A stretch of 64,000 nt of DNA from Azolla caroliniana. Lineage: Eukaryota > Plantae > Polypodiophyta. Made by a program: the position numbers and the translations under genes. Every line of letters starts with the position of its first letter. Positions within the stretch are counted from its first letter, which is position 1. Of this stretch, positions 1 to 64,000 are shown one piece after another. The stretch lies in contig JBHGNT010000013.1 in assembly GCA_043228905.1 (NCBI GenBank), positions 15,562,001 to 15,626,000 on the forward strand, read 5' to 3'. The notes below the pieces were generated by a model. That model saw nothing but the letters and a program-made list of their open reading frames with translations, did no database searches and had not been told where the DNA came from.

Positions 1-2575
1 GTCCGGCTTTTGTAAGTGTGAAGTCGTACACGATGATATCCACATCAGAGATATCAAGGGTCGAGGTGTTACGAATGTTTCGCTTCCTCTTCCTACCTCC
101 CCTTCTTGTTTGGCATTCAATCATCTCCAATGTATACTTACCTGTAAAAGCATTTGCACTTCTAGTGTTGTACCAATGAACATTTATAGACTTGATCGTG
201 CTATCTATTTCATGCATTAGCACTTCTAGAATTTTACCAACCCAAAATTGGTGGCCATGTGAGTTCTCATCAGCCGGCGTTGCAATCAACATCCCCGCGG
301 TGAGCTCTTGCAAATTTCCTTGCCATCTAGCTTCGGCTGCTTTGGTCATCCTTGGTCCCACATAAATGTCTCTTTGTTGTGGATGGACCAAGCTGTCATT
401 AATCGCATTTACTAGTCGCTCCGGACTTCTATTTACGCGATCATGTTGCAGCGACCATGTGAATGGCGTTTCCAAATTCCAATTATCAACAGATACACAA
501 TTGTCTATAATTTCTTTCTGATCACTATAAAATACATCCCACCATGACGTGTCTTGTTGTGCGGCATATTTCTTGGCGGCCTCAATATGTTTTCTTTTTT
601 CTTCTAAGGCTTGGAGCCATGACCGTTTTTGTTCTAATACCAAGTCGCTCTGCAACTGTCCTTTCTTCTCAATTGGCATTTGCTTAGCTCCATGGACAAT
701 TGTACTCGGCATACAAAGTAATAACTGGCAACCACCTTCAGGTTCCCATGTTGTAGAAGATGAATATTGTTTAGCATACAAAAGTGTAGAACCACTTATT
801 CCATTTTTCTTTATCAAAAAAATGTGATTGAAACTTATATTGTTTAACTGAGCAAGCACTTTAACATTCCCACCACCCCCATCTAATATATATCTCTTAA
901 AGTCATATACCTCCTTCAAGTGTAACACTTTTGGGCGTGGTGTATATGCATCACAAATGACATCAAATAGTTTAGGTAAAGTGAAAGCATCATGCCGAGA
1001 CAACTGTCTGGAGAATGTGCTAAACATCTGATCTATATGGTCATGTGTGTGGCCAACCAAAAGGAAATTGACTTTCACTTTCCTAAACAATTCTAGGTTG
1101 ACCAACATACTTAGATAGCCAAATACAGTTGAATTTTTGTTCTCTCTAGCAGTATTGTCCAATTGAATGTATAGAACAGGGGGGAAAGGTTGTCCCCAAG
1201 ACATCAAAACTCGGTGAATCACTGTAACTGTTAGGTTAGGGTCATTGTGAACATTGGGGTAAGTAATGAAGACGTGAGGTCGAACAGACCTATTATAAGC
1301 CAAGCATCCCACCAAGTGCATTTGAACAAGGCACTCATCATTGACATCTTTGGGGAGCCTCCGCATATGCGGCAAGCATGTCTTCTTCTGGTCCATGCCA
1401 TCTATCATTAAGCACATGTATTGTTCAGGCCTCTTCAAACACTTCTCTCTATGATGCATCGCCTTCCTTCGTTCTAAGGATTGTGCCTCACGATGCTCTT
1501 GTAGTAACTTCTTACTCGTATCCTTTTCCATTGATGTCTTTGCACCTTTAGCCAAACTTTTAAGATTTGCACAAATGGAGCAATAACCCATACGTACTTT
1601 ACGAGGAATAATAACATTTGAAAACCGAGCTCTCCATAATCTTGTGAATTGGCTATAGGTGATAGACTTATTACGTGAGCCCAGCATTTCAGATCGATAG
1701 ACATCATAAACTTCCCGACGGGTATAATTATCAGAAAGATGCATCCTACCTGTAGTGGGCATTACTTCACAATTTAACTGAAAGTAAGTTTTCATCCAGC
1801 CAATAGCTAGTCTTCCAATTGCACCTTTCATACTTGGAACCTCTTTACAATTGAGCATCTGATCCCCGCTAAGTAGACGTTGTTGTACTCTATGTAGCCG
1901 CATGTTACTAACACATAACACAAATTTGAATGCAACTCTACATATCTGTTGCGCATGGAAGATATAATACTCGAATGATACTTTGATCCCCGTACATTTG
2001 TCAGATACTAGTTGCATATGTGATCCGAGGTAAGTGTCTTGCTCATCACCGGTCATCGAAAAATAGTATCGCCTTAATTCTCGCAACTTTGATTTTCCAA
2101 TCATAGACATACAACCACGGGCACAACATATTTTGTTGACATCAAATCCAATCTGTTTATCTGATGTCACCAAGCTAAATCTAGCCAGACGAATTCTTCG
2201 TGGGATTCTTCTAATATGCATAGGGCTCCCAGATTTCTCTTCCTGCATAGAGGTTGGTGTAACCTTGTTACAGTCTAATTCTCTGTTCTGACCATCGCCA
2301 ATGTTATTCAATGTTTCCTGGGCACTTCCTTCATTCCCGGTATCTTTATTAATATCGTATTCTTCAATAGAGAACTCTTCACATGTGTCATTATTTGCAT
2401 TCCCTGTAGATGAGCTCAGACAATATTCTTCGATAGAATATGGTGAGTCGGTCGAAAGACAATATTCTTCAATCGAATATGGTGACTCTGTTGATAAACA
2501 ATACTCTTCAGTAGAAAACGATGGGTCTGATGACAAACAATATTCTTCAATCGAGAACGGTGAATCTTCACTCAT
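1..2575 (-). CDS. Sola1/DUF7869-like DDD transposase, >858 aa, 3'-partial (runs off the window; absent from the ORF track)
   Basis: ATG at 2575 (MSEDSPFSIEEY...). The same frame was confirmed at YIQLDNTARENKNS (~1180) and DIIVYDFTLTKAG (40-2). The motifs KVRMGYCSICANL, IDGMDQKKTCLPH and FLLVGHTHDHIDQMFS read in between. Clearly homologous to 11940-14587. Confidence 0.85.
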   Translation of the reverse strand, partial: MSEDSPFSIEEYCLSSDPSFSTEEYCLSTESPYSIEEYCLSTDSPYSIEEYCLSSSTGNANNDTCEEFSIEEYDINKDTGNEGSAQETLNNIGDGQNRELDCNKVTPTSMQEEKSGSPMHIRRIPRRIRLARFSLVTSDKQIGFDVNKICCARGCMSMIGKSKLRELRRYYFSMTGDEQDTYLGSHMQLVSDKCTGIKVSFEYYIFHAQQICRVAFKFVLCVSNMRLHRVQQRLLSGDQMLNCKEVPSMKGAIGRLAIGWMKTYFQLNCEVMPTTGRMHLSDNYTRREVYDVYRSEMLGSRNKSITYSQFTRLWRARFSNVIIPRKVRMGYCSICANLKSLAKGAKTSMEKDTSKKLLQEHREAQSLERRKAMHHREKCLKRPEQYMCLMIDGMDQKKTCLPHMRRLPKDVNDECLVQMHLVGCLAYNRSVRPHVFITYPNVHNDPNLTVTVIHRVLMSWGQPFPPVLYIQLDNTARENKNSTVFGYLSMLVNLELFRKVKVNFLLVGHTHDHIDQMFSTFSRQLSRHDAFTLPKLFDVICDAYTPRPKVLHLKEVYDFKRYILDGGGGNVKVLAQLNNISFNHIFLIKKNGISGSTLLYAKQYSSSTTWEPEGGCQLLLCMPSTIVHGAKQMPIEKKGQLQSDLVLEQKRSWLQALEEKRKHIEAAKKYAAQQDTSWWDVFYSDQKEIIDNCVSVDNWNLETPFTWSLQHDRVNRSPERLVNAINDSLVHPQQRDIYVGPRMTKAAEARWQGNLQELTAGMLIATPADENSHGHQFWVGKILEVLMHEIDSTIKSINVHWYNTRSANAFTGKYTLEMIECQTRRGGRKRKRNIRNTSTLDISDVDIIVYDFTLTKAG
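2413..2570 (-). repeat. 39-bp coding tandem repeat (13-aa unit, SP[YF]SIEEYCLS[ST][DE]) at the transposase N-terminus
   Basis: Four units of caata(t/c)tcttc on + at ~39-bp spacing, plus a further FSIEEYD near 2360. Confidence 0.85.
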
Positions 2576-3248
2576 GGCTTAAGGTCTAGATAGGGCTCTC
2601 TAAGTTATACTCCTCTCTAACCATATACTCCTCCCTAAACATAAACTTCTCTCTAAACAAAAGCCAAATCAATAGAATGTCTATATTATGTAATATTCTA
2701 TTAAAATACAATACATCTAAAAATTATTTTTAATAAAGTAATTTAACTTAAATTATCAATCATTATATAAACTAGATCTAAATGATGTTAAATCAAGTAA
2801 AATATAAAACTAATCATTAACAAGCCTTGAATATGTTGGATTAATGTTAAAATCATTGGCTAATTAATGACACCCATTTTGATATAGAACGTCTCACTCA
2901 TTGATTCTTTAATGCTCACCATTTTAAATATTAGACTTATCAATCATTAGTTAATTCATGCCCACATCTTTAATACATAACTATTGAGAGTCATAAAAAT
3001 TTTTGCTTTTAGTAATCAATCATTGGTACATTCATGAACCTCTATCATTGTCTCCTTCATAACCTTTGAAGTGATTGTAGGTTGTTATGACTATAAAAGA
3101 TTCATCAATATGTTAGTTTGACTTTGTAATCATTAATACAATCATAAGTTACTATAGTTAATGTGACTATGGTTACAAACTAACTATCCTCAAAGTTACC
3201 AACATTGGTTAAGATGACTATGGTTACTTTAACCATGGGTTCAATCCC

Positions 3249-3256
3249 TATAAATA
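3249..3256 (+). promoter_or_regulatory. TATA box of the ParB-MTase gene (copy 1)
   Basis: CCTATAAATAGG lies ~140 bp upstream of ATG 3390. An equivalent TATATAAG precedes the homologous exon in copy 2. Confidence 0.6.
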
Positions 3257-3389
3257 GGAAGACCTCATCATATTTCACTCACCAGAGTGTACAGAGCGTA
3301 CAGAGCACACAGAGCACACAGAGCACACAGAGCACTCAAGGCACAAAGCACGAAAGCGCGATCTCCGCCTCCACACAACACGATCAACC

Positions 3390-6300
3390 ATGTCTTCCAA
3401 GAGAGTCGAGCGCGAGGAGTCCAGGTAGGCCTCTGACACTGTGGACATTTTTGTAAATATGTTTCGTTTCCCAAGAACTCGATACGGCGTATCGAGTTCA
3501 TGTATACAATACAAATATTTATACACGAACTCGATACGGCGTATCGAGTTCGTGTGTAAATATTTGTATTGTATACATGAACTCGATACGCCGTATCGAG
3601 TTCGTGTTTAAAGTATAGGTTTTAAACATGAACTCGATACGGCGTATCGAGTTCCTGTTCATAGTGTAGGTTTTAAACACGAACTCGATACGCCGTATCG
3701 AGTTCGTGTTCACTTTAAACACGAACTCGATACGCCTTAAACACGAACTCGATACACTTTAAACACGAACTCGATACGGCGTATCGAGTTCGTGTTTAAA
3801 GTATAGGTTTTAAACACGAACTCGATACGGCGTATCGAGTTCGTGTTTAAAACCTACACTTTAAACACGAACTCGATACGGCGTATCGAGTTCGAGTTTA
3901 AAACCTATGTTTTAAACACGAACTCGATACGCCGTATCGAGTTCGTGTTTAAACTGTAGCCTTTGAGAGAGAAAAATCGTTTACGGGGTGGAAATGTTAT
4001 CAAATTGTCTGTCAAAATCAGTCTTTTTATTTTGAGTTTACTTACTTCTAAACAAATACATGCTCTAATTATAGGTGTTTTTTGACCTACTTTAGCTTAA
4101 AATAGTAGAAAATGATCTACAAATTGCATTCACTATGACAAATTCTCATCAATATAGGTTTAGAATCTATATAAGTCATACCTACTATTTAAAAGAATAT
4201 ATAACCCGTTTTACTTATTACGATATATATTTTCTAGGTTGAATAGCCCTGCCTAGAATAGATTTTTGAATATGTTACTGCTCCTAGAAACTGTTCTTCA
4301 TTATAATAACAACTTCAATCTACGTAACTGTCTAACTTATGTTTTTGCATATACTTTCTTAAATAGGTCGTTTGAGAATCTGTCAGACCGACCCGTGAAG
4401 AAAATTAAGCTTCGCATACAAGGTTCTCCAATTGAAGCCCAGACCAAGGTAACTCCGGAGACCATGAAGAGAGGAAAAAAGCTTCTCTTTAACGAAGAGA
4501 CAAAATCTCAGCCCCATAGTGATGTAAGCCAAAAGAAAATTGTCGCCGCTACTGGAGGCGAAGACCTTCCAGACCGAGATCTAACGGACAAGGAATGGTG
4601 TATGCAATATGTCGACTCAAAGAAAAAAGTCATATTGTATACAGCAAAGAAGAAGGGTGAGGGGCAGCTAGGAAAAGAAACTCCATTTATGTATGGCCGA
4701 ATTCTACGATTTGACTACGAAGATGCAGATTTGGCCAACATACTGGTAATGATAGAGTGCTCCAAGGGGGTACGCAGGGTGTTCCTTTCAGAAGATCTTT
4801 TAGTAAAGGAATCTTGTGGGTCTGAAGTGTTCAAAAAAGCACTTGATAACTCACAAAACCTGATTGTTACATTGAGGCCTTATATACAAGGCCATGTAAC
4901 TCTACGAGATGAAGAGCCCTCCCACTTGAAGGCCACTAAAAAGGTATCCAAAGTCCAGTCAAGACCAGCCAAGAAGAAGACAACGAAAATGTCGGATACG
5001 GATTCGACAAGTGAAAATGAAGAAGAGGATAATAAGGGGACGCCAGGAGCCGAGCTGGCCTCGGGTGTTTTGTCATCCGAGCATAATAAAATAAGAAGAG
5101 AGTTAATGCAACGGAAGCTGGTCAGGAAAGGGCAAGTATTTAATTTGCCTATAACACACATCCATCGGCCCCCTATTGATGAAAAAACAGGTCGAAGACC
5201 ACTTGAGATTAGAGAGCCTCATCGCATGCATGTTCAAAATCTCAAGAAAAAAATGAAAATTAATCCTCATGCCACAGTGGTGCCTTTTATTGTTATGGTG
5301 GATCCTGAAGAATGTGAAACCATTGAAGATTTTGATATCAGAAAGCATGATCAATATAATTATTTTGTCATTGGTGGATCGCATTCAGCAGAGGCACGTC
5401 GACAACTTGTAAGAGAACATCCAACCACTTTCTTCTTCAAGTATGCCGAGTGCAAAATATATGTTGGGCTCACAACCGAAGAGGCTAAGCTGTTGGCATG
5501 GGACCATAATAATGATAATGACTATAGGCAGAAAATGTCGTCTATTGAGCGTATCCGGTTCTTCCACCACGAGTATTTAGATGTGAAACAAAAGTTTGGT
5601 GTGAAGTTACATCCAGGCCTTCGACGTCAATGTCTGCATGAAGTCGGCATTGTGGTAGATGATAATGTTAGGTCCGATGGTCTTCGAAAGTATGAATCTT
5701 GGTTTCAATTGGCGTTTAGAGATGGAGAAGTATGGGACCTCCAAGATCAAATCTTCTCAATGTGGGAGAATAAGGAGGTAAAGGGTCAACGACAAAAGAA
5801 ATGTAGGGTTGACCCTCAACTAGAATTAAAGTCACAAGCCGCCAAGAAAATTGACTTGACAATTGAAGAAGCGGCAGACGACATGAAGCTGTCTCTATGG
5901 AGAGCGATGCAAGGTATTAAGGATGAGCAGCTTCTTGTGTCCGTTTTGTCAAGGGTTGTGGCGAAAGATTTAAGCCTTGAAGAAATGGTCACCGAGTTCA
6001 ATAAGTAAGTCTTTCAAATACTGAAATTGTAGTCTATCTGGTGTAATTCAAAGTTCTAATCTTGATTTCTAATTTTACAGTCATAAGGTGTACATGAAGA
6101 TCCAAGAAGTAATGATGAAACAACTTGGATGTATAACTTGGGAACAAGTGACCGAGGATTATCCTCTAACGTCTTCGTATAAGGCGTTATCAGAGTATTT
6201 TATTGCATTCAAGGATTGGGTTAGTATTGATATTTTTTCATTACCCTTTCATCATATGTAGAGGTTGTATAATAATACCTGATGTCCTATTGCTTCTATT

Positions 6301-7590
6301 AGAAACCGTGTCGAGGCAAGAAACAAGGAGAAGTTAAGGATATACACGATTTCCCTACATCCTTCCTTGCACATCTCGAGCGAGCCAGAAAAGAAAAGGA
6401 TCGTCGCTTAGTCAAGGCGTACGAAATGGAGGAAGATGGCTCGTTTAAAAAATTTAGCCACAAGAAAGATATTACGAGAGATCTTTACTACAATGTGGTT
6501 TGCGGTGATGTCATCGACTTGATCCAGAAGGTGCCAAAGAAGGAATATACGCTAATGATTGCGGATATTCCTTACGGATTTCGAATGGCTGGGTCATCAT
6601 ACGACGATGAACCGTTTAGGTTTAAACAATTGGAGAAGATGGTCAAGGATTTCGCTGAGCTAACGACCGCATCCTTGTGGCGAATAGTTGTCTTTCATAG
6701 TATGGACCAAGGGTACTCGGTAGCTCAAGCTTTGAGATCTTGTTGCCATGGCATCGAGAACCTTGCATTGTAAGGATTATTTATAGGTGTCTTTCATTAT
6801 ATTGCAATTCTTAAGGTTGTTGAATCTATTTTTAACTCGATGAATTATTTTTTATAGGATCAAGACCAATGTAAATAGAGGGCCAACTTTTCGGTTCGTT
6901 AATGCCATTGAATACATAACGGTTGGCTACTTCGATGAAATTAAAAAACAGAGAATCAAAGAGCATTCTAATGAAGTGGGAGGTTCAAATCTGTTGGTAT
7001 ATCCAGCAGTGACTCGGAAATTGCGACATGTCACCACGACAGAACGGGGACTTGTCAACCCATACCAAAAACCTCAACGACTTATGATGCGCTTGATCGA
7101 GATGTTTTCTGTCGAAGGAGACTGGATATTAGATCTCTTTTCTGGCACAGGTATTCCTCGAACTAGGGTAACGATCTTGAGATAACCAATCACTTTTTTC
7201 GTTTGACAACTAAATCTTCTTGTTACTTACATCATAGGAACTACGTCAGCATGTGCATTGAAGCTGTTTAGGAATACAGTTGCATTGGAGAAGGACGAGG
7301 ACCAAGTTATATTTATTAATATGCGGATTAAGGCTTTGTGGGAGTGCCCAGACCAGGATGAGGAGGTCGGTGCAAAGAACCTCGCCAATACAGAAAGGTT
7401 TCAACCCGCTTCGCGAGAGCCTATTCCTCCGTTAGCCGGCGAACCGGGAGAGCTAATAGAGCTTGATGATGAGCTTATAGAAGATATTTCGTTGGCCCGG
7501 CTAACAGGGGAAACCAATGCACGTATAGCCGAAGACAGTTCTACACAAGATGATGAAGAAAATGACGTAGATGAATTGATTGCTATGTAA
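3390..7590 (+). CDS. ParB/Srx-like domain fused to a beta-class N6-adenine/N4-cytosine DNA methyltransferase; 6 exons, 974 aa
   Basis: Exons 3390-3424, 4367-6004, 6081-6219, 6303-6769, 6858-7150 and 7238-7590 are all GT-AG and phase-compatible, totalling 2925 nt with no internal stop. The ParB-like core is PFIVMVDP...YFVIGGSHSAEARRQL...EAKLLAWDHN. MTase motif IV (LMIADIPYG) precedes NPYQKPQRLM and motif I (ILDLFSGTGTT...ALEKD), which is the beta-class order. Confidence 0.88.
3475..3952. repeat. Array of palindromes GAACTCGATACG-[G/C]-CGTATCGAGTTC, 9 full and 2 half copies, in intron 1 of the ParB-MTase gene
   Basis: Centres at 3487, 3539, 3591, 3642, 3693, 3779, 3830, 3881 and 3932 (spacing 52,52,51,51,86,51,51,51). 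Arms often extend to TTTAAACAC...GTGTTTAAA. Confidence 0.97.
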
Positions 7591-7769
7591 TAGACTCTAT
7601 AAAGAATATGACACTAACGATTTGTTAAGATTTCACATTATTAATACAAATTTTGGGTTTTACCTAGTGGATTCTATTCTTTATAATCATCTATATGTTT
7701 CAATTTTATTTTTATATACCTCATTAGTAGATTTATGATATTGGTTTCACCGCGTGCATAGCTGACTAC

Positions 7770-7873
7770 TGTCATGAACAGTACTGAGACAGAGAAGGAA
7801 TTAGTACTAAACGAAGGATTAGTACTATGAGAGGTGTGGAACTTCTTCGAGAGAAGGAAGAAGTGAGCAAGAC

Positions 7874-7944
<71 letters not shown>

Positions 7945-8226
7945 TGATAAGAAAGATATTTATTATATGAAGAGAATATACAACGGTGGCTAAAAGGCTT
8001 AAGACTGGCGTTGAACCAATTTGGTTCAACATAATGCCTAGTGCCCTCTTTTATAGTGTTTTCAGGAGTAATCCTGAAGCTTCTAGAATGTTCCAGAGAA
8101 ATCTGGAATATACACTAAAATGTAAATGAAAATAATATCCTACGTATTACAATAGATGGTCTAATGGTCAAGAGCTCGACCCATATAACCTAAGGTCATG
8201 GGTTCGAGTCTTGCCATATCATGACA
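7770..8226 (-). mobile_element. Solo LTR, 457 bp
   Basis: Termini TGTCATGA...TCATGACA; 5-bp TSD ACTAC at 7765-7769 and 8227-8231; internal (AG)n; TATA on the minus strand. Confidence 0.9.
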
Positions 8227-9084
8227 ACTACCAAACTTATGGAGAAACATGAACTAGCTTAAATGGAGGTTGATTTTGGTCCAAGCTAACCTTAACAGAA
8301 CATGGCCCTATAATTATTGCCATGACTGTCCATGTTGTTATTATGGATCTTTGTCTTATATTGTTAAAACTATTATGTTTCTATTCCATTGCTGCTTAGA
8401 TTGTGTAGTGTGTTGATAATGGTTCCAGTTGCGTTATCGTTCGGAGTTTGATCTTGTGTGAATCACCTAAGCAATAGAGTAGATCAATTTTAAATACAGG
8501 TATGAAAGCCTAATAGGTTTGTTATTTCCACGACATTATCCTAAAGTTCACTGCCTTACATTGTGCACAATTATATACACATATGGTTTGATCCCATATG
8601 AACAAACTGAGGAATAGATTAGATCAACTTTTAATATAAGTATTGAATACTTTAATAAGTTAGTTATTCCAATCACTTATCCTAATGTGCACTATCCTAC
8701 ATTTTCGACAATTACATACATGCACGTATGGGTCAAAGTATAAATTATATCTCATTTTATTAGTATGGATACAAGTACACCTCATAATTTTGTAAAACCT
8801 ACCTAATTAATATAAGTCTTTAAGTTAGTGTTTCCCTTGTCGCACAATAGTGCCATATTGAGCCATAGTTGAACTTTATTTAGATACATTAACTTATCAA
8901 CATGTCTAAACTTGCATGATTTCTAATGATCTCCACTCGTAGATCTATCATGTATTTTTATATTTGCAAATTCTTATCAAGTTGAGGAACATGTGATACT
9001 AGTGCATCCAATTATTGTAGAGAGGGTGTATTTGCTTCGTTTTAAGAAGATTCTACAAGTGGAATGCGCAATCCTTCCACTTGT

Positions 9085-11642
9085 GAACGCGAACGTGTTA
9101 GTGCCTTCTTGGTAACAGTTCGAGCATCTGGGATACTTCGCCATTGAAAACACTATAATGAAGCTGTTTGAAAGGATCAGACCTATGCAAAAAACTCTTT
9201 ACAGTCTCCGAATCCTCGGGCAGTTCCATTTCCTTCCCTTTGGTCATTCTCTTCTCATATTTCGCACGTTCTAAGTGCGTGATGAAGGCCGCTGGAATAC
9301 CGTCATTATTGTCGTTGTTCTTTTTCGATTTTGATGGTTTCTGCAAGTGTCATTGTTGTTAGCAGGGAACATTAATTTCTAACATATCAACATTCAAAAG
9401 ACACATACCCATTCTCTAAATACAATAAAATATTCCTCCAATGCCTTGTAGGAAGAAGTTATCGGGCAGGCTTGTTCAACTTCTTCCCATGTCGGTAAAC
9501 TCAGTTTTTGCATCATCAACTCCTGAATCTTCATGCATACCTTGTGACTGCACAATCAATATGAAATTAGAAATAAGATATTCAAAATAATTGAAGACTT
9601 TCATGAAAAGGTATACTATAAACACTTACTTTTGCAAGTCTGTTACCATCTTGTCCAAACTAAATTCCTTGGCGACCACTTGAGATAGCACGGATATTAA
9701 CAATCTATCATCTTTGATACCTTGTAATGATCTCCAAGGTAAAAGTTTCATGTCCTCTGCTAACTCCTCGATTACCAAGTCGCTTTTTCCCTTGGTCTTT
9801 GATTTCATCTCAACTTGTGGATCAATTCTTCCCTTTTTTTATCTTTGCCCCTTGACTTCTTTCCGCTCCCACATAGAGAATATTTTGTCTTGGAGATCCC
9901 ACACCTCTCCGGTCCGAAAAGCTAGTTGAAACCAAGAATCATATTTTCGGAGACCTTCGGATTTGGTACTCTCATCCACTGCAATCCCTACTTCCAATAA
10001 ACACTGGCGTCGCAATCCAGGCCACAATCTTGGACCAAAACGATTCAAGGCATCCAAGTATTCATGATGAAAAAATCTTATCCTCTCTATACATGACATC
10101 TTTTGCCTATAATCGTTGTCATTGTTATGGTCCCATGCGAGCAGCTTCGTCTCCTCGTGAGTTAGTCCTGCATATACCTTACATTCGGCGTACTTGAAGA
10201 ACGGCGTGAGAGGATATTCTTTGACAAGCTGTCGTCGAGCTTCGGCCGAATGTGATCCTCCGATTACATAGTATGTGTAATCGTCTGTAGAGCTATACTT
10301 GAAATCTGCTACTGTTGGGCATTGTTCTTGATCAACCATTACCAAAAATGGCACCACAGTAGCGTGAGGATTGATTTTCATTTTGCTTTTCAGGTTTTGC
10401 ACATGGACGGAGTGCGGCTCCCTAATTTCCAAGGGCCGTCTTCCAGTCACGAGGTCAATGGGGGGCCTTTGGATAGAAGTAATGGGCAAATGAAATAGCT
10501 GGCCCCTGTGCACAAGTTTAGTCTTCACAATATTTTCTCTTATTTTATTTTGTTCTGATGTCAGGACACCAGAAGATAGTTGTCCGCCTGGAGCCACGAC
10601 GTCGACTTGTTGGTCGTCTTCTTCTTCCACGAACTCTAATATTTCTTCTTCTTCTTCTTCGGGTCGTGGTCGTTTAGTATATTTCTTTTGAACAGGATTT
10701 GTCTTCCTAGACTTTTTCGGTGGAGTTTCTGCTTCACCGGTCATCATCTCTCCTGTCACGTACGGCCGAAGAGCTACCGACAAGTTATTTTTCGTTTGCA
10801 GGTCTTTACGCAAAGCCTTGGGATTGCAAGATTCGGGTACTAGGTTTCCCTCATCAAGTCGCAATCGCCTGTTGCCAACTGAGCTCGAGATGTCGATTAA
10901 AATACATGTAGAATCAATGTCTTCGTACTCTAGCTTGGTTACATGCCCGTAATTAAATGTTTTTCCAAGCTGAAGTTTCCCTTCCCCGTCCGATTTTGCC
11001 GTTATCAATAACAACACCCCATCCTCCTCGACATAAGAGAGACACCATTCAAGTTCGGGGTAATCCTTATATTTCACGTCAACCGTTTTCTCCTCTTGCG
11101 TACTACCTTTGTTGATTTTGGTAGTAGCCACAGATGACTTGGATCCTCCTTCCCCCGTTGAGTCAAATAAAATCTTTTTACTCATGTCCTTGATAAAGGA
11201 GCCAGATTCTCATTTTGTCGGAGATCGAATCTTCAATCTAAATGAAGGAACTTTTTGTCTGGTTTCACTGAAATTAAAAACGTTGGTGAAAACATAGAAA
11301 CAACGTACAATTTTATCTAAATCACGCAAATTATCATTTAAATTACGTCAATTTTATGGTCCCATGCGATAGTTTTTTATCGCAAAAACAACATTGTTTT
11401 CAACCAAAATCCGATGCAGTGCATCAGATTTGCGTTGAAAGGCAGGACCTTCAACCAAAATCCAATGCACTGCATCGGATTTTGGTTGAAGGTCCTGCCT
11501 TTCAAAATTGCTTTCCAAGTTCATTGTACAAAATAAAATAAAATTTCTATGTGTTGAGGAAAGGAATCTTTAAGGAATCTTTAGGAATCTTAAAAAATGT
11601 AAAGAATATTACTAACCTGATGATTTTCTTTCCCTTGTTCAT
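9085..11642 (-). pseudogene. ParB-like/MTase gene, copy 2: premature stops, truncated just before MTase motif IV
   Basis: Exons 11642-11617, 11267-9630, 9547-9409 (139 nt, as in copy 1) and 9340-~9085 share intron positions and phases with copy 1. In-frame TGA at 11212-11210 and TAA at 9841-9839 (CAA in copy 1). Homology ends after VFNGEVSQMLELLPRRH. Confidence 0.88.
11399..11505. repeat. Two palindromes AATCCGATGCA-[G/C]-TGCATCGGATT, 51 bp apart, in intron 1 of copy 2
   Basis: Centres at 11419 and 11470, each with one mismatch. The second lies in a 71-bp inverted repeat at 11435-11505. Confidence 0.92.
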
Positions 11643-11758
11643 GGTTCGTGCCGGAGGTAGTGCTGTCGACGATGTGCTTCTGAGTGCTCGAAAATTGGCC
11701 TGTGCTCTGAGCTCGATGGATTCTTTCACGTGATAATGAAAATGAAATTTCTAACCTC

Positions 11759-11767
11759 CTTATATAG
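11759..11767 (-). promoter_or_regulatory. TATA box of the ParB-like gene (copy 2)
   Basis: CTATATAAG on the minus strand, ~120 bp upstream of ATG 11642. Confidence 0.55.
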
Positions 11768-11939
11768 AAGACTTTAGCATTCCTTTTAAAATAAAAAATA
11801 ATTTTTAATTATTTGTTTTTTAGGAAAATTTCGGAAAATAATATAGTTAATCTAAGTGTTCGGGTAGTTATATAGTTAGGCTTTAGCATTCCTTAATTTT
11901 CTCAAAAGAAGGTTTTAGAATACAGTTAGACTCCCTCAA

Positions 11940-14587
11940 ATGTCTTCTTCTACAAGTAGAACATCTCTTTTTTCTATTGCCCCCTTTTCATTATCAGACA
12001 ACTCGTATTTCTCAATAGAAGAGTACGACCACAAAAAACATTCGCGGCTTAAACAGAAAAGTGTGGCTCCTAGTACTTCGAATTCTCTGTTTTCAATTGA
12101 TCTTGTTGATGGCTCTCTTCATGCAAGCTTACAAGCGGACAATTCTTCGTCGATAGATAATAATAGCATTACTAAACCTCTAGCATTTAAAAGAGTTCCT
12201 CGACAAGTTAGTGAAAAGAGATTTAATTTCTTATGTTCTAATCGTCAACTTCTATGCGACTTGAACAAATCGTGTTGTGTGAATCTCTGTCTATCAACTT
12301 ATGGAAAGTCAAGGTTACGTGAAACACGACAAAAATACTTGTCGCTTAATGGGGAAGAGCAAGATACATTTCTTCTTGCGCATATGCAACTTAAATTGGA
12401 TCACAAAGCAGGGCCTAATTCAACGCAAGTTGAATATTTCCTTGGACTAAATACCAAGTGTTGTCGAGCAGCTTTTAAAATCACTCATAACATTGGAAAT
12501 ATGCGGCTACAACGAGTTCAAGAGCGACTTCTGAAGGGCTCCTGGGTACAGTTCGATCAAAATGGTTCTGGATGTAAGGGTCAAATTGGGCAACAGGCAA
12601 TTAGGTGGATGGAGGTATATTTTTCAAAACAGTGCGAAGTTATGCCAACGACAGGAAGACTTCATTTGTCAGATAACTTTACTCGAAGGGAAGTTTACCA
12701 ATCGTACAAGGACGACATGTCTTCTGATGTTGAGCCTTACATACAGTACATGCATTTTAATCGACTATGGAGGTTACAATTTAATAACGTGGTTATCCCA
12801 CGAAAGGTGCGAGTTTAAAAAGTATGGCCAAGGGTGGAAAATCAGATGTAGAGATCAAGAATTACAAGAACCTGTTAAAAGGACATTGTGAAAGTCAGGC
12901 ATTGGAACGTACTAAGGCTATGCATCACCGACAAAAAGCGTTTCAATCTCCCGAAAAGTATATGTGCATGATTATTGATGGCATGGATCAAAAGAAAACT
13001 TGTTTACCGCATTTTCAAAGACTCCCCAAGGATATTGGAGATGAGTGTCTCGTGCAAATGCATCTAGTGGGTTGTTTGACATATTGTCAAACTATAAGAT
13101 CGCAAGTGTTCTTAACTTATCCCAATATCCACAACGACCCTAATCTTACTGTCACTGTCATGCATAGGGTATTGCAATCATGGTCAGGTATACTCCCGCC
13201 AGTTCTATATGTGCAACTAGACAACACAGCAAGAGAGAATAAGAACTCAACTGTCTTCGGCTATCTAAGCATGCTAGTAGAGAGGGGCATATTTAAAAAG
13301 ATAAAGGTTAACTTCTTGTTGGTTGGTCATACCCATGATCACATAAATCAAATGTTCAGTAGGTTCTCAAAGAAACTTGCTCGCTGCAATGCTTTCACAC
13401 TTCCCACGCTATCCAAATTGATTAGTGAAGCATATACACCAAAGCCTGAAGTACAACACTTGGAAGAAGTATACGACTTTAAACGTTTCTGCATGGATAG
13501 TGACGGGACTAAAGGTAGGGTGCTTGCACCTCTTAATAATATAAGTTTCAACCATGTCTTCCTCATAAAACAAAGATCGGCCCACCTGAAGATGATGGTG
13601 TTGTTTGCGAAACAATACTCATCTAGTGCACAATGGGAGCCCCAAGAAGGTTGTAGGCTCCTTCTTCATATCCCAGATGAACCTCTACATGGTGCACAAC
13701 AAATGCCATATGATGATCGTAAAAATGTAGCACCAAATAGTACTATTGATGAACAAAGGGCATATTGGTTGAGATGTCTAGCAGAGAAACAAAATAATAT
13801 TGATCGGACTAAGAAGTATGCCGGTGATGAGGATGTTGAATGGTGGGAGATTTTCTTCACCAATCAACGCACCATTTTAGATAATTACATCGCCGGTTTA
13901 TGGCCAATCCATATCCCATTCACATGGAACATTGGGATGACATCAACGATATCGCAGACTCATCACCAACAATCGAATAATATGGAGCTTCATGATTTAG
14001 TTCAGCCACTGCAAAGAGATATTTATGTGGGACCAAGAAAGTCACGTACTGTTGAGGCAAGATGGCAAGGTAATTTGCAAGAACTACAAGTGGGAATGTT
14101 GGTTGCAACATTAGCAGGGGACGATACCTTGGGCCATCCATTTTGGATTGCAAAAATTATTGAATTAGTAAGGGATGAAGAAAGTAGTCAGACAAAGTCA
14201 ATAGTAGTCCACTGGTATCAGACAAATTCACCTGATGCATTTACAGGAAAGTATTCTTTAGAGATGGTTAAGGATGTCGGATGTTCAAGCAGAAAGAGAA
14301 GAAGAAAGAATATACCAAGCACGGCTACTCTCGCACTAGACCGTGTTGACATACTAGTATATGACTTCTCATTGACAAAATCAGGTCATCTAAGACAAGC
14401 AACTATCAAGATAATAAAGGAGAAAATCCCAAACATGGTGTCAAACGAAATACAGAGAATAACCAGAAGCAATTCTCATAACCACAAAGATGTTGGGTTG
14501 GAATTGGATGAGGATAATGCTTTGATTGCCACTGATGATGAGGATGAGACGTCAGAATGCTCTTCTAGTCCATCAGACATGTCTTAA
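11940..14587 (+). pseudogene. Sola1/DUF7869-like transposase, copy 2, frameshifted at ~12812
   Basis: ORFs 11940-12818 and 12824-14587 together match the single ORF of copy 1. Motifs DGMDQKKTCLP, DNTARENKN and GHTHDHINQ (D>N relative to copy 1). Confidence 0.88.
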
Positions 14588-14899
14588 TATATTGGTTTGG
14601 TTCAAGCTGGGGATTGTTTTACTACATGATCGGAAACTTTGTAAATTTGTTTTGGATGTAAACTCACGAATATGTATAATTGTAACTGGTAGACATGTTG
14701 TACATTATTTTGTAATTTTGGTGATGTATTTTTGGAGGCATTTTACTTATGCCTCAAAGCGGTAGTCATGTTGAAATTCAATATATTTTGCCACCTTTTC
14801 TGAAAAGCTTTACGCATGCGTCGTGTCTTTTTGAAAACTGCGTGCTTTTGTGCCCTTTTTCGACGTAGTGTTCTCATAATGCGACATATTACCTGTTTC

Positions 14900-15184
14900 A
14901 AATGACCCGGTGTTTTGTGTCTATCATGTCCTGAGCCGTGTTCTCATCTCCGTTCTAATCTGGTTTTGTGTGTATCCATGCGTGTGGTCTCGTGAGCTCG
15001 TTGTTTGCGGCTATCGGTCCGGAGCAACATTTGTCTCTAAGCCGAGCACTCACCAAGAATCGATCCGGACCGGATACATGTCTGGGAACTGATTCGGATA
15101 ACCTTCCCTCTATCGCCGGCTCCTTGGTCTGAGACCCCGGTGGTCCCGCCTCGATTCAACACATACCCGCGGAAGATCGCGACA
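14900..15184. mobile_element. LTR fragment related to the 30016-34838 LTRs (inverted)
   Basis: GAGACCCCGGTGGTCCCGCC and terminal CGCGACA match the reverse complement of TGTCGCG...GGCGGGACCACGGGGGTCT. Left boundary uncertain. Confidence 0.4.
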
Positions 15185-15799
15185 ATGTCAGAATGTTATC
15201 GTCTTAAGACATCAGCGTTGCAAGTTATTCTTTTGTCATGATGATCATATTGCCTCTTCTAAGGTACTAGTCATCCTGAGATATGTTGATATGGGATGTC
15301 AGTGGTAGGTTGACTGTGTCTTGATCATACCTTGTATTTCTTACTCCTTGTTAATATACGTTTGAGTCCTTTTATTTTCCTATCTATCTTGTGTCTCTTC
15401 TTTCCTCTTTCACATACACATAACACACATCTCTAATCTATTCCGCATAACATAATTACTCTAGCTAATTATTTACATGGTATTAGAGCACGTGGTTTAG
15501 CATATCCACTAAGCCCACCCAACTTATAGTGATTGTGTGTTCGATACACCGATGGCAAATCCGACTATCTGTTATCATAGTGCCACTACATAGCTCGTGT
15601 CTAAGGAAGACGAAGAAGAAGGAAATCTTTATTGACATAATGAATACTCAAATACGGAGCTCTCTCCCTAGCAAGAAGTTGGACCGAAACAACTTTACAT
15701 CTTGGGAGTACAAGATGCACCAATACCTTGTCAACCAAGGTTATTGAAGCTACATCAAAGGAGCTCAAGAAAACAAACCCGACCCAACATGGGAGCAAG

Positions 15800-17661
15800 T
15801 GTCATAGACGTAGATGAGGGCAAGGACAAGTAGGCGAGCTCAATATTAACAAAGAGAGAAAGATAGATATATAGATAGAGAGGAGCATAGACAAGAGAAC
15901 AAGAGAGAGAGAGGGTAGACAAAAGACCGAGAACTTAATTATGCTTCCGTAACTGGTGTTGTTCACCTTGATTGTAATCAAGGTGCACCAAAGTATTTAT
16001 ACAAGAATGTGGTGGTATGCATGTAAGCTAGGAAACATCTAGAGAATGCATGGAAACTTCTAGAGAGTGCATGTCTATGCATTCTCTAGAAGTTTCTTGA
16101 AAGTTCTAGTGATTAACTTACAATGTAATAAGTTGAAACTTATACAATACAATAATGCATAGATGGAATGTACCTCCATTGGTAAGATTTCCCAATAAGA
16201 CCAAGAGGTCATGGGTATAATGTCGTGTCTATGACATTATCCTCCCTCTAAGGCCGCCTCCCGGGACTCGCGGCTGGCTTATGTGGGTATCGTTGATGAA
16301 AAGCGTGAATGGCCTCCGGAGCATTTTGTAAATGTGTAACTGGTGTCCAAAATGGGGTAACCTTTCCATAAGACCAAATATTGGAGCTATCGACGCCGAT
16401 ATCGAGAGTCGAGGATTTGGTCAACCTCATATTCTTCGCCGTCGACAATTCCACAGGTGGCGGTGGAGGAGGGTGTCGTCCTGGAATTCGAGAAGGATGG
16501 TAGAGTTCGAGGAGGAAAACGTGAAAAACATCGTGAATACTGAATGTTGGAGGAATTGCTAACCAGAAGGTGACTGGGTTGATCCGCTCGATGATACAAA
16601 AGGGGCCTAGTCTTTTGTAGTCCAATTTTGCACAAGGACGTGTGGTGGCAATGTGACGACGTAACAACCAAACCATGTCCCCGATTACAAACGTTGGTGT
16701 AGCTAAGTGATATCGGTCTACTTGATCTTTATAGTGGTCACCAACAACACAGTGCTCCAAGGAGAGGTCATAATGGACATCGTGTAAAGCGCGGACACGC
16801 GTCTTTGCCGAAGGATTGACCGAAGTTGCAGGTATGGAAATGCTGAAATGAGGGTGAAATGCATAGTTTGCAAAGAAGGGGGAAACCTTAGTCGAAGCAT
16901 GGATACTATTATTGTAAGCAAATTCCACCATTGCAAGGAAGTTCACCCAATCCTCCTGTTGGTAGCTCACGGTAAACTGAAGGTATTGTTCGAGAATTTG
17001 GTTGACTCGCTCCGTTTGTCCATCAGTTTGAGGATGGTATGTTGAGGACAAGTTAACAAAAGTCCCGAATGTTTGTAGAAGTCGTCGCCAAAAGTGGGAA
17101 ATGAACTGAGAACCTCGATCAGAGGTGATATCCTCGGGTAAGTCGTATAATCGAACAACATTTTAAAGAAAAAGATCAGTTGTCTTTTCCCCGGAAATGG
17201 TTTTGGAACATGGAACAAAGTGAGTCATCTTCGAAAACCAATCGACAATGTCATGTCCACCAACCAGAGAGAGGACGGTAATAAAGTCCATGGATAGAGA
17301 GACCCATGGTCGACGTGGAATGGGGAGCGGGTGGAGAAGACTGTTGAGAGATCAAGCTCAATTTAGTTTAGGTAGTTAGTCAACAATGTAACTTCGTAGT
17401 TACCTAGATAGACTCTAGTTAGAAGCGTTGACTATAACGCCTTAAATAGGATCTTGTACTTAAGTGGGATATTCTAGATCCTCCACTCCCAAGTACATTT
17501 AATATAGGACTTACACCTTTGTACCTATATTATCCTCACACGTGTGCACCCTTGCACATGAGATCTATATATACCTCATTGTAGGTATTTTTGTTTTTGA
17601 TAATGTTGATGCTAATTTAATATATAGTTACTCATCCCCCATCTTGTATTGTTAATAAGTG

Positions 17662-17697
<36 letters not shown>

Positions 17698-20600
17698 TCT
17701 CTCACACATACACACACATATCACATAATCTTCCGCACTTAACTCAATCACATAATTAGGTACTAATTAACTCATAATTACTTACCTAATTCTTAACATG
17801 GTTTCAGAGCATGTGGTTTAGAAAATCCACTAAGCCCACCCGACTCCGTGATTGTGTGTTCGAGATGCCGACGACAAAATCTAGCTATCCGCTACCGTAG
17901 TGCCGCTACGTAGCACGTATACATGATCAAAGGAAGAAAACCAAAAAGAGAAGACACTAATCAACATGAACACACAAATGGGTATCTCGCTCCCTAGTGA
18001 AGCGCTAGACCGGAGCAATTATTTATCTTGAGAGTACAAGATGACCCAATACCTCGTCGGACAAGGGTATTTGAGCTACATCAACGGTGCTCAAGAAAAT
18101 CGACCCGACTTGAAAAATGCCAACTATCCAACATGGGAGCAAGCGGCGAGTCAAGCCATGTATTGCTTGGCAACATGTGTCCACGACCACATGCTTAGCC
18201 ACATTCGAGATGCCAAGACACCCAAAGAGAGGTGGGAGAACTTAGAGAAAATGTTCGCCGCCAACACGACCGCTTGAAAGCTTCAACTCTGACAAGAGTT
18301 GAACAACATTCGGCAAAAAGACATGTCCGTGTCGGACTACACCGCCAAGATCAAAAGCATTTGCGACTCTCTTGGGTCCATCAAAATAAACGTCGACGAA
18401 GACGAGATGGTTCAAGTATGCTCGGGCGGCCTCGCACAACGGTTCGATCCATTACAGACGACAATCTTGGCGAGAGAAAACCCTCCATCATTCTTCAACC
18501 CCCACCAATCAATGCTATTGGTCAAAGAGAACCACGTCCGAACCAAAAGCAAGACGTTGGAAGGACAAATGTTCTTCTCGAATTCGGACAGTAGCCGAGG
18601 AGGAGGTCATGGTGGTAGAAGAGGTCAATTCGACCCATCACGCGAAGGGAACTCAAACCTTCACGGAAGCCATCGAGGAACCTTCGGAAGAAGGGGGAGC
18701 TTCCACGTCGAACATGGTCGGCAAATGAGACCCGCAACTTGCAATTATTGCGGCAAAATCGGTCACTACGAGGCGGAGTGTCGGAAAAAGAGAAGTGAGT
18801 CGGCTTCAACAAGTCGACACCTCACAAACTACGCATCGAACTCCGACCACGACAAACGTAGCGGAATGTTCACGAATTGCGCATCGAAATCCGCTTAGAC
18901 GATCATAGTGAAATGTATAAAATTACGCCCCAAATTCCAACTACGGCAACCATGGCGGAATGTTCGTAATGAGGCATAGAGCGAACTCTATGATGGCCTC
19001 CAACTCCGCAAGCACCTCCAACTCGGAAGACGTGTGGTTCGTTGATTCTGGTGCCTCACATCACATAACATCTCACGAAGAGTGGTTTCGTGATTTATGA
19101 ACGCTGGATCGACCCGACTTCATAGAGACGAGAGACGACACCACGCACCCCATTCGGCACATCGGCCATGTCCCATTCGAGAAAGAAGGCAAGCAAACTT
19201 GCATCAAGATTGTCTTGCACGTGCCCACAATAACGAAGAATTTGGTCTCGGTCGGCCAAATCGTGGAGGAAGGCATGTAAGTCCGCTTCAACAACGAAGG
19301 TTGTTTCATTGAGAAAGATGGCCGACTCATAGCTAAGGGGTGGAGAGACGGCCAAATGTTCATCCTCGATTCGAACGAGGTGAAATCAGTAATGTACGCC
19401 AAAGGTCTCAAAATCAAGACAAGTATCGAGTTGTAGCATAAGAGAATTGGCCACATAAACCTCCAACGGCTACGAGCAATGCAAACCAAGGGAGTCATCA
19501 TCGGACTTCCGACATTCGAGTCGACCGAGTATGCGAAGCGTGTCAACTCGGCAAACAACATCGACTCCCATTCCCGAAGGAGAGCTCCGCAAGCAAAGGC
19601 CTCCTCGACGTCGTACACTTGGATGTATGGGGACCGGCTCAAACGCCAACGATCGGCGGATGCCGATACTACGTAACCTTCATCAACGACCACTCGCGCT
19701 ATGCGTGGATCTACCTGATGAAGAAGAAGAGCGAAGTGTTCTCCCACTTCCAAAAGCTAAACGGGCAAGTCGAAAAAGAAACCGGTTGGCACATTCGATG
19801 CCTACGATCGGATGGAGGCAAGGAGTACTTCTCCGATAAATTCACCTCCTACCTCCAAAGTGAAGGCATTTGAAGAGAATTCTCGTGCCGACACGCACCC
19901 CAACAAAATGGAGTGGCCGAAAGGAAGAATCGACAAATACTCGAGGTAGCACACGCCATGATGCATGAGAAGCATATGCCGAACTTCTATTGGGCCGAAG
20001 CGGCATCCACGACCGTCTATCTCATGAACCGGTGCACCACCAATGGAGTCCATGAGCTAACTCCCTACGAGCTCCTCGTCGGAAGGAAGCCGATACTGTC
20101 GCACCTCAAGGTGTTCGGAAGCATTGCAAATGTACGCATCCCGAACGAACAACAATAGAAGCCCGACGCGAAGTTGGAGGAATGTATCCTCATAGGATAC
20201 TCATCCGAGAAGAAAGCATACAAGTGCTACAACCCTTCTACCCGAGTGGTTTGGGTAAGTCGAGACGTAGTCTTCGACGAGTCTGCATCCTGGTATGCAC
20301 CAGAGATAACTTCGACTCCGACTACGCTCAACCTGGAATTCGCCAAACAAGAGGTAGAAGATGGAGATAGCTTCAAACACATGTTCGAAGAAAGTCTGAT
20401 TATGGCAAGGCCTAGTGGGCCACAAGAGCCCCCACGCGGCCCAAGAACGTTGTGGCCAAGTACGAACTTGGACAAAGGCAAAGGTAAGATGCCCGAATAT
20501 GAAGTCGACCACCCCGACGACAATGATTCGGATGGATCGACTCTCTCACTAGACAGTGAGTTCGGTGTACCCATCATGCGTACACCCGAAGTAAAGAAGG

Positions 20601-21252
20601 CGCTCACATCGGCGAGCGAAAAACTTCGACGCTAATCTAGAGAGAAGAATTCCGTCACTCGGCTTGGCTACGAGTATATGGCCCATCATTACACATTCAC
20701 GATGAAGGTAGCGGCCGAACAAGAGCCCAAGAGCTCCACCGAAGCGGCTCATAACCCACGATGGGTGGAAGTAGTTGATCTTCGCCCACACACTCCAAGC
20801 CTTCGTTACCGGCTTGAGGGGGAGGAACCGAGATTGCCACGACGAAGAAAGCCGAAGGCCGGTCGGAAGCACACAAAGCCGACGAAAGCCAAAGCGGATG
20901 TCAGACACCTCACACTTGAGCTTGAGGGGGCGTATTGAGAGATCAAGCTCAATTTTGTTTAGTTAGTTAGTCAACAATGTAACTTCGTAGTTACCTAGAT
21001 AGAATCTAGTTAGAAGTGTTGACTATAACGCCTTAAATAGGATCTTGTACTTAAGTGGAATATTCTAGATCCTCCACTCCCAAGTACATTTAATATAGGA
21101 CTTACACCTTTGTACCTATATTATCCTCACACATGTGCACCCTTGCACATGAGATCTATATATACTTCATTGTAGGTATTTTTGTTTTTGATGATGTTGA
21201 TGCTAATTTAATATATAGTTACTCATCCCCCATCTTGTATTGTTAATAAGTG

Positions 21253-21309
<57 letters not shown>

Positions 21310-22532
21310 TACACACACATATCACATAATCTCCCGCACTTAACTTAATCACATAATTAGGTACTAATTAACTCTTAATTACTTACCTAATTCTTAACAA
21401 AGACCATATGGCTGATGGTGATGCGTTTTGGACTGAGCACATACATCACATGTCTTGATAAATTCCTTGACAAATTTCCAAGGTTGGGGCCACCAAAACC
21501 CTTGAGATAGCAATTCCAGGGTTTTCGTAACCCCAAAGTGGTTGGCAAGAGGATCATCATGACAGTTTTGTAGAACCCGTGTACGACATGATCCTTCAAG
21601 AACATACAAGAGATGATTACGATATAGTAACCCATCCTGGGTTGTAAATTGGTTGAGATATGAGCTTTTCGTGTCCGGAGATGGGTCATTAATGCGGCCC
21701 ATGATTTCTTTGGTGAATGGGTCGGGTCTGACACGGTTGTCGTGGCGATCTCGTTGAGCAAAGAATCATCATGTAACATGCAGGTGGCGAACATCTGAAG
21801 TTGATCGGGCCGCAAGTTACAAACAATGGGATTGTTGTGAATATGCATCATGTCCTTGGTGCAATGCAAAATCAGGTCGCCGAGAGAGGGCAACTCTTGG
21901 CTGAAACAAGATCTCAAAGTCATAGTCGGCGAGAAAAGATGACCATCGACGACTGGTGGTGAAGTAAATTAGATTTTTGTTGTCGGTCAGCACCTGGATG
22001 CGATATTGGGCCCCAGCCAAATAGGGTCTCCATTCGGTGAAGGAAGATATGATAACTGCCAGCTCCTTGTCGTAGACCGGATAATTGATTTTCGGGCGGT
22101 AAACTTCCAAGACTAGAAGGCAACAAGACATAGTGTGCCCTCATCGTCTGGTTGGGACAGGACAACTCCAATGGCAAAGTCGGAGGCATCGGTTTCGACT
22201 TGGAAGGGCCTTGTGGCGTCGGGGGTGGGCCAACATTGGGGTTGTGAGAAAAGCTTCCTTGAGGGCATCAGATGTGTCGGGTGTGCTCCTCTATGTTGGA
22301 AGGAAAAACTAAAATGTCGTCAAGGTAGATCACCACGAAGTGATCAAGATACTCCCAAAATATATTGTGTCTATGCATTATCTAGAAGTTTCTTGAAAGT
22401 TCTAGTGATTAACTTACAATGTAATAAGTTGAAACTTATACAATACAATAATGCATAGATGGAATGCAACTCAATTGGTAAGGTTGCCCAATAAGACCAA
22501 GAGGTCATGGGTATAATGTTGTGTCTATGATA
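15800..22532 (-). mobile_element. Chromodomain Ty3/gypsy element B, decayed (RNase H-integrase-chromodomain; gag/RT deleted)
   Basis: LTR 15800-16236 (TGTCATAGAC...GTCTATGACA) and a partial second LTR at ~22368-22532. TSD GCAAG/GCAAA; PPT next to 16237. Integrase YHPQTDGQTER, chromodomain EEYEVDQILDSR, RNase H NYPVYDKEL. Confidence 0.88.
17342..21399 (+). mobile_element. Ty1/copia element C (gag-PR-INT; RT/RNase H deleted) nested in gypsy B
   Basis: Near-identical LTRs at 17342-17798 and 20933-21399; TSD AAGAC; PBS TGGTTTCAGAGC; PPT GAGGGGGCG. Zinc knuckle CNYCGKIGHYEAEC, protease WFVDSGASHH, integrase LRSDGGKEY. Several stops. Confidence 0.93.
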
Positions 22533-22764
22533 GCAAACGGCTAGTCAAGTAATGTATTGCTTGGTGACATGTATCCATGACCACATGCTCAACTACATTC
22601 GAGAAGCCAAGACACCAAAGGAAGTGTGGGAGAATCTAAGGAAGATTTTCGCGGCCAACACAACCGCAAGAAAGCTTCAACTCCACCAAGAATTGAACAA
22701 CATCCAACAAAGAGACATGTCTATCACAAAGTATACCTTGAAGATCAAGGAGCTTTGTGCTTCA

Positions 22765-23505
22765 TGTTGGGAAACAAGGTGCCGCTAGATGGGAAGGAGA
22801 ACGTGAGCCGGATCAGTTGGATCCGAAGGAGAAGAAAGGCTAGACCTAGACCTGGATTGGTGTCTGGATCAAGTCCGGATATGCATATGGAAAAGGCCAC
22901 ATATGTAAATAGGTTTTGTGTTATGCCTATTTAGGCCATATTTTGTTGGGAAACATGTCCCTCCGGATGGGAAGAGAATGACCGTGTTGATGAGTATCTC
23001 GACCGAGGCCGAAACCAAAACCAAAACCAAAACCGTAATCCAAAACCGAAATCAGATACCAAAATCATTTTGGAAGACTATAATTGTAAATAGTACAAAA
23101 TTTCCTTGTGGGTTATACTTGTAAATAACCAGAAAGTTGCTTTTGTTTATAAGCAACTAGGGTAAACTTTAGGAACCATGTAGTTGATCATTATTGAAAA
23201 GTTAGAACGAGGTAGTTGCCTCTGTAACCGTGAGTGAGAGAATGAGTGTGTAACTCTGTAGCCGTCTGTTAGACGAAGGAGAACTCGAGTTCGTTGCCTC
23301 TGAGTTTTGTACTGTACTTCCTCTTTACTATAGTGATCTGTTTTCTTGGGGTTTGTGGACCCCCGTGGTTTTTCCCATTCCGAGTTTTCCACTTAAAATA
23401 TCGGTGTCTCATTATCTTTACCTTTTTTCTATCTATGTACTACTTCTTGTTCTCTGCACACGAATACGAACATTGTAACCAGTTGTGGCCGGTCTATTTC
23501 TAACA
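22765..23505 (+). mobile_element. LTR-like segment
   Basis: Termini TGTTGGGAAA...TTTCTAACA; it truncates copia A gag. No TSD found. Confidence 0.5.
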
Positions 23506-26500
23506 TATTTGTAAATAAGCTTGAATGTTATAGGAGTATTGTAAAGAATCGGGAGTGATTATGTGTAGCGAAAGAGGTGTGTGTGTGTGTGATAGATAGA
23601 TTATATTATCGTCTTCGGAGGGAGAGAGAGCACAATCATGTATACAAAGAATGAGAAAAAATGTATTAACAAGACAAGAATGCACCAATTGTGACAAAGA
23701 TGAAGAGAAAGGTGCTTATGTAGTCACCTTCTCTATATACAACCACCACCTACTAAGGAGAGTTGGAGACTTTTAATTTGGGGGTTGAACCCATGACATT
23801 CTGGTCTTATTGGGCAACCTTACCAATTAAGCTACATCCATCTATGCATTATTGTCGCAAGCCATCACACAAGCAGTTAGTTGTGACAATCGGTTGTTTG
23901 AGCTTCATCAAGAGGAACGCACAACTTCAAGGTGGAAACCCTCTTCGAGATCTTCTCCATCGTCATCGTACGATGACCCCGTGCCGATGGAAATTGATCG
24001 AACTCGCGCCCCGCCACTCACCAAGGGTGAACAGAGGTATCGCCGAACCAACGGACTATGTTTATATTGTGGTGCATCCACCCATCTCATTCATTTTTGC
24101 CCAATCAAGAATAATCAATGACAAATATCTACAAACAATACGACAAGACGGCCCCAACAACGGGAAAACGACAATGTCCAACTACAGTAGGAGCCATGTG
24201 GTTGGACAATCCGCATTCATGTCGCTCCCATAGTTCGGCTACATCGACAGATAATTTCTCCTTTTCGGTAAGCATCCATTTCAAGTCGATTTCAATTAGA
24301 TCCTTAACACTTCTAGATTCTGGGGCAACAACGTGTTTTATGGACGAAAGGTTCGTTCATAAACACAAATTCCCGGTTGTCTGATTGTCCAAGCCAATCC
24401 CAGTGGAAGCTATCGATGGATGCATGCTTTCTTCGGGAGCAGTCACCGAAGCCACCGTCCCACTTATCTTACAGCTCGGGGACCACCAGGAGGCCTTAAC
24501 GTTTTATGTTATCACTTCACCGCGACATCCGGTCATCCTCAGTTTGTCTTGGTTGAAGGCACAGAATCCACTTGTTGATTGGCGGAATCACTTGGTTACT
24601 TTCTCCCAACCCAGCTCGGAGGTGCAAGAAATATCTCATGTTGTTGCAGGCTCTCACCCTCCCATTAATGCAGGAATCAGCTCCAAGGCGGATGCTCACA
24701 TCCCAGTCACAACAAGAAAAATAGTGCATAGTGCCTCGTCGAGCAATCCAATGAGGACAGCTACTAACTCACTACCGTCCAAGTATGAAGACTTCAAGGA
24801 TGTATTTGAGAAAAAGAATGTTGATCACTTGCCTGAGCATCGACGCTACGACTGTCTGATCGATCTACAAGAAGGTGCCAATCCTCCCTTTGGCCCAATT
24901 TATGGGTTGTCAGAACCAGAACTCCAGGCACTCTGAACGTATCTCGACAAGAACCTTCAAAAGGGTTTTATTCAAACCTCAAAATCACCAGCATGAGCTC
25001 CGATTTTGTTCGTGAAAAAGAAAGATGGATCTTTACGCCTCTGCGTCGACTATTGGGGTCTAAACAAGATTTCTGTTCGCAACCACTACCCACTGCCTCT
25101 CATCCCAAAGTTGTTGGATCGACTCCGGATTGGGAAGATCTTCTCCAAGATTGACCTACGGGGAGCATACAATTTGGTACGGATCAAACCTGGAGACGAA
25201 TGGAAAACCGCCTTTAGAACATGCTACGGACATTTCGAGTATAAGCTAATGCCTTTCGGCCTCACTAATGCTCCTATAGTATTTCAGCATATGATGAATG
25301 ACATATTCCGAGAATATCTAGATCACTTTGTTGTGATCTATCTAGATGATATCTTGGTCTTCTCTTCGAACATCAAGGAGCATACTCGACATGTTAGGTT
25401 AGTCCTCGCCAAACTTCACGAGCACGAACTCTATGCTAACAGTGAAAAATGTGAATTTTATCGTACTTCTGTAGAGTTTCTTGGGTATGTCATTTCGACA
25501 CAGGGAATCACAATGGACACATGGAAGGTCAAGACTATCCAAGAGTGGGTTGTCCCAACTCGGGTACAAGATGTGCAATCATTCCTTGGTTTTGCCAATT
25601 TTTATCGTCGCTTCATCAAAGGATTCTCAGTGATCGCACAACCTCTCAGGATGCTACTTTCGAATGGACAACGGTTGCCCAAAAGGCATACGACTTGCTG
25701 AAACAAGCCTTTACTATGGCAGCAATCCTTTTACATCCTAACCAAACTAAGCTTTTCCAAGTCGAAACGGATGCTTCAGATTTCGCCATTGGGGCGATCC
25801 TCTCCCAACTAGATGAGGTCGGTGTGCTTCACCAGTGGCTTACTACTCCCGCAAATTCACGGCCCTAGAAATCAACTACCCCATATACGACAAGGAGCTT
25901 CTCGCTATTATTGTTGCTTTTGAAGATTGAAGACCCTATTTAGCCGGGCCACAACACCGTATCCAAGTTATTACCGATCACAAAAATCTAATATACTTTT
26001 CTACCACATGAACCTTAAATCGTAGATAGGCGCGATGGTCGAACTTCTTGGTAAACTATGATTTTGAGATCATCTTTCGACCCGGCGCTCAACACACGAC
26101 GGCCGATGTCTTATCCCGTCAATCTGAGTTCGAGCTCACTCCGGATGGTGAAGCCTATGTTTAGCAATCCCAGAGCTTGTTAAAGCCTAACCAATTCTAC
26201 AACTTCGCGAATTGCTTGCTCCGGGATGACTCTTTGCTCAAGAAAATAACAGAAGCCACTACGATTGACAAGTTCGCCACAGAGGTCAAGGCATGTATCG
26301 CAAACCCCTCCCATGAACCCAAAAGACCTGATTTAGCATGTTTTACAATTCAGGATAATCTTTTGTTTCGAGATAATCTTTTGTATGTCCCAGAAGGTCC
26401 TTCTCGGACAAGGGTGCTTCACGAGTGTCATGATGATCCACTTGTTGGTCATTTTGGCATTGCGAAAACCTTGGAGTTGATATCTTGGGGATATTGGTGG

Positions 26501-26872
26501 CCACAACCATGGAAATTGGTCAAAGAGTTTGTTAAGTCATGCGACGTTTGTGCTCATTCTAAAGCATCTCATCATCGACCATATGGTCTCCTTCACCCTC
26601 TCCCAATCCCCAAACGGCCTTGGGCCTCTCTTTCCATGGATTTCATCATTGACCTTCCCTTTCTTGGTGGTTATGACTCGGTATTCGTCATGGTCGATCG
26701 CTTCACCAAGATGGCTCATTTTGTTCCATGTGCCAAAACCATTACTAGAGAGGAGACAACCGATTTATTTTTCAAAAATGTGGTTCGACTACATGGACTC
26801 CCGAACGATATCACTTCTGATCGAGGTCCACAATTTGTTTCCAATTTCTGGTGGCGCCTTCTACAAACCTAC

Positions 26873-28777
26873 TATCACGGACACACCAAATGTGGACTAA
26901 GACGAAGCACGGATGATGAGGCTACGACAGAGCGATGACGAAATGACACAAGAGCATAAAGATAGAGATGAAGATTAAGGAGACAAGATTGGGCGAAACG
27001 AGAATACTAGATTGATATGTCCATGACTGGCGTTGTTCACCTTGAATTCCTTCAAGGTGAACTCAACTATTTATACTAAGTGGCATGCATACCTATTGCA
27101 CGCATGCGATACAATAGAGCATGTAGGCAGTAGGTACACATGCATGTGCCAAGTGTAAATAATACAATGAGAAATTATGCACATGATGCTAGCTAAAACC
27201 TACAATGAGGAAGTATATACATGATTATATGCTAGATGTGTGGTTAACACATAACACTCGATTATAACATGGTCATGTCAAGAGTTCGAATCTTGACATT
27301 ATCCTATCGGCTTAAGGGGATATTGTTGATGAAAATCTTAGATCACCTCCAAAGTATTTTGTAAATCCTAGACAAGGAGTAACCCTTCCACAAGACGAGG
27401 TATTTAACACCAACGGGCATGAGCGACCATGTGTGGTCCTCGTCTAGGACTAGAACACAAATATCAACGGGTGTGAGCGACCATTTGCGGTCCTCACGAG
27501 GAGCATGAACACCAAGGGGCATGAGTAACCATGCGGGGTCCTTGTCGGGAACTAGAACGGTCCTCGCTGAGAGTTGGAACACGAACACCAACGGGCGTGA
27601 GCAACCATGTTGTCCTCACCGAGAAATGGAACATGAACGAGTGAGCGACCATGTGGCCCTCACCAAGAACACGAACACGAACAGGAGTAATCGACCATGT
27701 GTGGTCCTCACCGGGAACTGGAACATGAACAACAACGGGCATGAGCGACCATGTCAGTCCTCACCAGGATCTGGAACACGAACAATAGTTGGAGTGAGTG
27801 ACCATGTGCGGTCCTCACCGGAGATTGGAACACGAACGGGAGTGAGCAACCATGCAGCCCTCACCGGGAACAAGAACACAAACGGGAGTGAGCAGCCATG
27901 TGCGGCCCTCACGGGGAATAGGAACACGAACGGGCGTGAGCGACCATGCGGCCCTCACTGGGAACTAGAACACCAACACCAACACCAACAGGAGTGAGCG
28001 GCCTTGTGTGGACCTCACCAGGAACTGGAACACGAACACCAACGGAAGTGAGTGGCCTTGTGCGGCCCTCACCAGGAACTGGAACATGAACACCAATGGG
28101 AGTGAGCGGCCTTGTGTGGCCCTCACCGGGAACTAGAACACGAACACGAACGGGAAAGAAACTAAAAAATAGAGACAATGATGAGGAGAAACTAAAAGCC
28201 AATGAAAATGATGAGAAGAAACTAGGAGATAGAAATGGCGAGGAAGATAGGAAATGAAGCGATGTTGATGATGGTATGGTGACGATGGTAACTCTAGAAG
28301 CAAGGGCGATGACGGAGACGGGTGATGCTTCTAGTTGGAAGGTGAACAAACTGTCACAGACACACCAAGCGTGGACTACGGCGGAGCACGGATGATGAGA
28401 CTACGACAAAGCGATGACGGAATGACACAAGAGCATAAAGATAGAGATGAAGATTAAGGAGAGAAGATGGGTGAAACAAGAATACTAGATTGATATGTCC
28501 ATGATTGGCGTTGTTCACCTTGAATTCCTTCAAGGTGAACTCAACTATTTATACTAAGTGGCATGCATACCTATTGCACGCATGCGATACAATAGAGCAT
28601 GTAGGCAGTAGGTACGCATGCATGTGCCAAGTGTAAATAATACAATGGAGAAATTATGCACATGATGCTAGCTAAAACCTACAATGAGGAAGTATATACA
28701 TGATTATATGTTAGATGTGTGGTTAACACATAACACTCGATTATAACATGGTCATGTCAAGAGTTCGAATCTTGACA
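26873..28777 (-). mobile_element. Non-autonomous mini LTR element (TRIM-like) with a putative self-priming PBS
   Basis: Two 426-bp LTRs (26873-27298, 28352-28777) inserted in the integrase of element D. The 1.05-kb interior has tandem repeats and a chromodomain remnant (VKYLVLWKGY). The TSD is imperfect (CCTAC/CCTTT). Confidence 0.88.
27408..28152. repeat. Degenerate ~48-60-bp tandem repeat (GAGCGACCATGTGCGGTCCTCACCGGGAACTGGAACACGAAC...)
   Basis: About a dozen recognisable units inside the mini-element. Confidence 0.85.
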
Positions 28778-29490
28778 CCTTTGGTTGTACTGTGAATCCA
28801 TCTTCCGCTTATCATCCGCAAACCAATGGACAAACGGACCGGGTTAACCAAATCTTGGAACCATACTTGCGGTGCTATCTTAGTTAACAACAACACAACT
28901 GGGTTGACCTTCTCCCACTTGCCGAGTTCGCCTACAACAACTCTCTGCATGCATCTACGGGAGTTACTCCATTTTTCGCCAACTATGGTCTCCACCCCCG
29001 CTTCAACATTTTGTTTCCCTATGACTCTGTCAACATTTTTCGCCAACTATGGAGCTCACCCTCGTTGGCGAACGCTACAAGGAGCAAGTTGACCATCATC
29101 GCTTAGATGTTCCCCAGTTCGAGGTAGGAGACTTTGTTTGGCTTCTCCGTCGCAATATTGCCACCACTCGTCCTTGTCTGAAACTTGATTGCAAGAAGTT
29201 AGGCCCTTTCCGAATAATTGAGAAAATTGGTTCCATGGTTGTCTGCTTAGAGCTACCATCCCATTTTCATATTCATAATGTATTCCATGTCTCCCTTCTA
29301 GAACCTTGCCATATATCTAAAATCCCCGGTCAACACCCATCTCCTCCACCACCAATCCAGCTCTCAACCGGAGAAGAATATGAGGTCGACCAAATTCTCG
29401 ACAATCGTCTCTTTCATCGCCAACTTCAATACCTTGTCCTCTAGAAAGGGTACCCGATCTCCAAAGCAACATGGGAGCCGGCACATCATC

Positions 29491-29860
29491 TCAAGCTATA
29501 TGTTCATATATAGTTCTACCTTTACCATTGGGAATTTTCAACAAACCCATATATTCAATTTCCTTAGGCCAACAACCACCACATTGCAAGTATGTAATAT
29601 ACACAATAAGGTGCAACTCTAATCCATTGTAAGTACTTTCATCTAGCATCAAAGAGTAGTATGGGGAATTTATTAGGCTTGAGCTTTGAATTTCTAGAAG
29701 ATATTTCCCAAAGGCAACCAAAAATTCATATCCTCCATATCTACTAGTATAAGATATATAATCATGTTGCTTAGGCATATTAGGCACCTCTAGTAGCACA
29801 ACCAAATCACATAATTCTTGGTATGTAGCGATAGCCTATACTATATGCTATAGCCTATGA
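29491..29860 (-). pseudogene. hAT-superfamily transposase fragment
   Basis: SPYYSLMLDEST...HLIVYITY...EYMGLLKIPNGKGRTIYE resembles the first catalytic-Asp region of hAT transposases. Confidence 0.7.
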
Positions 29861-30015
29861 ATTGTAATTTGTAACTACTAATACCTGTATTATTGTTTTG
29901 GCCTTAGCAAAATTTGACGGTATTAACAAAATTTAAGCCTTCATTTTTACGTTTTGATAAAATATATGCCCGTCAAGATTGATGGTTTCATTTTTAAATT
30001 AACCTTCATATACGG

Positions 30016-33000
30016 TGTCGCGTTGTTACGCGTGTGCGTGGAGAAAGGCGGGACCACGGGGGTCTTGGACTAGGGAGTGGAGGAGAAAGATTAGCTCAAG
30101 AGGAGAAGAGAACGAATATGACATTATGATAGAAGAAGAAGATGCAATCAAGATACTCAACAAGAAGTTCTATTAAGAAATGAATGATTACAACAAAATG
30201 GTGGCAGCCATGGCCGCACCAAACGACTATATCAAAAACCCTAAAGGAAAACCCAAGAAGAAAACCCTAACCGAAACCCTAACCCTAAAACGAAATGGGA
30301 AGAAGTAGAACCCTTGACTAAGTGGTATACCTTACTCACACAAAATAGGCAACCCCCACAATGGTGCCTTCTCTCTCCTTTTATAGCATAAGGAGGGAAG
30401 ACCGCTTACAAAAGTGAGACTAAAATATCCCCTTTCATTCAAAGGGATATTTGCCTTGATTTGGGGGAGGGTGAGATTGATGGCCCCTTAACTCCCACCT
30501 CCTCACAAACAACTAGGTACCTATGTACCGCATAGTACCTCTCTCTCTCTCGTGCGTGGATGTGCGTACCACCACATCACCTTTATACCTTTATTACTAT
30601 TACAAATACATTATGTACGTGTGCAACGTTGCACATCGCTCTTTGGCTCTCATTGCTCGGGTTTCTGCTTGTGGACGAAAATCTTCACGACATCCGCCCC
30701 CACCTAACCGCACATCCTCCGGTATGTGCCAAAACATAGGGGAGAGAACACGAGATTTTCGGCCACGACGACTGACCGAGTCCTTAGCGTCCTCGTGGGC
30801 CCGCCCGGCTTTGTCTTCCACTTCGAGCAAGACCACCCCGTCCACACGAACCGCCGCCGCCTTCCGGCCCACCATCCTCGCCGAATGGTCTCGAACCGTC
30901 GGCGCCATCCGATCCGCCACGTCCACCGTGGGTCCTTGAACCACCGACTACATCCGACCCGCCGTATCCGATGCCCGTGCTTTCCTCCCCGTTCGGTCCT
31001 CCCGAACGTCGTCACCGACCCGGTTGCTCTTCCTTTGTCCACCTCGTATATCCCCCGGATGCCCTCCCGGTCGCATGCCGGATTCCGCCCTTTGCGTGCC
31101 GCACACCTCAGCGTGCCGACTCTCTCCGCTCCACGCTTGCCTTCCGTAGGCTTTCCCCGTATGTCGATGTTGCCCTCCGAATGCGTGCTCGTGCTTCGGT
31201 CCTTCGATGACCCCATCACGCGTTTTTCGCTTTCCCCTTTTTCGTCGTGCTCTCTCATAGTAGAGCGTATCGTCATCCCGACCTCCGTGTCGGTGTCCCT
31301 CGAGGCTCTCGTTATCGCCTCACCTAAACTTGCGCCCTCTTGGCCCGCTTGGCCTTGTATGCCCTCCGGGAAGCCGTCGCGCTTTCTCTTCCCGGTATGT
31401 ACCCCGTTGTTCTCCGCGCATCTCCACCGTTTTCCTAGATACGACTCTCCACTCATGCCGATCGCGCTCGGCCCATGCCGTCGATCTTGGTGTTTCGCCG
31501 CGCCGTCCTTCGTCCCGCGCTTGCCTCTCAAAGGCTTGACCCGACCGTCATCGTCAGTCAATCGTTGTCGCCCATCTGCCGTATGCATGCTTCTGTCTTG
31601 GCCCTCCACCGGCCGTATTGCATGCGTCTCGTGTCGTGCTTTCGCCGTAGACACGACCTCCGCGTCGGTCTCCAACTCCTCGCCGCCACCCACCGCTTCT
31701 TCGTTCTCCTTTCGATCCGCGACCGCCGATGCCTCACGGGTAGGTGTGGAGGGTTCCTCCCACTCTCGGTTCACCACCGAGTCCTCGCCTCTCAAAGGCT
31801 CAATCGGTCCACCGTTTCCGGTCATTAGTTGACGCTCTCTCGGATGCATGCTCGTTCTTGGGCCCTTCACCGACCGTAGTGCATGCTTCGTGTTACGCCC
31901 TTCATCCGTCGTAGACCCGACCTCCGCGTCGGCCCCTTCTTCCTTTGTCACCGTAGCCCGTTCCGACCCGAGCTCGCCATCTTGGACCCGCTCGTCCATC
32001 ATCTCATACCGGATACCCACTCCGATAACTTTGTCCGCTTCGGCCTCCGACTCCTCGCCGCCACCCGCCGTCTCTCCGGTCTCACGTTGATCCGCAACCG
32101 CCGAAGTCTCTAGAATGGGTGTGGAAGGTCCCTCTCGCTCTCGGTCTTCTAGCAAGCCGTGATCACCGTGCCCACTAGGCCTCCTTCTCGCTCTCACCGG
32201 CTCCCACCATAACCGTACCCGGCCGGCTATGAATCGATCAAACAATTCCTATCTTGTCGGCTTCCTTCGGTTCGTGCCCGGTTGACCGGCCCCCACTTCA
32301 CTCTTCTTCCGCTCTGCCTCCCGGCCGGGTCGGATTACCGACTGGCTCATCTTTCGGTCGGGTCGGTTCCCGACTCGCTCCTCGATGCCGCTCCGGACCT
32401 CTCCTTCGGTCTTTTCGCACGTGCCCACTCCGGGCCTCTCATCCTCACGGCCACCGCCCATCTCCCCAATCTTATGTCCGTGCTCGGGCGCAACCGCCGA
32501 AGTCTCCGGCCCTGGTGTCGAGGGATCTCGCCTCCGTCTGCTACAAACCTCCTCTTCGTCATTTCGGTTGCCCGCCTTGCCGCCGCCACCGTCCGTCTCT
32601 CTAGGTCTCACACCGGCTCTCGGGCCGGTTGCCGGAGTCTCTAGGACCGGTGTGTGGAAGGTTGCGGCACCGCCGCTCGTCTCCTCTTCTTCCTCGATTT
32701 CGCAAGCCTCGAGTATGCTCGCGAAATCCTCGTAGAACGTTTCGGGCAACCGCGTCCCGAAACTTTCGCCCACTCTCGAAGTGGCGTCCATTGCTCCGTA
32801 GATATCGGCCTCATCCATGGCCGTCCTCTTTCCACAAGTCGAGAGGGTCGCTCGCTCCGCACCCTCTCCCACATCGTCGTCGTGGTCATCCGCCTTGTCG
32901 CTGCCACCGTTCATTACCCTAGGTCTCACGCGGGCACTCGGGCCGACCGTCGGGGTCTCTTGAACCGGTGCGTGTAAGGTAGCAACGCCGCCGCTCATCG

Positions 33001-34672
33001 ATGTTATGCCTGTAGCCACCTCCATTCGGACATCGTCGTCCGTGGCTACCCTGCCTCCGTATATGCAAGCATCAATTATGCTTGCCGCCTCCTCTTCCAC
33101 GGTCTCCTTACCGTTGTCTCGGTTGCCCGCCTTGTCGCTACCACCGTCCGTCACTCTACGTCTCACACCGGCTCTCGGGCCGGTTGCCGGAGTCTCTAGG
33201 CCCGGTGTGCGTAAGGTCGCGGCACCGCCGCTGGTCTCCTCCTCCCTCGATGTTTCGGGCCGCCATGTCCCGAATCCGTAGTTACCGGCCTCCATGGTCA
33301 TCCATTCGCCGCAAGACGAGAGAGTCGCTCTTTCCGCACCCTCTCCCACATCGTCGCCGTCGTGGTCGCCCGCCTTGCCGCCACCGCCACCCGTCACTCT
33401 AGGTCTCACACCGGCTCTCGGGCCGGTTGCCGGAGTCTCCACCGCCCGTCTTCTCCCCACTCGATGTTTCGGGCCTCCATGCCCGAACTCCCTCATGTTC
33501 GCTCGAATAGGCGATCACCGCCTCACCGTCCCCGACCTCGTCCTCGATCGATCTTTCTCTGCATGTCAAGAGGGTGGCTCGCTCCGCACCCTCTCCCATG
33601 GTACCGATGTACCATGGTACCGTATTAGCGTTTCTAGGTCGAGCTCCTCCGAACCGTTTTGCGTTGAGCTCTCTTCCGGCGGTAGTGCGTACTCACTCGC
33701 CGCTCTCTCTTCTCTGTCGTTTGCGGGCCATGTTGTTGCCGACTGCTCCCCATCGGGTTGCCCGCATACCCACTCCGGTTTCGCGTATCCGTACGCTTCC
33801 AATAGAGCTCCCTCGAAGGACTCCCATGACTCGTGAGCTTCTCGTAGCTCCTTGACGTCCTTGTGCACCGATACGGCCGCCACTCGCGAAAAATACTCTA
33901 GTCGCATCGCCTCGTCCACGCCCCCTTTCGCCATCTCGGCCTTGTAGGCTCCCAAAATTTTTAGGACCTCATTCCCATTGAACCGGCCGACTCAATCGAC
34001 CACCCTTTCGACGGCTTGTTGAGTCGCATCTCGCTTCGCCATCTTCCGTCTGGCTTCCATCACGATCTTTGCCATCATCTCCTCGAAGTCAAAGTCTTCT
34101 TCCAGCTCCATGCTCCCTTGCCGCCCTTCACGTCGGGTTCACCAAATATGTCGCGTTGTTACGCGCGTGCGTGGAGAAAGGCGGGACCACGGGGGTCTTG
34201 GACTAGGGAGTGGAGGAGAAAGATTAGCTCAAGAGGAGAAGAGAACGAATATGACATTATGATAAAAGAAGAAGATGCAATCAAGATACTCAACAAGAAG
34301 TTCTATTAAGAAATGAATGATTACAACAAAATGGTGGCAGCCATGGCCGCACCAAACGACTATATCAAAAACCCTAAAGGAAAACCCAAGAAGAAAACCC
34401 TAACCGAAACCCTAACCCTAAAACGAAATGGGAAGAAGTAGAACCCTCGACTAAGTGGTATACCTTACTCACACAAAATAGGCAACCCCCACAATGGTGC
34501 CTTCTCTCTCCTTTTATAGCACAAGGAGGGAAGACCGCTTACAAAAGTGAGACTAAAATATCCCCTTTCATTCAAAGGGGATATTTGCCTTGATTTGGGG
34601 GAGGGTGAGATTGATGGCCCCTTAACTCCCACCTCCTCACAAACAACTAGGTACCTATGTACCGCATAGTAC

Positions 34673-34703
<31 letters not shown>

Positions 34704-34838
34704 GGATGTGCGTACAACCACATCACCTTTATACCTTTATTACTATTACGAATACATTATGTACGCGTGCAACGTTGCACATCGCTCTTTGGCTCTCGTT
34801 GCTCGGGTTTCCACTTGTGGACGAAAATCTTCATGACA
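30016..34838 (-). mobile_element. Non-autonomous LTR retrotransposon (LARD-like; gag-like 5' end plus GC-rich repetitive ORF, no pol)
   Basis: Near-identical LTRs at 30016-30692 and 34149-34838; flanking ACGG duplication; PPT-like GGTGGGGGCGGA next to 30693; PBS at 34127-34144; gag-like FLGAYKAEM...ESWESFEGALLEAY. Confidence 0.9.
34127..34144 (-). promoter_or_regulatory. Primer-binding site complementary to tRNA-Trp
   Basis: TGGTGAACCCGACGTGAA, 4 nt from the 5' LTR, matches the 3' end of plant cytosolic tRNA-Trp (...UUCACGUCGGGUUCACCA) as recalled from memory. Confidence 0.8.
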
Positions 34839-34940
34839 ACGGTTAAATTTGCCAAAAGTGGTCAAAACAGCCATCAAAGCATGTGATGGCAAAGAATTGT
34901 GGGAGAATCTCTTACAGAAGCGATTGTAATAACAACCTGA

Positions 34941-35990
34941 TGTAATGTCGACCCCCTAGCACCTAGGAGCTATAAAAGAGGAGGGAAAGTGTTTGTTACG
35001 GGGGGATCGGTCATTTTGGAGGGGAAGGTGCTACCGGATTGTGATCTCGAGCACTTTAGGGTTTTTCTTCTTCTTGTTCGGCTCGGTGGTGTGAGGCCTC
35101 TACTCACGTAGGAAGCCCATGTGCTCCCGACCAGAGGCTCATGTGTGTGTGTGTGTGTGTGTGTTGAGCCCGAAGCTTAGCTAGCCAGCCTAAGGCCATC
35201 TTTTGTATTCTTCTCTATATTTGATCGATTATTTTGGTATCCAGGAGTCTCTCTGTGTTGTGTCAATATTCGTATCTCATTTGTGGTGTCCGAGGAGGCG
35301 TCGTTCTTCCCTCCTCTGTTCTATGCATTCCTACTAGTTCCTACGAGCCCGTGTGCTCGACTTTCGGAATTTGTTGCTAGTGCAAGATCGGATACACTTC
35401 GGTGAGTTCGTGCACTCAGTATCCAGCCTCCGGTGTCCAGGCCTGATAGCCCACTGCAAGCTTAGTAACCTCTTGTCCTTAGGCTCCTTGGTCCGTGACC
35501 CCAATGGTCCCACTCATGCCGACCCGCAAGCCGCAGATTTCCGCAACAGCATTTGTAATGTTTTTGTGATAGGGATAATACTTGTGGTGTCCCTAGTCTA
35601 TCCCAATTGGGACACAATCCCAAAACTGACTGGGTCTCACTAGGGGACCTAGTCCGAGTCCCAAAGGGGGCGCCACCATGGTCTATCCCAATCCTGTACC
35701 AGTTGGCCTTCTATATTGAGCCATTCCTCGTTTCTTCTCATTCCCGATTTCCCATTTCACTTTGTATCGATGAACGAGTGTGGGGTGCTCTCTCTTTCTG
35801 TTTTAGTAGTTTTAGGAGTTGTCCCGACTTGTCCAGACTCCGAATTTTGGTTTTGTCCTAATTTTGGGACGGTTGTAAGCTTTTGCGTTTAAAACATAAT
35901 ATATATGAGCATTTTTTACCCCAAGTAGTTTCATCTCGCGTTTTCTTTTGTGTTATAATTTAAGCTCGCCGATCAAATAGGGACGTAACA
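34941..35990 (+). mobile_element. Probable solo LTR
   Basis: TGTAATGTC...GACGTAACA termini, TATAAAAG and (TG)n. No TSD found; boundaries uncertain. Confidence 0.45.
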
Positions 35991-36300
35991 CCACTTATCA
36001 CAGAGAAATTTTCCTAATTACTAACTCTTTATGGAATATTGATTGAATCCATTGAGTGAGCTTCTGGCAGAGACGAGATCGAATAATGATGGAGCAAAGA
36101 TTTATTTATTTATTTTCCAAAAAAAAGAGCTACTTTCTCATTAGTTGGGAGAGGATTTATTTCTTTTTCTTTTTCAAGCAGCATCTTTGTGTCACGACGC
36201 AGTATTCAAACATCAGGGTATTTTTAAAGCAAAGTTTTAAAGACTAATGTTTTTTAAAGCAAAGTTTTAAATGTCTGTATAGCATATCAGACAGATCAGA

Positions 36301-36727
36301 ATTAATTAGAGAAGAGTTATGGTAATTCTTTATTCAAGAAGGGAAGTTATAGAATCAGTCTTCAGAAACATTTCGATCACTAGAATTTGTTCATATAGCT
36401 GTATGGAGGACTTAATTGAAGAAGTGTTATGGTAATTCTTCGTTCAAGAAGGGAAGTTATAGAATCAGTCTTCAGAAACATTTCGATCACTAGAATTTGT
36501 TCATATAGCTGTATGGAGGACTTAATTGAAGAAGTGTTATGGTAATTCTTCGTTCAAGAAGGGAAGTTATAGAATCATAAACATTTCAATCACTAGAATT
36601 TGTAGATATACCTGTATGAAGGGCTTAAGCTTAATTAAACAAGAGTTATGGTAATTCTATGTTCAAGAAGGGAAGTTATAGAATCAGAAACATTTCAATG
36701 ACTTGAATTTGTTGATATTGCTGTATG
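36301..36727. repeat. ~110-bp tandem repeat x4 downstream of ABCB copy 1
   Basis: GGTAATTC recurs at 36321, 36431, 36541 and 36650. A single homologous unit lies at ~53832-53925 behind ABCB copy 2. Confidence 0.9.
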
Positions 36728-36872
36728 GGGGAGTGATGGCCCTGCAACATAGATGGATTTTTCTGTGATTTACATGCCACAGTTATGTTAATCCATAATC
36801 TAACGACAGTTCTGTGATGCCTGCCACTCTGGTGATGACTTGATTAACTAGGGTTACAGTGTCCATGGCTCA

Positions 36873-39800
36873 CTAGGGTAGTGAATCAGGAGGAACAGGA
36901 GAAGCAGTCTGGTGGTGTTGGAGCTTGACTAGGTTAAAGTAGAGACCTGTGTCCCCTTTGCTCATGAGCTCTGCGTGGGCTCCTAACTCAGCGATGGTGC
37001 CACCCTGCAGCACCGCGATTCTGTGACAGTTGAAGATGGTGGAGAGCCTGTGTGCTACCACCACTGTCGTCCTCCCCACCATCATCCCCTCCAGTGCCTC
37101 CTGTACGACTTTCTCTGATCTCACATCCAGTGCACTCGTCGCCTCATCCAGGAGCAGAATCACAGGTTTCTTCAGAATCGCTCGAGCTATGGCGATCCTT
37201 TGCTTCTGCCCCCCTGACAACTGTACCCCCCTCTCCCCCACATTCGTCTCGTATCCATTCTCTAATGCACTGTTCAAAACACCAAGAGAATCGAATGAGC
37301 TTTCTGCTAATCTCAGATATGGGGGGGGGGGGGGGGGGGGAGTGGAGAATCATACTGTGCAAGATTCGCTCCTTCTGGGAGGATTTCTTCTCCATGCATA
37401 CTCTGTGGATATGGAAACTCAGAACAGATTTCTTACCTGATGAATTCGTGTGCATGGGCGGCCTGCGCTGCCTTCACGATCTCCTCTGTCGTAGCAAGTT
37501 CGTTGCCGTAGAGAATGTTCTCTCGAATGCTGCCCTCAAACAGTGTGGGCTCCTGGCTCACCATAGCCATGTGCTTCCGCAGGGATCGAAGCTGAAACTG
37601 TCGGACATCTTTCCCGTCGATCTGCACCTTCCCTCTGATGGGATCGTAGAACCGCTCGATTAGGCTGATGATGGAGGATTTGCCGGAGCCGCTCTGGCCC
37701 ACCAGTGCCACGCTTTGTCCGGCATGGATATGGAGGCTAAAGTCTTGGAACACCAGAACCTCAGGCCTCTGCGGGTAGGCAAAGTCTACATGGCGGAGCA
37801 TAATGTCGCCTTTCAGATGCTCTGCTTGATCTCCATTGCCATCGTCCGGCCTTATTTCGCTGATCCGGTCAAGAATCTCAAAGACAGAGCTCACTGCAGC
37901 TCCGCCTTTGGCTATGTCGGAGGTCATGCTACCCGCTTCAGCGATGACTTTCCCTGTGCTCACGAGAATGAAGAAGGTCCTGAACATGTCGACGGAGGAG
38001 ATGAGACCTTCACCGACGAGACGAGCGCCATACCAATAGTCCAGCGCTAAGGAGAAGAAGGAGATGAGCTGAGCGCTTCCCAACCCTAATCCACCGATAA
38101 TGGCTTGCCGACTGGAGGCTCGGGACGAGCTCCTCTGCAGGCTCGTGTAGAGCTGAAGGATCGTGGGCTGAGCACAGAATGTGGCGATGGTGCGATGGTG
38201 CACCACTGCTTCTGCTGCCAAGCTGCTGGAATCCTGCTGCCTGCGCAGCGCCTGCTGCGACATGGATTGGATGAGCACCCGGCGGGAGTAGAAGCAGAGA
38301 ATGATGAGGGGCTGGCAGGCCATGATGACAAGGGCGAGGCGCCAGGCTATGGCGAGGCCGAAGCTCGTGGCAGCAGCTATGGAGACGAAGGTAGTGATGA
38401 GGAGGGACCATCGATCTCCCACCATGGATCTGACAGAGCTCGCATCAGAGGCGAGGCGGGTGCAGATGGCGGCACTGCTGTTCTCTGCGGAATCGAACCA
38501 GGCCACTTCGAACGTGAAGACGTTCATCAGCATCTGCTCCCTCACCCGCTTCGTCAGTCTCTCCCCTACCACGGCGAAGCAGTAGTGCTGGACCGCGTTC
38601 GTGAGGAAGGAAGCTATGGTGAGAGCAAGAAAATACAGGCAGTAATTCCTGATGCGTCGACCATGCTCTGCACTGTCGGGCGTGTAGAAATCGAAGATCA
38701 TGCCACCGATCGTGTAAGCGAACAGAGGCTGTATGATCCCGAACAGAGCCGCTCCTGCGCTGCCCATCAGTGCTTGCCTCCACTCAGGCCTGTTCAGTAA
38801 CACCAATCTCCTGAGAGAAGGAGGCGCAGGGGAATTCTGAGCCTCCTCCTTCAATAGCTCCTCTGAGTGGAGCGCGTTGAAGCTGGAGCTGTTCCCGCTC
38901 ATGCAGCTCGAGCTGCTAAGCCGCCTCAGCCTTCTGGAGCTCCTGGAGGACCTCCGCAGCTTGAAATGATCCAACGGCTCCGCATTGCCCAGATGACTGG
39001 CATGGAGATTCGAACCGTTGATGATGCTTCTGGTGCCACCACCACTGGCAGCATGGAGGAGCTCGGCATAGGCCGAACCCTCCTTCCGCAGGAGGCTCTC
39101 GTGCTGCCCTGTCTCGATCACTCGCCCCTTCTGCACGACCGCAATAATGTCTGCGTTTCGGATCGTGGATAGGCGGTGGGAGATCACGAGGGTGGTCCGG
39201 CCCAGCGCTGCCTGATCGATCGCATCCTGAACGATCCGCTCAGATTCTGCATCGAGCGCACTGGTAGCTTCATCTAGCAGCAATATGGGTGGGTTTATGA
39301 GCAGGGCCCGAGCTATGGCTATGCGTTGTTTCTGGCCCCCAGACATTTGTATTCCACGTTCACCCACCTGATTTTCATTAGATTTTTTTTGCTATTTAGT
39401 TACAGAAAATACCATCTTCTGAATATATTCAGTTACAGAAAAACCATCTTCTGAATATATTTAGTTACCTAAAAACCCATCTTCTGAATATATTTAGTTA
39501 CAGAAGAAAACCATCTCTGAATATCCACAAAATGAATTAATCTATATTGGAAATTGGACACAGTTTCTCACCCCCCCCCCCCCCTTATGTCTCTGTAACA
39601 TTTCAATGTAAAGAGACATATCCTGCATCCCTGTTGGTATGCTAAGACTGACCTAGACAGACGCTTATATTGCTATAGGGTTTAAGGTTTAAGGTTTAAG
39701 GTTTAGGGTTTAGGGTTTAGGAAGTCCTAAACTGCAATCTGGGAACTATATAGCAGGAAATTGTCTTGCGCACATTTATTTTACTGCGTTATTTCATACC

Positions 39801-42800
39801 TGGGTGTCATAGCCTTGGGGTAGTTGAGAGATGAAACTATGGGCATTGGATTTCTTGGCAGCTTCAATGATCTCCTCCATGGTAGCTCCTTGTCTGCCCA
39901 ACAGGATGTTCTGCTTGATGGTGGTGGCAAACAGAGCAGGCTCTTGACTGACGAGCCCAATCTGTGCACGAAGCCATGAGAGCTGAAGGAGCTTCACGTT
40001 CGTTCCATCTAGCAGAATTTCCCCATCAAGCGGGTCATAGAACCTCTGGATCAAGGCAATGACTGTGGATTTGCCAGAACCGCTACCTCCGACAAGGGCT
40101 GTCGTCTTGCCTGCGTCTACACTCAGAGAGAAGCCATTGAAGACCATGGTTTCAGGCCTTGCTGGGTACGCAAACCTCACATTCTTGAGCTCCAAGTTCC
40201 CCATTACTGTGTCTACTACTACTGCTTTGCCTGGCTTCTCTTTCATGCGTGGCTCCTGATCTATGGTGGGCTTTCGATTGATCATTTCCATGATCCTTGC
40301 TCCAGCAAGGCTTGCCTCCGAGAAGTACTTCAGACTCGGAAGACAATTCCCTAGTGATCTGCCCATAACGACGAAGCTATATGAATCTTCTGTAACTAAG
40401 CAGCACAGAGATGCAGAGAAAGCAGACATTAAACAGAATGCACTTAAAAACCTTTCGATGATTACATCTAACCTCAGAGCAACTTTATCCGTGCAGTAAT
40501 CCTCAACTACTTAATGAACTAACTAATAGGGTACAATTCCATCAGAATTACGTTTTTCACTTAGATTGCAAAGCATGCAGATGTGGTAGTGAAATAGTAG
40601 GGCAGAGATTAATCTCACTAGTTTTGGACCTGCAGATCATAGATAAAAGAATGCAGGTGTAGCAGGCGTGAGCAATCAAACTAACGAATTAGGGTATCAT
40701 TTCATCAGAATTACGTTTTTTAACTTCGATTGCAAAGCATTCAGATGTGGTGGTGAAATACTTAGGGCAGAGATTAATATCACTAGTTTTGGTGAAGATC
40801 CATAGATTAAAGAATGCAGGTGTAGCAGGCTTACAGGCCTCCAGAAACTGTAATGAGGCCGGTAGCTATGACATTCCCCCCATTGAGGCCGTGATGGAGA
40901 ACCAGGTTATTTCCATACCAGGCCATGAAAGCCCAGATGGCAAAGACGACACCATTGCTTCCTACAGTGAGCCCCTTGGCCAGTCCCTGCTTCAGCCCGA
41001 TCTTGACAGTCCTTTCTAAAGCGTTGGAGAAGAGCCGGAGTGTCCTCTCTTCCCCCACAAATGAGTAGATGGTCCGAATCGAGGATATGGCCTTCTCTGC
41101 TACTGCTCCTGCCTTCTTGTACTCTTCCCTCATCTTCCTCACCATCTCTGCCAGTATCCTCCCATATAGAACCCCCGGTATCACTAGCAGTGGTAGAAAG
41201 GCCATTGTCGTTATCGTGAGCTTCCATGCCATGTAGAATCCCGCTGCATAGCTTGCTATGAAATTCGATAGATTCATGATGAAATGAGGGACCTGCAATT
41301 GTGTAAAAATCAGAGGGTGGTTACTGTATTGTAGACATGGTAGATTACTCCAATAATTTACCAAGTTTTTGGCTTAATCTACAGTTCCGGAACCATATAT
41401 GTTTTCGCAGATAATCTTACTGCTATTTGCAAATTTGAGAGTATTTGGTTTATAGATTAATTAGTCTAAATTATCTCCTCCAAGATATCAAGCCTCTAAT
41501 CCAATCTATGGTTGGACGACGTTCTTCTTGCATCTAATCACACTTCCCGGATTCTGAGAAGTGTATATACAGCTCGAAAAAAATGGTGATTAAGATATAT
41601 CTAGTTGATCAATCCTGCACTTCAGCTCAAAACTCTAACTAACTAGTAATAACCTGCAATCTGAATAGTAATTGAGATTAAGAAAATGATGGTTAATTTC
41701 AGCTCCATCAACTAATTACTCCATGGTGGGACTGAAGGATTGGATCGCAATCTAAGTAATTGGTTAATTTCAACTCCATCAACTAATTAATCCATGGGGG
41801 GACTGAAGGATTGGATTGCAATCCCTAAATTACTACCTTTTCGGCAATGACCTCTTGAATCAGATGTGAGTCTGCTCCCATGCTGTTGATGATGTCCGCA
41901 GTGTTAGATTGCATGTCGAAGAAGCTCTCATCTTGCCTCAGGATGGCCTTCAAGTAGAGGCATCGAAGCCGAGAAGCTTGCCTTTCGCCAGTTTTGATCC
42001 ATGATGATGCCTCTGATATAATATTTATAAAACATTCATATTCACAAGACAATGTGTACAAATTAGAATCTATAGACTCAAAATCTGCCAACAAAAAATC
42101 CTGATGCTAACCCTAAACAAGTTAGAGCACACTTATGATAAGAGTTAAATGCTCTGTTAAATGTGCAAAGTCTGCAGATTACCGAGGAAACATGATACCC
42201 CCGCAGCTAAGCCTGCATAGACGAAATAGATCAAGACCTGCATCCAAGAAACAATCTAATCTCAAGAATTGAATTTAACACAATTGTATCTCTTTGGCCC
42301 TAACTGCATTCATTAGCTTGCAACATTCTATGGTTGATAGCCATGCAAAATTATATGTTGTATCCCTAATTGTGTAGAATAATCATAATTATGTATTTGA
42401 TACAATGTACACCTAACTAATTGCATTGGTTAGTCATAAGTGTGTGTCTTGCATTTATTCACATGACGTACAAAAAAAGTTAGCATGGCTTAGCTTGCCA
42501 TATTGCTCTATGATTGATGATTATGCATATATCAATTGTCTACCCATTAATCAAAACCCCTTCATGTGTATTTGAGATGAGATTAATGAAGGTTGCATGA
42601 ATATCGATCCATATTGCTCTATGATTGATGATTAGGCACATATCAATAGTCTACCCTGACTAATTGCATTAATCAAAAAACCCTTATGTGTATTTGGGAT
42701 GAGATTAATAAAGGTTTGCATTAATCGATGAAGGTTTGATCGGTAAACCTTTCGGATTTCGTCCACAAGGGTTGGATTACTAGAAGAGGTGTGAATGGAC

Positions 42801-43084
42801 GCATTGCCGAAGGCATCGAAGACACGGATCATGAGGAGCATCATGGTGGGCAATGCAATGCCATCCCCAACACACCCCACAAAGCCCAAGCTCATCAAGG
42901 CTACATCCTTGGTGTCGGCATATTGAAAAATTGTGAAGAAGGAGGAGGTAGGACGAACAAGTTCACTATCCTTAGCAATTGAGGAGGAGGAGGTAGGACG
43001 AACAAGTTCACTATCCTTTGCAATTGTGAAGGAGGAGGAAGAGGTAGGACGAACAAGTTCATTATCCTTATCAGATGCTTCCAT
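36873..43084 (-). CDS. ABCB: Full-size ABC transporter B family (P-glycoprotein/MDR, ABCB15-like), 7 exons, ~1303 aa
   Basis: Exons 43084-42749, 42237-42183, 42012-41837, 41292-40835, 40358-39800, 39367-37437 and 37269-36873 total 3912 nt. Two TMDs and two NBDs ([42 protein letters not shown]). Confidence 0.93.
39676..39721 (+). repeat. Interstitial telomere-like tract (TTTAAGG)3(TTTAGGG)2+
   Basis: Read directly; lies in intron 5 of ABCB copy 1. Confidence 0.9.
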
Positions 43085-44324
43085 TATTATTATTATGGGT
43101 GTGTGTTTTTAGATTTAGAATGGATCTTGTTTGAGGCCTTTTTAAAGGTCGTGTTGAGGAACAATTGGAGGTTGTTGGGCCTTTTATTTTTGGGTGGTGT
43201 CCACTTTTAATCATTCCATGTCTTTTTTTAGACCTAATAATTCCCCATATGCCAATTTCCTAGAACCTTGATAGCCCAACAAATTTGTTTGCTATCACAC
43301 TTTCCAAATGATGGCAAAAATGTGTGCCACACGAAAAAGCAACCTTGAATTTTTGTTTTGTAGTAGCATTCAACAATTGGAGGTCTTGTTTTTCATGACT
43401 TTTGTATGTCCTAGAGATTTGTAGTATCCTCCGTCCATCGGAAATTTGATGTCAAGGGATGTGCACATTTTGTCACGTTGGCCAGATTTTCTTTTCAAGT
43501 TGTTCAAATGGCTTTCGTGTTTGTTTTGTTACTATTCTGAATTCCATCTTAATGACGTTGGGTCAGTCATCTAATGACGTTTTGTGAATCCACGTGTTAG
43601 AATGTCAAGACTCAACACCATAAGAATGCCAGATTGTTTGCCCCAATAATCAATGAATTCTAAGGATCCGGGCAATCATTGCAAACATCTAATTTAATAG
43701 AACATTATTGTTCTTGCATACAAAAACATTATATAATGTGATGAATTATCACAAAAGGACAAAACTAATAGCAATCGACAAGCCTTATGTATCAAGAAAG
43801 ACATATATAACAAAGGTCGTTTGCTCATGATGGTAACGAGATTATTCATGAGGCTAGTACGTGGAGTCCTGAATAAATTGCTACAAGCCTCATGTATCAA
43901 AAAGGCAAAAGTACCAAGAAAGAGAAATCCAATAATATGCTACAACCTCATGTATCAAAAAGTTGTAGCCTCATGTATAAAAAGGCAAAAGTACCAAGAA
44001 AGAGAAATCCAATAATATGTATCAAAAAATGAGTGTGTGTGAGTATATTCAAAATACATGAAACATGTGAATAATCATTTGACATAACTAAATGATTAGA
44101 ACAAGAGTCCAGTCAAATCTTCTTTTTGTACCCTTTTAGTTTTTCCTCTCTCTCTCTCTATTATATACTTCATATATATATTAACACCCTAGTGGCAATA
44201 ACACTACAACCACTTCGTGGTACCTCTCTATATATCTCTATTTCACTAGATGCCACTAGTCAATAACACAACAACCACTTTGTGGTACCTCTCTCTATAT
44301 CTCTATTTCACTAGATGCCACTAT

Positions 44325-44392
44325 GGAATGTAGGGGTTGAACCCATGACCACCCGGTCTCCATTGGGCAACCTTACCAACTGAGCTACATCC
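44325..44392 (-). other. tRNA-like (Pol III A/B box) module; not a canonical tRNA gene
   Basis: GGATGTAGCTCAGTTGGTAAG...GGTCATGGGTTCAACCCCTACATTCC is homologous to modules in gypsy LTRs at 16161-16218, 22458-22514 and 23780-23845. Confidence 0.65.
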
Positions 44393-44397
44393 ATCTA

Positions 44398-44448
<51 letters not shown>

Positions 44449-47400
44449 CAACTGAGCTACATTCACTTGGGCTCTCTCTCTCTCCAAGGTAAAAATGCTA
44501 GAACATATCCAATTGTATCTCACTACGTCAATAAGCCTTGGCTCTAGGAGAGCCTTAACACTTCTTCGAACTCACTCATACACGTTAGGTATTGAGGTGG
44601 CATCATCACCCCAATAGGAAGCTATGCAATGTACACAAGGAAAACGTAGTGGATGATAAATATCACTTACTTATCGCACGCTCAATGACTAATGTAATTC
44701 ATGAGAAATATGATGACTTGTTAAAAGGGCATGATAATGTAAGTGTCATATTCAAATTCCACTAAGAAGGGTGACCATAAATGTGCGTGCATTATTTTCG
44801 CATGGACAGTTTTTTACAACGAAGTAGTGACAACCCTTTGTAGGAAGTAGTCTCAGACAAGATCATATGTTGTTTTGGTCCCATAGGTCAACAATGGCCT
44901 CCCCAAGATTGATAAAATCTATTCTCCCATTCTTTGTTTGTGTGTGTGTGTGTAAATAATGCCTTTCATTGCAAAAAAAAAAACATCACCACGACTAACA
45001 TACAACAACCTTTAAAGCATACTAAAAAGGCAACCCTACTATACACATAAATTAAAATTACAAATACGATGACATGTCCCCTTTCACAATTGGCTCTCTT
45101 CATTGTAACATATTTCCTCATCCCAACCAATGAATCAAAAGGGAAGGCATTTCGCATCTTCCATAGCCCCCAATACCTCGAGAACCTAATTGAAATGGAG
45201 CACCACTCTACTATTCTCCACTTGTGCAAAAACCCAATTGAATGAAGATAGTCTTTACTCTACTTAGATACATCTACACTAAGTTCGCACACATCTAAAC
45301 CATTCTAGCCATTGGGCATGAAAGATATAAATGCCTAATATGTTCTAATTCCGCTAAAATGAAAGAAGTGCATCGCACTAGTAATCCTTCTTTTGTTTAA
45401 TCCATCCCCTAATGGCAAAGCTCCACCTATAAAGCACGCCGCCATTCTTGTCCAAGGTTACACACCCTCAAACATAAATAGAATGAAGGTAAATCGACAA
45501 CCTATCATATACTCAAATAAATTTAAGATTGATACCCCACCAAGATTCTTAGGGGTACAAATGTGATCCCATGCAACCACAATATTACACTTTTACCTTT
45601 TCTCTTTCATAGCAACATCCACATTGAGTGTGACACCATTTCAAGAGCTTTATTGGACCATGGTAGTAAAGGATGATAATAACATAGAGACCATAATTGA
45701 TTAGACCACCTTAAATTGAACATGAAAAGGCCATAATTTAGACCTCCAATACGTAAGCTTATCCTCCAATTTTTTACATCCTAAATATTCAAGGTGACCA
45801 CAAATTATACTATGAGGCATTATCCTTCATAACCACCCCAAACCTAACATATATTGTTTTGTACATGAAATGAGGTCATATTTGTGCATATTCATTCTCA
45901 GCATTTGAAAACATTTCCCACACATAACTTGTCTTACTAATATTTCCACGATTAGGTGACAAAAACATGATACGTTCGGCTTGGAGAAAGCAAGGAATGT
46001 ACAAAAAACTATGTGTGGTTATTGTATATACTTATCAATTCGGCCATGATGAGAGTACAAGCGAATCAGTTGGTATATTTATTTATCCAACACAACTTTT
46101 GTAGTTCTTATGATTTTATAATACCAAGGCGTACCTTTTTGAAAACAAAAAAACAAAAAAAAAGCATGATAAGTTCGCATATGATAGCTTGAGCCTTGTA
46201 CAATGCATGGCTTCACTCATGACAACCTCAATCCAACCAATTCTTACTCCACTACTATACTATGTAATTTAACGAGAATAGGATGCCTGACAATAGTGAA
46301 TAGTAAAGGACTAATTGGGTGCCCTTGTCTAATTGATCTTCAATTACTCCTCCATTAAACATCAAAAGTAAAACAAAACCTTCACTTATATATATAGAAG
46401 GTACCTTCTATATTGCTTATGTGTGGGAAATGTTTTCAAAAGCTTCCCCCTATCAATGAAAAAGGCTTCCATTGTGTAAAGGAAACAATAGAAGGTACCT
46501 TTGGCAAAAGCTTGATCAAACCAATATTCCAAGAATGTGGTATATCTCATATTGCCTGCACCTTCTAAATAAGACCGTAAATGTTCCCTTCAACTAAATT
46601 ACATATTTCTTAAAGGGTTAATATGTTAATCGGTCTTGCCTAGGGCTCTTACCATCAAGATATGACGTGACCTTTTCCACATCATCCTCAACATCCAATA
46701 ATTGTGCTACATCGTGCAATACATGAATTTTCAATCCTTCCAAAATAATATCTCTATCATTCTTAATAATATCATGACATACTTGTATATTAAACAACAA
46801 TCCATAATATTCCACACATTTTTTCATGATTTTTTGAGGTTCCAAACACATCATGCCATGCGCCCCTAATCTTACAATATCATCCGATGTGTGATTCACG
46901 AAGATCGTGGAAAATTATGTGATTGACGAGTATCATCCTTCACTTCATGTCTTAAATGATGTGGTCTAGTCTGTTGATATCTTTTCATTTTAAAGATCAT
47001 GCATTGCAGAAATAAATATTTCTTGATATGTATCCCGATTCCCAACAACTTTGCATCCCTTGGCCAATACTAAATAGATTAACTATGAGTTACACCAAAC
47101 TAGCAATTTCACCATAAAAGACTTGATTTCTTTCTCCCTCTAAAGAGATCATGAAATCCATAATACTTGATGAACTTCTAAACATTTGAAACAAAAACTT
47201 CTCATACTTCATACCCATCAAATCAAACATGATAGAAAAATACATGAATCACTTGACACGTATACTCATGAATACCTTTGCATTTGAAAATGATAAATTA
47301 AAAACCTACAATGGTTTTTGTAGGAATTCATGGAAAAAACTAACACAATGGTATGTGAATTTAAAAAATTAATCATTGAATTGCTTTAAGGATGTAAACA

Positions 47401-47473
47401 TGGTTGAGGTAGTACTTTGTTCAACATGTGATGGTAAAAGACAATGAAGCAATGGAGGTAATGATATTTTTTA

Positions 47474-47791
47474 GGGAAAAGTACCAGGATAGGATACCCC
47501 TAGAAGTTCGTCTATTTACCAAAATGCCCCTGCAAGTTCCAATTTTACCAAACTACCCCTATGTCCAAAAAAATAGACCTTTTTAAGTAATTATACACTC
47601 AAATCTTTCGTAAATAGGGCTAGTTCGGGTCCATTTCTTCCATCTTTGGTAAATAGGGCTTGTAGATTTGAGTGTATAATTACTTTATAAAGTGTAATTT
47701 TTTGGACATAGGGGTGGTTTGGTAAATTTGGAACTTCCAAGGGCATTATGGTAAATAGAAGAACTTCTAGGGATATCCGGGTACTTTTCCC
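47474..47791. mobile_element. Mutator-like (MULE) MITE/foldback, 318 bp
   Basis: Long TIRs GGGAAAAGTACC...GGTACTTTTCCC span most of the element; 9-bp TSD TATTTTTTA at 47465-47473 and 47792-47800. Confidence 0.92.
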
Positions 47792-47983
47792 TATTTTTTA
47801 TGCTTATGCAATGTAAAAAAAATGACATTGAGAGGGGTGATAGACGTTGGGACCATTTGCAATGCATGACAAATGAATATGAAAGTTTTTGATGAATTTG
47901 TTGATAATTATTAATGAATATGCAAAGGTCCAACTAGACAATAAGGATTTTTTGGGAGCATTTGCTATTTGCTTTGATGGTGG

Positions 47984-48019
<36 letters not shown>

Positions 48020-49222
48020 AATAGTAATGTACTAATTGCAAAATTCGAATTAAAATAGATGGAATATGATATCCTATGGATTCACCAAAAAAATCAATCA
48101 ATCAATCAAGGGTTCTCATGACATCCCTCATCTCTAGATGCCTCGTTATGGACTATATACGCATATGTGATAGGGGCCAATCAACAAATCCCTTATCCCT
48201 ACCAACAAATCCCTTATCTCTCCCTTGACAACCAACTTGAAGTTTCAATAATGAAAACTGCCATACGAGTATGCCAGTCAGTCGTCAAATGTGTCTTTGA
48301 ACCCCACATTAAGCATAAAAACAAAGGCATTCCACATATGCCATAATCCCCTTACCTTAAATATTGAAAGGCTATCTCAAAATGTGGAGAATGCGTTCTC
48401 AACTACACATTGCCAAACACCCATTGAAAGGGAGTATTTCAACACCACTTATAGAATCCCACACTATAGATATGGATTTCGTGATAGCCTTGCTACTAGA
48501 CAATTGATAAAATTACGTCGATTATGTTCCTTTAAAACCGGTGCAAAACCAACACATTCTGCAAGCAATTATTCGGTGTCACAAAGAAGCTCCTAGAGGT
48601 AATCCACCCACCATGACCCTCCAAATAAACACAATAGCTTTGTAAAGGAGATTAGATTGCCACCCTATTCGTACCACTTATTGGATCTTGTTATATTCCT
48701 TGTTCTTTGTTAACTTATATCCACCATCAATGTATACCTATAAAAAAGTTTACAATATGCATGATTAGTTTTTATTTTGGCAAGGATTTTTGTGACATAC
48801 AAATCTCCAATCTACCTCAAGGCATGACCTTACTTAGATTCGGAATTGGTATTATTGCGAGTCTCTCTTACCTTGCTAGGTCGCCATTGAGATAGGTTCT
48901 CGCAGAAACTCTTATAGTCAATAGTATGGTCCCCTCGGTGGTGAAGATTGCCGCTTCTCTCGGAAATGGTTGCCTAGTCTCTTTGTGCAAGCTTTCATGA
49001 CTTGCAAGACATGAGCCTTTTGTGTGTTGTAAGCACAAGAAGTCTTCATGTTCTCCTCTATTGGACATTGGGGAAAGGAGGGGTATTTCGGGAAAGTTCC
49101 CCTCAGAAAATAAAATTCCCCGAATTACCCCTCAAGTTTTCACAATAGAATTCGAAATAGTGTTTCCCTCACAAGGAGGAAGAAGGTGCAGACAGACACA
49201 CAACAACAGACTGGGACTTCTC

Positions 49223-52200
49223 ATGGAGTGTTCGCTTACAGGTAACCAGATCAAGGCTTTCCACAGAGCTGTGTCGTGCCTCGCCAAGATCGGCAATGAG
49301 CTTCTCATGGAAGCTCTTCCTGATAAGGTTAAATGCATCTCTCTCTCTCTCTCTCTCCCCCTCTCTTCTTGAACTTAATGATAGAAAACCGGGAAGTTAC
49401 ATTGATTCTCTGGAATTTTCTTACTATGGATATCCAGTTCTGGTACCAAGTAGATTAGTTTGAAAGAAATCGCAGGTCTTCACTTCACCGTCATAAAGAA
49501 TTGTATAAAATAATCTGGAACTATGGAAAAAGCACCATGCATTTACCGAGTCTTTTGTTGGAAATTATATATTTCTGCTGAATTTTCATGCCTTTATAAA
49601 TGTTTCAAATCAGCAAGCTCAAAATTTCCACCAGCGTTTTAGTGAGTGAAGACATCTTTGTCCAGAGCACTGAAACTCATTTTGACAAACACACCTAGAA
49701 TCTATCCTGACTAGTTGAAAATTTATATATTTTGGAGGGATTTTTATGCCGCTATAAAAATAAAAAATTTCACCAGCATTATTGTAAGAAAATACACCTT
49801 TTCTGAACTATAATACTCATTTTGATGTAAACAGCTAGAATCTATTCTGACCAGCCCTTCTGTAAGTGAATGGTCTTTAAATGCACCTTTAACGATTCGT
49901 TAAACTGTTCAGATAATGGTTTATGCATATATGTAAATCTTTCCTTGTACATAACTTTGTAATGGAATTGCTGCAAACACCTGTAAAATTTATCTCAATT
50001 TTAGACTGCTTCATGGGCAATTCCTTGTGAAACATAATCTATACATCTTGCAATGGTCTCCTCTCTGAGTTAATAAAGTGTTGGAATTGAATGATGATGC
50101 ATTATTCGAAATGGGATGGTTCAGTTGAATCTACATCAACATGAGTAGAAAACCAACAATTCCTCCTTTCTGAATTTATGCGTTTAACATACGGAAATTC
50201 TTTTTGAACAGCTCACTCTGCGAACTCTGAATGCGTCGCGCTCAGCATTTCTGGCGATTCCGTTTAAAGCTTACTTTTTTGATGCATACCAATTGTTTAT
50301 TCCACTTGTACAGTGTAACGTTCTTTTAAAGGTGCTTAATTGCTTGTTCTGCCAATATGCTTTTTGTTCTGCATACGAGTATGGATAATGGAGCCCTCAC
50401 ATATGCTGTTATGTTGAACTTTAAAGGCTGTTTGCACTATTTTTAGAATGACACCTAGCAGCATGGAACGAATAACAATTATTCTACCTGATATGGCAGC
50501 TACAAAATTGCAGTGGACTTTGGAATGCTTGCATGGTATGCCAATGCTTACAAGTAACAATTGTTAGTTAAATGCATGCTTATGGTATTTGCTTGTGGTA
50601 GGCATCAGGAAAACATACTGGATTACCTGCACAAATGACCCTGACGTGCAACATATTTCTTTGGATCGTAAAAGCTGCCCTAGCCATCTTGTTGTTAAGC
50701 CAAATGATCTGAACCGCTTGCTCGCAAACTTCCAGTTGTCACTTCAGGAAATCACTCTCATTGCCACAGAACCGTCACCATTATCTTCGTTTAGCACAAG
50801 AACGTCTTCAGAAGGAAAAGCAATTGAGCTGAGGAGCTATATTGATCCTGTGAAAGGTGCACTATTTATTATGTTCTAAAATATAGCAGGCTCTCACCAT
50901 AAGATTTTTGTTTATGTATCTCTAAAACTGTTGACTGGTTTCCAGAAACCAACGATCCAACTCTGCATACACAACTTTGGATTGATCCCACTGAGGAGCT
51001 GCAAGAGTACACACATAGAGGTGATGCTGTTGATGTAACATTCAGCCTTAAGGATCTCAAGGTATACAATGTACATAAGCATATAGCACCATAATTCAGA
51101 CTAAAGGTCTGGCTTTCCAACAAAGTACCTTATTTTCCCAGGCATTTCTTGCTTTCTGTGAAGGATGTGAAGCAGATATGCACATGTACTTTGAAAGGGC
51201 TGGCAAGTATGAATACCTATTATAAGTACTGCAATCCTTTTTGTTCAGGATGATCTATGCTGTTTACGCATATAAATAATGGGCTTAATATTGCTGTGTG
51301 GATCTTTACAAATGCCAGGCCAATTCTCCTTGCACCAAGATTTGGTTTGGATGATTCAGATCATGCAGATTTTGATGCCACCCTCATGCTAGCAACAATG
51401 CTTGGCTCTCAACTTGGAGATGCAGAAAATAGTGAGATTGCTCCTCCTCAAGTCACCATGAATCCAAGAATAATACCAGAGGTGAATGATACGGCTCTAG
51501 ATAATGCTCTAGGACCCAGATCTTCTTCTCAGAATACACAACGAGTTTCAATACTGTCGACCAAGTCCACTGATGAACAGTCCAACCATACAAAAGTATG
51601 GTCTGAAATATCTGGTATTGGCCAACCTGTTTTACTGGAAAAAGTTATAATCCCCATTTCACTGGAGTTTGAATTTAACTTGCTGATGTCCAGGAAGTGC
51701 CACAAAAAGTTGGGACCATAGGGATGTTAAGAGAGGGCCTGAATGCATGCAAAAATGTAATGATGCTAGTGTGGGAAACGTTGCTGCCTTAAAACTGAAT
51801 CAGATGAATAACGAACATACTACATGGCTAGGCAGAAATGTTTATCAGTATCCTCTACTATATCTATTTGATTGTCTGTGATAAATAAAGAATTTTCTAA
51901 ATTACAGAACTTCTACGCTGCATATCTTGGAGGTATATAATCATGTGCATTGCATATTCTCAGAAATACGACTCTTGATGAGTATGAACTCAGTACTTAG
52001 GTATATAGCATGACTATTTTCTGTAGTTAACATGTGTTATCCTCAAAGATTTTCCAGTGCTTCACCAACATCATCCGCTTTTTTGATGAGGGGTGACCTA
52101 CCCGGGGTAACAGAAGCACATGGAGCGACAGGTTAGCGGCCGTAATTTCTGGAGGCTTTCTTTTCTCCAGTACTTCGTTTTATTGATGAAACTGTCTTTT

Positions 52201-52440
52201 GGTTACAGGTTAGCGGCCATAATTTCTGGGAACTTTCTTTTCTCCAGTACTTCGTTTTATTGATGAAACTGTCTTTTGGTTACAGTTCAACAACATTCCA
52301 GCATGCCAATGAGTCAAAACATTACATTTGCCAGAAATCCAGGCAACTGGTTAAATGCAGATACTGAGGAGGAGGAGGAAGAAGAAGAAGAAGATGTGTG
52401 TGTACAGTCGACACCACCACAAGAAAGGTGCATGATGTAA
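49223..52440 (+). CDS. RAD9: Cell-cycle checkpoint clamp protein RAD9 (9-1-1 complex), multi-exon
   Basis: Exons 49223-49327 (MECSLTGNQIKAFHRAVSCLAKIGNEL), 50212-50331 (LRTLNASRSAF), 50427-50535, 50602-50856 (IRKTYWI), 50946-51061 (LHTQLWIDP...VTFSLKDLK), 51142-51206 (AFLAFCE), 51318-51614 and last exon 52286-52440 (WLNADTEEE...VQSTPP). Exons at 51690-52131 are less certain. Confidence 0.88.
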
Positions 52441-54051
52441 TATGTTCTGCTTGAGGATCATGTAGTGCTAACGATGTTCTGTGATCTCCTCCAAACTTCA
52501 ATAGTTCCTTCTCAGTACAGTGGATCTTTAATCACTCCTGAAAACTGATGAAGGATGAGATATATGACCAAATACAGGCTCTTTGGACCGATAGAAACCG
52601 TGAAGGATCAATATATCCAGTTGATGCTACATATCAACAGTTGCCACCCTTTCGTTGAAATTATCCACTCCTGATACTTCTTATGCGATCACATGATAAT
52701 GATGGGCAAATTAAGTAATTGTAAGTAACCTTATTTAAATTTTCTGTTTGGAAGTTTCTTGATTTGGCCTTCTATGTGATTTACTATCCATTTGAAAATT
52801 TCTTCAGCGAGAAATGGAACTCTTATAGACACGGGACATTTACTTTACGAGATAATATATTGTTTGTGAGGTTTCATATGTGAAAAACCCTTGATCCATG
52901 CTTATTAGTGACATTGCAAACAAACTCATGCTTTACCTTCCCATATTATATGGTATATTAGTTACATTGCAAATAAACTCGTGCTTTCCCTTCCCATTTT
53001 ATATGGTACTTTATTGATATTCGAAGAGACGCATAAGCCAGAATCATGAAGTGGAACGCATAACTTTAGAAATGGAACTAACAAAATCAATAAAGATAAA
53101 CTTCCTTGTATAACCAGGTTTATATACAAATACGAATGAGTGAGTATACATCCATCCTATAGGGTAGAAGCTGATTGTAACCAAATGACTTTCTCCCTAG
53201 TTTTTGGTTCAGAGAGAAAAGACAACCTTTAAGCTCTTCGATAAGAGCAGAGTTGGAGACTCTAATAAATATGTGGGTTTTGAGGTTGGCAAGAGTAAAG
53301 CTTTATTCTCTGCAGTAAGTTTTCTTACATGGTATGTCTTCAAGTTGAGTTTTCAGATGGAGAATAATGCTGTTTTACTGAATCAGGAAATTCTTTTTGT
53401 TTTGGCACCATTTTGCCGGAGCTCCAAGTTTCTTCTTATATGCTTATACCATGCAGACTGAAGCTCAATTATGAATGGAAATAAAATGATCAATTCTCAT
53501 TGTTGTGTTCCTGACAGGGCACGAGTTTGTAGATGAGTTAAAAGAATCATTTTGTTGATTTTTGTTATTGGGTTGATTGTTTTGAGATTAATATTGTCTC
53601 TCATACAGCATTTTGGTTATGATTATATCTACAGCCTGCTTGCAAACCCTTCCCTGGTGTCTGTAACGTTATTGTCATAAGGATGACTCCTATCACAGAA
53701 AAATTCCTTACAACTCTTATGGAAAATGGGGCTTGAATCAAGCAAAGATTTTTTTCAAGTTTCATTGATGATGCAGTTCTCAAACATCAGGATTATCTTA
53801 AGGGAAATTTCTAAATCTAGTGATTGCAGAGAATTAATTAAGAAGTGGTATGGTAATTCTTGTTCAGAAGGGAAGTTATAGAATCAGCCGTTCAATCTCT
53901 TCAATTTGTTCATATACCTGTATGTAAGATTAATAGCTTCCTATTAGATGGATGTTATGTGATTAGCACAAGCTATGTTGTTTGACTGGGGCTAGTTTTG
54001 TATTGCCAATATGTTTATTTGATCCCCTAGGGCTAGAGTATCCATGGATCA

Positions 54052-57000
54052 CTAGGAAAGGGAATGAGGAGGCACAGGAGAAACATTCAAGTGGTGTTGG
54101 AGCTTGACAAGGTTAAAGTAGACACCCTTGTCCCCCTTGGTCATAAGTTCTGCATGGGCACCAGACTCTATGATGGTGCCACCCTGCAGCACTGCGATTG
54201 TGTTACAGTTGAAGATGGTGGAGAGCCTGTGTGCTACCACCACTGTAGTCCTCCCCACCATCATCCTCTCTAGTGCCTCGTGTACCACTTTCTCTGATTT
54301 CACATCCAGTGCGCTCGTTGCCTCATCCAGGAGCAGAATCACAGGTTTCTTCAGAATTGCTCGAGCTATGGCTATCCTTTGCTTCTGTCCCCCTGACAAC
54401 TGTACCCCCCTCTCCCCCACATTCGTCTCATATCCATTCTCCAATGCACTGTTAATACCAACAATTTAAATTAGTTCTTTGTTCGCAAGAAGTTATAAAC
54501 ATTGTCACATGTGGAAATAGCACACTTCTCTCATGTTTCCCTATAATATTAAACATTGTGAAGGCTAGGAACTCCATAACCCATAGCACACCTAGTTAGT
54601 GTGCTACATCTCACTTACAAGAGGCTAATGTTAGGTCCTAATTGGCTATTTGGGAATCATATTGTGAAAATGAGCTACATTGTACCATGTGGAAATATTT
54701 CCTGTGCATTTATGGGAACTTGGATGATTTCTTACCTAATGAAGTCGTGAGCATTGGCAGCTTTGGCTGCCTTTACAATCTCCTCTATTGTAGCAACATC
54801 ATTGCTGTATAGAATGTTTTCTCGAATGCTGCCCTCAAATAGAGTTGGCTCCTGGCTCACCAGAGCAATGTGCTTCCTGAGTGTGCGAAGGTGATACTGG
54901 CGGACATCTTTTCCGTCAATCTTCACTTTTCCTTTAGTCGGATCGTAGAACCGCTCAATTAGGCTGATGATGGTGGATTTTCCAGAGCCGCTCTGGCCCA
55001 CGAGTGCCACACTTTGTCCTGCATGGATATGCAGGCTAAAGTCTTGGAATACCAGAACCTTGGGCCTCTGTGGGTAAGCAAAGTCTACGTGGTGGAGCTC
55101 AATATCACCATTCAAATGCTCTGGTTGATCTCCATTGGCATCATCTGGGCTGATATTACTGATTCGGTCAAGAATCTCAAACACGGAGTCCACTGCAGCT
55201 GCACCTTTAGCTATATCAGAAGTCATGCTACCTGCTTCAGCGATGACTCTTCCAGTGCTGATTAGAATGAAAAACGTCCTGAACATCTCGACGGAAGTGA
55301 TTAGACCCTCACTTACAAGACGAGCACCATACCAATAATCCAGTGCTAATGAAAAGAATGAGATGAGTTGGGCGCTTCCTAGTCCTAGTCCACCGATAAT
55401 GGCTTGACGAGTGGATGCTTGGGACGATTTCTTCTGCAGACTCACATAAAGCTTAAGAATGGTAGGCTGAGCACAGAATGCAGCAACTGTACGATGATGC
55501 ACCACTGCTTCCGCTGCTAAGTTGCTTGAATCTTGCTGCATGCGTAGAGCCTGTTGGGACATAGTTTTAATAAGTACCCGACGGCTGTAAAAGCAGAGAA
55601 TGATGAGAGGCTGGCATGCCATGATGACAAGAGCAAGACGCCAGGCTATGACAAGGCCAAAGCTTGTTGCAGTGACGATGGACACAAAGGTAGTGATTAT
55701 GAGCGACCATCGGTCACCCACTAGTGATCTGACAGAATTGGCATCAGACGCAAGGCGGGTGCAGATGGCACCACTGCTGTTTTCTGGGGCGTCGAACCAT
55801 GCCACTTCAAACTTCAAGATGTTTATCAGCATTTTCTCTCTCACTCGCTTCGTGAGTTTCTCTCCCACCACCGCAAAGTTGTAGTGCTGGATAGCATTTG
55901 TGACAAAGGAAGCCAAAGCCAAAGCCACGAAACTTAGACAGTAGTTCCTGATGCGGCGAGCCTGCTCTCCACTATCAGTCATGTAGAAGGTGACAATCAT
56001 GCCACCAATTGTAAAAGCAAAAAGAGGTTGTATGATGCCAAAGAAAGCTGCTCCAACAGTGCCCATCAGTGCTTGGCGCCATTCGGGTTTATTCAGCAAT
56101 ACCAGTCTCCTGAAAGAGGGAGGCAAAGGGGAATTGTGAGTCTCCACTTTAAATTGCTCTTCTGAGTGGCATCCATTAAAGCTTGAACTGCGGCTGATAC
56201 AGCTTGAACTGGTAGTCTGGTTCACCATTCTTGTATTTCTGGAGGACCTTTGCTCAGATTGATCAGTAGACTCTGCATTGGTGATAAACTGTTGGTTGAC
56301 ATTAAGGTTAAAACTATTTATGCTTTTGGTGCCACTGGCATGGATGAGCTCGGCATAGGCGGAATCATCTTTCTGCATAAGGTTCTCATGCTGTCCTGTT
56401 TCAATGACTCGCCCCTTCTGCATGACAGCAATAATGTCTGCATTTTGAATAGTGGATAGACGGTGGGAGACAAGGAGAGTGGTGCGGCCGACTGCTGCCT
56501 GATGCAGGGCATCTTGAACAATGTGCTCAGATTCTGCATCAAGGGCACTAGTAGCTTCATCTAGGAGCAAAATGGGGGGATTTATGAGCAGGGCTCGAGC
56601 GATGGCTATGCGTTGTTTCTGCCCTCCAGACATTTGTATTCCATGTTCACCAACCTGCTTTCATTAGAATTGTTTTTTAGTTATTGAAAACATCTCTCAA
56701 GCTAGAAAAGGAATGACAAGACAGTCTAGACATTTTCCTATGTTGAAAACGGACCAGTTTCCCCTAGTCTCAATATTTTAGCTTTGTAGTCAAGGCTTAG
56801 TAGGCCCACATGCCTCCAATTGCACCAGGTTGGTATGCTACGACTCAACTAGATAGACACTCATGATGCTAGGTCCTAATCTGCAATGTGGATACTATAG
56901 CAGGAAAATATCATCAGACTTTTTGTTGCATAGTGCATACCTGGGTGTCATAGCCTTGGGGTAGTTGAGAGATGAAACTATGGGCATTTGATTTCTCGGC

Positions 57001-59995
57001 AGCTTCAATTATCTCGTCCATGGTAGCTCCTTGTCTGCCCAACAGGATGTTATGCTTGATGGTAGTGGCAAAGAGGGCAGGTTCTTGACTGACGAGGCCA
57101 ATCTGTGCACGAAGCCATGGGAGATGAAGAAGCTTCACATTGGTTCCATCTAACAGAATTTCCCCATCAAGTGGATCATAGAATCTCTGGATCAAGGCAA
57201 TGACAGTGGATTTGCCAGAGCCACTACTGCCAACAAGAGCTGTCGTCTTGCCTGCGTGTACACTAAGAGAGAGGCCATTGAAAATCATGGTATCAGGTCT
57301 TGCTGGGTACGCAAACGTCACATTTTTGAGCTCCAAGTTTCCCACTACTGTGTCTAGTGCCTTGTTCGGTTTTTTTCTTATGCATGGCTCCTGATCTATG
57401 GTGGGTTTTCGATTTATCATTTCCATGATCCTTGCTCCAGCAAGGCTTGCCTCTGAGAAGTACTTCAAATTTGGAAGACAATTCCCTAGTGAGCTGCCAT
57501 AATGATGAAGCTATGATTATACAAGTTAGCAGCAACAATGCAGATGATGTAGAAAAAGAGCCATTAAACAGAATGCACTTACCTTTTCGATGGTTACTAC
57601 TGTCAGTGCAAACTTATTATGAAGGTGTGAGCAAACTAAGTAATTAGGATCATCATAATTACATTTACTGTCTATTGAGCTAAGTTAAAGTGAATTGTAA
57701 CACATTTATATCTGAGAGTCAATACTAGGGCAGCGATTAGTTAGCATTGTTTTGGTGCATATCATAGATAAAGAATTTAAGTGAGTGGGCTTACAGGCCT
57801 CCAGTGATGGAAACAAGGCCGGTTGCTATGACGTTACCCCCATTGAGGCCATGATGGGAAACAAGGTTGTTTCCATACCAAGCCATGAAAGCCCAGATGG
57901 CAAAAACAACACCATTGCTTCCGACGGTGAGTCCCTTGGCCAATCCTTGCTTGAGCCCGAGCTTGATGGTTGTTTCTAAAGCATTGGAGAAGAGGTGGAG
58001 TGTCCTCTCTTCTCCCACAAATGAATAGATGGTTCGAATAGAGGATATGGCCTTCTCTGCGACTGTTCCTGCCTTCATGTACTCTTCTCGAATCTTTTTC
58101 ACCACCTCTGCCAGTATCCTGCCATATAGAATCCCTGGTATCACTAGCAGTGGTAGAAAGGCTATTGTTGTTATTGTGAGCTTCCATGCCATGTAGAATC
58201 CCACGGTATAGCTTGCTATGAAATTCGATAGATTCATGATGAAATGAGGGACCTGCAATTGTATAAATTGGAGGGGTTATTAGTGTGTAGTCGACTTGGT
58301 GAATTACTCCAATATACCAAGGTCTCCTAATCTATAGCTCAAACCAATGTTTGTTTTTTGCCTGTGATCACTGTCATTGGTAGATTCAAGAGTAAATAGT
58401 TTATATTGAAATTGGTCTAAATTGTCTTGTCCAAGATATGAAGGCTATAACTTATTCTATGGTGGGGACGATATTCTTGCATCTAATCACATTTCTAGAG
58501 TTTACAGTCATCATTCAGTTATTCCCAAGCATCGTGCTCAAGATAAAGCTAGTCGGTCAATGCTCTACTTTAGCTTAAGAATCTTATTAACTAGTAACCT
58601 GTAACCTGAATGTTATTTCTACTTAAGAAAATGATTGTCAAATTCAGCTCCATCAACTAATTAGTCCACGTATGTGCATGGAAAGATTGAATGGAATATT
58701 TCATCAGGGTGGACTGAAGGATTCGATTGCAATCTAAATTAGAAGAAATGAGCTTATAAAAATTACTACCTTTTCAGCAATGACCTCTTGAATCAGCTGT
58801 GAGTCTGCTCCGATGCTGCTGATGATCTCTGCGGTGTTAGATTGCATGTCGAAGAAGCTTTCATCTTGCCTCAGGATGGCTTTCAAGTAGAGGCATCGAA
58901 GCCGAGAAGCTTGCCTTTCACCAGTTTTGATCCATGATGATGCCTCTGATATAATATGTCAACGTTAATATTCACAAGACAATGTGCAGAATTAGCCTCC
59001 AAATCCACACGACAAAAATTCTGATGCACAACTCCAGACAAGTTACATGCAATCTTTAACGGTATGGGTTCATGTAGGTGAGGTGGAGCATACCTACCTA
59101 GACATGTAACGATCTACCTTAAGTCACAAGAAGTTTGAGACATTGTGTCATGTGGAAAAAGCCCACTTTCCATCATGTTCAAATTAATAAGTGTATAATA
59201 TTCTTCGGAAGGATACCACTGTTTGGGATTCTTAGTATGAAAATTGGCAGGAGTTCTTATGATAGAGTTAAATTGTTTATTAATTGTGTATGGTCTATAG
59301 TTTACCAAGGAAACATGATATCCCCACAGTGAACCCGGCATAGACGAAATAGATCATGACCTGCATCCATGAAACATTCTATTAAAAATTTAACAATATA
59401 GTTATATCCCTTTTGCCCTTATTGCATTAATTACCATGCAATGTTTTCTGGTTGATAATCATGCAACTAAAATAAACACGGCATGATTGTGTTGATCAAT
59501 TACAATTATGCACCTAACACAATGTACATCTAACTTACATTGGTTACTCATAGTTATGTGTCTTCTATTTAGATGATGCACACCAAATTTGCATGGTCAA
59601 CTTACAATGTTCTATTCTATTATTGATAATTTTAAATATATTAATGTCAAACCCTTTTGTGTATTGGAGTTGAGATTAAGGAAGATTGCATGAGGATTGA
59701 ACGAAGTTTAGTCTATAACCTTACTAATTTCGTCCATGAGCGTTGGATTATTGGTCAAGGGGTGGGTGGACGCATTACCAAAGGCATCGAAGATGCCGAT
59801 CATGATGAGCATCATGGTGGGCACTGCGATGCCATCCCCAACACATCCAACAAAGCCTAAGGTCATCAAGGCTAAATCTTTGGTATCTGCATACTGAAAA
59901 ATTGTGAGGAAGGAGACAGGATAAACAAGTTTCAGTTTATTGTCCTCAAGGATTGTTTCTTTATTTGTGGATTTAGGTGGCTTTAGATTTAGCAT
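54052..59995 (-). CDS. ABCB: Full-size ABC transporter B family (ABCB15-like), paralogue of 36873-43084, 7 exons, ~1277 aa
   Basis: Exons 59995-59720, 59360-59306, 58945-58770, 58252-57795, 57493-56941, 56654-54736 and 54448-54052 total 3834 nt. Same intron positions as copy 1. Confidence 0.93.
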
Positions 59996-60789
59996 GGCTC
60001 TTTTTGAACTCTTCTAAACCTCTCTTCTTCTTCTAATAGTTCTTGTTCATTTTGTGTGTTCAAGTTGGTTTCCCTCTCTATATATAACAATTGGACTTTA
60101 AAGGTATCCATCCCGATGTGTCCAACTATTCATATTTAAACACAATTTTTTAAGTGTGAAATGAGCATCGGGTTCTGTCTCCATTTGTTTCATTTTTTTG
60201 ATTGTGTCACATGTGGCCTCCTCGATTTCTTACAAAAAAGCTTTTAATGTATATACTCTTTGCTGAACAACATTATTACGATCACTTTCTAATTTTCGTT
60301 AAAAAAGAATTTCCATAGTGCATTTCATGGGTAAGATCTTGGCAAGATCATCAAATTGATTGACGGTACGGAGATTGAGATGTATAATGCACTGTGGTCG
60401 TTGCAGCGCACCCACCCATATTAATTTGATGTAAATATCTCTTATAATTCGTCAAATAGGCCTGAAAACTTTTTGAGAGTATAGACACGTTTCGTAAAAC
60501 AATCCTAAGAAGAAATAGAGTGCTATTCTTGGAAAACATGAAATCTTAATGTTTATTCGAATTCTTAACAAGTCATTTGGGCAATTTAATTGAGGATGGA
60601 GAAGCCATTATTTGATTCCTTGAAATGTGGAAAGATGGGGATCTATTAACCACCAAATGACCATGAATTCACCAAGCCATTATGTATCCATTATGTAGTC
60701 ATTCTCCAAAGTTCAAACCATTTTTATTTAGTATATCATGAGGTTCCTTAGTTGTTATCACTTAATGGATAACCTTTTCGATCCATAAA

Positions 60790-60792
<3 letters not shown>

Positions 60793-60856
<64 letters not shown>
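60793..60856. repeat. Compound (AT)n(AG)n microsatellite
   Basis: Read directly. Confidence 0.95.
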
Positions 60857-60860
<4 letters not shown>

Positions 60861-61061
60861 TATATTAACGTCTTCTAAGGCCAAAATTGGCCCATGAGAC
60901 AAATGGTTTACAACAAAAAAGGAGATATTTACCCATTCATCGAAAGTAAAAAATAAAAATAAAAATAGAGTTTTAAGCTAAATAGTTCTAGTAAAATAAC
61001 AAACATGTTCTATATAAAAAACATGTTCTACAATGAAAATGATGTTATACTAGGCCTAATT

Positions 61062-62330
61062 TCATTTCCATCCAAATCTCTCGAAGAGAAGCGGCAGGTC
61101 AAAGGGTTTCGATGTGGATGTGGTCCGTGGTCCCAGTGTAAAAGGTACCCCAACCATAGCTTTTAGTCGACATAGCTCACATTCCCTTATCTTCTTAATC
61201 TTCTCTACTCCGTGTCGACTTGTTTTGAAGCCCAACATCCGAGGGCGTTTGGTTGTTCTTTGCATTTCGGCTTCCTCAAGAGAGAGGCTGAGCGGCGTAA
61301 GTGTATCCACATCCATTGTCTCCCCTTGTTCCTGAAAAATTACACTAGTTACAAGTTGATGAATAGTAAAAGGGTTATGATTAACACTTTGTAATTTATT
61401 CTCCCTATGTTGTTTTAGCTCTAAGATATACCTACATAGTCTCTTTACATCCGGGGTATCTAATAGTTTGGAGAGAGTGGGAGAGGGTCCTAATATGTCT
61501 TCATATTCCACTCGTATCTCGGCATAAGTTGGGGACTTGCATGTGAAGTGATACTCATCCTCTATCTCTATGTGGCACAATCTACATAGACTTTCCTCTC
61601 TAGGGACTCTATTAGCCCGACCATTCTCAATTTCAAGTTGGTGAGATGATATCCTAAGTTGTCCAATGGCCACCCTTAGTGCATTTGATAAGAATGTATC
61701 TAGATATCTTGGTCGTGTAATAAAACCTAACTAAGAGAAGTGCAAGAAATGTTCCTTATAGTACAACATTTTAGATGGGAGTGGCTCTCGTGGGGTGATC
61801 CATTTATATCGAGTGTAAATTTGCCATATTTCTTGGCATATCACCTTATTACGGTCTTCATGAGATATTAGAGTTTGATTAGCCCCATGATTGTACTTAC
61901 GGGGGGGTAGGTTATTAATGTCTATGCCGTTTGCAAGTAACCAACTCACCACAGTGCTATACCAAGAGCTAGTGTCTCCAGACGCATGTAGGGACGAGAT
62001 ATCCTATCTTGTGGTTGGCTATGTATCCAATGAATAAAAACTACCACTTGAAAAAGTGCTTCGACTAACATTGGGGGCAGACTAAACTCTGCTCTAATAA
62101 TGTCATGTGGTACTGTCGATTTGGTTCGGAGTTGATGTGATAACATCATCACCAAAGGTCTTTCTAATTGTGTCCACATGAAAGATGGTAGACCTGGAGC
62201 CCATACTACTTATGCATACATGAGGGAAGGGGTCATTAATAAGTCGAAGAGCCATCCCTTAGTCCGTGGCTCTTGAAAGTATGGTTGGTGGCATTGTCTC
62301 TCTAAGAGTGAGAGGATGCATACCCTACAT
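61062..62330 (-). mobile_element. Non-L1 LINE 3' remnant (RTE-X/L2-like C-terminal region)
   Basis: QLRISSHQLEIENGR...LCRLCHIEIEDEYHF; fragmented post-RT region upstream. Confidence 0.65.
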
Positions 62331-62509
62331 TTTGTTCATAAAAGGAAACATATTTTCCAATATAAAATTAACCTTGTAAAACTTTTTCATAGCATGGACT
62401 ATTTTTAGGTGACAAGAAAACAATGTGTTTGGGCTTAATTAGGAAGTCATAAGTTTCCTAAGGTGTGGATTGTGTCTAGTTGTCTTCATAACAATATCAT
62501 CTTAATGGA

Positions 62510-63506
62510 GCAGCTAGACGGTCCCTGACGCAATGGTTGGCGAACATTGGGCATCCTTGACGAGGTGCTCATTACCTTTTGGAAGGGTCTCTGGTGTCTC
62601 CACATGCCTGAAAAGATCAAGCTCTTTTGGTGGCAGATAGGTCATAATGTGGTTCCCGTTGGCGAATGGCTAGGTAAACTTGACGGCCCTATAGGTTGCC
62701 CACTTTGCTCTTCACCTATTGAGACTCTGAGACAATGTCTGTGGGATTGCCCTCAAGCTCAAAAAGTATGGGATAGAGTGACTCGCCTCCTTACGGCATG
62801 TGAAGTGGAAAGACCAACATCATGGAGCGTTGCGGCTTGGATCGATCACTCCGTTGATAGGTGGACGGATGCCTTCAATGCAGATAGTTGGTGCTATGTA
62901 TGCACGAGAGGCAAAATCGTCAAGATCCGTTTTGAGAGAGTCTTGTAGTCCGCATCCCCTAGGTTCCCAGAAATTTGGAAGTTGCAGTTTTCACCCTATG
63001 GTATGTATGGAAAGCACGTTGCCTAAAGGTCTTCCAAGATCTGGTACACCCCCTAGAGGAAATGATCATATGGGTATATGGTTCGCGCTTATCAATTGCC
63101 TACGAGGGCAACGATATTTGTAGCCACTCCAACGACGTGGTCATTGCTCGGTTGCGCTGTTGGCGGAAATGGCGGGACACACCCATGGTGACGTAAGGAG
63201 GAAGTGGCTCGAGGTGGAACTACTAGCCCCCACACAGGTTGTTTCCTACTCACTTGCCACCCTCCCTTCGCTATAGGCCCCAGGAGTCAGTTCGTACTGG
63301 CCGACACTGAAGGGCACCGCTTTTAGCTATAGGTATCTACTTACATTAAGTAGTCAATTCGAAAGGCTAGTACGTAGTCTCATTTTCTTGAACTTGATTG
63401 GAGGGTGATTCCCCGATTTATGTATAAGCCTCCTTGTATAGTCTCTTTGTAATAATCCTTCTTAATTAATGGGAAAGTAGCTTCATTTGGGATAAATAAA
63501 TAAATT
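62510..63506 (+). mobile_element. 5'-truncated L1 LINE
   Basis: zf-RVT-like IKLFWW...CPLCSSPIETLRQCLWDCP and TLWYVWKARC; (ATAA)n tail; 16-bp TSD ATATCATCTTAATGGA at 62494-62509 and 63507-63522. Confidence 0.9.
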
Positions 63507-64000
63507 ATATCATCTTAATGGAAAACCCGCAAACACACCTAAGGTGTGAATTGCATTTATGCATCTTCATAACATCTATGAGTTATTTAGATTCATGTAA
63601 CAAGAGGTTGTTCTGTATAGACCTTATTGCGTGGTCACAATTGTGCAAGCACACATTCAAAGTTATAGGATGTGATTAATGAGAAACATGCACACATTGT
63701 TCTTTTATCAACCAATGCTTCCAATGTATACTCGAGAAGAAGTATGCACACAACGAGTATTTAAACGGTTACCAATGCTTCTTATGTATACACAAACTTA
63801 TGCGTTTTGAATCAACCAAGGCTTCTTATATTGTAGTTTCCATGTGCTTGTTATTACTTATGTTTGAGCTAAGACCAAATTACTTATTTGTGTTGTTTCC
63901 TCAACAACCACCTCCTATACTTTAGCCTTCACCAAGGCACTCTTATATGCCTTGTAATGATCACACTTTAAGGAAGTTCGCTTAGATTTCAAGTTCTTCC

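Follow-up and report, generated by a model that had tools for sequence, protein, structure and literature searches.

The locus analysed here raises the question of whether a gene for a ParB-like protein fused to a DNA methyltransferase, found head-to-head with a transposase gene in a fern genome, belongs to a transposon and what such a protein could do for it. The initial annotation of the window, i.e., the 64,000-nt stretch of the Azolla caroliniana genome that was analysed, described two diverged copies of this gene pair. Both were found, each with a DUF7869 gene facing a ParB-like gene, but they are not simply adjacent: copy A (positions 1–9099) is nested within the older copy B (9100–14914). 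The right terminal repeat of copy A stops at 9099, exactly where methyltransferase exon 3 of copy B breaks off, and copy A is thus an insertion in this exon. The 5' part of the interrupted exon (9101–9349, minus strand) ends with ...ELLPRRH at the junction, where the intact relative L005 goes on with YTLLIADIPY. Loss of the copy B methyltransferase through decay was therefore rejected, and, as copy A interrupts it, its remainder must lie past the window start. The left end of copy A also lies beyond the window start, its transposase frame leaving the window at position 2, so that copy A is longer than 9.1 kb. Copy B shows 98.3–98.6% identity to positions 181–5968 of L005, and its terminus is at 14914 rather than at 14587, where the feature had been taken to end. 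Between copies A and B, DNA identity is 68–70% and confined to the coding parts, and protein identity is 40–65%, varying by segment.

The ParB-methyltransferase gene of copy A lies on the plus strand between the ATG at 4464 and position 7590. It consists of five coding exons separated by four introns of 76, 83, 88, and 87 nt, all with canonical GT-AG borders that keep the frame open, in agreement with the view that this copy is intact and its ParB-like gene spliced. Its coding sequence comprises 2793 nt, i.e., 930 codons counted from that ATG and not the 974 amino acids reported earlier. The PH-like domain at the N terminus, a linker of basic and acidic sequence, and the region with the ParB/Srx fold are all encoded by exon 1 (4464–6004). 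Exon 2 (6081–6219) was placed by its GT-AG borders and frame, and its junction matches that in the Ceratopteris gene model P0019. Exon 3 (6303–6769) contains methyltransferase motif IV, A-D-I-P-Y-G-F, at 6561–6581, exon 4 (6858–7150) contains NPYQKPQ and the SAM-binding motif DLFSGTG, and exon 5 (7238–7590) completes the methyltransferase fold and ends, after an acidic tail, with the stop codon. Thus, a single protein combines the PH-like domain, a ParB/Srx fold with a helical region, and a methyltransferase. In copy B, the gene runs on the minus strand from 11185 to 9101 within the window; it is damaged by an in-frame stop codon at 9839–9841 in exon 1 (9629–11185), and the transposase frame of this copy is broken as well.

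The transposase gene of copy A (2–2578, minus strand) is open over 859 codons, with its 3' end cut off by the window edge, and a 39-nt tandem repeat in its 5' coding part (2420–2551) encodes repeated SIEEY-type peptides. That of copy B (11940–14587, plus strand) occupies two frames, with a break near 12818–12824. Both match Pfam DUF7869 (PF25273; E 1.6e-51 and 1.7e-51 for copies A and B, respectively), a domain found in bryophytes, bivalves, echinoderms, and amphioxus; DUF7869 is the assignment established for these transposases, which the initial annotation called Sola1-like.

Besides copies A and B, the head-to-head layout is present at seven or eight further loci (L002, L004, L005, L006, L007, L009, L010, and L011), several of which, taken from ENA, may stem from the species of the window or close kin and count as independent insertions or lineages, not as independent hosts. 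Two of them, L009 of Ceratopteris and L011 of Riccia sorocarpa, are chromosomal. The two genes are linked at all fern and liverwort loci with enough flanking sequence, with the exception of one truncated Ceratopteris copy (L001). Terminal inverted repeats starting with AACAC flank both genes at five loci: L002 (288 and 8838), L004 (1741 and 8188), L005 (181 and 7772; 37 nt, 97% complementary), L009 (3572 and 13067), and L010 (4643 and 12445). The right repeat of copy A (9063–9099, minus strand), which read inward begins with AACACGTTCGCGTTCACAAGTGG, differs by one mismatch from the terminal repeat of L002, where no match is expected by chance, and has 37 nt in common with the left end of L002. 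The repeat at the transposase side of copy B (14882–14914, minus strand; read inward A-ACACCGGGTCATTTGAAACAGGTAATATGTCG) recurs without change at either end of L005 and at the termini observed in L006 and L007. Mobility is evident from the copy A terminal repeat abutting the broken exon of copy B, and in two independent Ceratopteris insertions similarity ends exactly after ...GTGTT. The two genes therefore co-occur within common termini, as expected for the transposon family that had been proposed.

Purifying selection is strong on either gene; in the ParB and methyltransferase exons, pN is 0.03–0.35 vs. a pS of 0.7–1.0. The trees of the two genes show the same nearest neighbours, with Riccia as the outlier in both, and are concordant where resolved. 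All named relatives of the ParB-methyltransferase are from streptophytes, which fits the plant host suggested earlier. The family is present in ferns and one liverwort and probably also in Ginkgo and Chara.

The three motifs quoted in the initial annotation, DIPY (6564–6575), QKP (7066–7074), and DLFSGTG (7132–7152), are all present in copy A. They are invariant or nearly so among diverged copies, and unchanged from Chara to ferns, although motif IV, D-I-P-Y here and D-I-P-H in Ginkgo and L003, deviates from the canonical DPPY or SPPY. Exon 4 scores 33.9 bits against Pfam PF01555 (cut-off 26.7 bits), and its profile matches M.MboIIA, M.RsrI, DpnA, and CcrM. The Ginkgo homologue reaches 65.7 bits and matches M.MboIIA (6e-7), M.RsrI (8e-7), and CcrM (5e-6). 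Together with the order of the motifs, motif IV preceding motif I, these matches predict a β-class N6_N4 amino-methyltransferase, in line with the proposed identity of the C terminus. N6-adenine would be the more likely target, to judge from motif D-x-P-Y and from the closest relatives with a solved structure; PF01555 enzymes have switched repeatedly between 6mA and 4mC (PMC8885841).

In an AF2 model of the ParB region (pLDDT 81), the ParB-like identity was borne out: the top Foldseek matches are all ParB, Noc, KorB, or Srx proteins (E 1.7e-5). VIA structural comparison gave Z scores of 10–11 to ParB (10.9), 8.5–8.7 to KorB, and 7.7 to Arabidopsis Srx (27% identity), and the helical region weakly matches the ParB DNA-binding domain (Z 5.1 and 3.5). 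The arginine of the GxxR nucleotide-binding motif of ParB is missing, the sequence being G-G-S-H-S, which makes it unlikely that this protein forms a ParB-type CTP clamp.

What the protein may act on is suggested by palindromes between the divergent genes. In copy A, about 10 units with a 51-nt period and the core CGATAC-GSC-GTATCG form an array at 3472–3964; the pattern CGATRC-N(1-5)-GYATCG has nine matches in the window, all in this array, where 0.02 are expected by chance. Copy B contains two 51-nt units (11399–11500) with the core CCGATGCA-G-TGCATYGG. Arrays with the common core CGATRC-N-GYATCG and lineage-specific arms lie upstream of the ParB gene in each fern lineage, and at the equivalent place in the Riccia copy there are palindromes built on another core. 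The reading to which we give a somewhat better than even chance is that of an autonomous two-gene transposon, whose ParB-methyltransferase binds these internal palindromes and methylates the element DNA, probably at adenine. The DUF7869 protein would act as a DDD/E-type transposase on the AACAC-starting repeats in a cut-and-paste manner. Dimers of the ParB-like part would bind the palindrome array that precedes its gene and thereby keep the fused methyltransferase on the element, which, together with its neighbourhood, would be modified, more likely at N6-adenine. Either this mark or the protein while bound might then tune how strongly the divergent genes are expressed or when the element transposes. 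If so, the element may write its own chemical mark on DNA, with self-recognition, escape from 5mC silencing, and control of transposition, as suggested earlier, being hypothetical purposes. The palindromes could instead be bound by the transposase or a host factor.

The palindromes might also be operators, with the ParB part chiefly repressing or activating the divergent promoter, so that the copy number of both genes is controlled and methylation is secondary or merely reinforcing. KorB, a ParB-family repressor and one of the structural matches, binds palindromic operators in RK2 promoters, and the position of the palindromes between the divergent genes in all fern lineages and Riccia would suit such a role. 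However, dispensable methylation does not require methyltransferase motifs that stay invariant over saturated synonymous divergence, and in Ceratopteris arrays are also found within intron 2, which is not a promoter position. We regard this explanation as unlikely, albeit worth keeping in mind.

Alternatively, the methyltransferase-like module could be inactive or have another substrate, and the ParB/Srx part could be an NTP-binding or nicking module that helps with excision, with the choice of a target, or with tethering the element once it is excised. The variant motif IV, with D-I-P-H in some lineages, the missing arginine in the ParB P-motif, and the resemblance to ATP-binding Srx are compatible with such an accessory function, and transposon-borne DAM domains yielded no 6mA in E. 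coli (bioRxiv 10.64898/2026.05.21.726589). Against this, neither the SAM-binding motif nor NPYQKPQ varies, sequence comparison gave active DNA adenine methyltransferases as the best matches, and phage DNA methyltransferases have this domain order and fusion partner as well (PMC12704722); an accessory function of this kind is distinctly improbable. Finally, that the gene is a passenger or domesticated host gene, merely located beside or recently captured by DUF7869 elements and without a role in them, is very improbable and, for ferns and Riccia, largely refuted: in Chara, no transposase lies within 45 kb of the ParB-methyltransferase copies of locus L012, L001 lacks the transposase, and no ParB-methyltransferase was found within 10 kb of an oyster DUF7869 locus, but both genes share terminal repeats at five loci, their trees are concordant, their layout is the same in liverwort and ferns, and L001 has the same terminus as L009 and is therefore a truncated element, not a host gene.

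No published description of this architecture was found in open-access papers, consistent with the earlier suggestion that it is undescribed. By description and hosts, the proposed autonomous two-gene transposon resembles the Sola1 DNA transposons, large elements with a DDD-type transposase (Bao et al., 2009) that occur in Physcomitrella and bivalves (PMC9033089, PMC10294476), similar to the host range of DUF7869; no open-access paper was found that reports a second gene for Sola1. By architecture, the second gene resembles the ParB_N + N6_N4_Mtase fusions of phages, where fusions of this type are enriched (PMC12704722), and plasmids (ParB-Tls loci, PMC4738411), which have the same domain order, ParB/Srx followed by a β-class amino-methyltransferase, and are likewise borne by mobile elements; in the ESM Atlas, phage clusters of this kind also come closest among non-plant proteins, as a lead only. 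Unlike these fusions, the present gene is eukaryotic, has four spliceosomal introns, and is carried by a cut-and-paste transposon, and its product contains, in addition, a PH-like domain at the N terminus, a long linker of basic and acidic sequence, and a helical region. As in the KorB and ParB-parS systems, a ParB-family fold is encoded beside clustered palindromes, here putative sites, that vary by lineage, but a ParA partner is missing, as is the GxxR arginine, and no C-terminal dimerisation domain was seen in the protein.

A DNA transposon family travelling with a gene for a DNA-modifying enzyme has a parallel in the KDZ transposons, which Iyer et al. in 2014 reportedly found linked to TET/JBP genes in basidiomycetes; there, a dioxygenase acts on 5mC, the transposase belongs to another superfamily, and the hosts are fungi. 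Retrotransposons bearing a DNA methyltransferase are another parallel, as their enzyme is of prokaryote type and maintained by selection. Among retroelements, DAM is found in DIRS and LTR elements and DNMT in Gypsy and DIRS, and DAM-LTRs are reported to be absent from Streptophyta (bioRxiv 10.64898/2026.05.21.726589; PMC4738411). Whereas these enzymes are α-class DAM or C5 DNMT domains within polyproteins, the present one is a β-class enzyme, fused to ParB and encoded by a separate gene of a DNA transposon. Compared by class and motif, N4CMT of bdelloids (PMC8885841) and MpDN4MT1a/b of Marchantia (bioRxiv 10.1101/2021.02.12.428880) are also bacterial-type, permuted β-class amino-methyltransferases encoded in the nuclear genomes of eukaryotes. 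However, these are host genes making 4mC, whereas the present gene is transposon-borne. The motif is TSPPY in MpDN4MT1, and the fusion partner of N4CMT is a chromodomain; the protein described here combines D-I-P-Y with a ParB partner.

Positions 1-14914 of the window are made up of two related elements in opposite orientation. In copy A (1-9099), the left end of which lies beyond the window start, an 859-codon open frame on the minus strand (2578 down to 2, running off the window start) encodes a transposase of the Pfam family DUF7869 (PF25273; E 1.6e-51), and a ParB-methyltransferase gene extends on the plus strand from an ATG at 4464 to 7590. In copy B (9100-14914), the ParB-methyltransferase gene runs downward from 11185 on the minus strand, and the DUF7869 transposase gene is located at 11940-14587 on the plus strand. 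Thus, the initial annotation of two diverged copies, each with a transposase gene and a ParB-like gene placed head-to-head, is confirmed by gene layout and Pfam matches, and it can be sharpened by the nesting described below. The copies are 68-70% identical at the DNA level, in the coding parts only, and 40-65% identical at the protein level, depending on the segment, and therefore stem from lineages of one family that separated long ago.

The boundary between the copies is marked by a terminal repeat. The repeat found at both ends of L002, a related element on another contig, occurs only once in the window, i.e., at 9079-9099 on the minus strand with one mismatch (0 occurrences expected by chance), and 37 nt of the right end of copy A match the L002 end. 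Directly past this repeat, exon 3 of the copy B methyltransferase breaks off after ...ELLPRRH, where the related intact element L005 goes on with YTLLIADIPY, and positions 9100-14913 are 98.3-98.6% identical to L005 from 5968 down to 181. Thus, copy A was inserted by transposition into exon 3 of the copy B methyltransferase, and the remainder of copy B must lie to the left of the window start. Copy B is further damaged by a stop codon at 9839-9841 and a break in the transposase frame near 12818. Copy A looks intact within what the window covers, as proposed initially: its ParB-methyltransferase gene has coding exons at 4464-6004, 6081-6219, 6303-6769, 6858-7150 and 7238-7590, in which the frame is open throughout (2793 nt, 930 codons), separated by canonical GT-AG introns of 76, 83, 88, and 87 nt. 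The residues at the first two exon junctions are reproduced in a Ceratopteris gene model (P0019), and the last junction restores the classic continuation of methyltransferase motif I, G-T-G-T-T. The 3' non-coding tail of copy A (7591-9062) measures ~1.5 kb vs. 0.5-0.8 kb in L002 and L005, and may contain a small insertion; it includes a (GA)n run at 7849-7950, and ARAGORN found no tRNA in the segment 7500-9200.

The head-to-head layout recurs at L002, L004, L005, L006, L007, and L010, all on other related contigs, at L009 in Ceratopteris richardii (chromosome record CM035423.1), and at L011 in Riccia sorocarpa (chromosome CM100795.1), where the two genes are the annotated neighbours R1sor_010795 and R1sor_010796. 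That both genes belong to one element, as the initial annotation had it, is borne out by shared terminal inverted repeats (TIRs), which enclose them in elements of 7.6 kb at L005 (TIR of 37 nt, 97% complementary), 6.4 kb at L004, 8.55 kb at L002, 7.8 kb at L010, and 9.5 kb at L009. The TIRs are 21-37 nt long, and every end begins with AACAC. A blastn-short search detected the terminal repeats neither at L009 nor at the Riccia locus; the ends of L009 were recovered by comparison with L001, an independent insertion in Ceratopteris. Up to ...GTGTT these two insertions share 90% identity, and past this point they are unrelated, which fixes the terminus of the element. The element is mobile and autonomous-looking.

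In separate trees for the transposase core and the ParB block, with eight rows and several forks unresolved, the nearest neighbours are the same, i.e., copy A with L002, and copy B with L005 and then L004, and the Riccia sequence is a distant outlier in both. In the ParB and methyltransferase exons, non-synonymous differences amount to 0.03-0.35 per site vs. saturated synonymous differences of 0.7-1.0, indicating that selection maintained both modules as the lineages diverged. Exceptions to the linkage are the L001 copy, which has no transposase side, the Chara braunii locus L012, where two or three ParB-methyltransferase copies are found with no transposase within 45 kb, and an oyster DUF7869 locus without a ParB-methyltransferase gene nearby. 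At L012 (BFEA01000570.1), a single annotated Chara "gene" of 1825 residues extends over 30 kb and combines at least two separate ParB-methyltransferase copies (8187-10058 and 34019-35941); the methyltransferase exons 3 and 4 are almost contiguous in Chara. At L011, a second DUF7869 gene is located on the minus strand at 18543-21752, 5 kb downstream of the Riccia ParB-methyltransferase gene, and may belong to another element or a nested copy.

The methyltransferase is not carried by a retroelement: TIRs and a DUF7869 transposase are present, there is no reverse transcriptase, and the methyltransferase is of a different class from those of DAM-TE and DNMT-TE. The transposase was initially called Sola1-like; the class that can be shown is Pfam DUF7869 only, and no publication mentioning DUF7869 was found in open-access text. 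Sola1 elements reportedly generate a target site duplication (TSD) of 4 bp. L009 is inserted in an (ATCT)n microsatellite, the phase of which is continuous across the element, allowing a TSD of 0, 4, or 8 bp and excluding 2, 3, 5-7, and 9 bp; this (ATCT)n/(ATGT)n microsatellite is very long and takes up both L009 flanks (2974-3572 and 13068-15800) without a shift in phase. The flanks of L010, on a possibly chimeric contig, show no 4-bp repeat, and the window offers only one end of each copy for such a reading. A TA duplication was considered, since TA precedes 6 of the 11 ends, and was rejected because the in-phase tetranucleotide repeat at L009 excludes 2 bp, whilst a TTAA duplication was discarded in view of the variation at the two positions preceding AACAC.

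The C-terminus of the transposase (13900-14400 in copy B; 2-700 in copy A) contains a conserved block, W-Q-G-N-L-Q-E-L ... F-W-[VI]-[GA]-K-I ... V-H-W-Y, in which Pfam finds no match and which looks like a small β-barrel domain of the chromatin-reader type (BAH, Tudor, or chromo-like). The 5' coding part of the copy A transposase carries a 39-nt tandem repeat (2420-2551) encoding repeats of D-S-P-Y-S-I-E-E-Y-C-L-S, a peptide motif that is also present, in fewer copies, in copy B.

The second gene encodes a protein of several domains. Residues ~34-147 are predicted to form a β-barrel with two helices (core pLDDT ~90). Foldseek returned no matches for this domain, and structural comparison by VIA ranked the M18BP1 SANTA domain first (Z 6.5) and PH domains next (Z ~4.5). 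The predicted model supports no more than the designation PH-like. With the whole of exon 1, Pfam gave only a sub-threshold match to DUF6551 (E 0.026), and a sequence search of the PDB gave chance matches only. The most conserved block of the gene follows a basic/acidic linker. An AF2 model of residues 194-514 (pLDDT 81) had exclusively ParB, Noc, KorB, or Srx proteins as top Foldseek matches (E 1.7e-5, probability 1.0), as was expected from the initial assignment as ParB-like, and VIA gave Z scores of 10.9 for Myxococcus ParB, 9.9 for PadC, 8.5-8.7 for KorB, and 7.7 for Arabidopsis sulfiredoxin (Srx; 27% identity). Thus, the predicted model has the N-terminal, Srx-like fold of ParB. The helical part (model residues 164-321) matched weakly to the Spo0J-parS complex (Z 5.1) and to a ParB DNA-binding domain (Z 3.5). 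The GxxR arginine of the CTP-binding P-motif of clamp-type ParB proteins is absent; the corresponding stretch, V-I-G-G-S-H-S-A-E-A-R-R (G-G-C-H-S in Ginkgo), resembles the G-G-C-H-R of Srx instead. A ParA partner is also lacking, as there is no third gene within the terminal repeats of L005, L004, L002, and L010.

The exons of copy A were analyzed one at a time, and the whole methyltransferase is represented by two contiguous homologue models from public annotation, P0155 from Ginkgo and P0174. Exon 4 alone passes the threshold of the Pfam family PF01555 (N6_N4_Mtase) with 33.9 bits vs. a cut-off of 26.7, and P0155 and P0174 score 65.7 and 39.9 bits, respectively; exon 3 alone and exon 5 alone gave no Pfam matches. 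A profile built on the exon 4 sequences of six loci matches M.MboIIA, M.RsrI, DpnA, and CcrM at the motif preceding the SAM-binding loop, and the Ginkgo homologue matches M.MboIIA (6e-7), M.RsrI (8e-7), and CcrM (5e-6), whereas the match of the exon 3 profile to CcrM in the PDB was not significant (E 1.5). The catalytic motif IV, A-D-I-P-Y-G-F, is encoded in exon 3 and the SAM-binding motif I, D-L-F-S-G-T-G, in exon 4, and the same order is found in P0174 and P0155. Since motif IV is N-terminal to motif I, the enzyme has the permuted order of the β-class. The DIPY, QKP, and DLFSGTG motifs from which an amino-methyltransferase had initially been recognized are part of A-D-I-P-[YH]-G, N-P-Y-Q-K-P-Q, and D-L-F-S-G-T-G, which are invariant across the fern lineages, and this recognition is upheld together with the PF01555 score. 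Motif IV reads A-D-I-P-Y-G-F in Riccia, and C-D-F-P-Y-G-F and F-D-L-P-Y-G-F in Chara. As compared with the canonical DPPY (N6A) and SPPY (N4C), it is a D-[IFL]-P-[YH] variant, in which the Asp, the second Pro, and mostly the Tyr are kept and the first Pro is replaced. Judged by its sequence, the fused DNA amino-methyltransferase is apparently intact, and the Asp of motif IV favors adenine as the probable substrate, although base specificity is unreadable from the domain (PMC8885841). A word-indexed search with the Ginkgo methyltransferase region yielded only Ginkgo paralogues and one ENA protein and is uninformative on bacterial kin or MpDN4MT1.

Between its two genes, copy A contains ~10 palindromes with a period of 51 nt (3472-3964). 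The relaxed core CGATRC-N(1-5)-GYATCG has nine matches in the 64-kb window, all within this array, where 0.02 would be expected. Eight palindromes, 51 nt apart, are present at L008, eight at L002, three at L010, and one each at L005, L006, and L007, and copy B has two units, 51 nt apart. In Ceratopteris, L009 has 23 matches with a spacing of ~31 nt, distributed between the region upstream of the gene and intron 2; the array in intron 2 of the ParB-methyltransferase gene (5574-5864 in L009, 11796-12056 in L001) is additional to the upstream one. The palindrome arms are lineage-specific around a common core, and the Riccia palindromes are of a different sequence (arms GGAYTGTATKC) and located ~300-400 nt upstream of the annotated start. 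Since the arrays are internal and the motif is absent from the termini, they look like candidate targets of an element-encoded protein that binds DNA as a dimer. The 6-mer AACACG, common to the terminal repeat and the palindrome unit of copy A, is absent from other lineages and was taken as chance.

With a profile of the ParB block, 750 clusters were retrieved at E <= 0.001 among 1.84 billion representatives, 72 of them below 1e-30. Long members with a named source come from Ginkgo, Chara braunii, Adiantum, and Riccia, and PF01555 was detected in four of the ten long members scanned. The DUF7869 transposases are distributed more widely: besides ferns, Riccia, Chara, and Ginkgo, their hosts include bivalves, echinoderms, amphioxus, and a hemichordate. 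The nearest named relatives are ferns (55-60% protein identity). Elsewhere in the window, remnants of a Ty3/Tf2-type retrotransposon are located at 16248-17051 and 26177-26938 (integrase SH3 domain, integrase H2C2, and rve core). A pair of long, paralogous ABC-transporter exons (ABC_membrane and ABC_tran, E ~1e-43), at 37433-39367 and 54732-56633 on the minus strand and ~17 kb apart, looks like a tandem duplication of a host gene. The segment 30000-34000 has a G+C content of 56-61% vs. ~40% elsewhere, strong negative GC and AT skew, and long open frames on either strand, those on the minus strand measuring 513 and 415 codons, without a match to any Pfam family.

How the element might use these components can be outlined. 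The ParB-like region would bind the palindrome arrays, thus retaining the enzyme on the DNA of the element. The enzyme would then methylate adenine, for which the Asp in motif IV and the fact that the nearest solved relatives are adenine methyltransferases would argue, but PF01555 enzymes have switched specificity often (PMC8885841). Finally, the mark or the bound protein may modulate the divergent promoter. Alternatively, by analogy with the Dam control of IS10, the mark or the bound protein may couple transposition to replication. The initial interpretation, i.e., that the element writes its own 6mA/4mC mark, is therefore partly supported: the mobile element, the fusion of a ParB/Srx fold with an amino-methyltransferase, and the internal arrays stand, whilst binding to the arrays, adenine methylation, and modulation are steps we infer. 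A further-reaching reading, which we regard as conceivable but rather unlikely, is that this eukaryotic transposon carries an epigenetic module of phage origin that targets the element itself, with a ParB-like reader of the internal, parS-like palindrome array nucleating amino-methylation (6mA or 4mC) across the DNA of the element. Such an element would constitute a dedicated, mobile source of non-5mC DNA methylation in land plants, and could be the evolutionary reservoir that gave rise to host enzymes such as the sperm 4mC methyltransferases of Marchantia.

Functional 6mA or 4mC in plants, and the enzyme that writes it, are contested. A concrete candidate for the writer is supplied by this family, which is conserved and multi-copy and occurs in ferns, a liverwort, Ginkgo, and Chara, and which makes the question of plant amino-methylation directly testable. 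With the family, a ParB-type module and palindrome arrays that match it also enter eukaryotic chromatin. Should the ParB part indeed bind these arrays, the two would form a compact, programmable pair of protein and site, bacterial in ancestry and already functional in plant nuclei.

Fusions of a ParB fold with an N6_N4 methyltransferase are typical of phages (PMC12704722), and the nearest non-plant look-alikes, which serve as a lead only, are phage clusters with this architecture (scores 0.86-0.87). Host N6_N4 enzymes are known from bdelloids (PMC8885841) and from Marchantia, those of Marchantia carrying the motif TSPPY and producing 4mC (bioRxiv 10.1101/2021.02.12.428880). DNA methyltransferases carried by retrotransposons are known as well, i.e., DAM and DNMT (bioRxiv 10.64898/2026.05.21.726589; PMC4738411), and DAM-LTRs were reported to be absent from Streptophyta (bioRxiv 10.64898/2026.05.21.726589). 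In open-access text, no publication was found that links Sola1 or any other DNA transposon with a ParB-methyltransferase gene, in agreement with the initial statement that no description of this architecture was known. Fungal KDZ/TET is a known case of transposons carrying DNA-modifying enzymes. The present family extends the idea of transposon-borne DNA-modifying enzymes from retrotransposons and fungal KDZ/TET to cut-and-paste elements of land plants.
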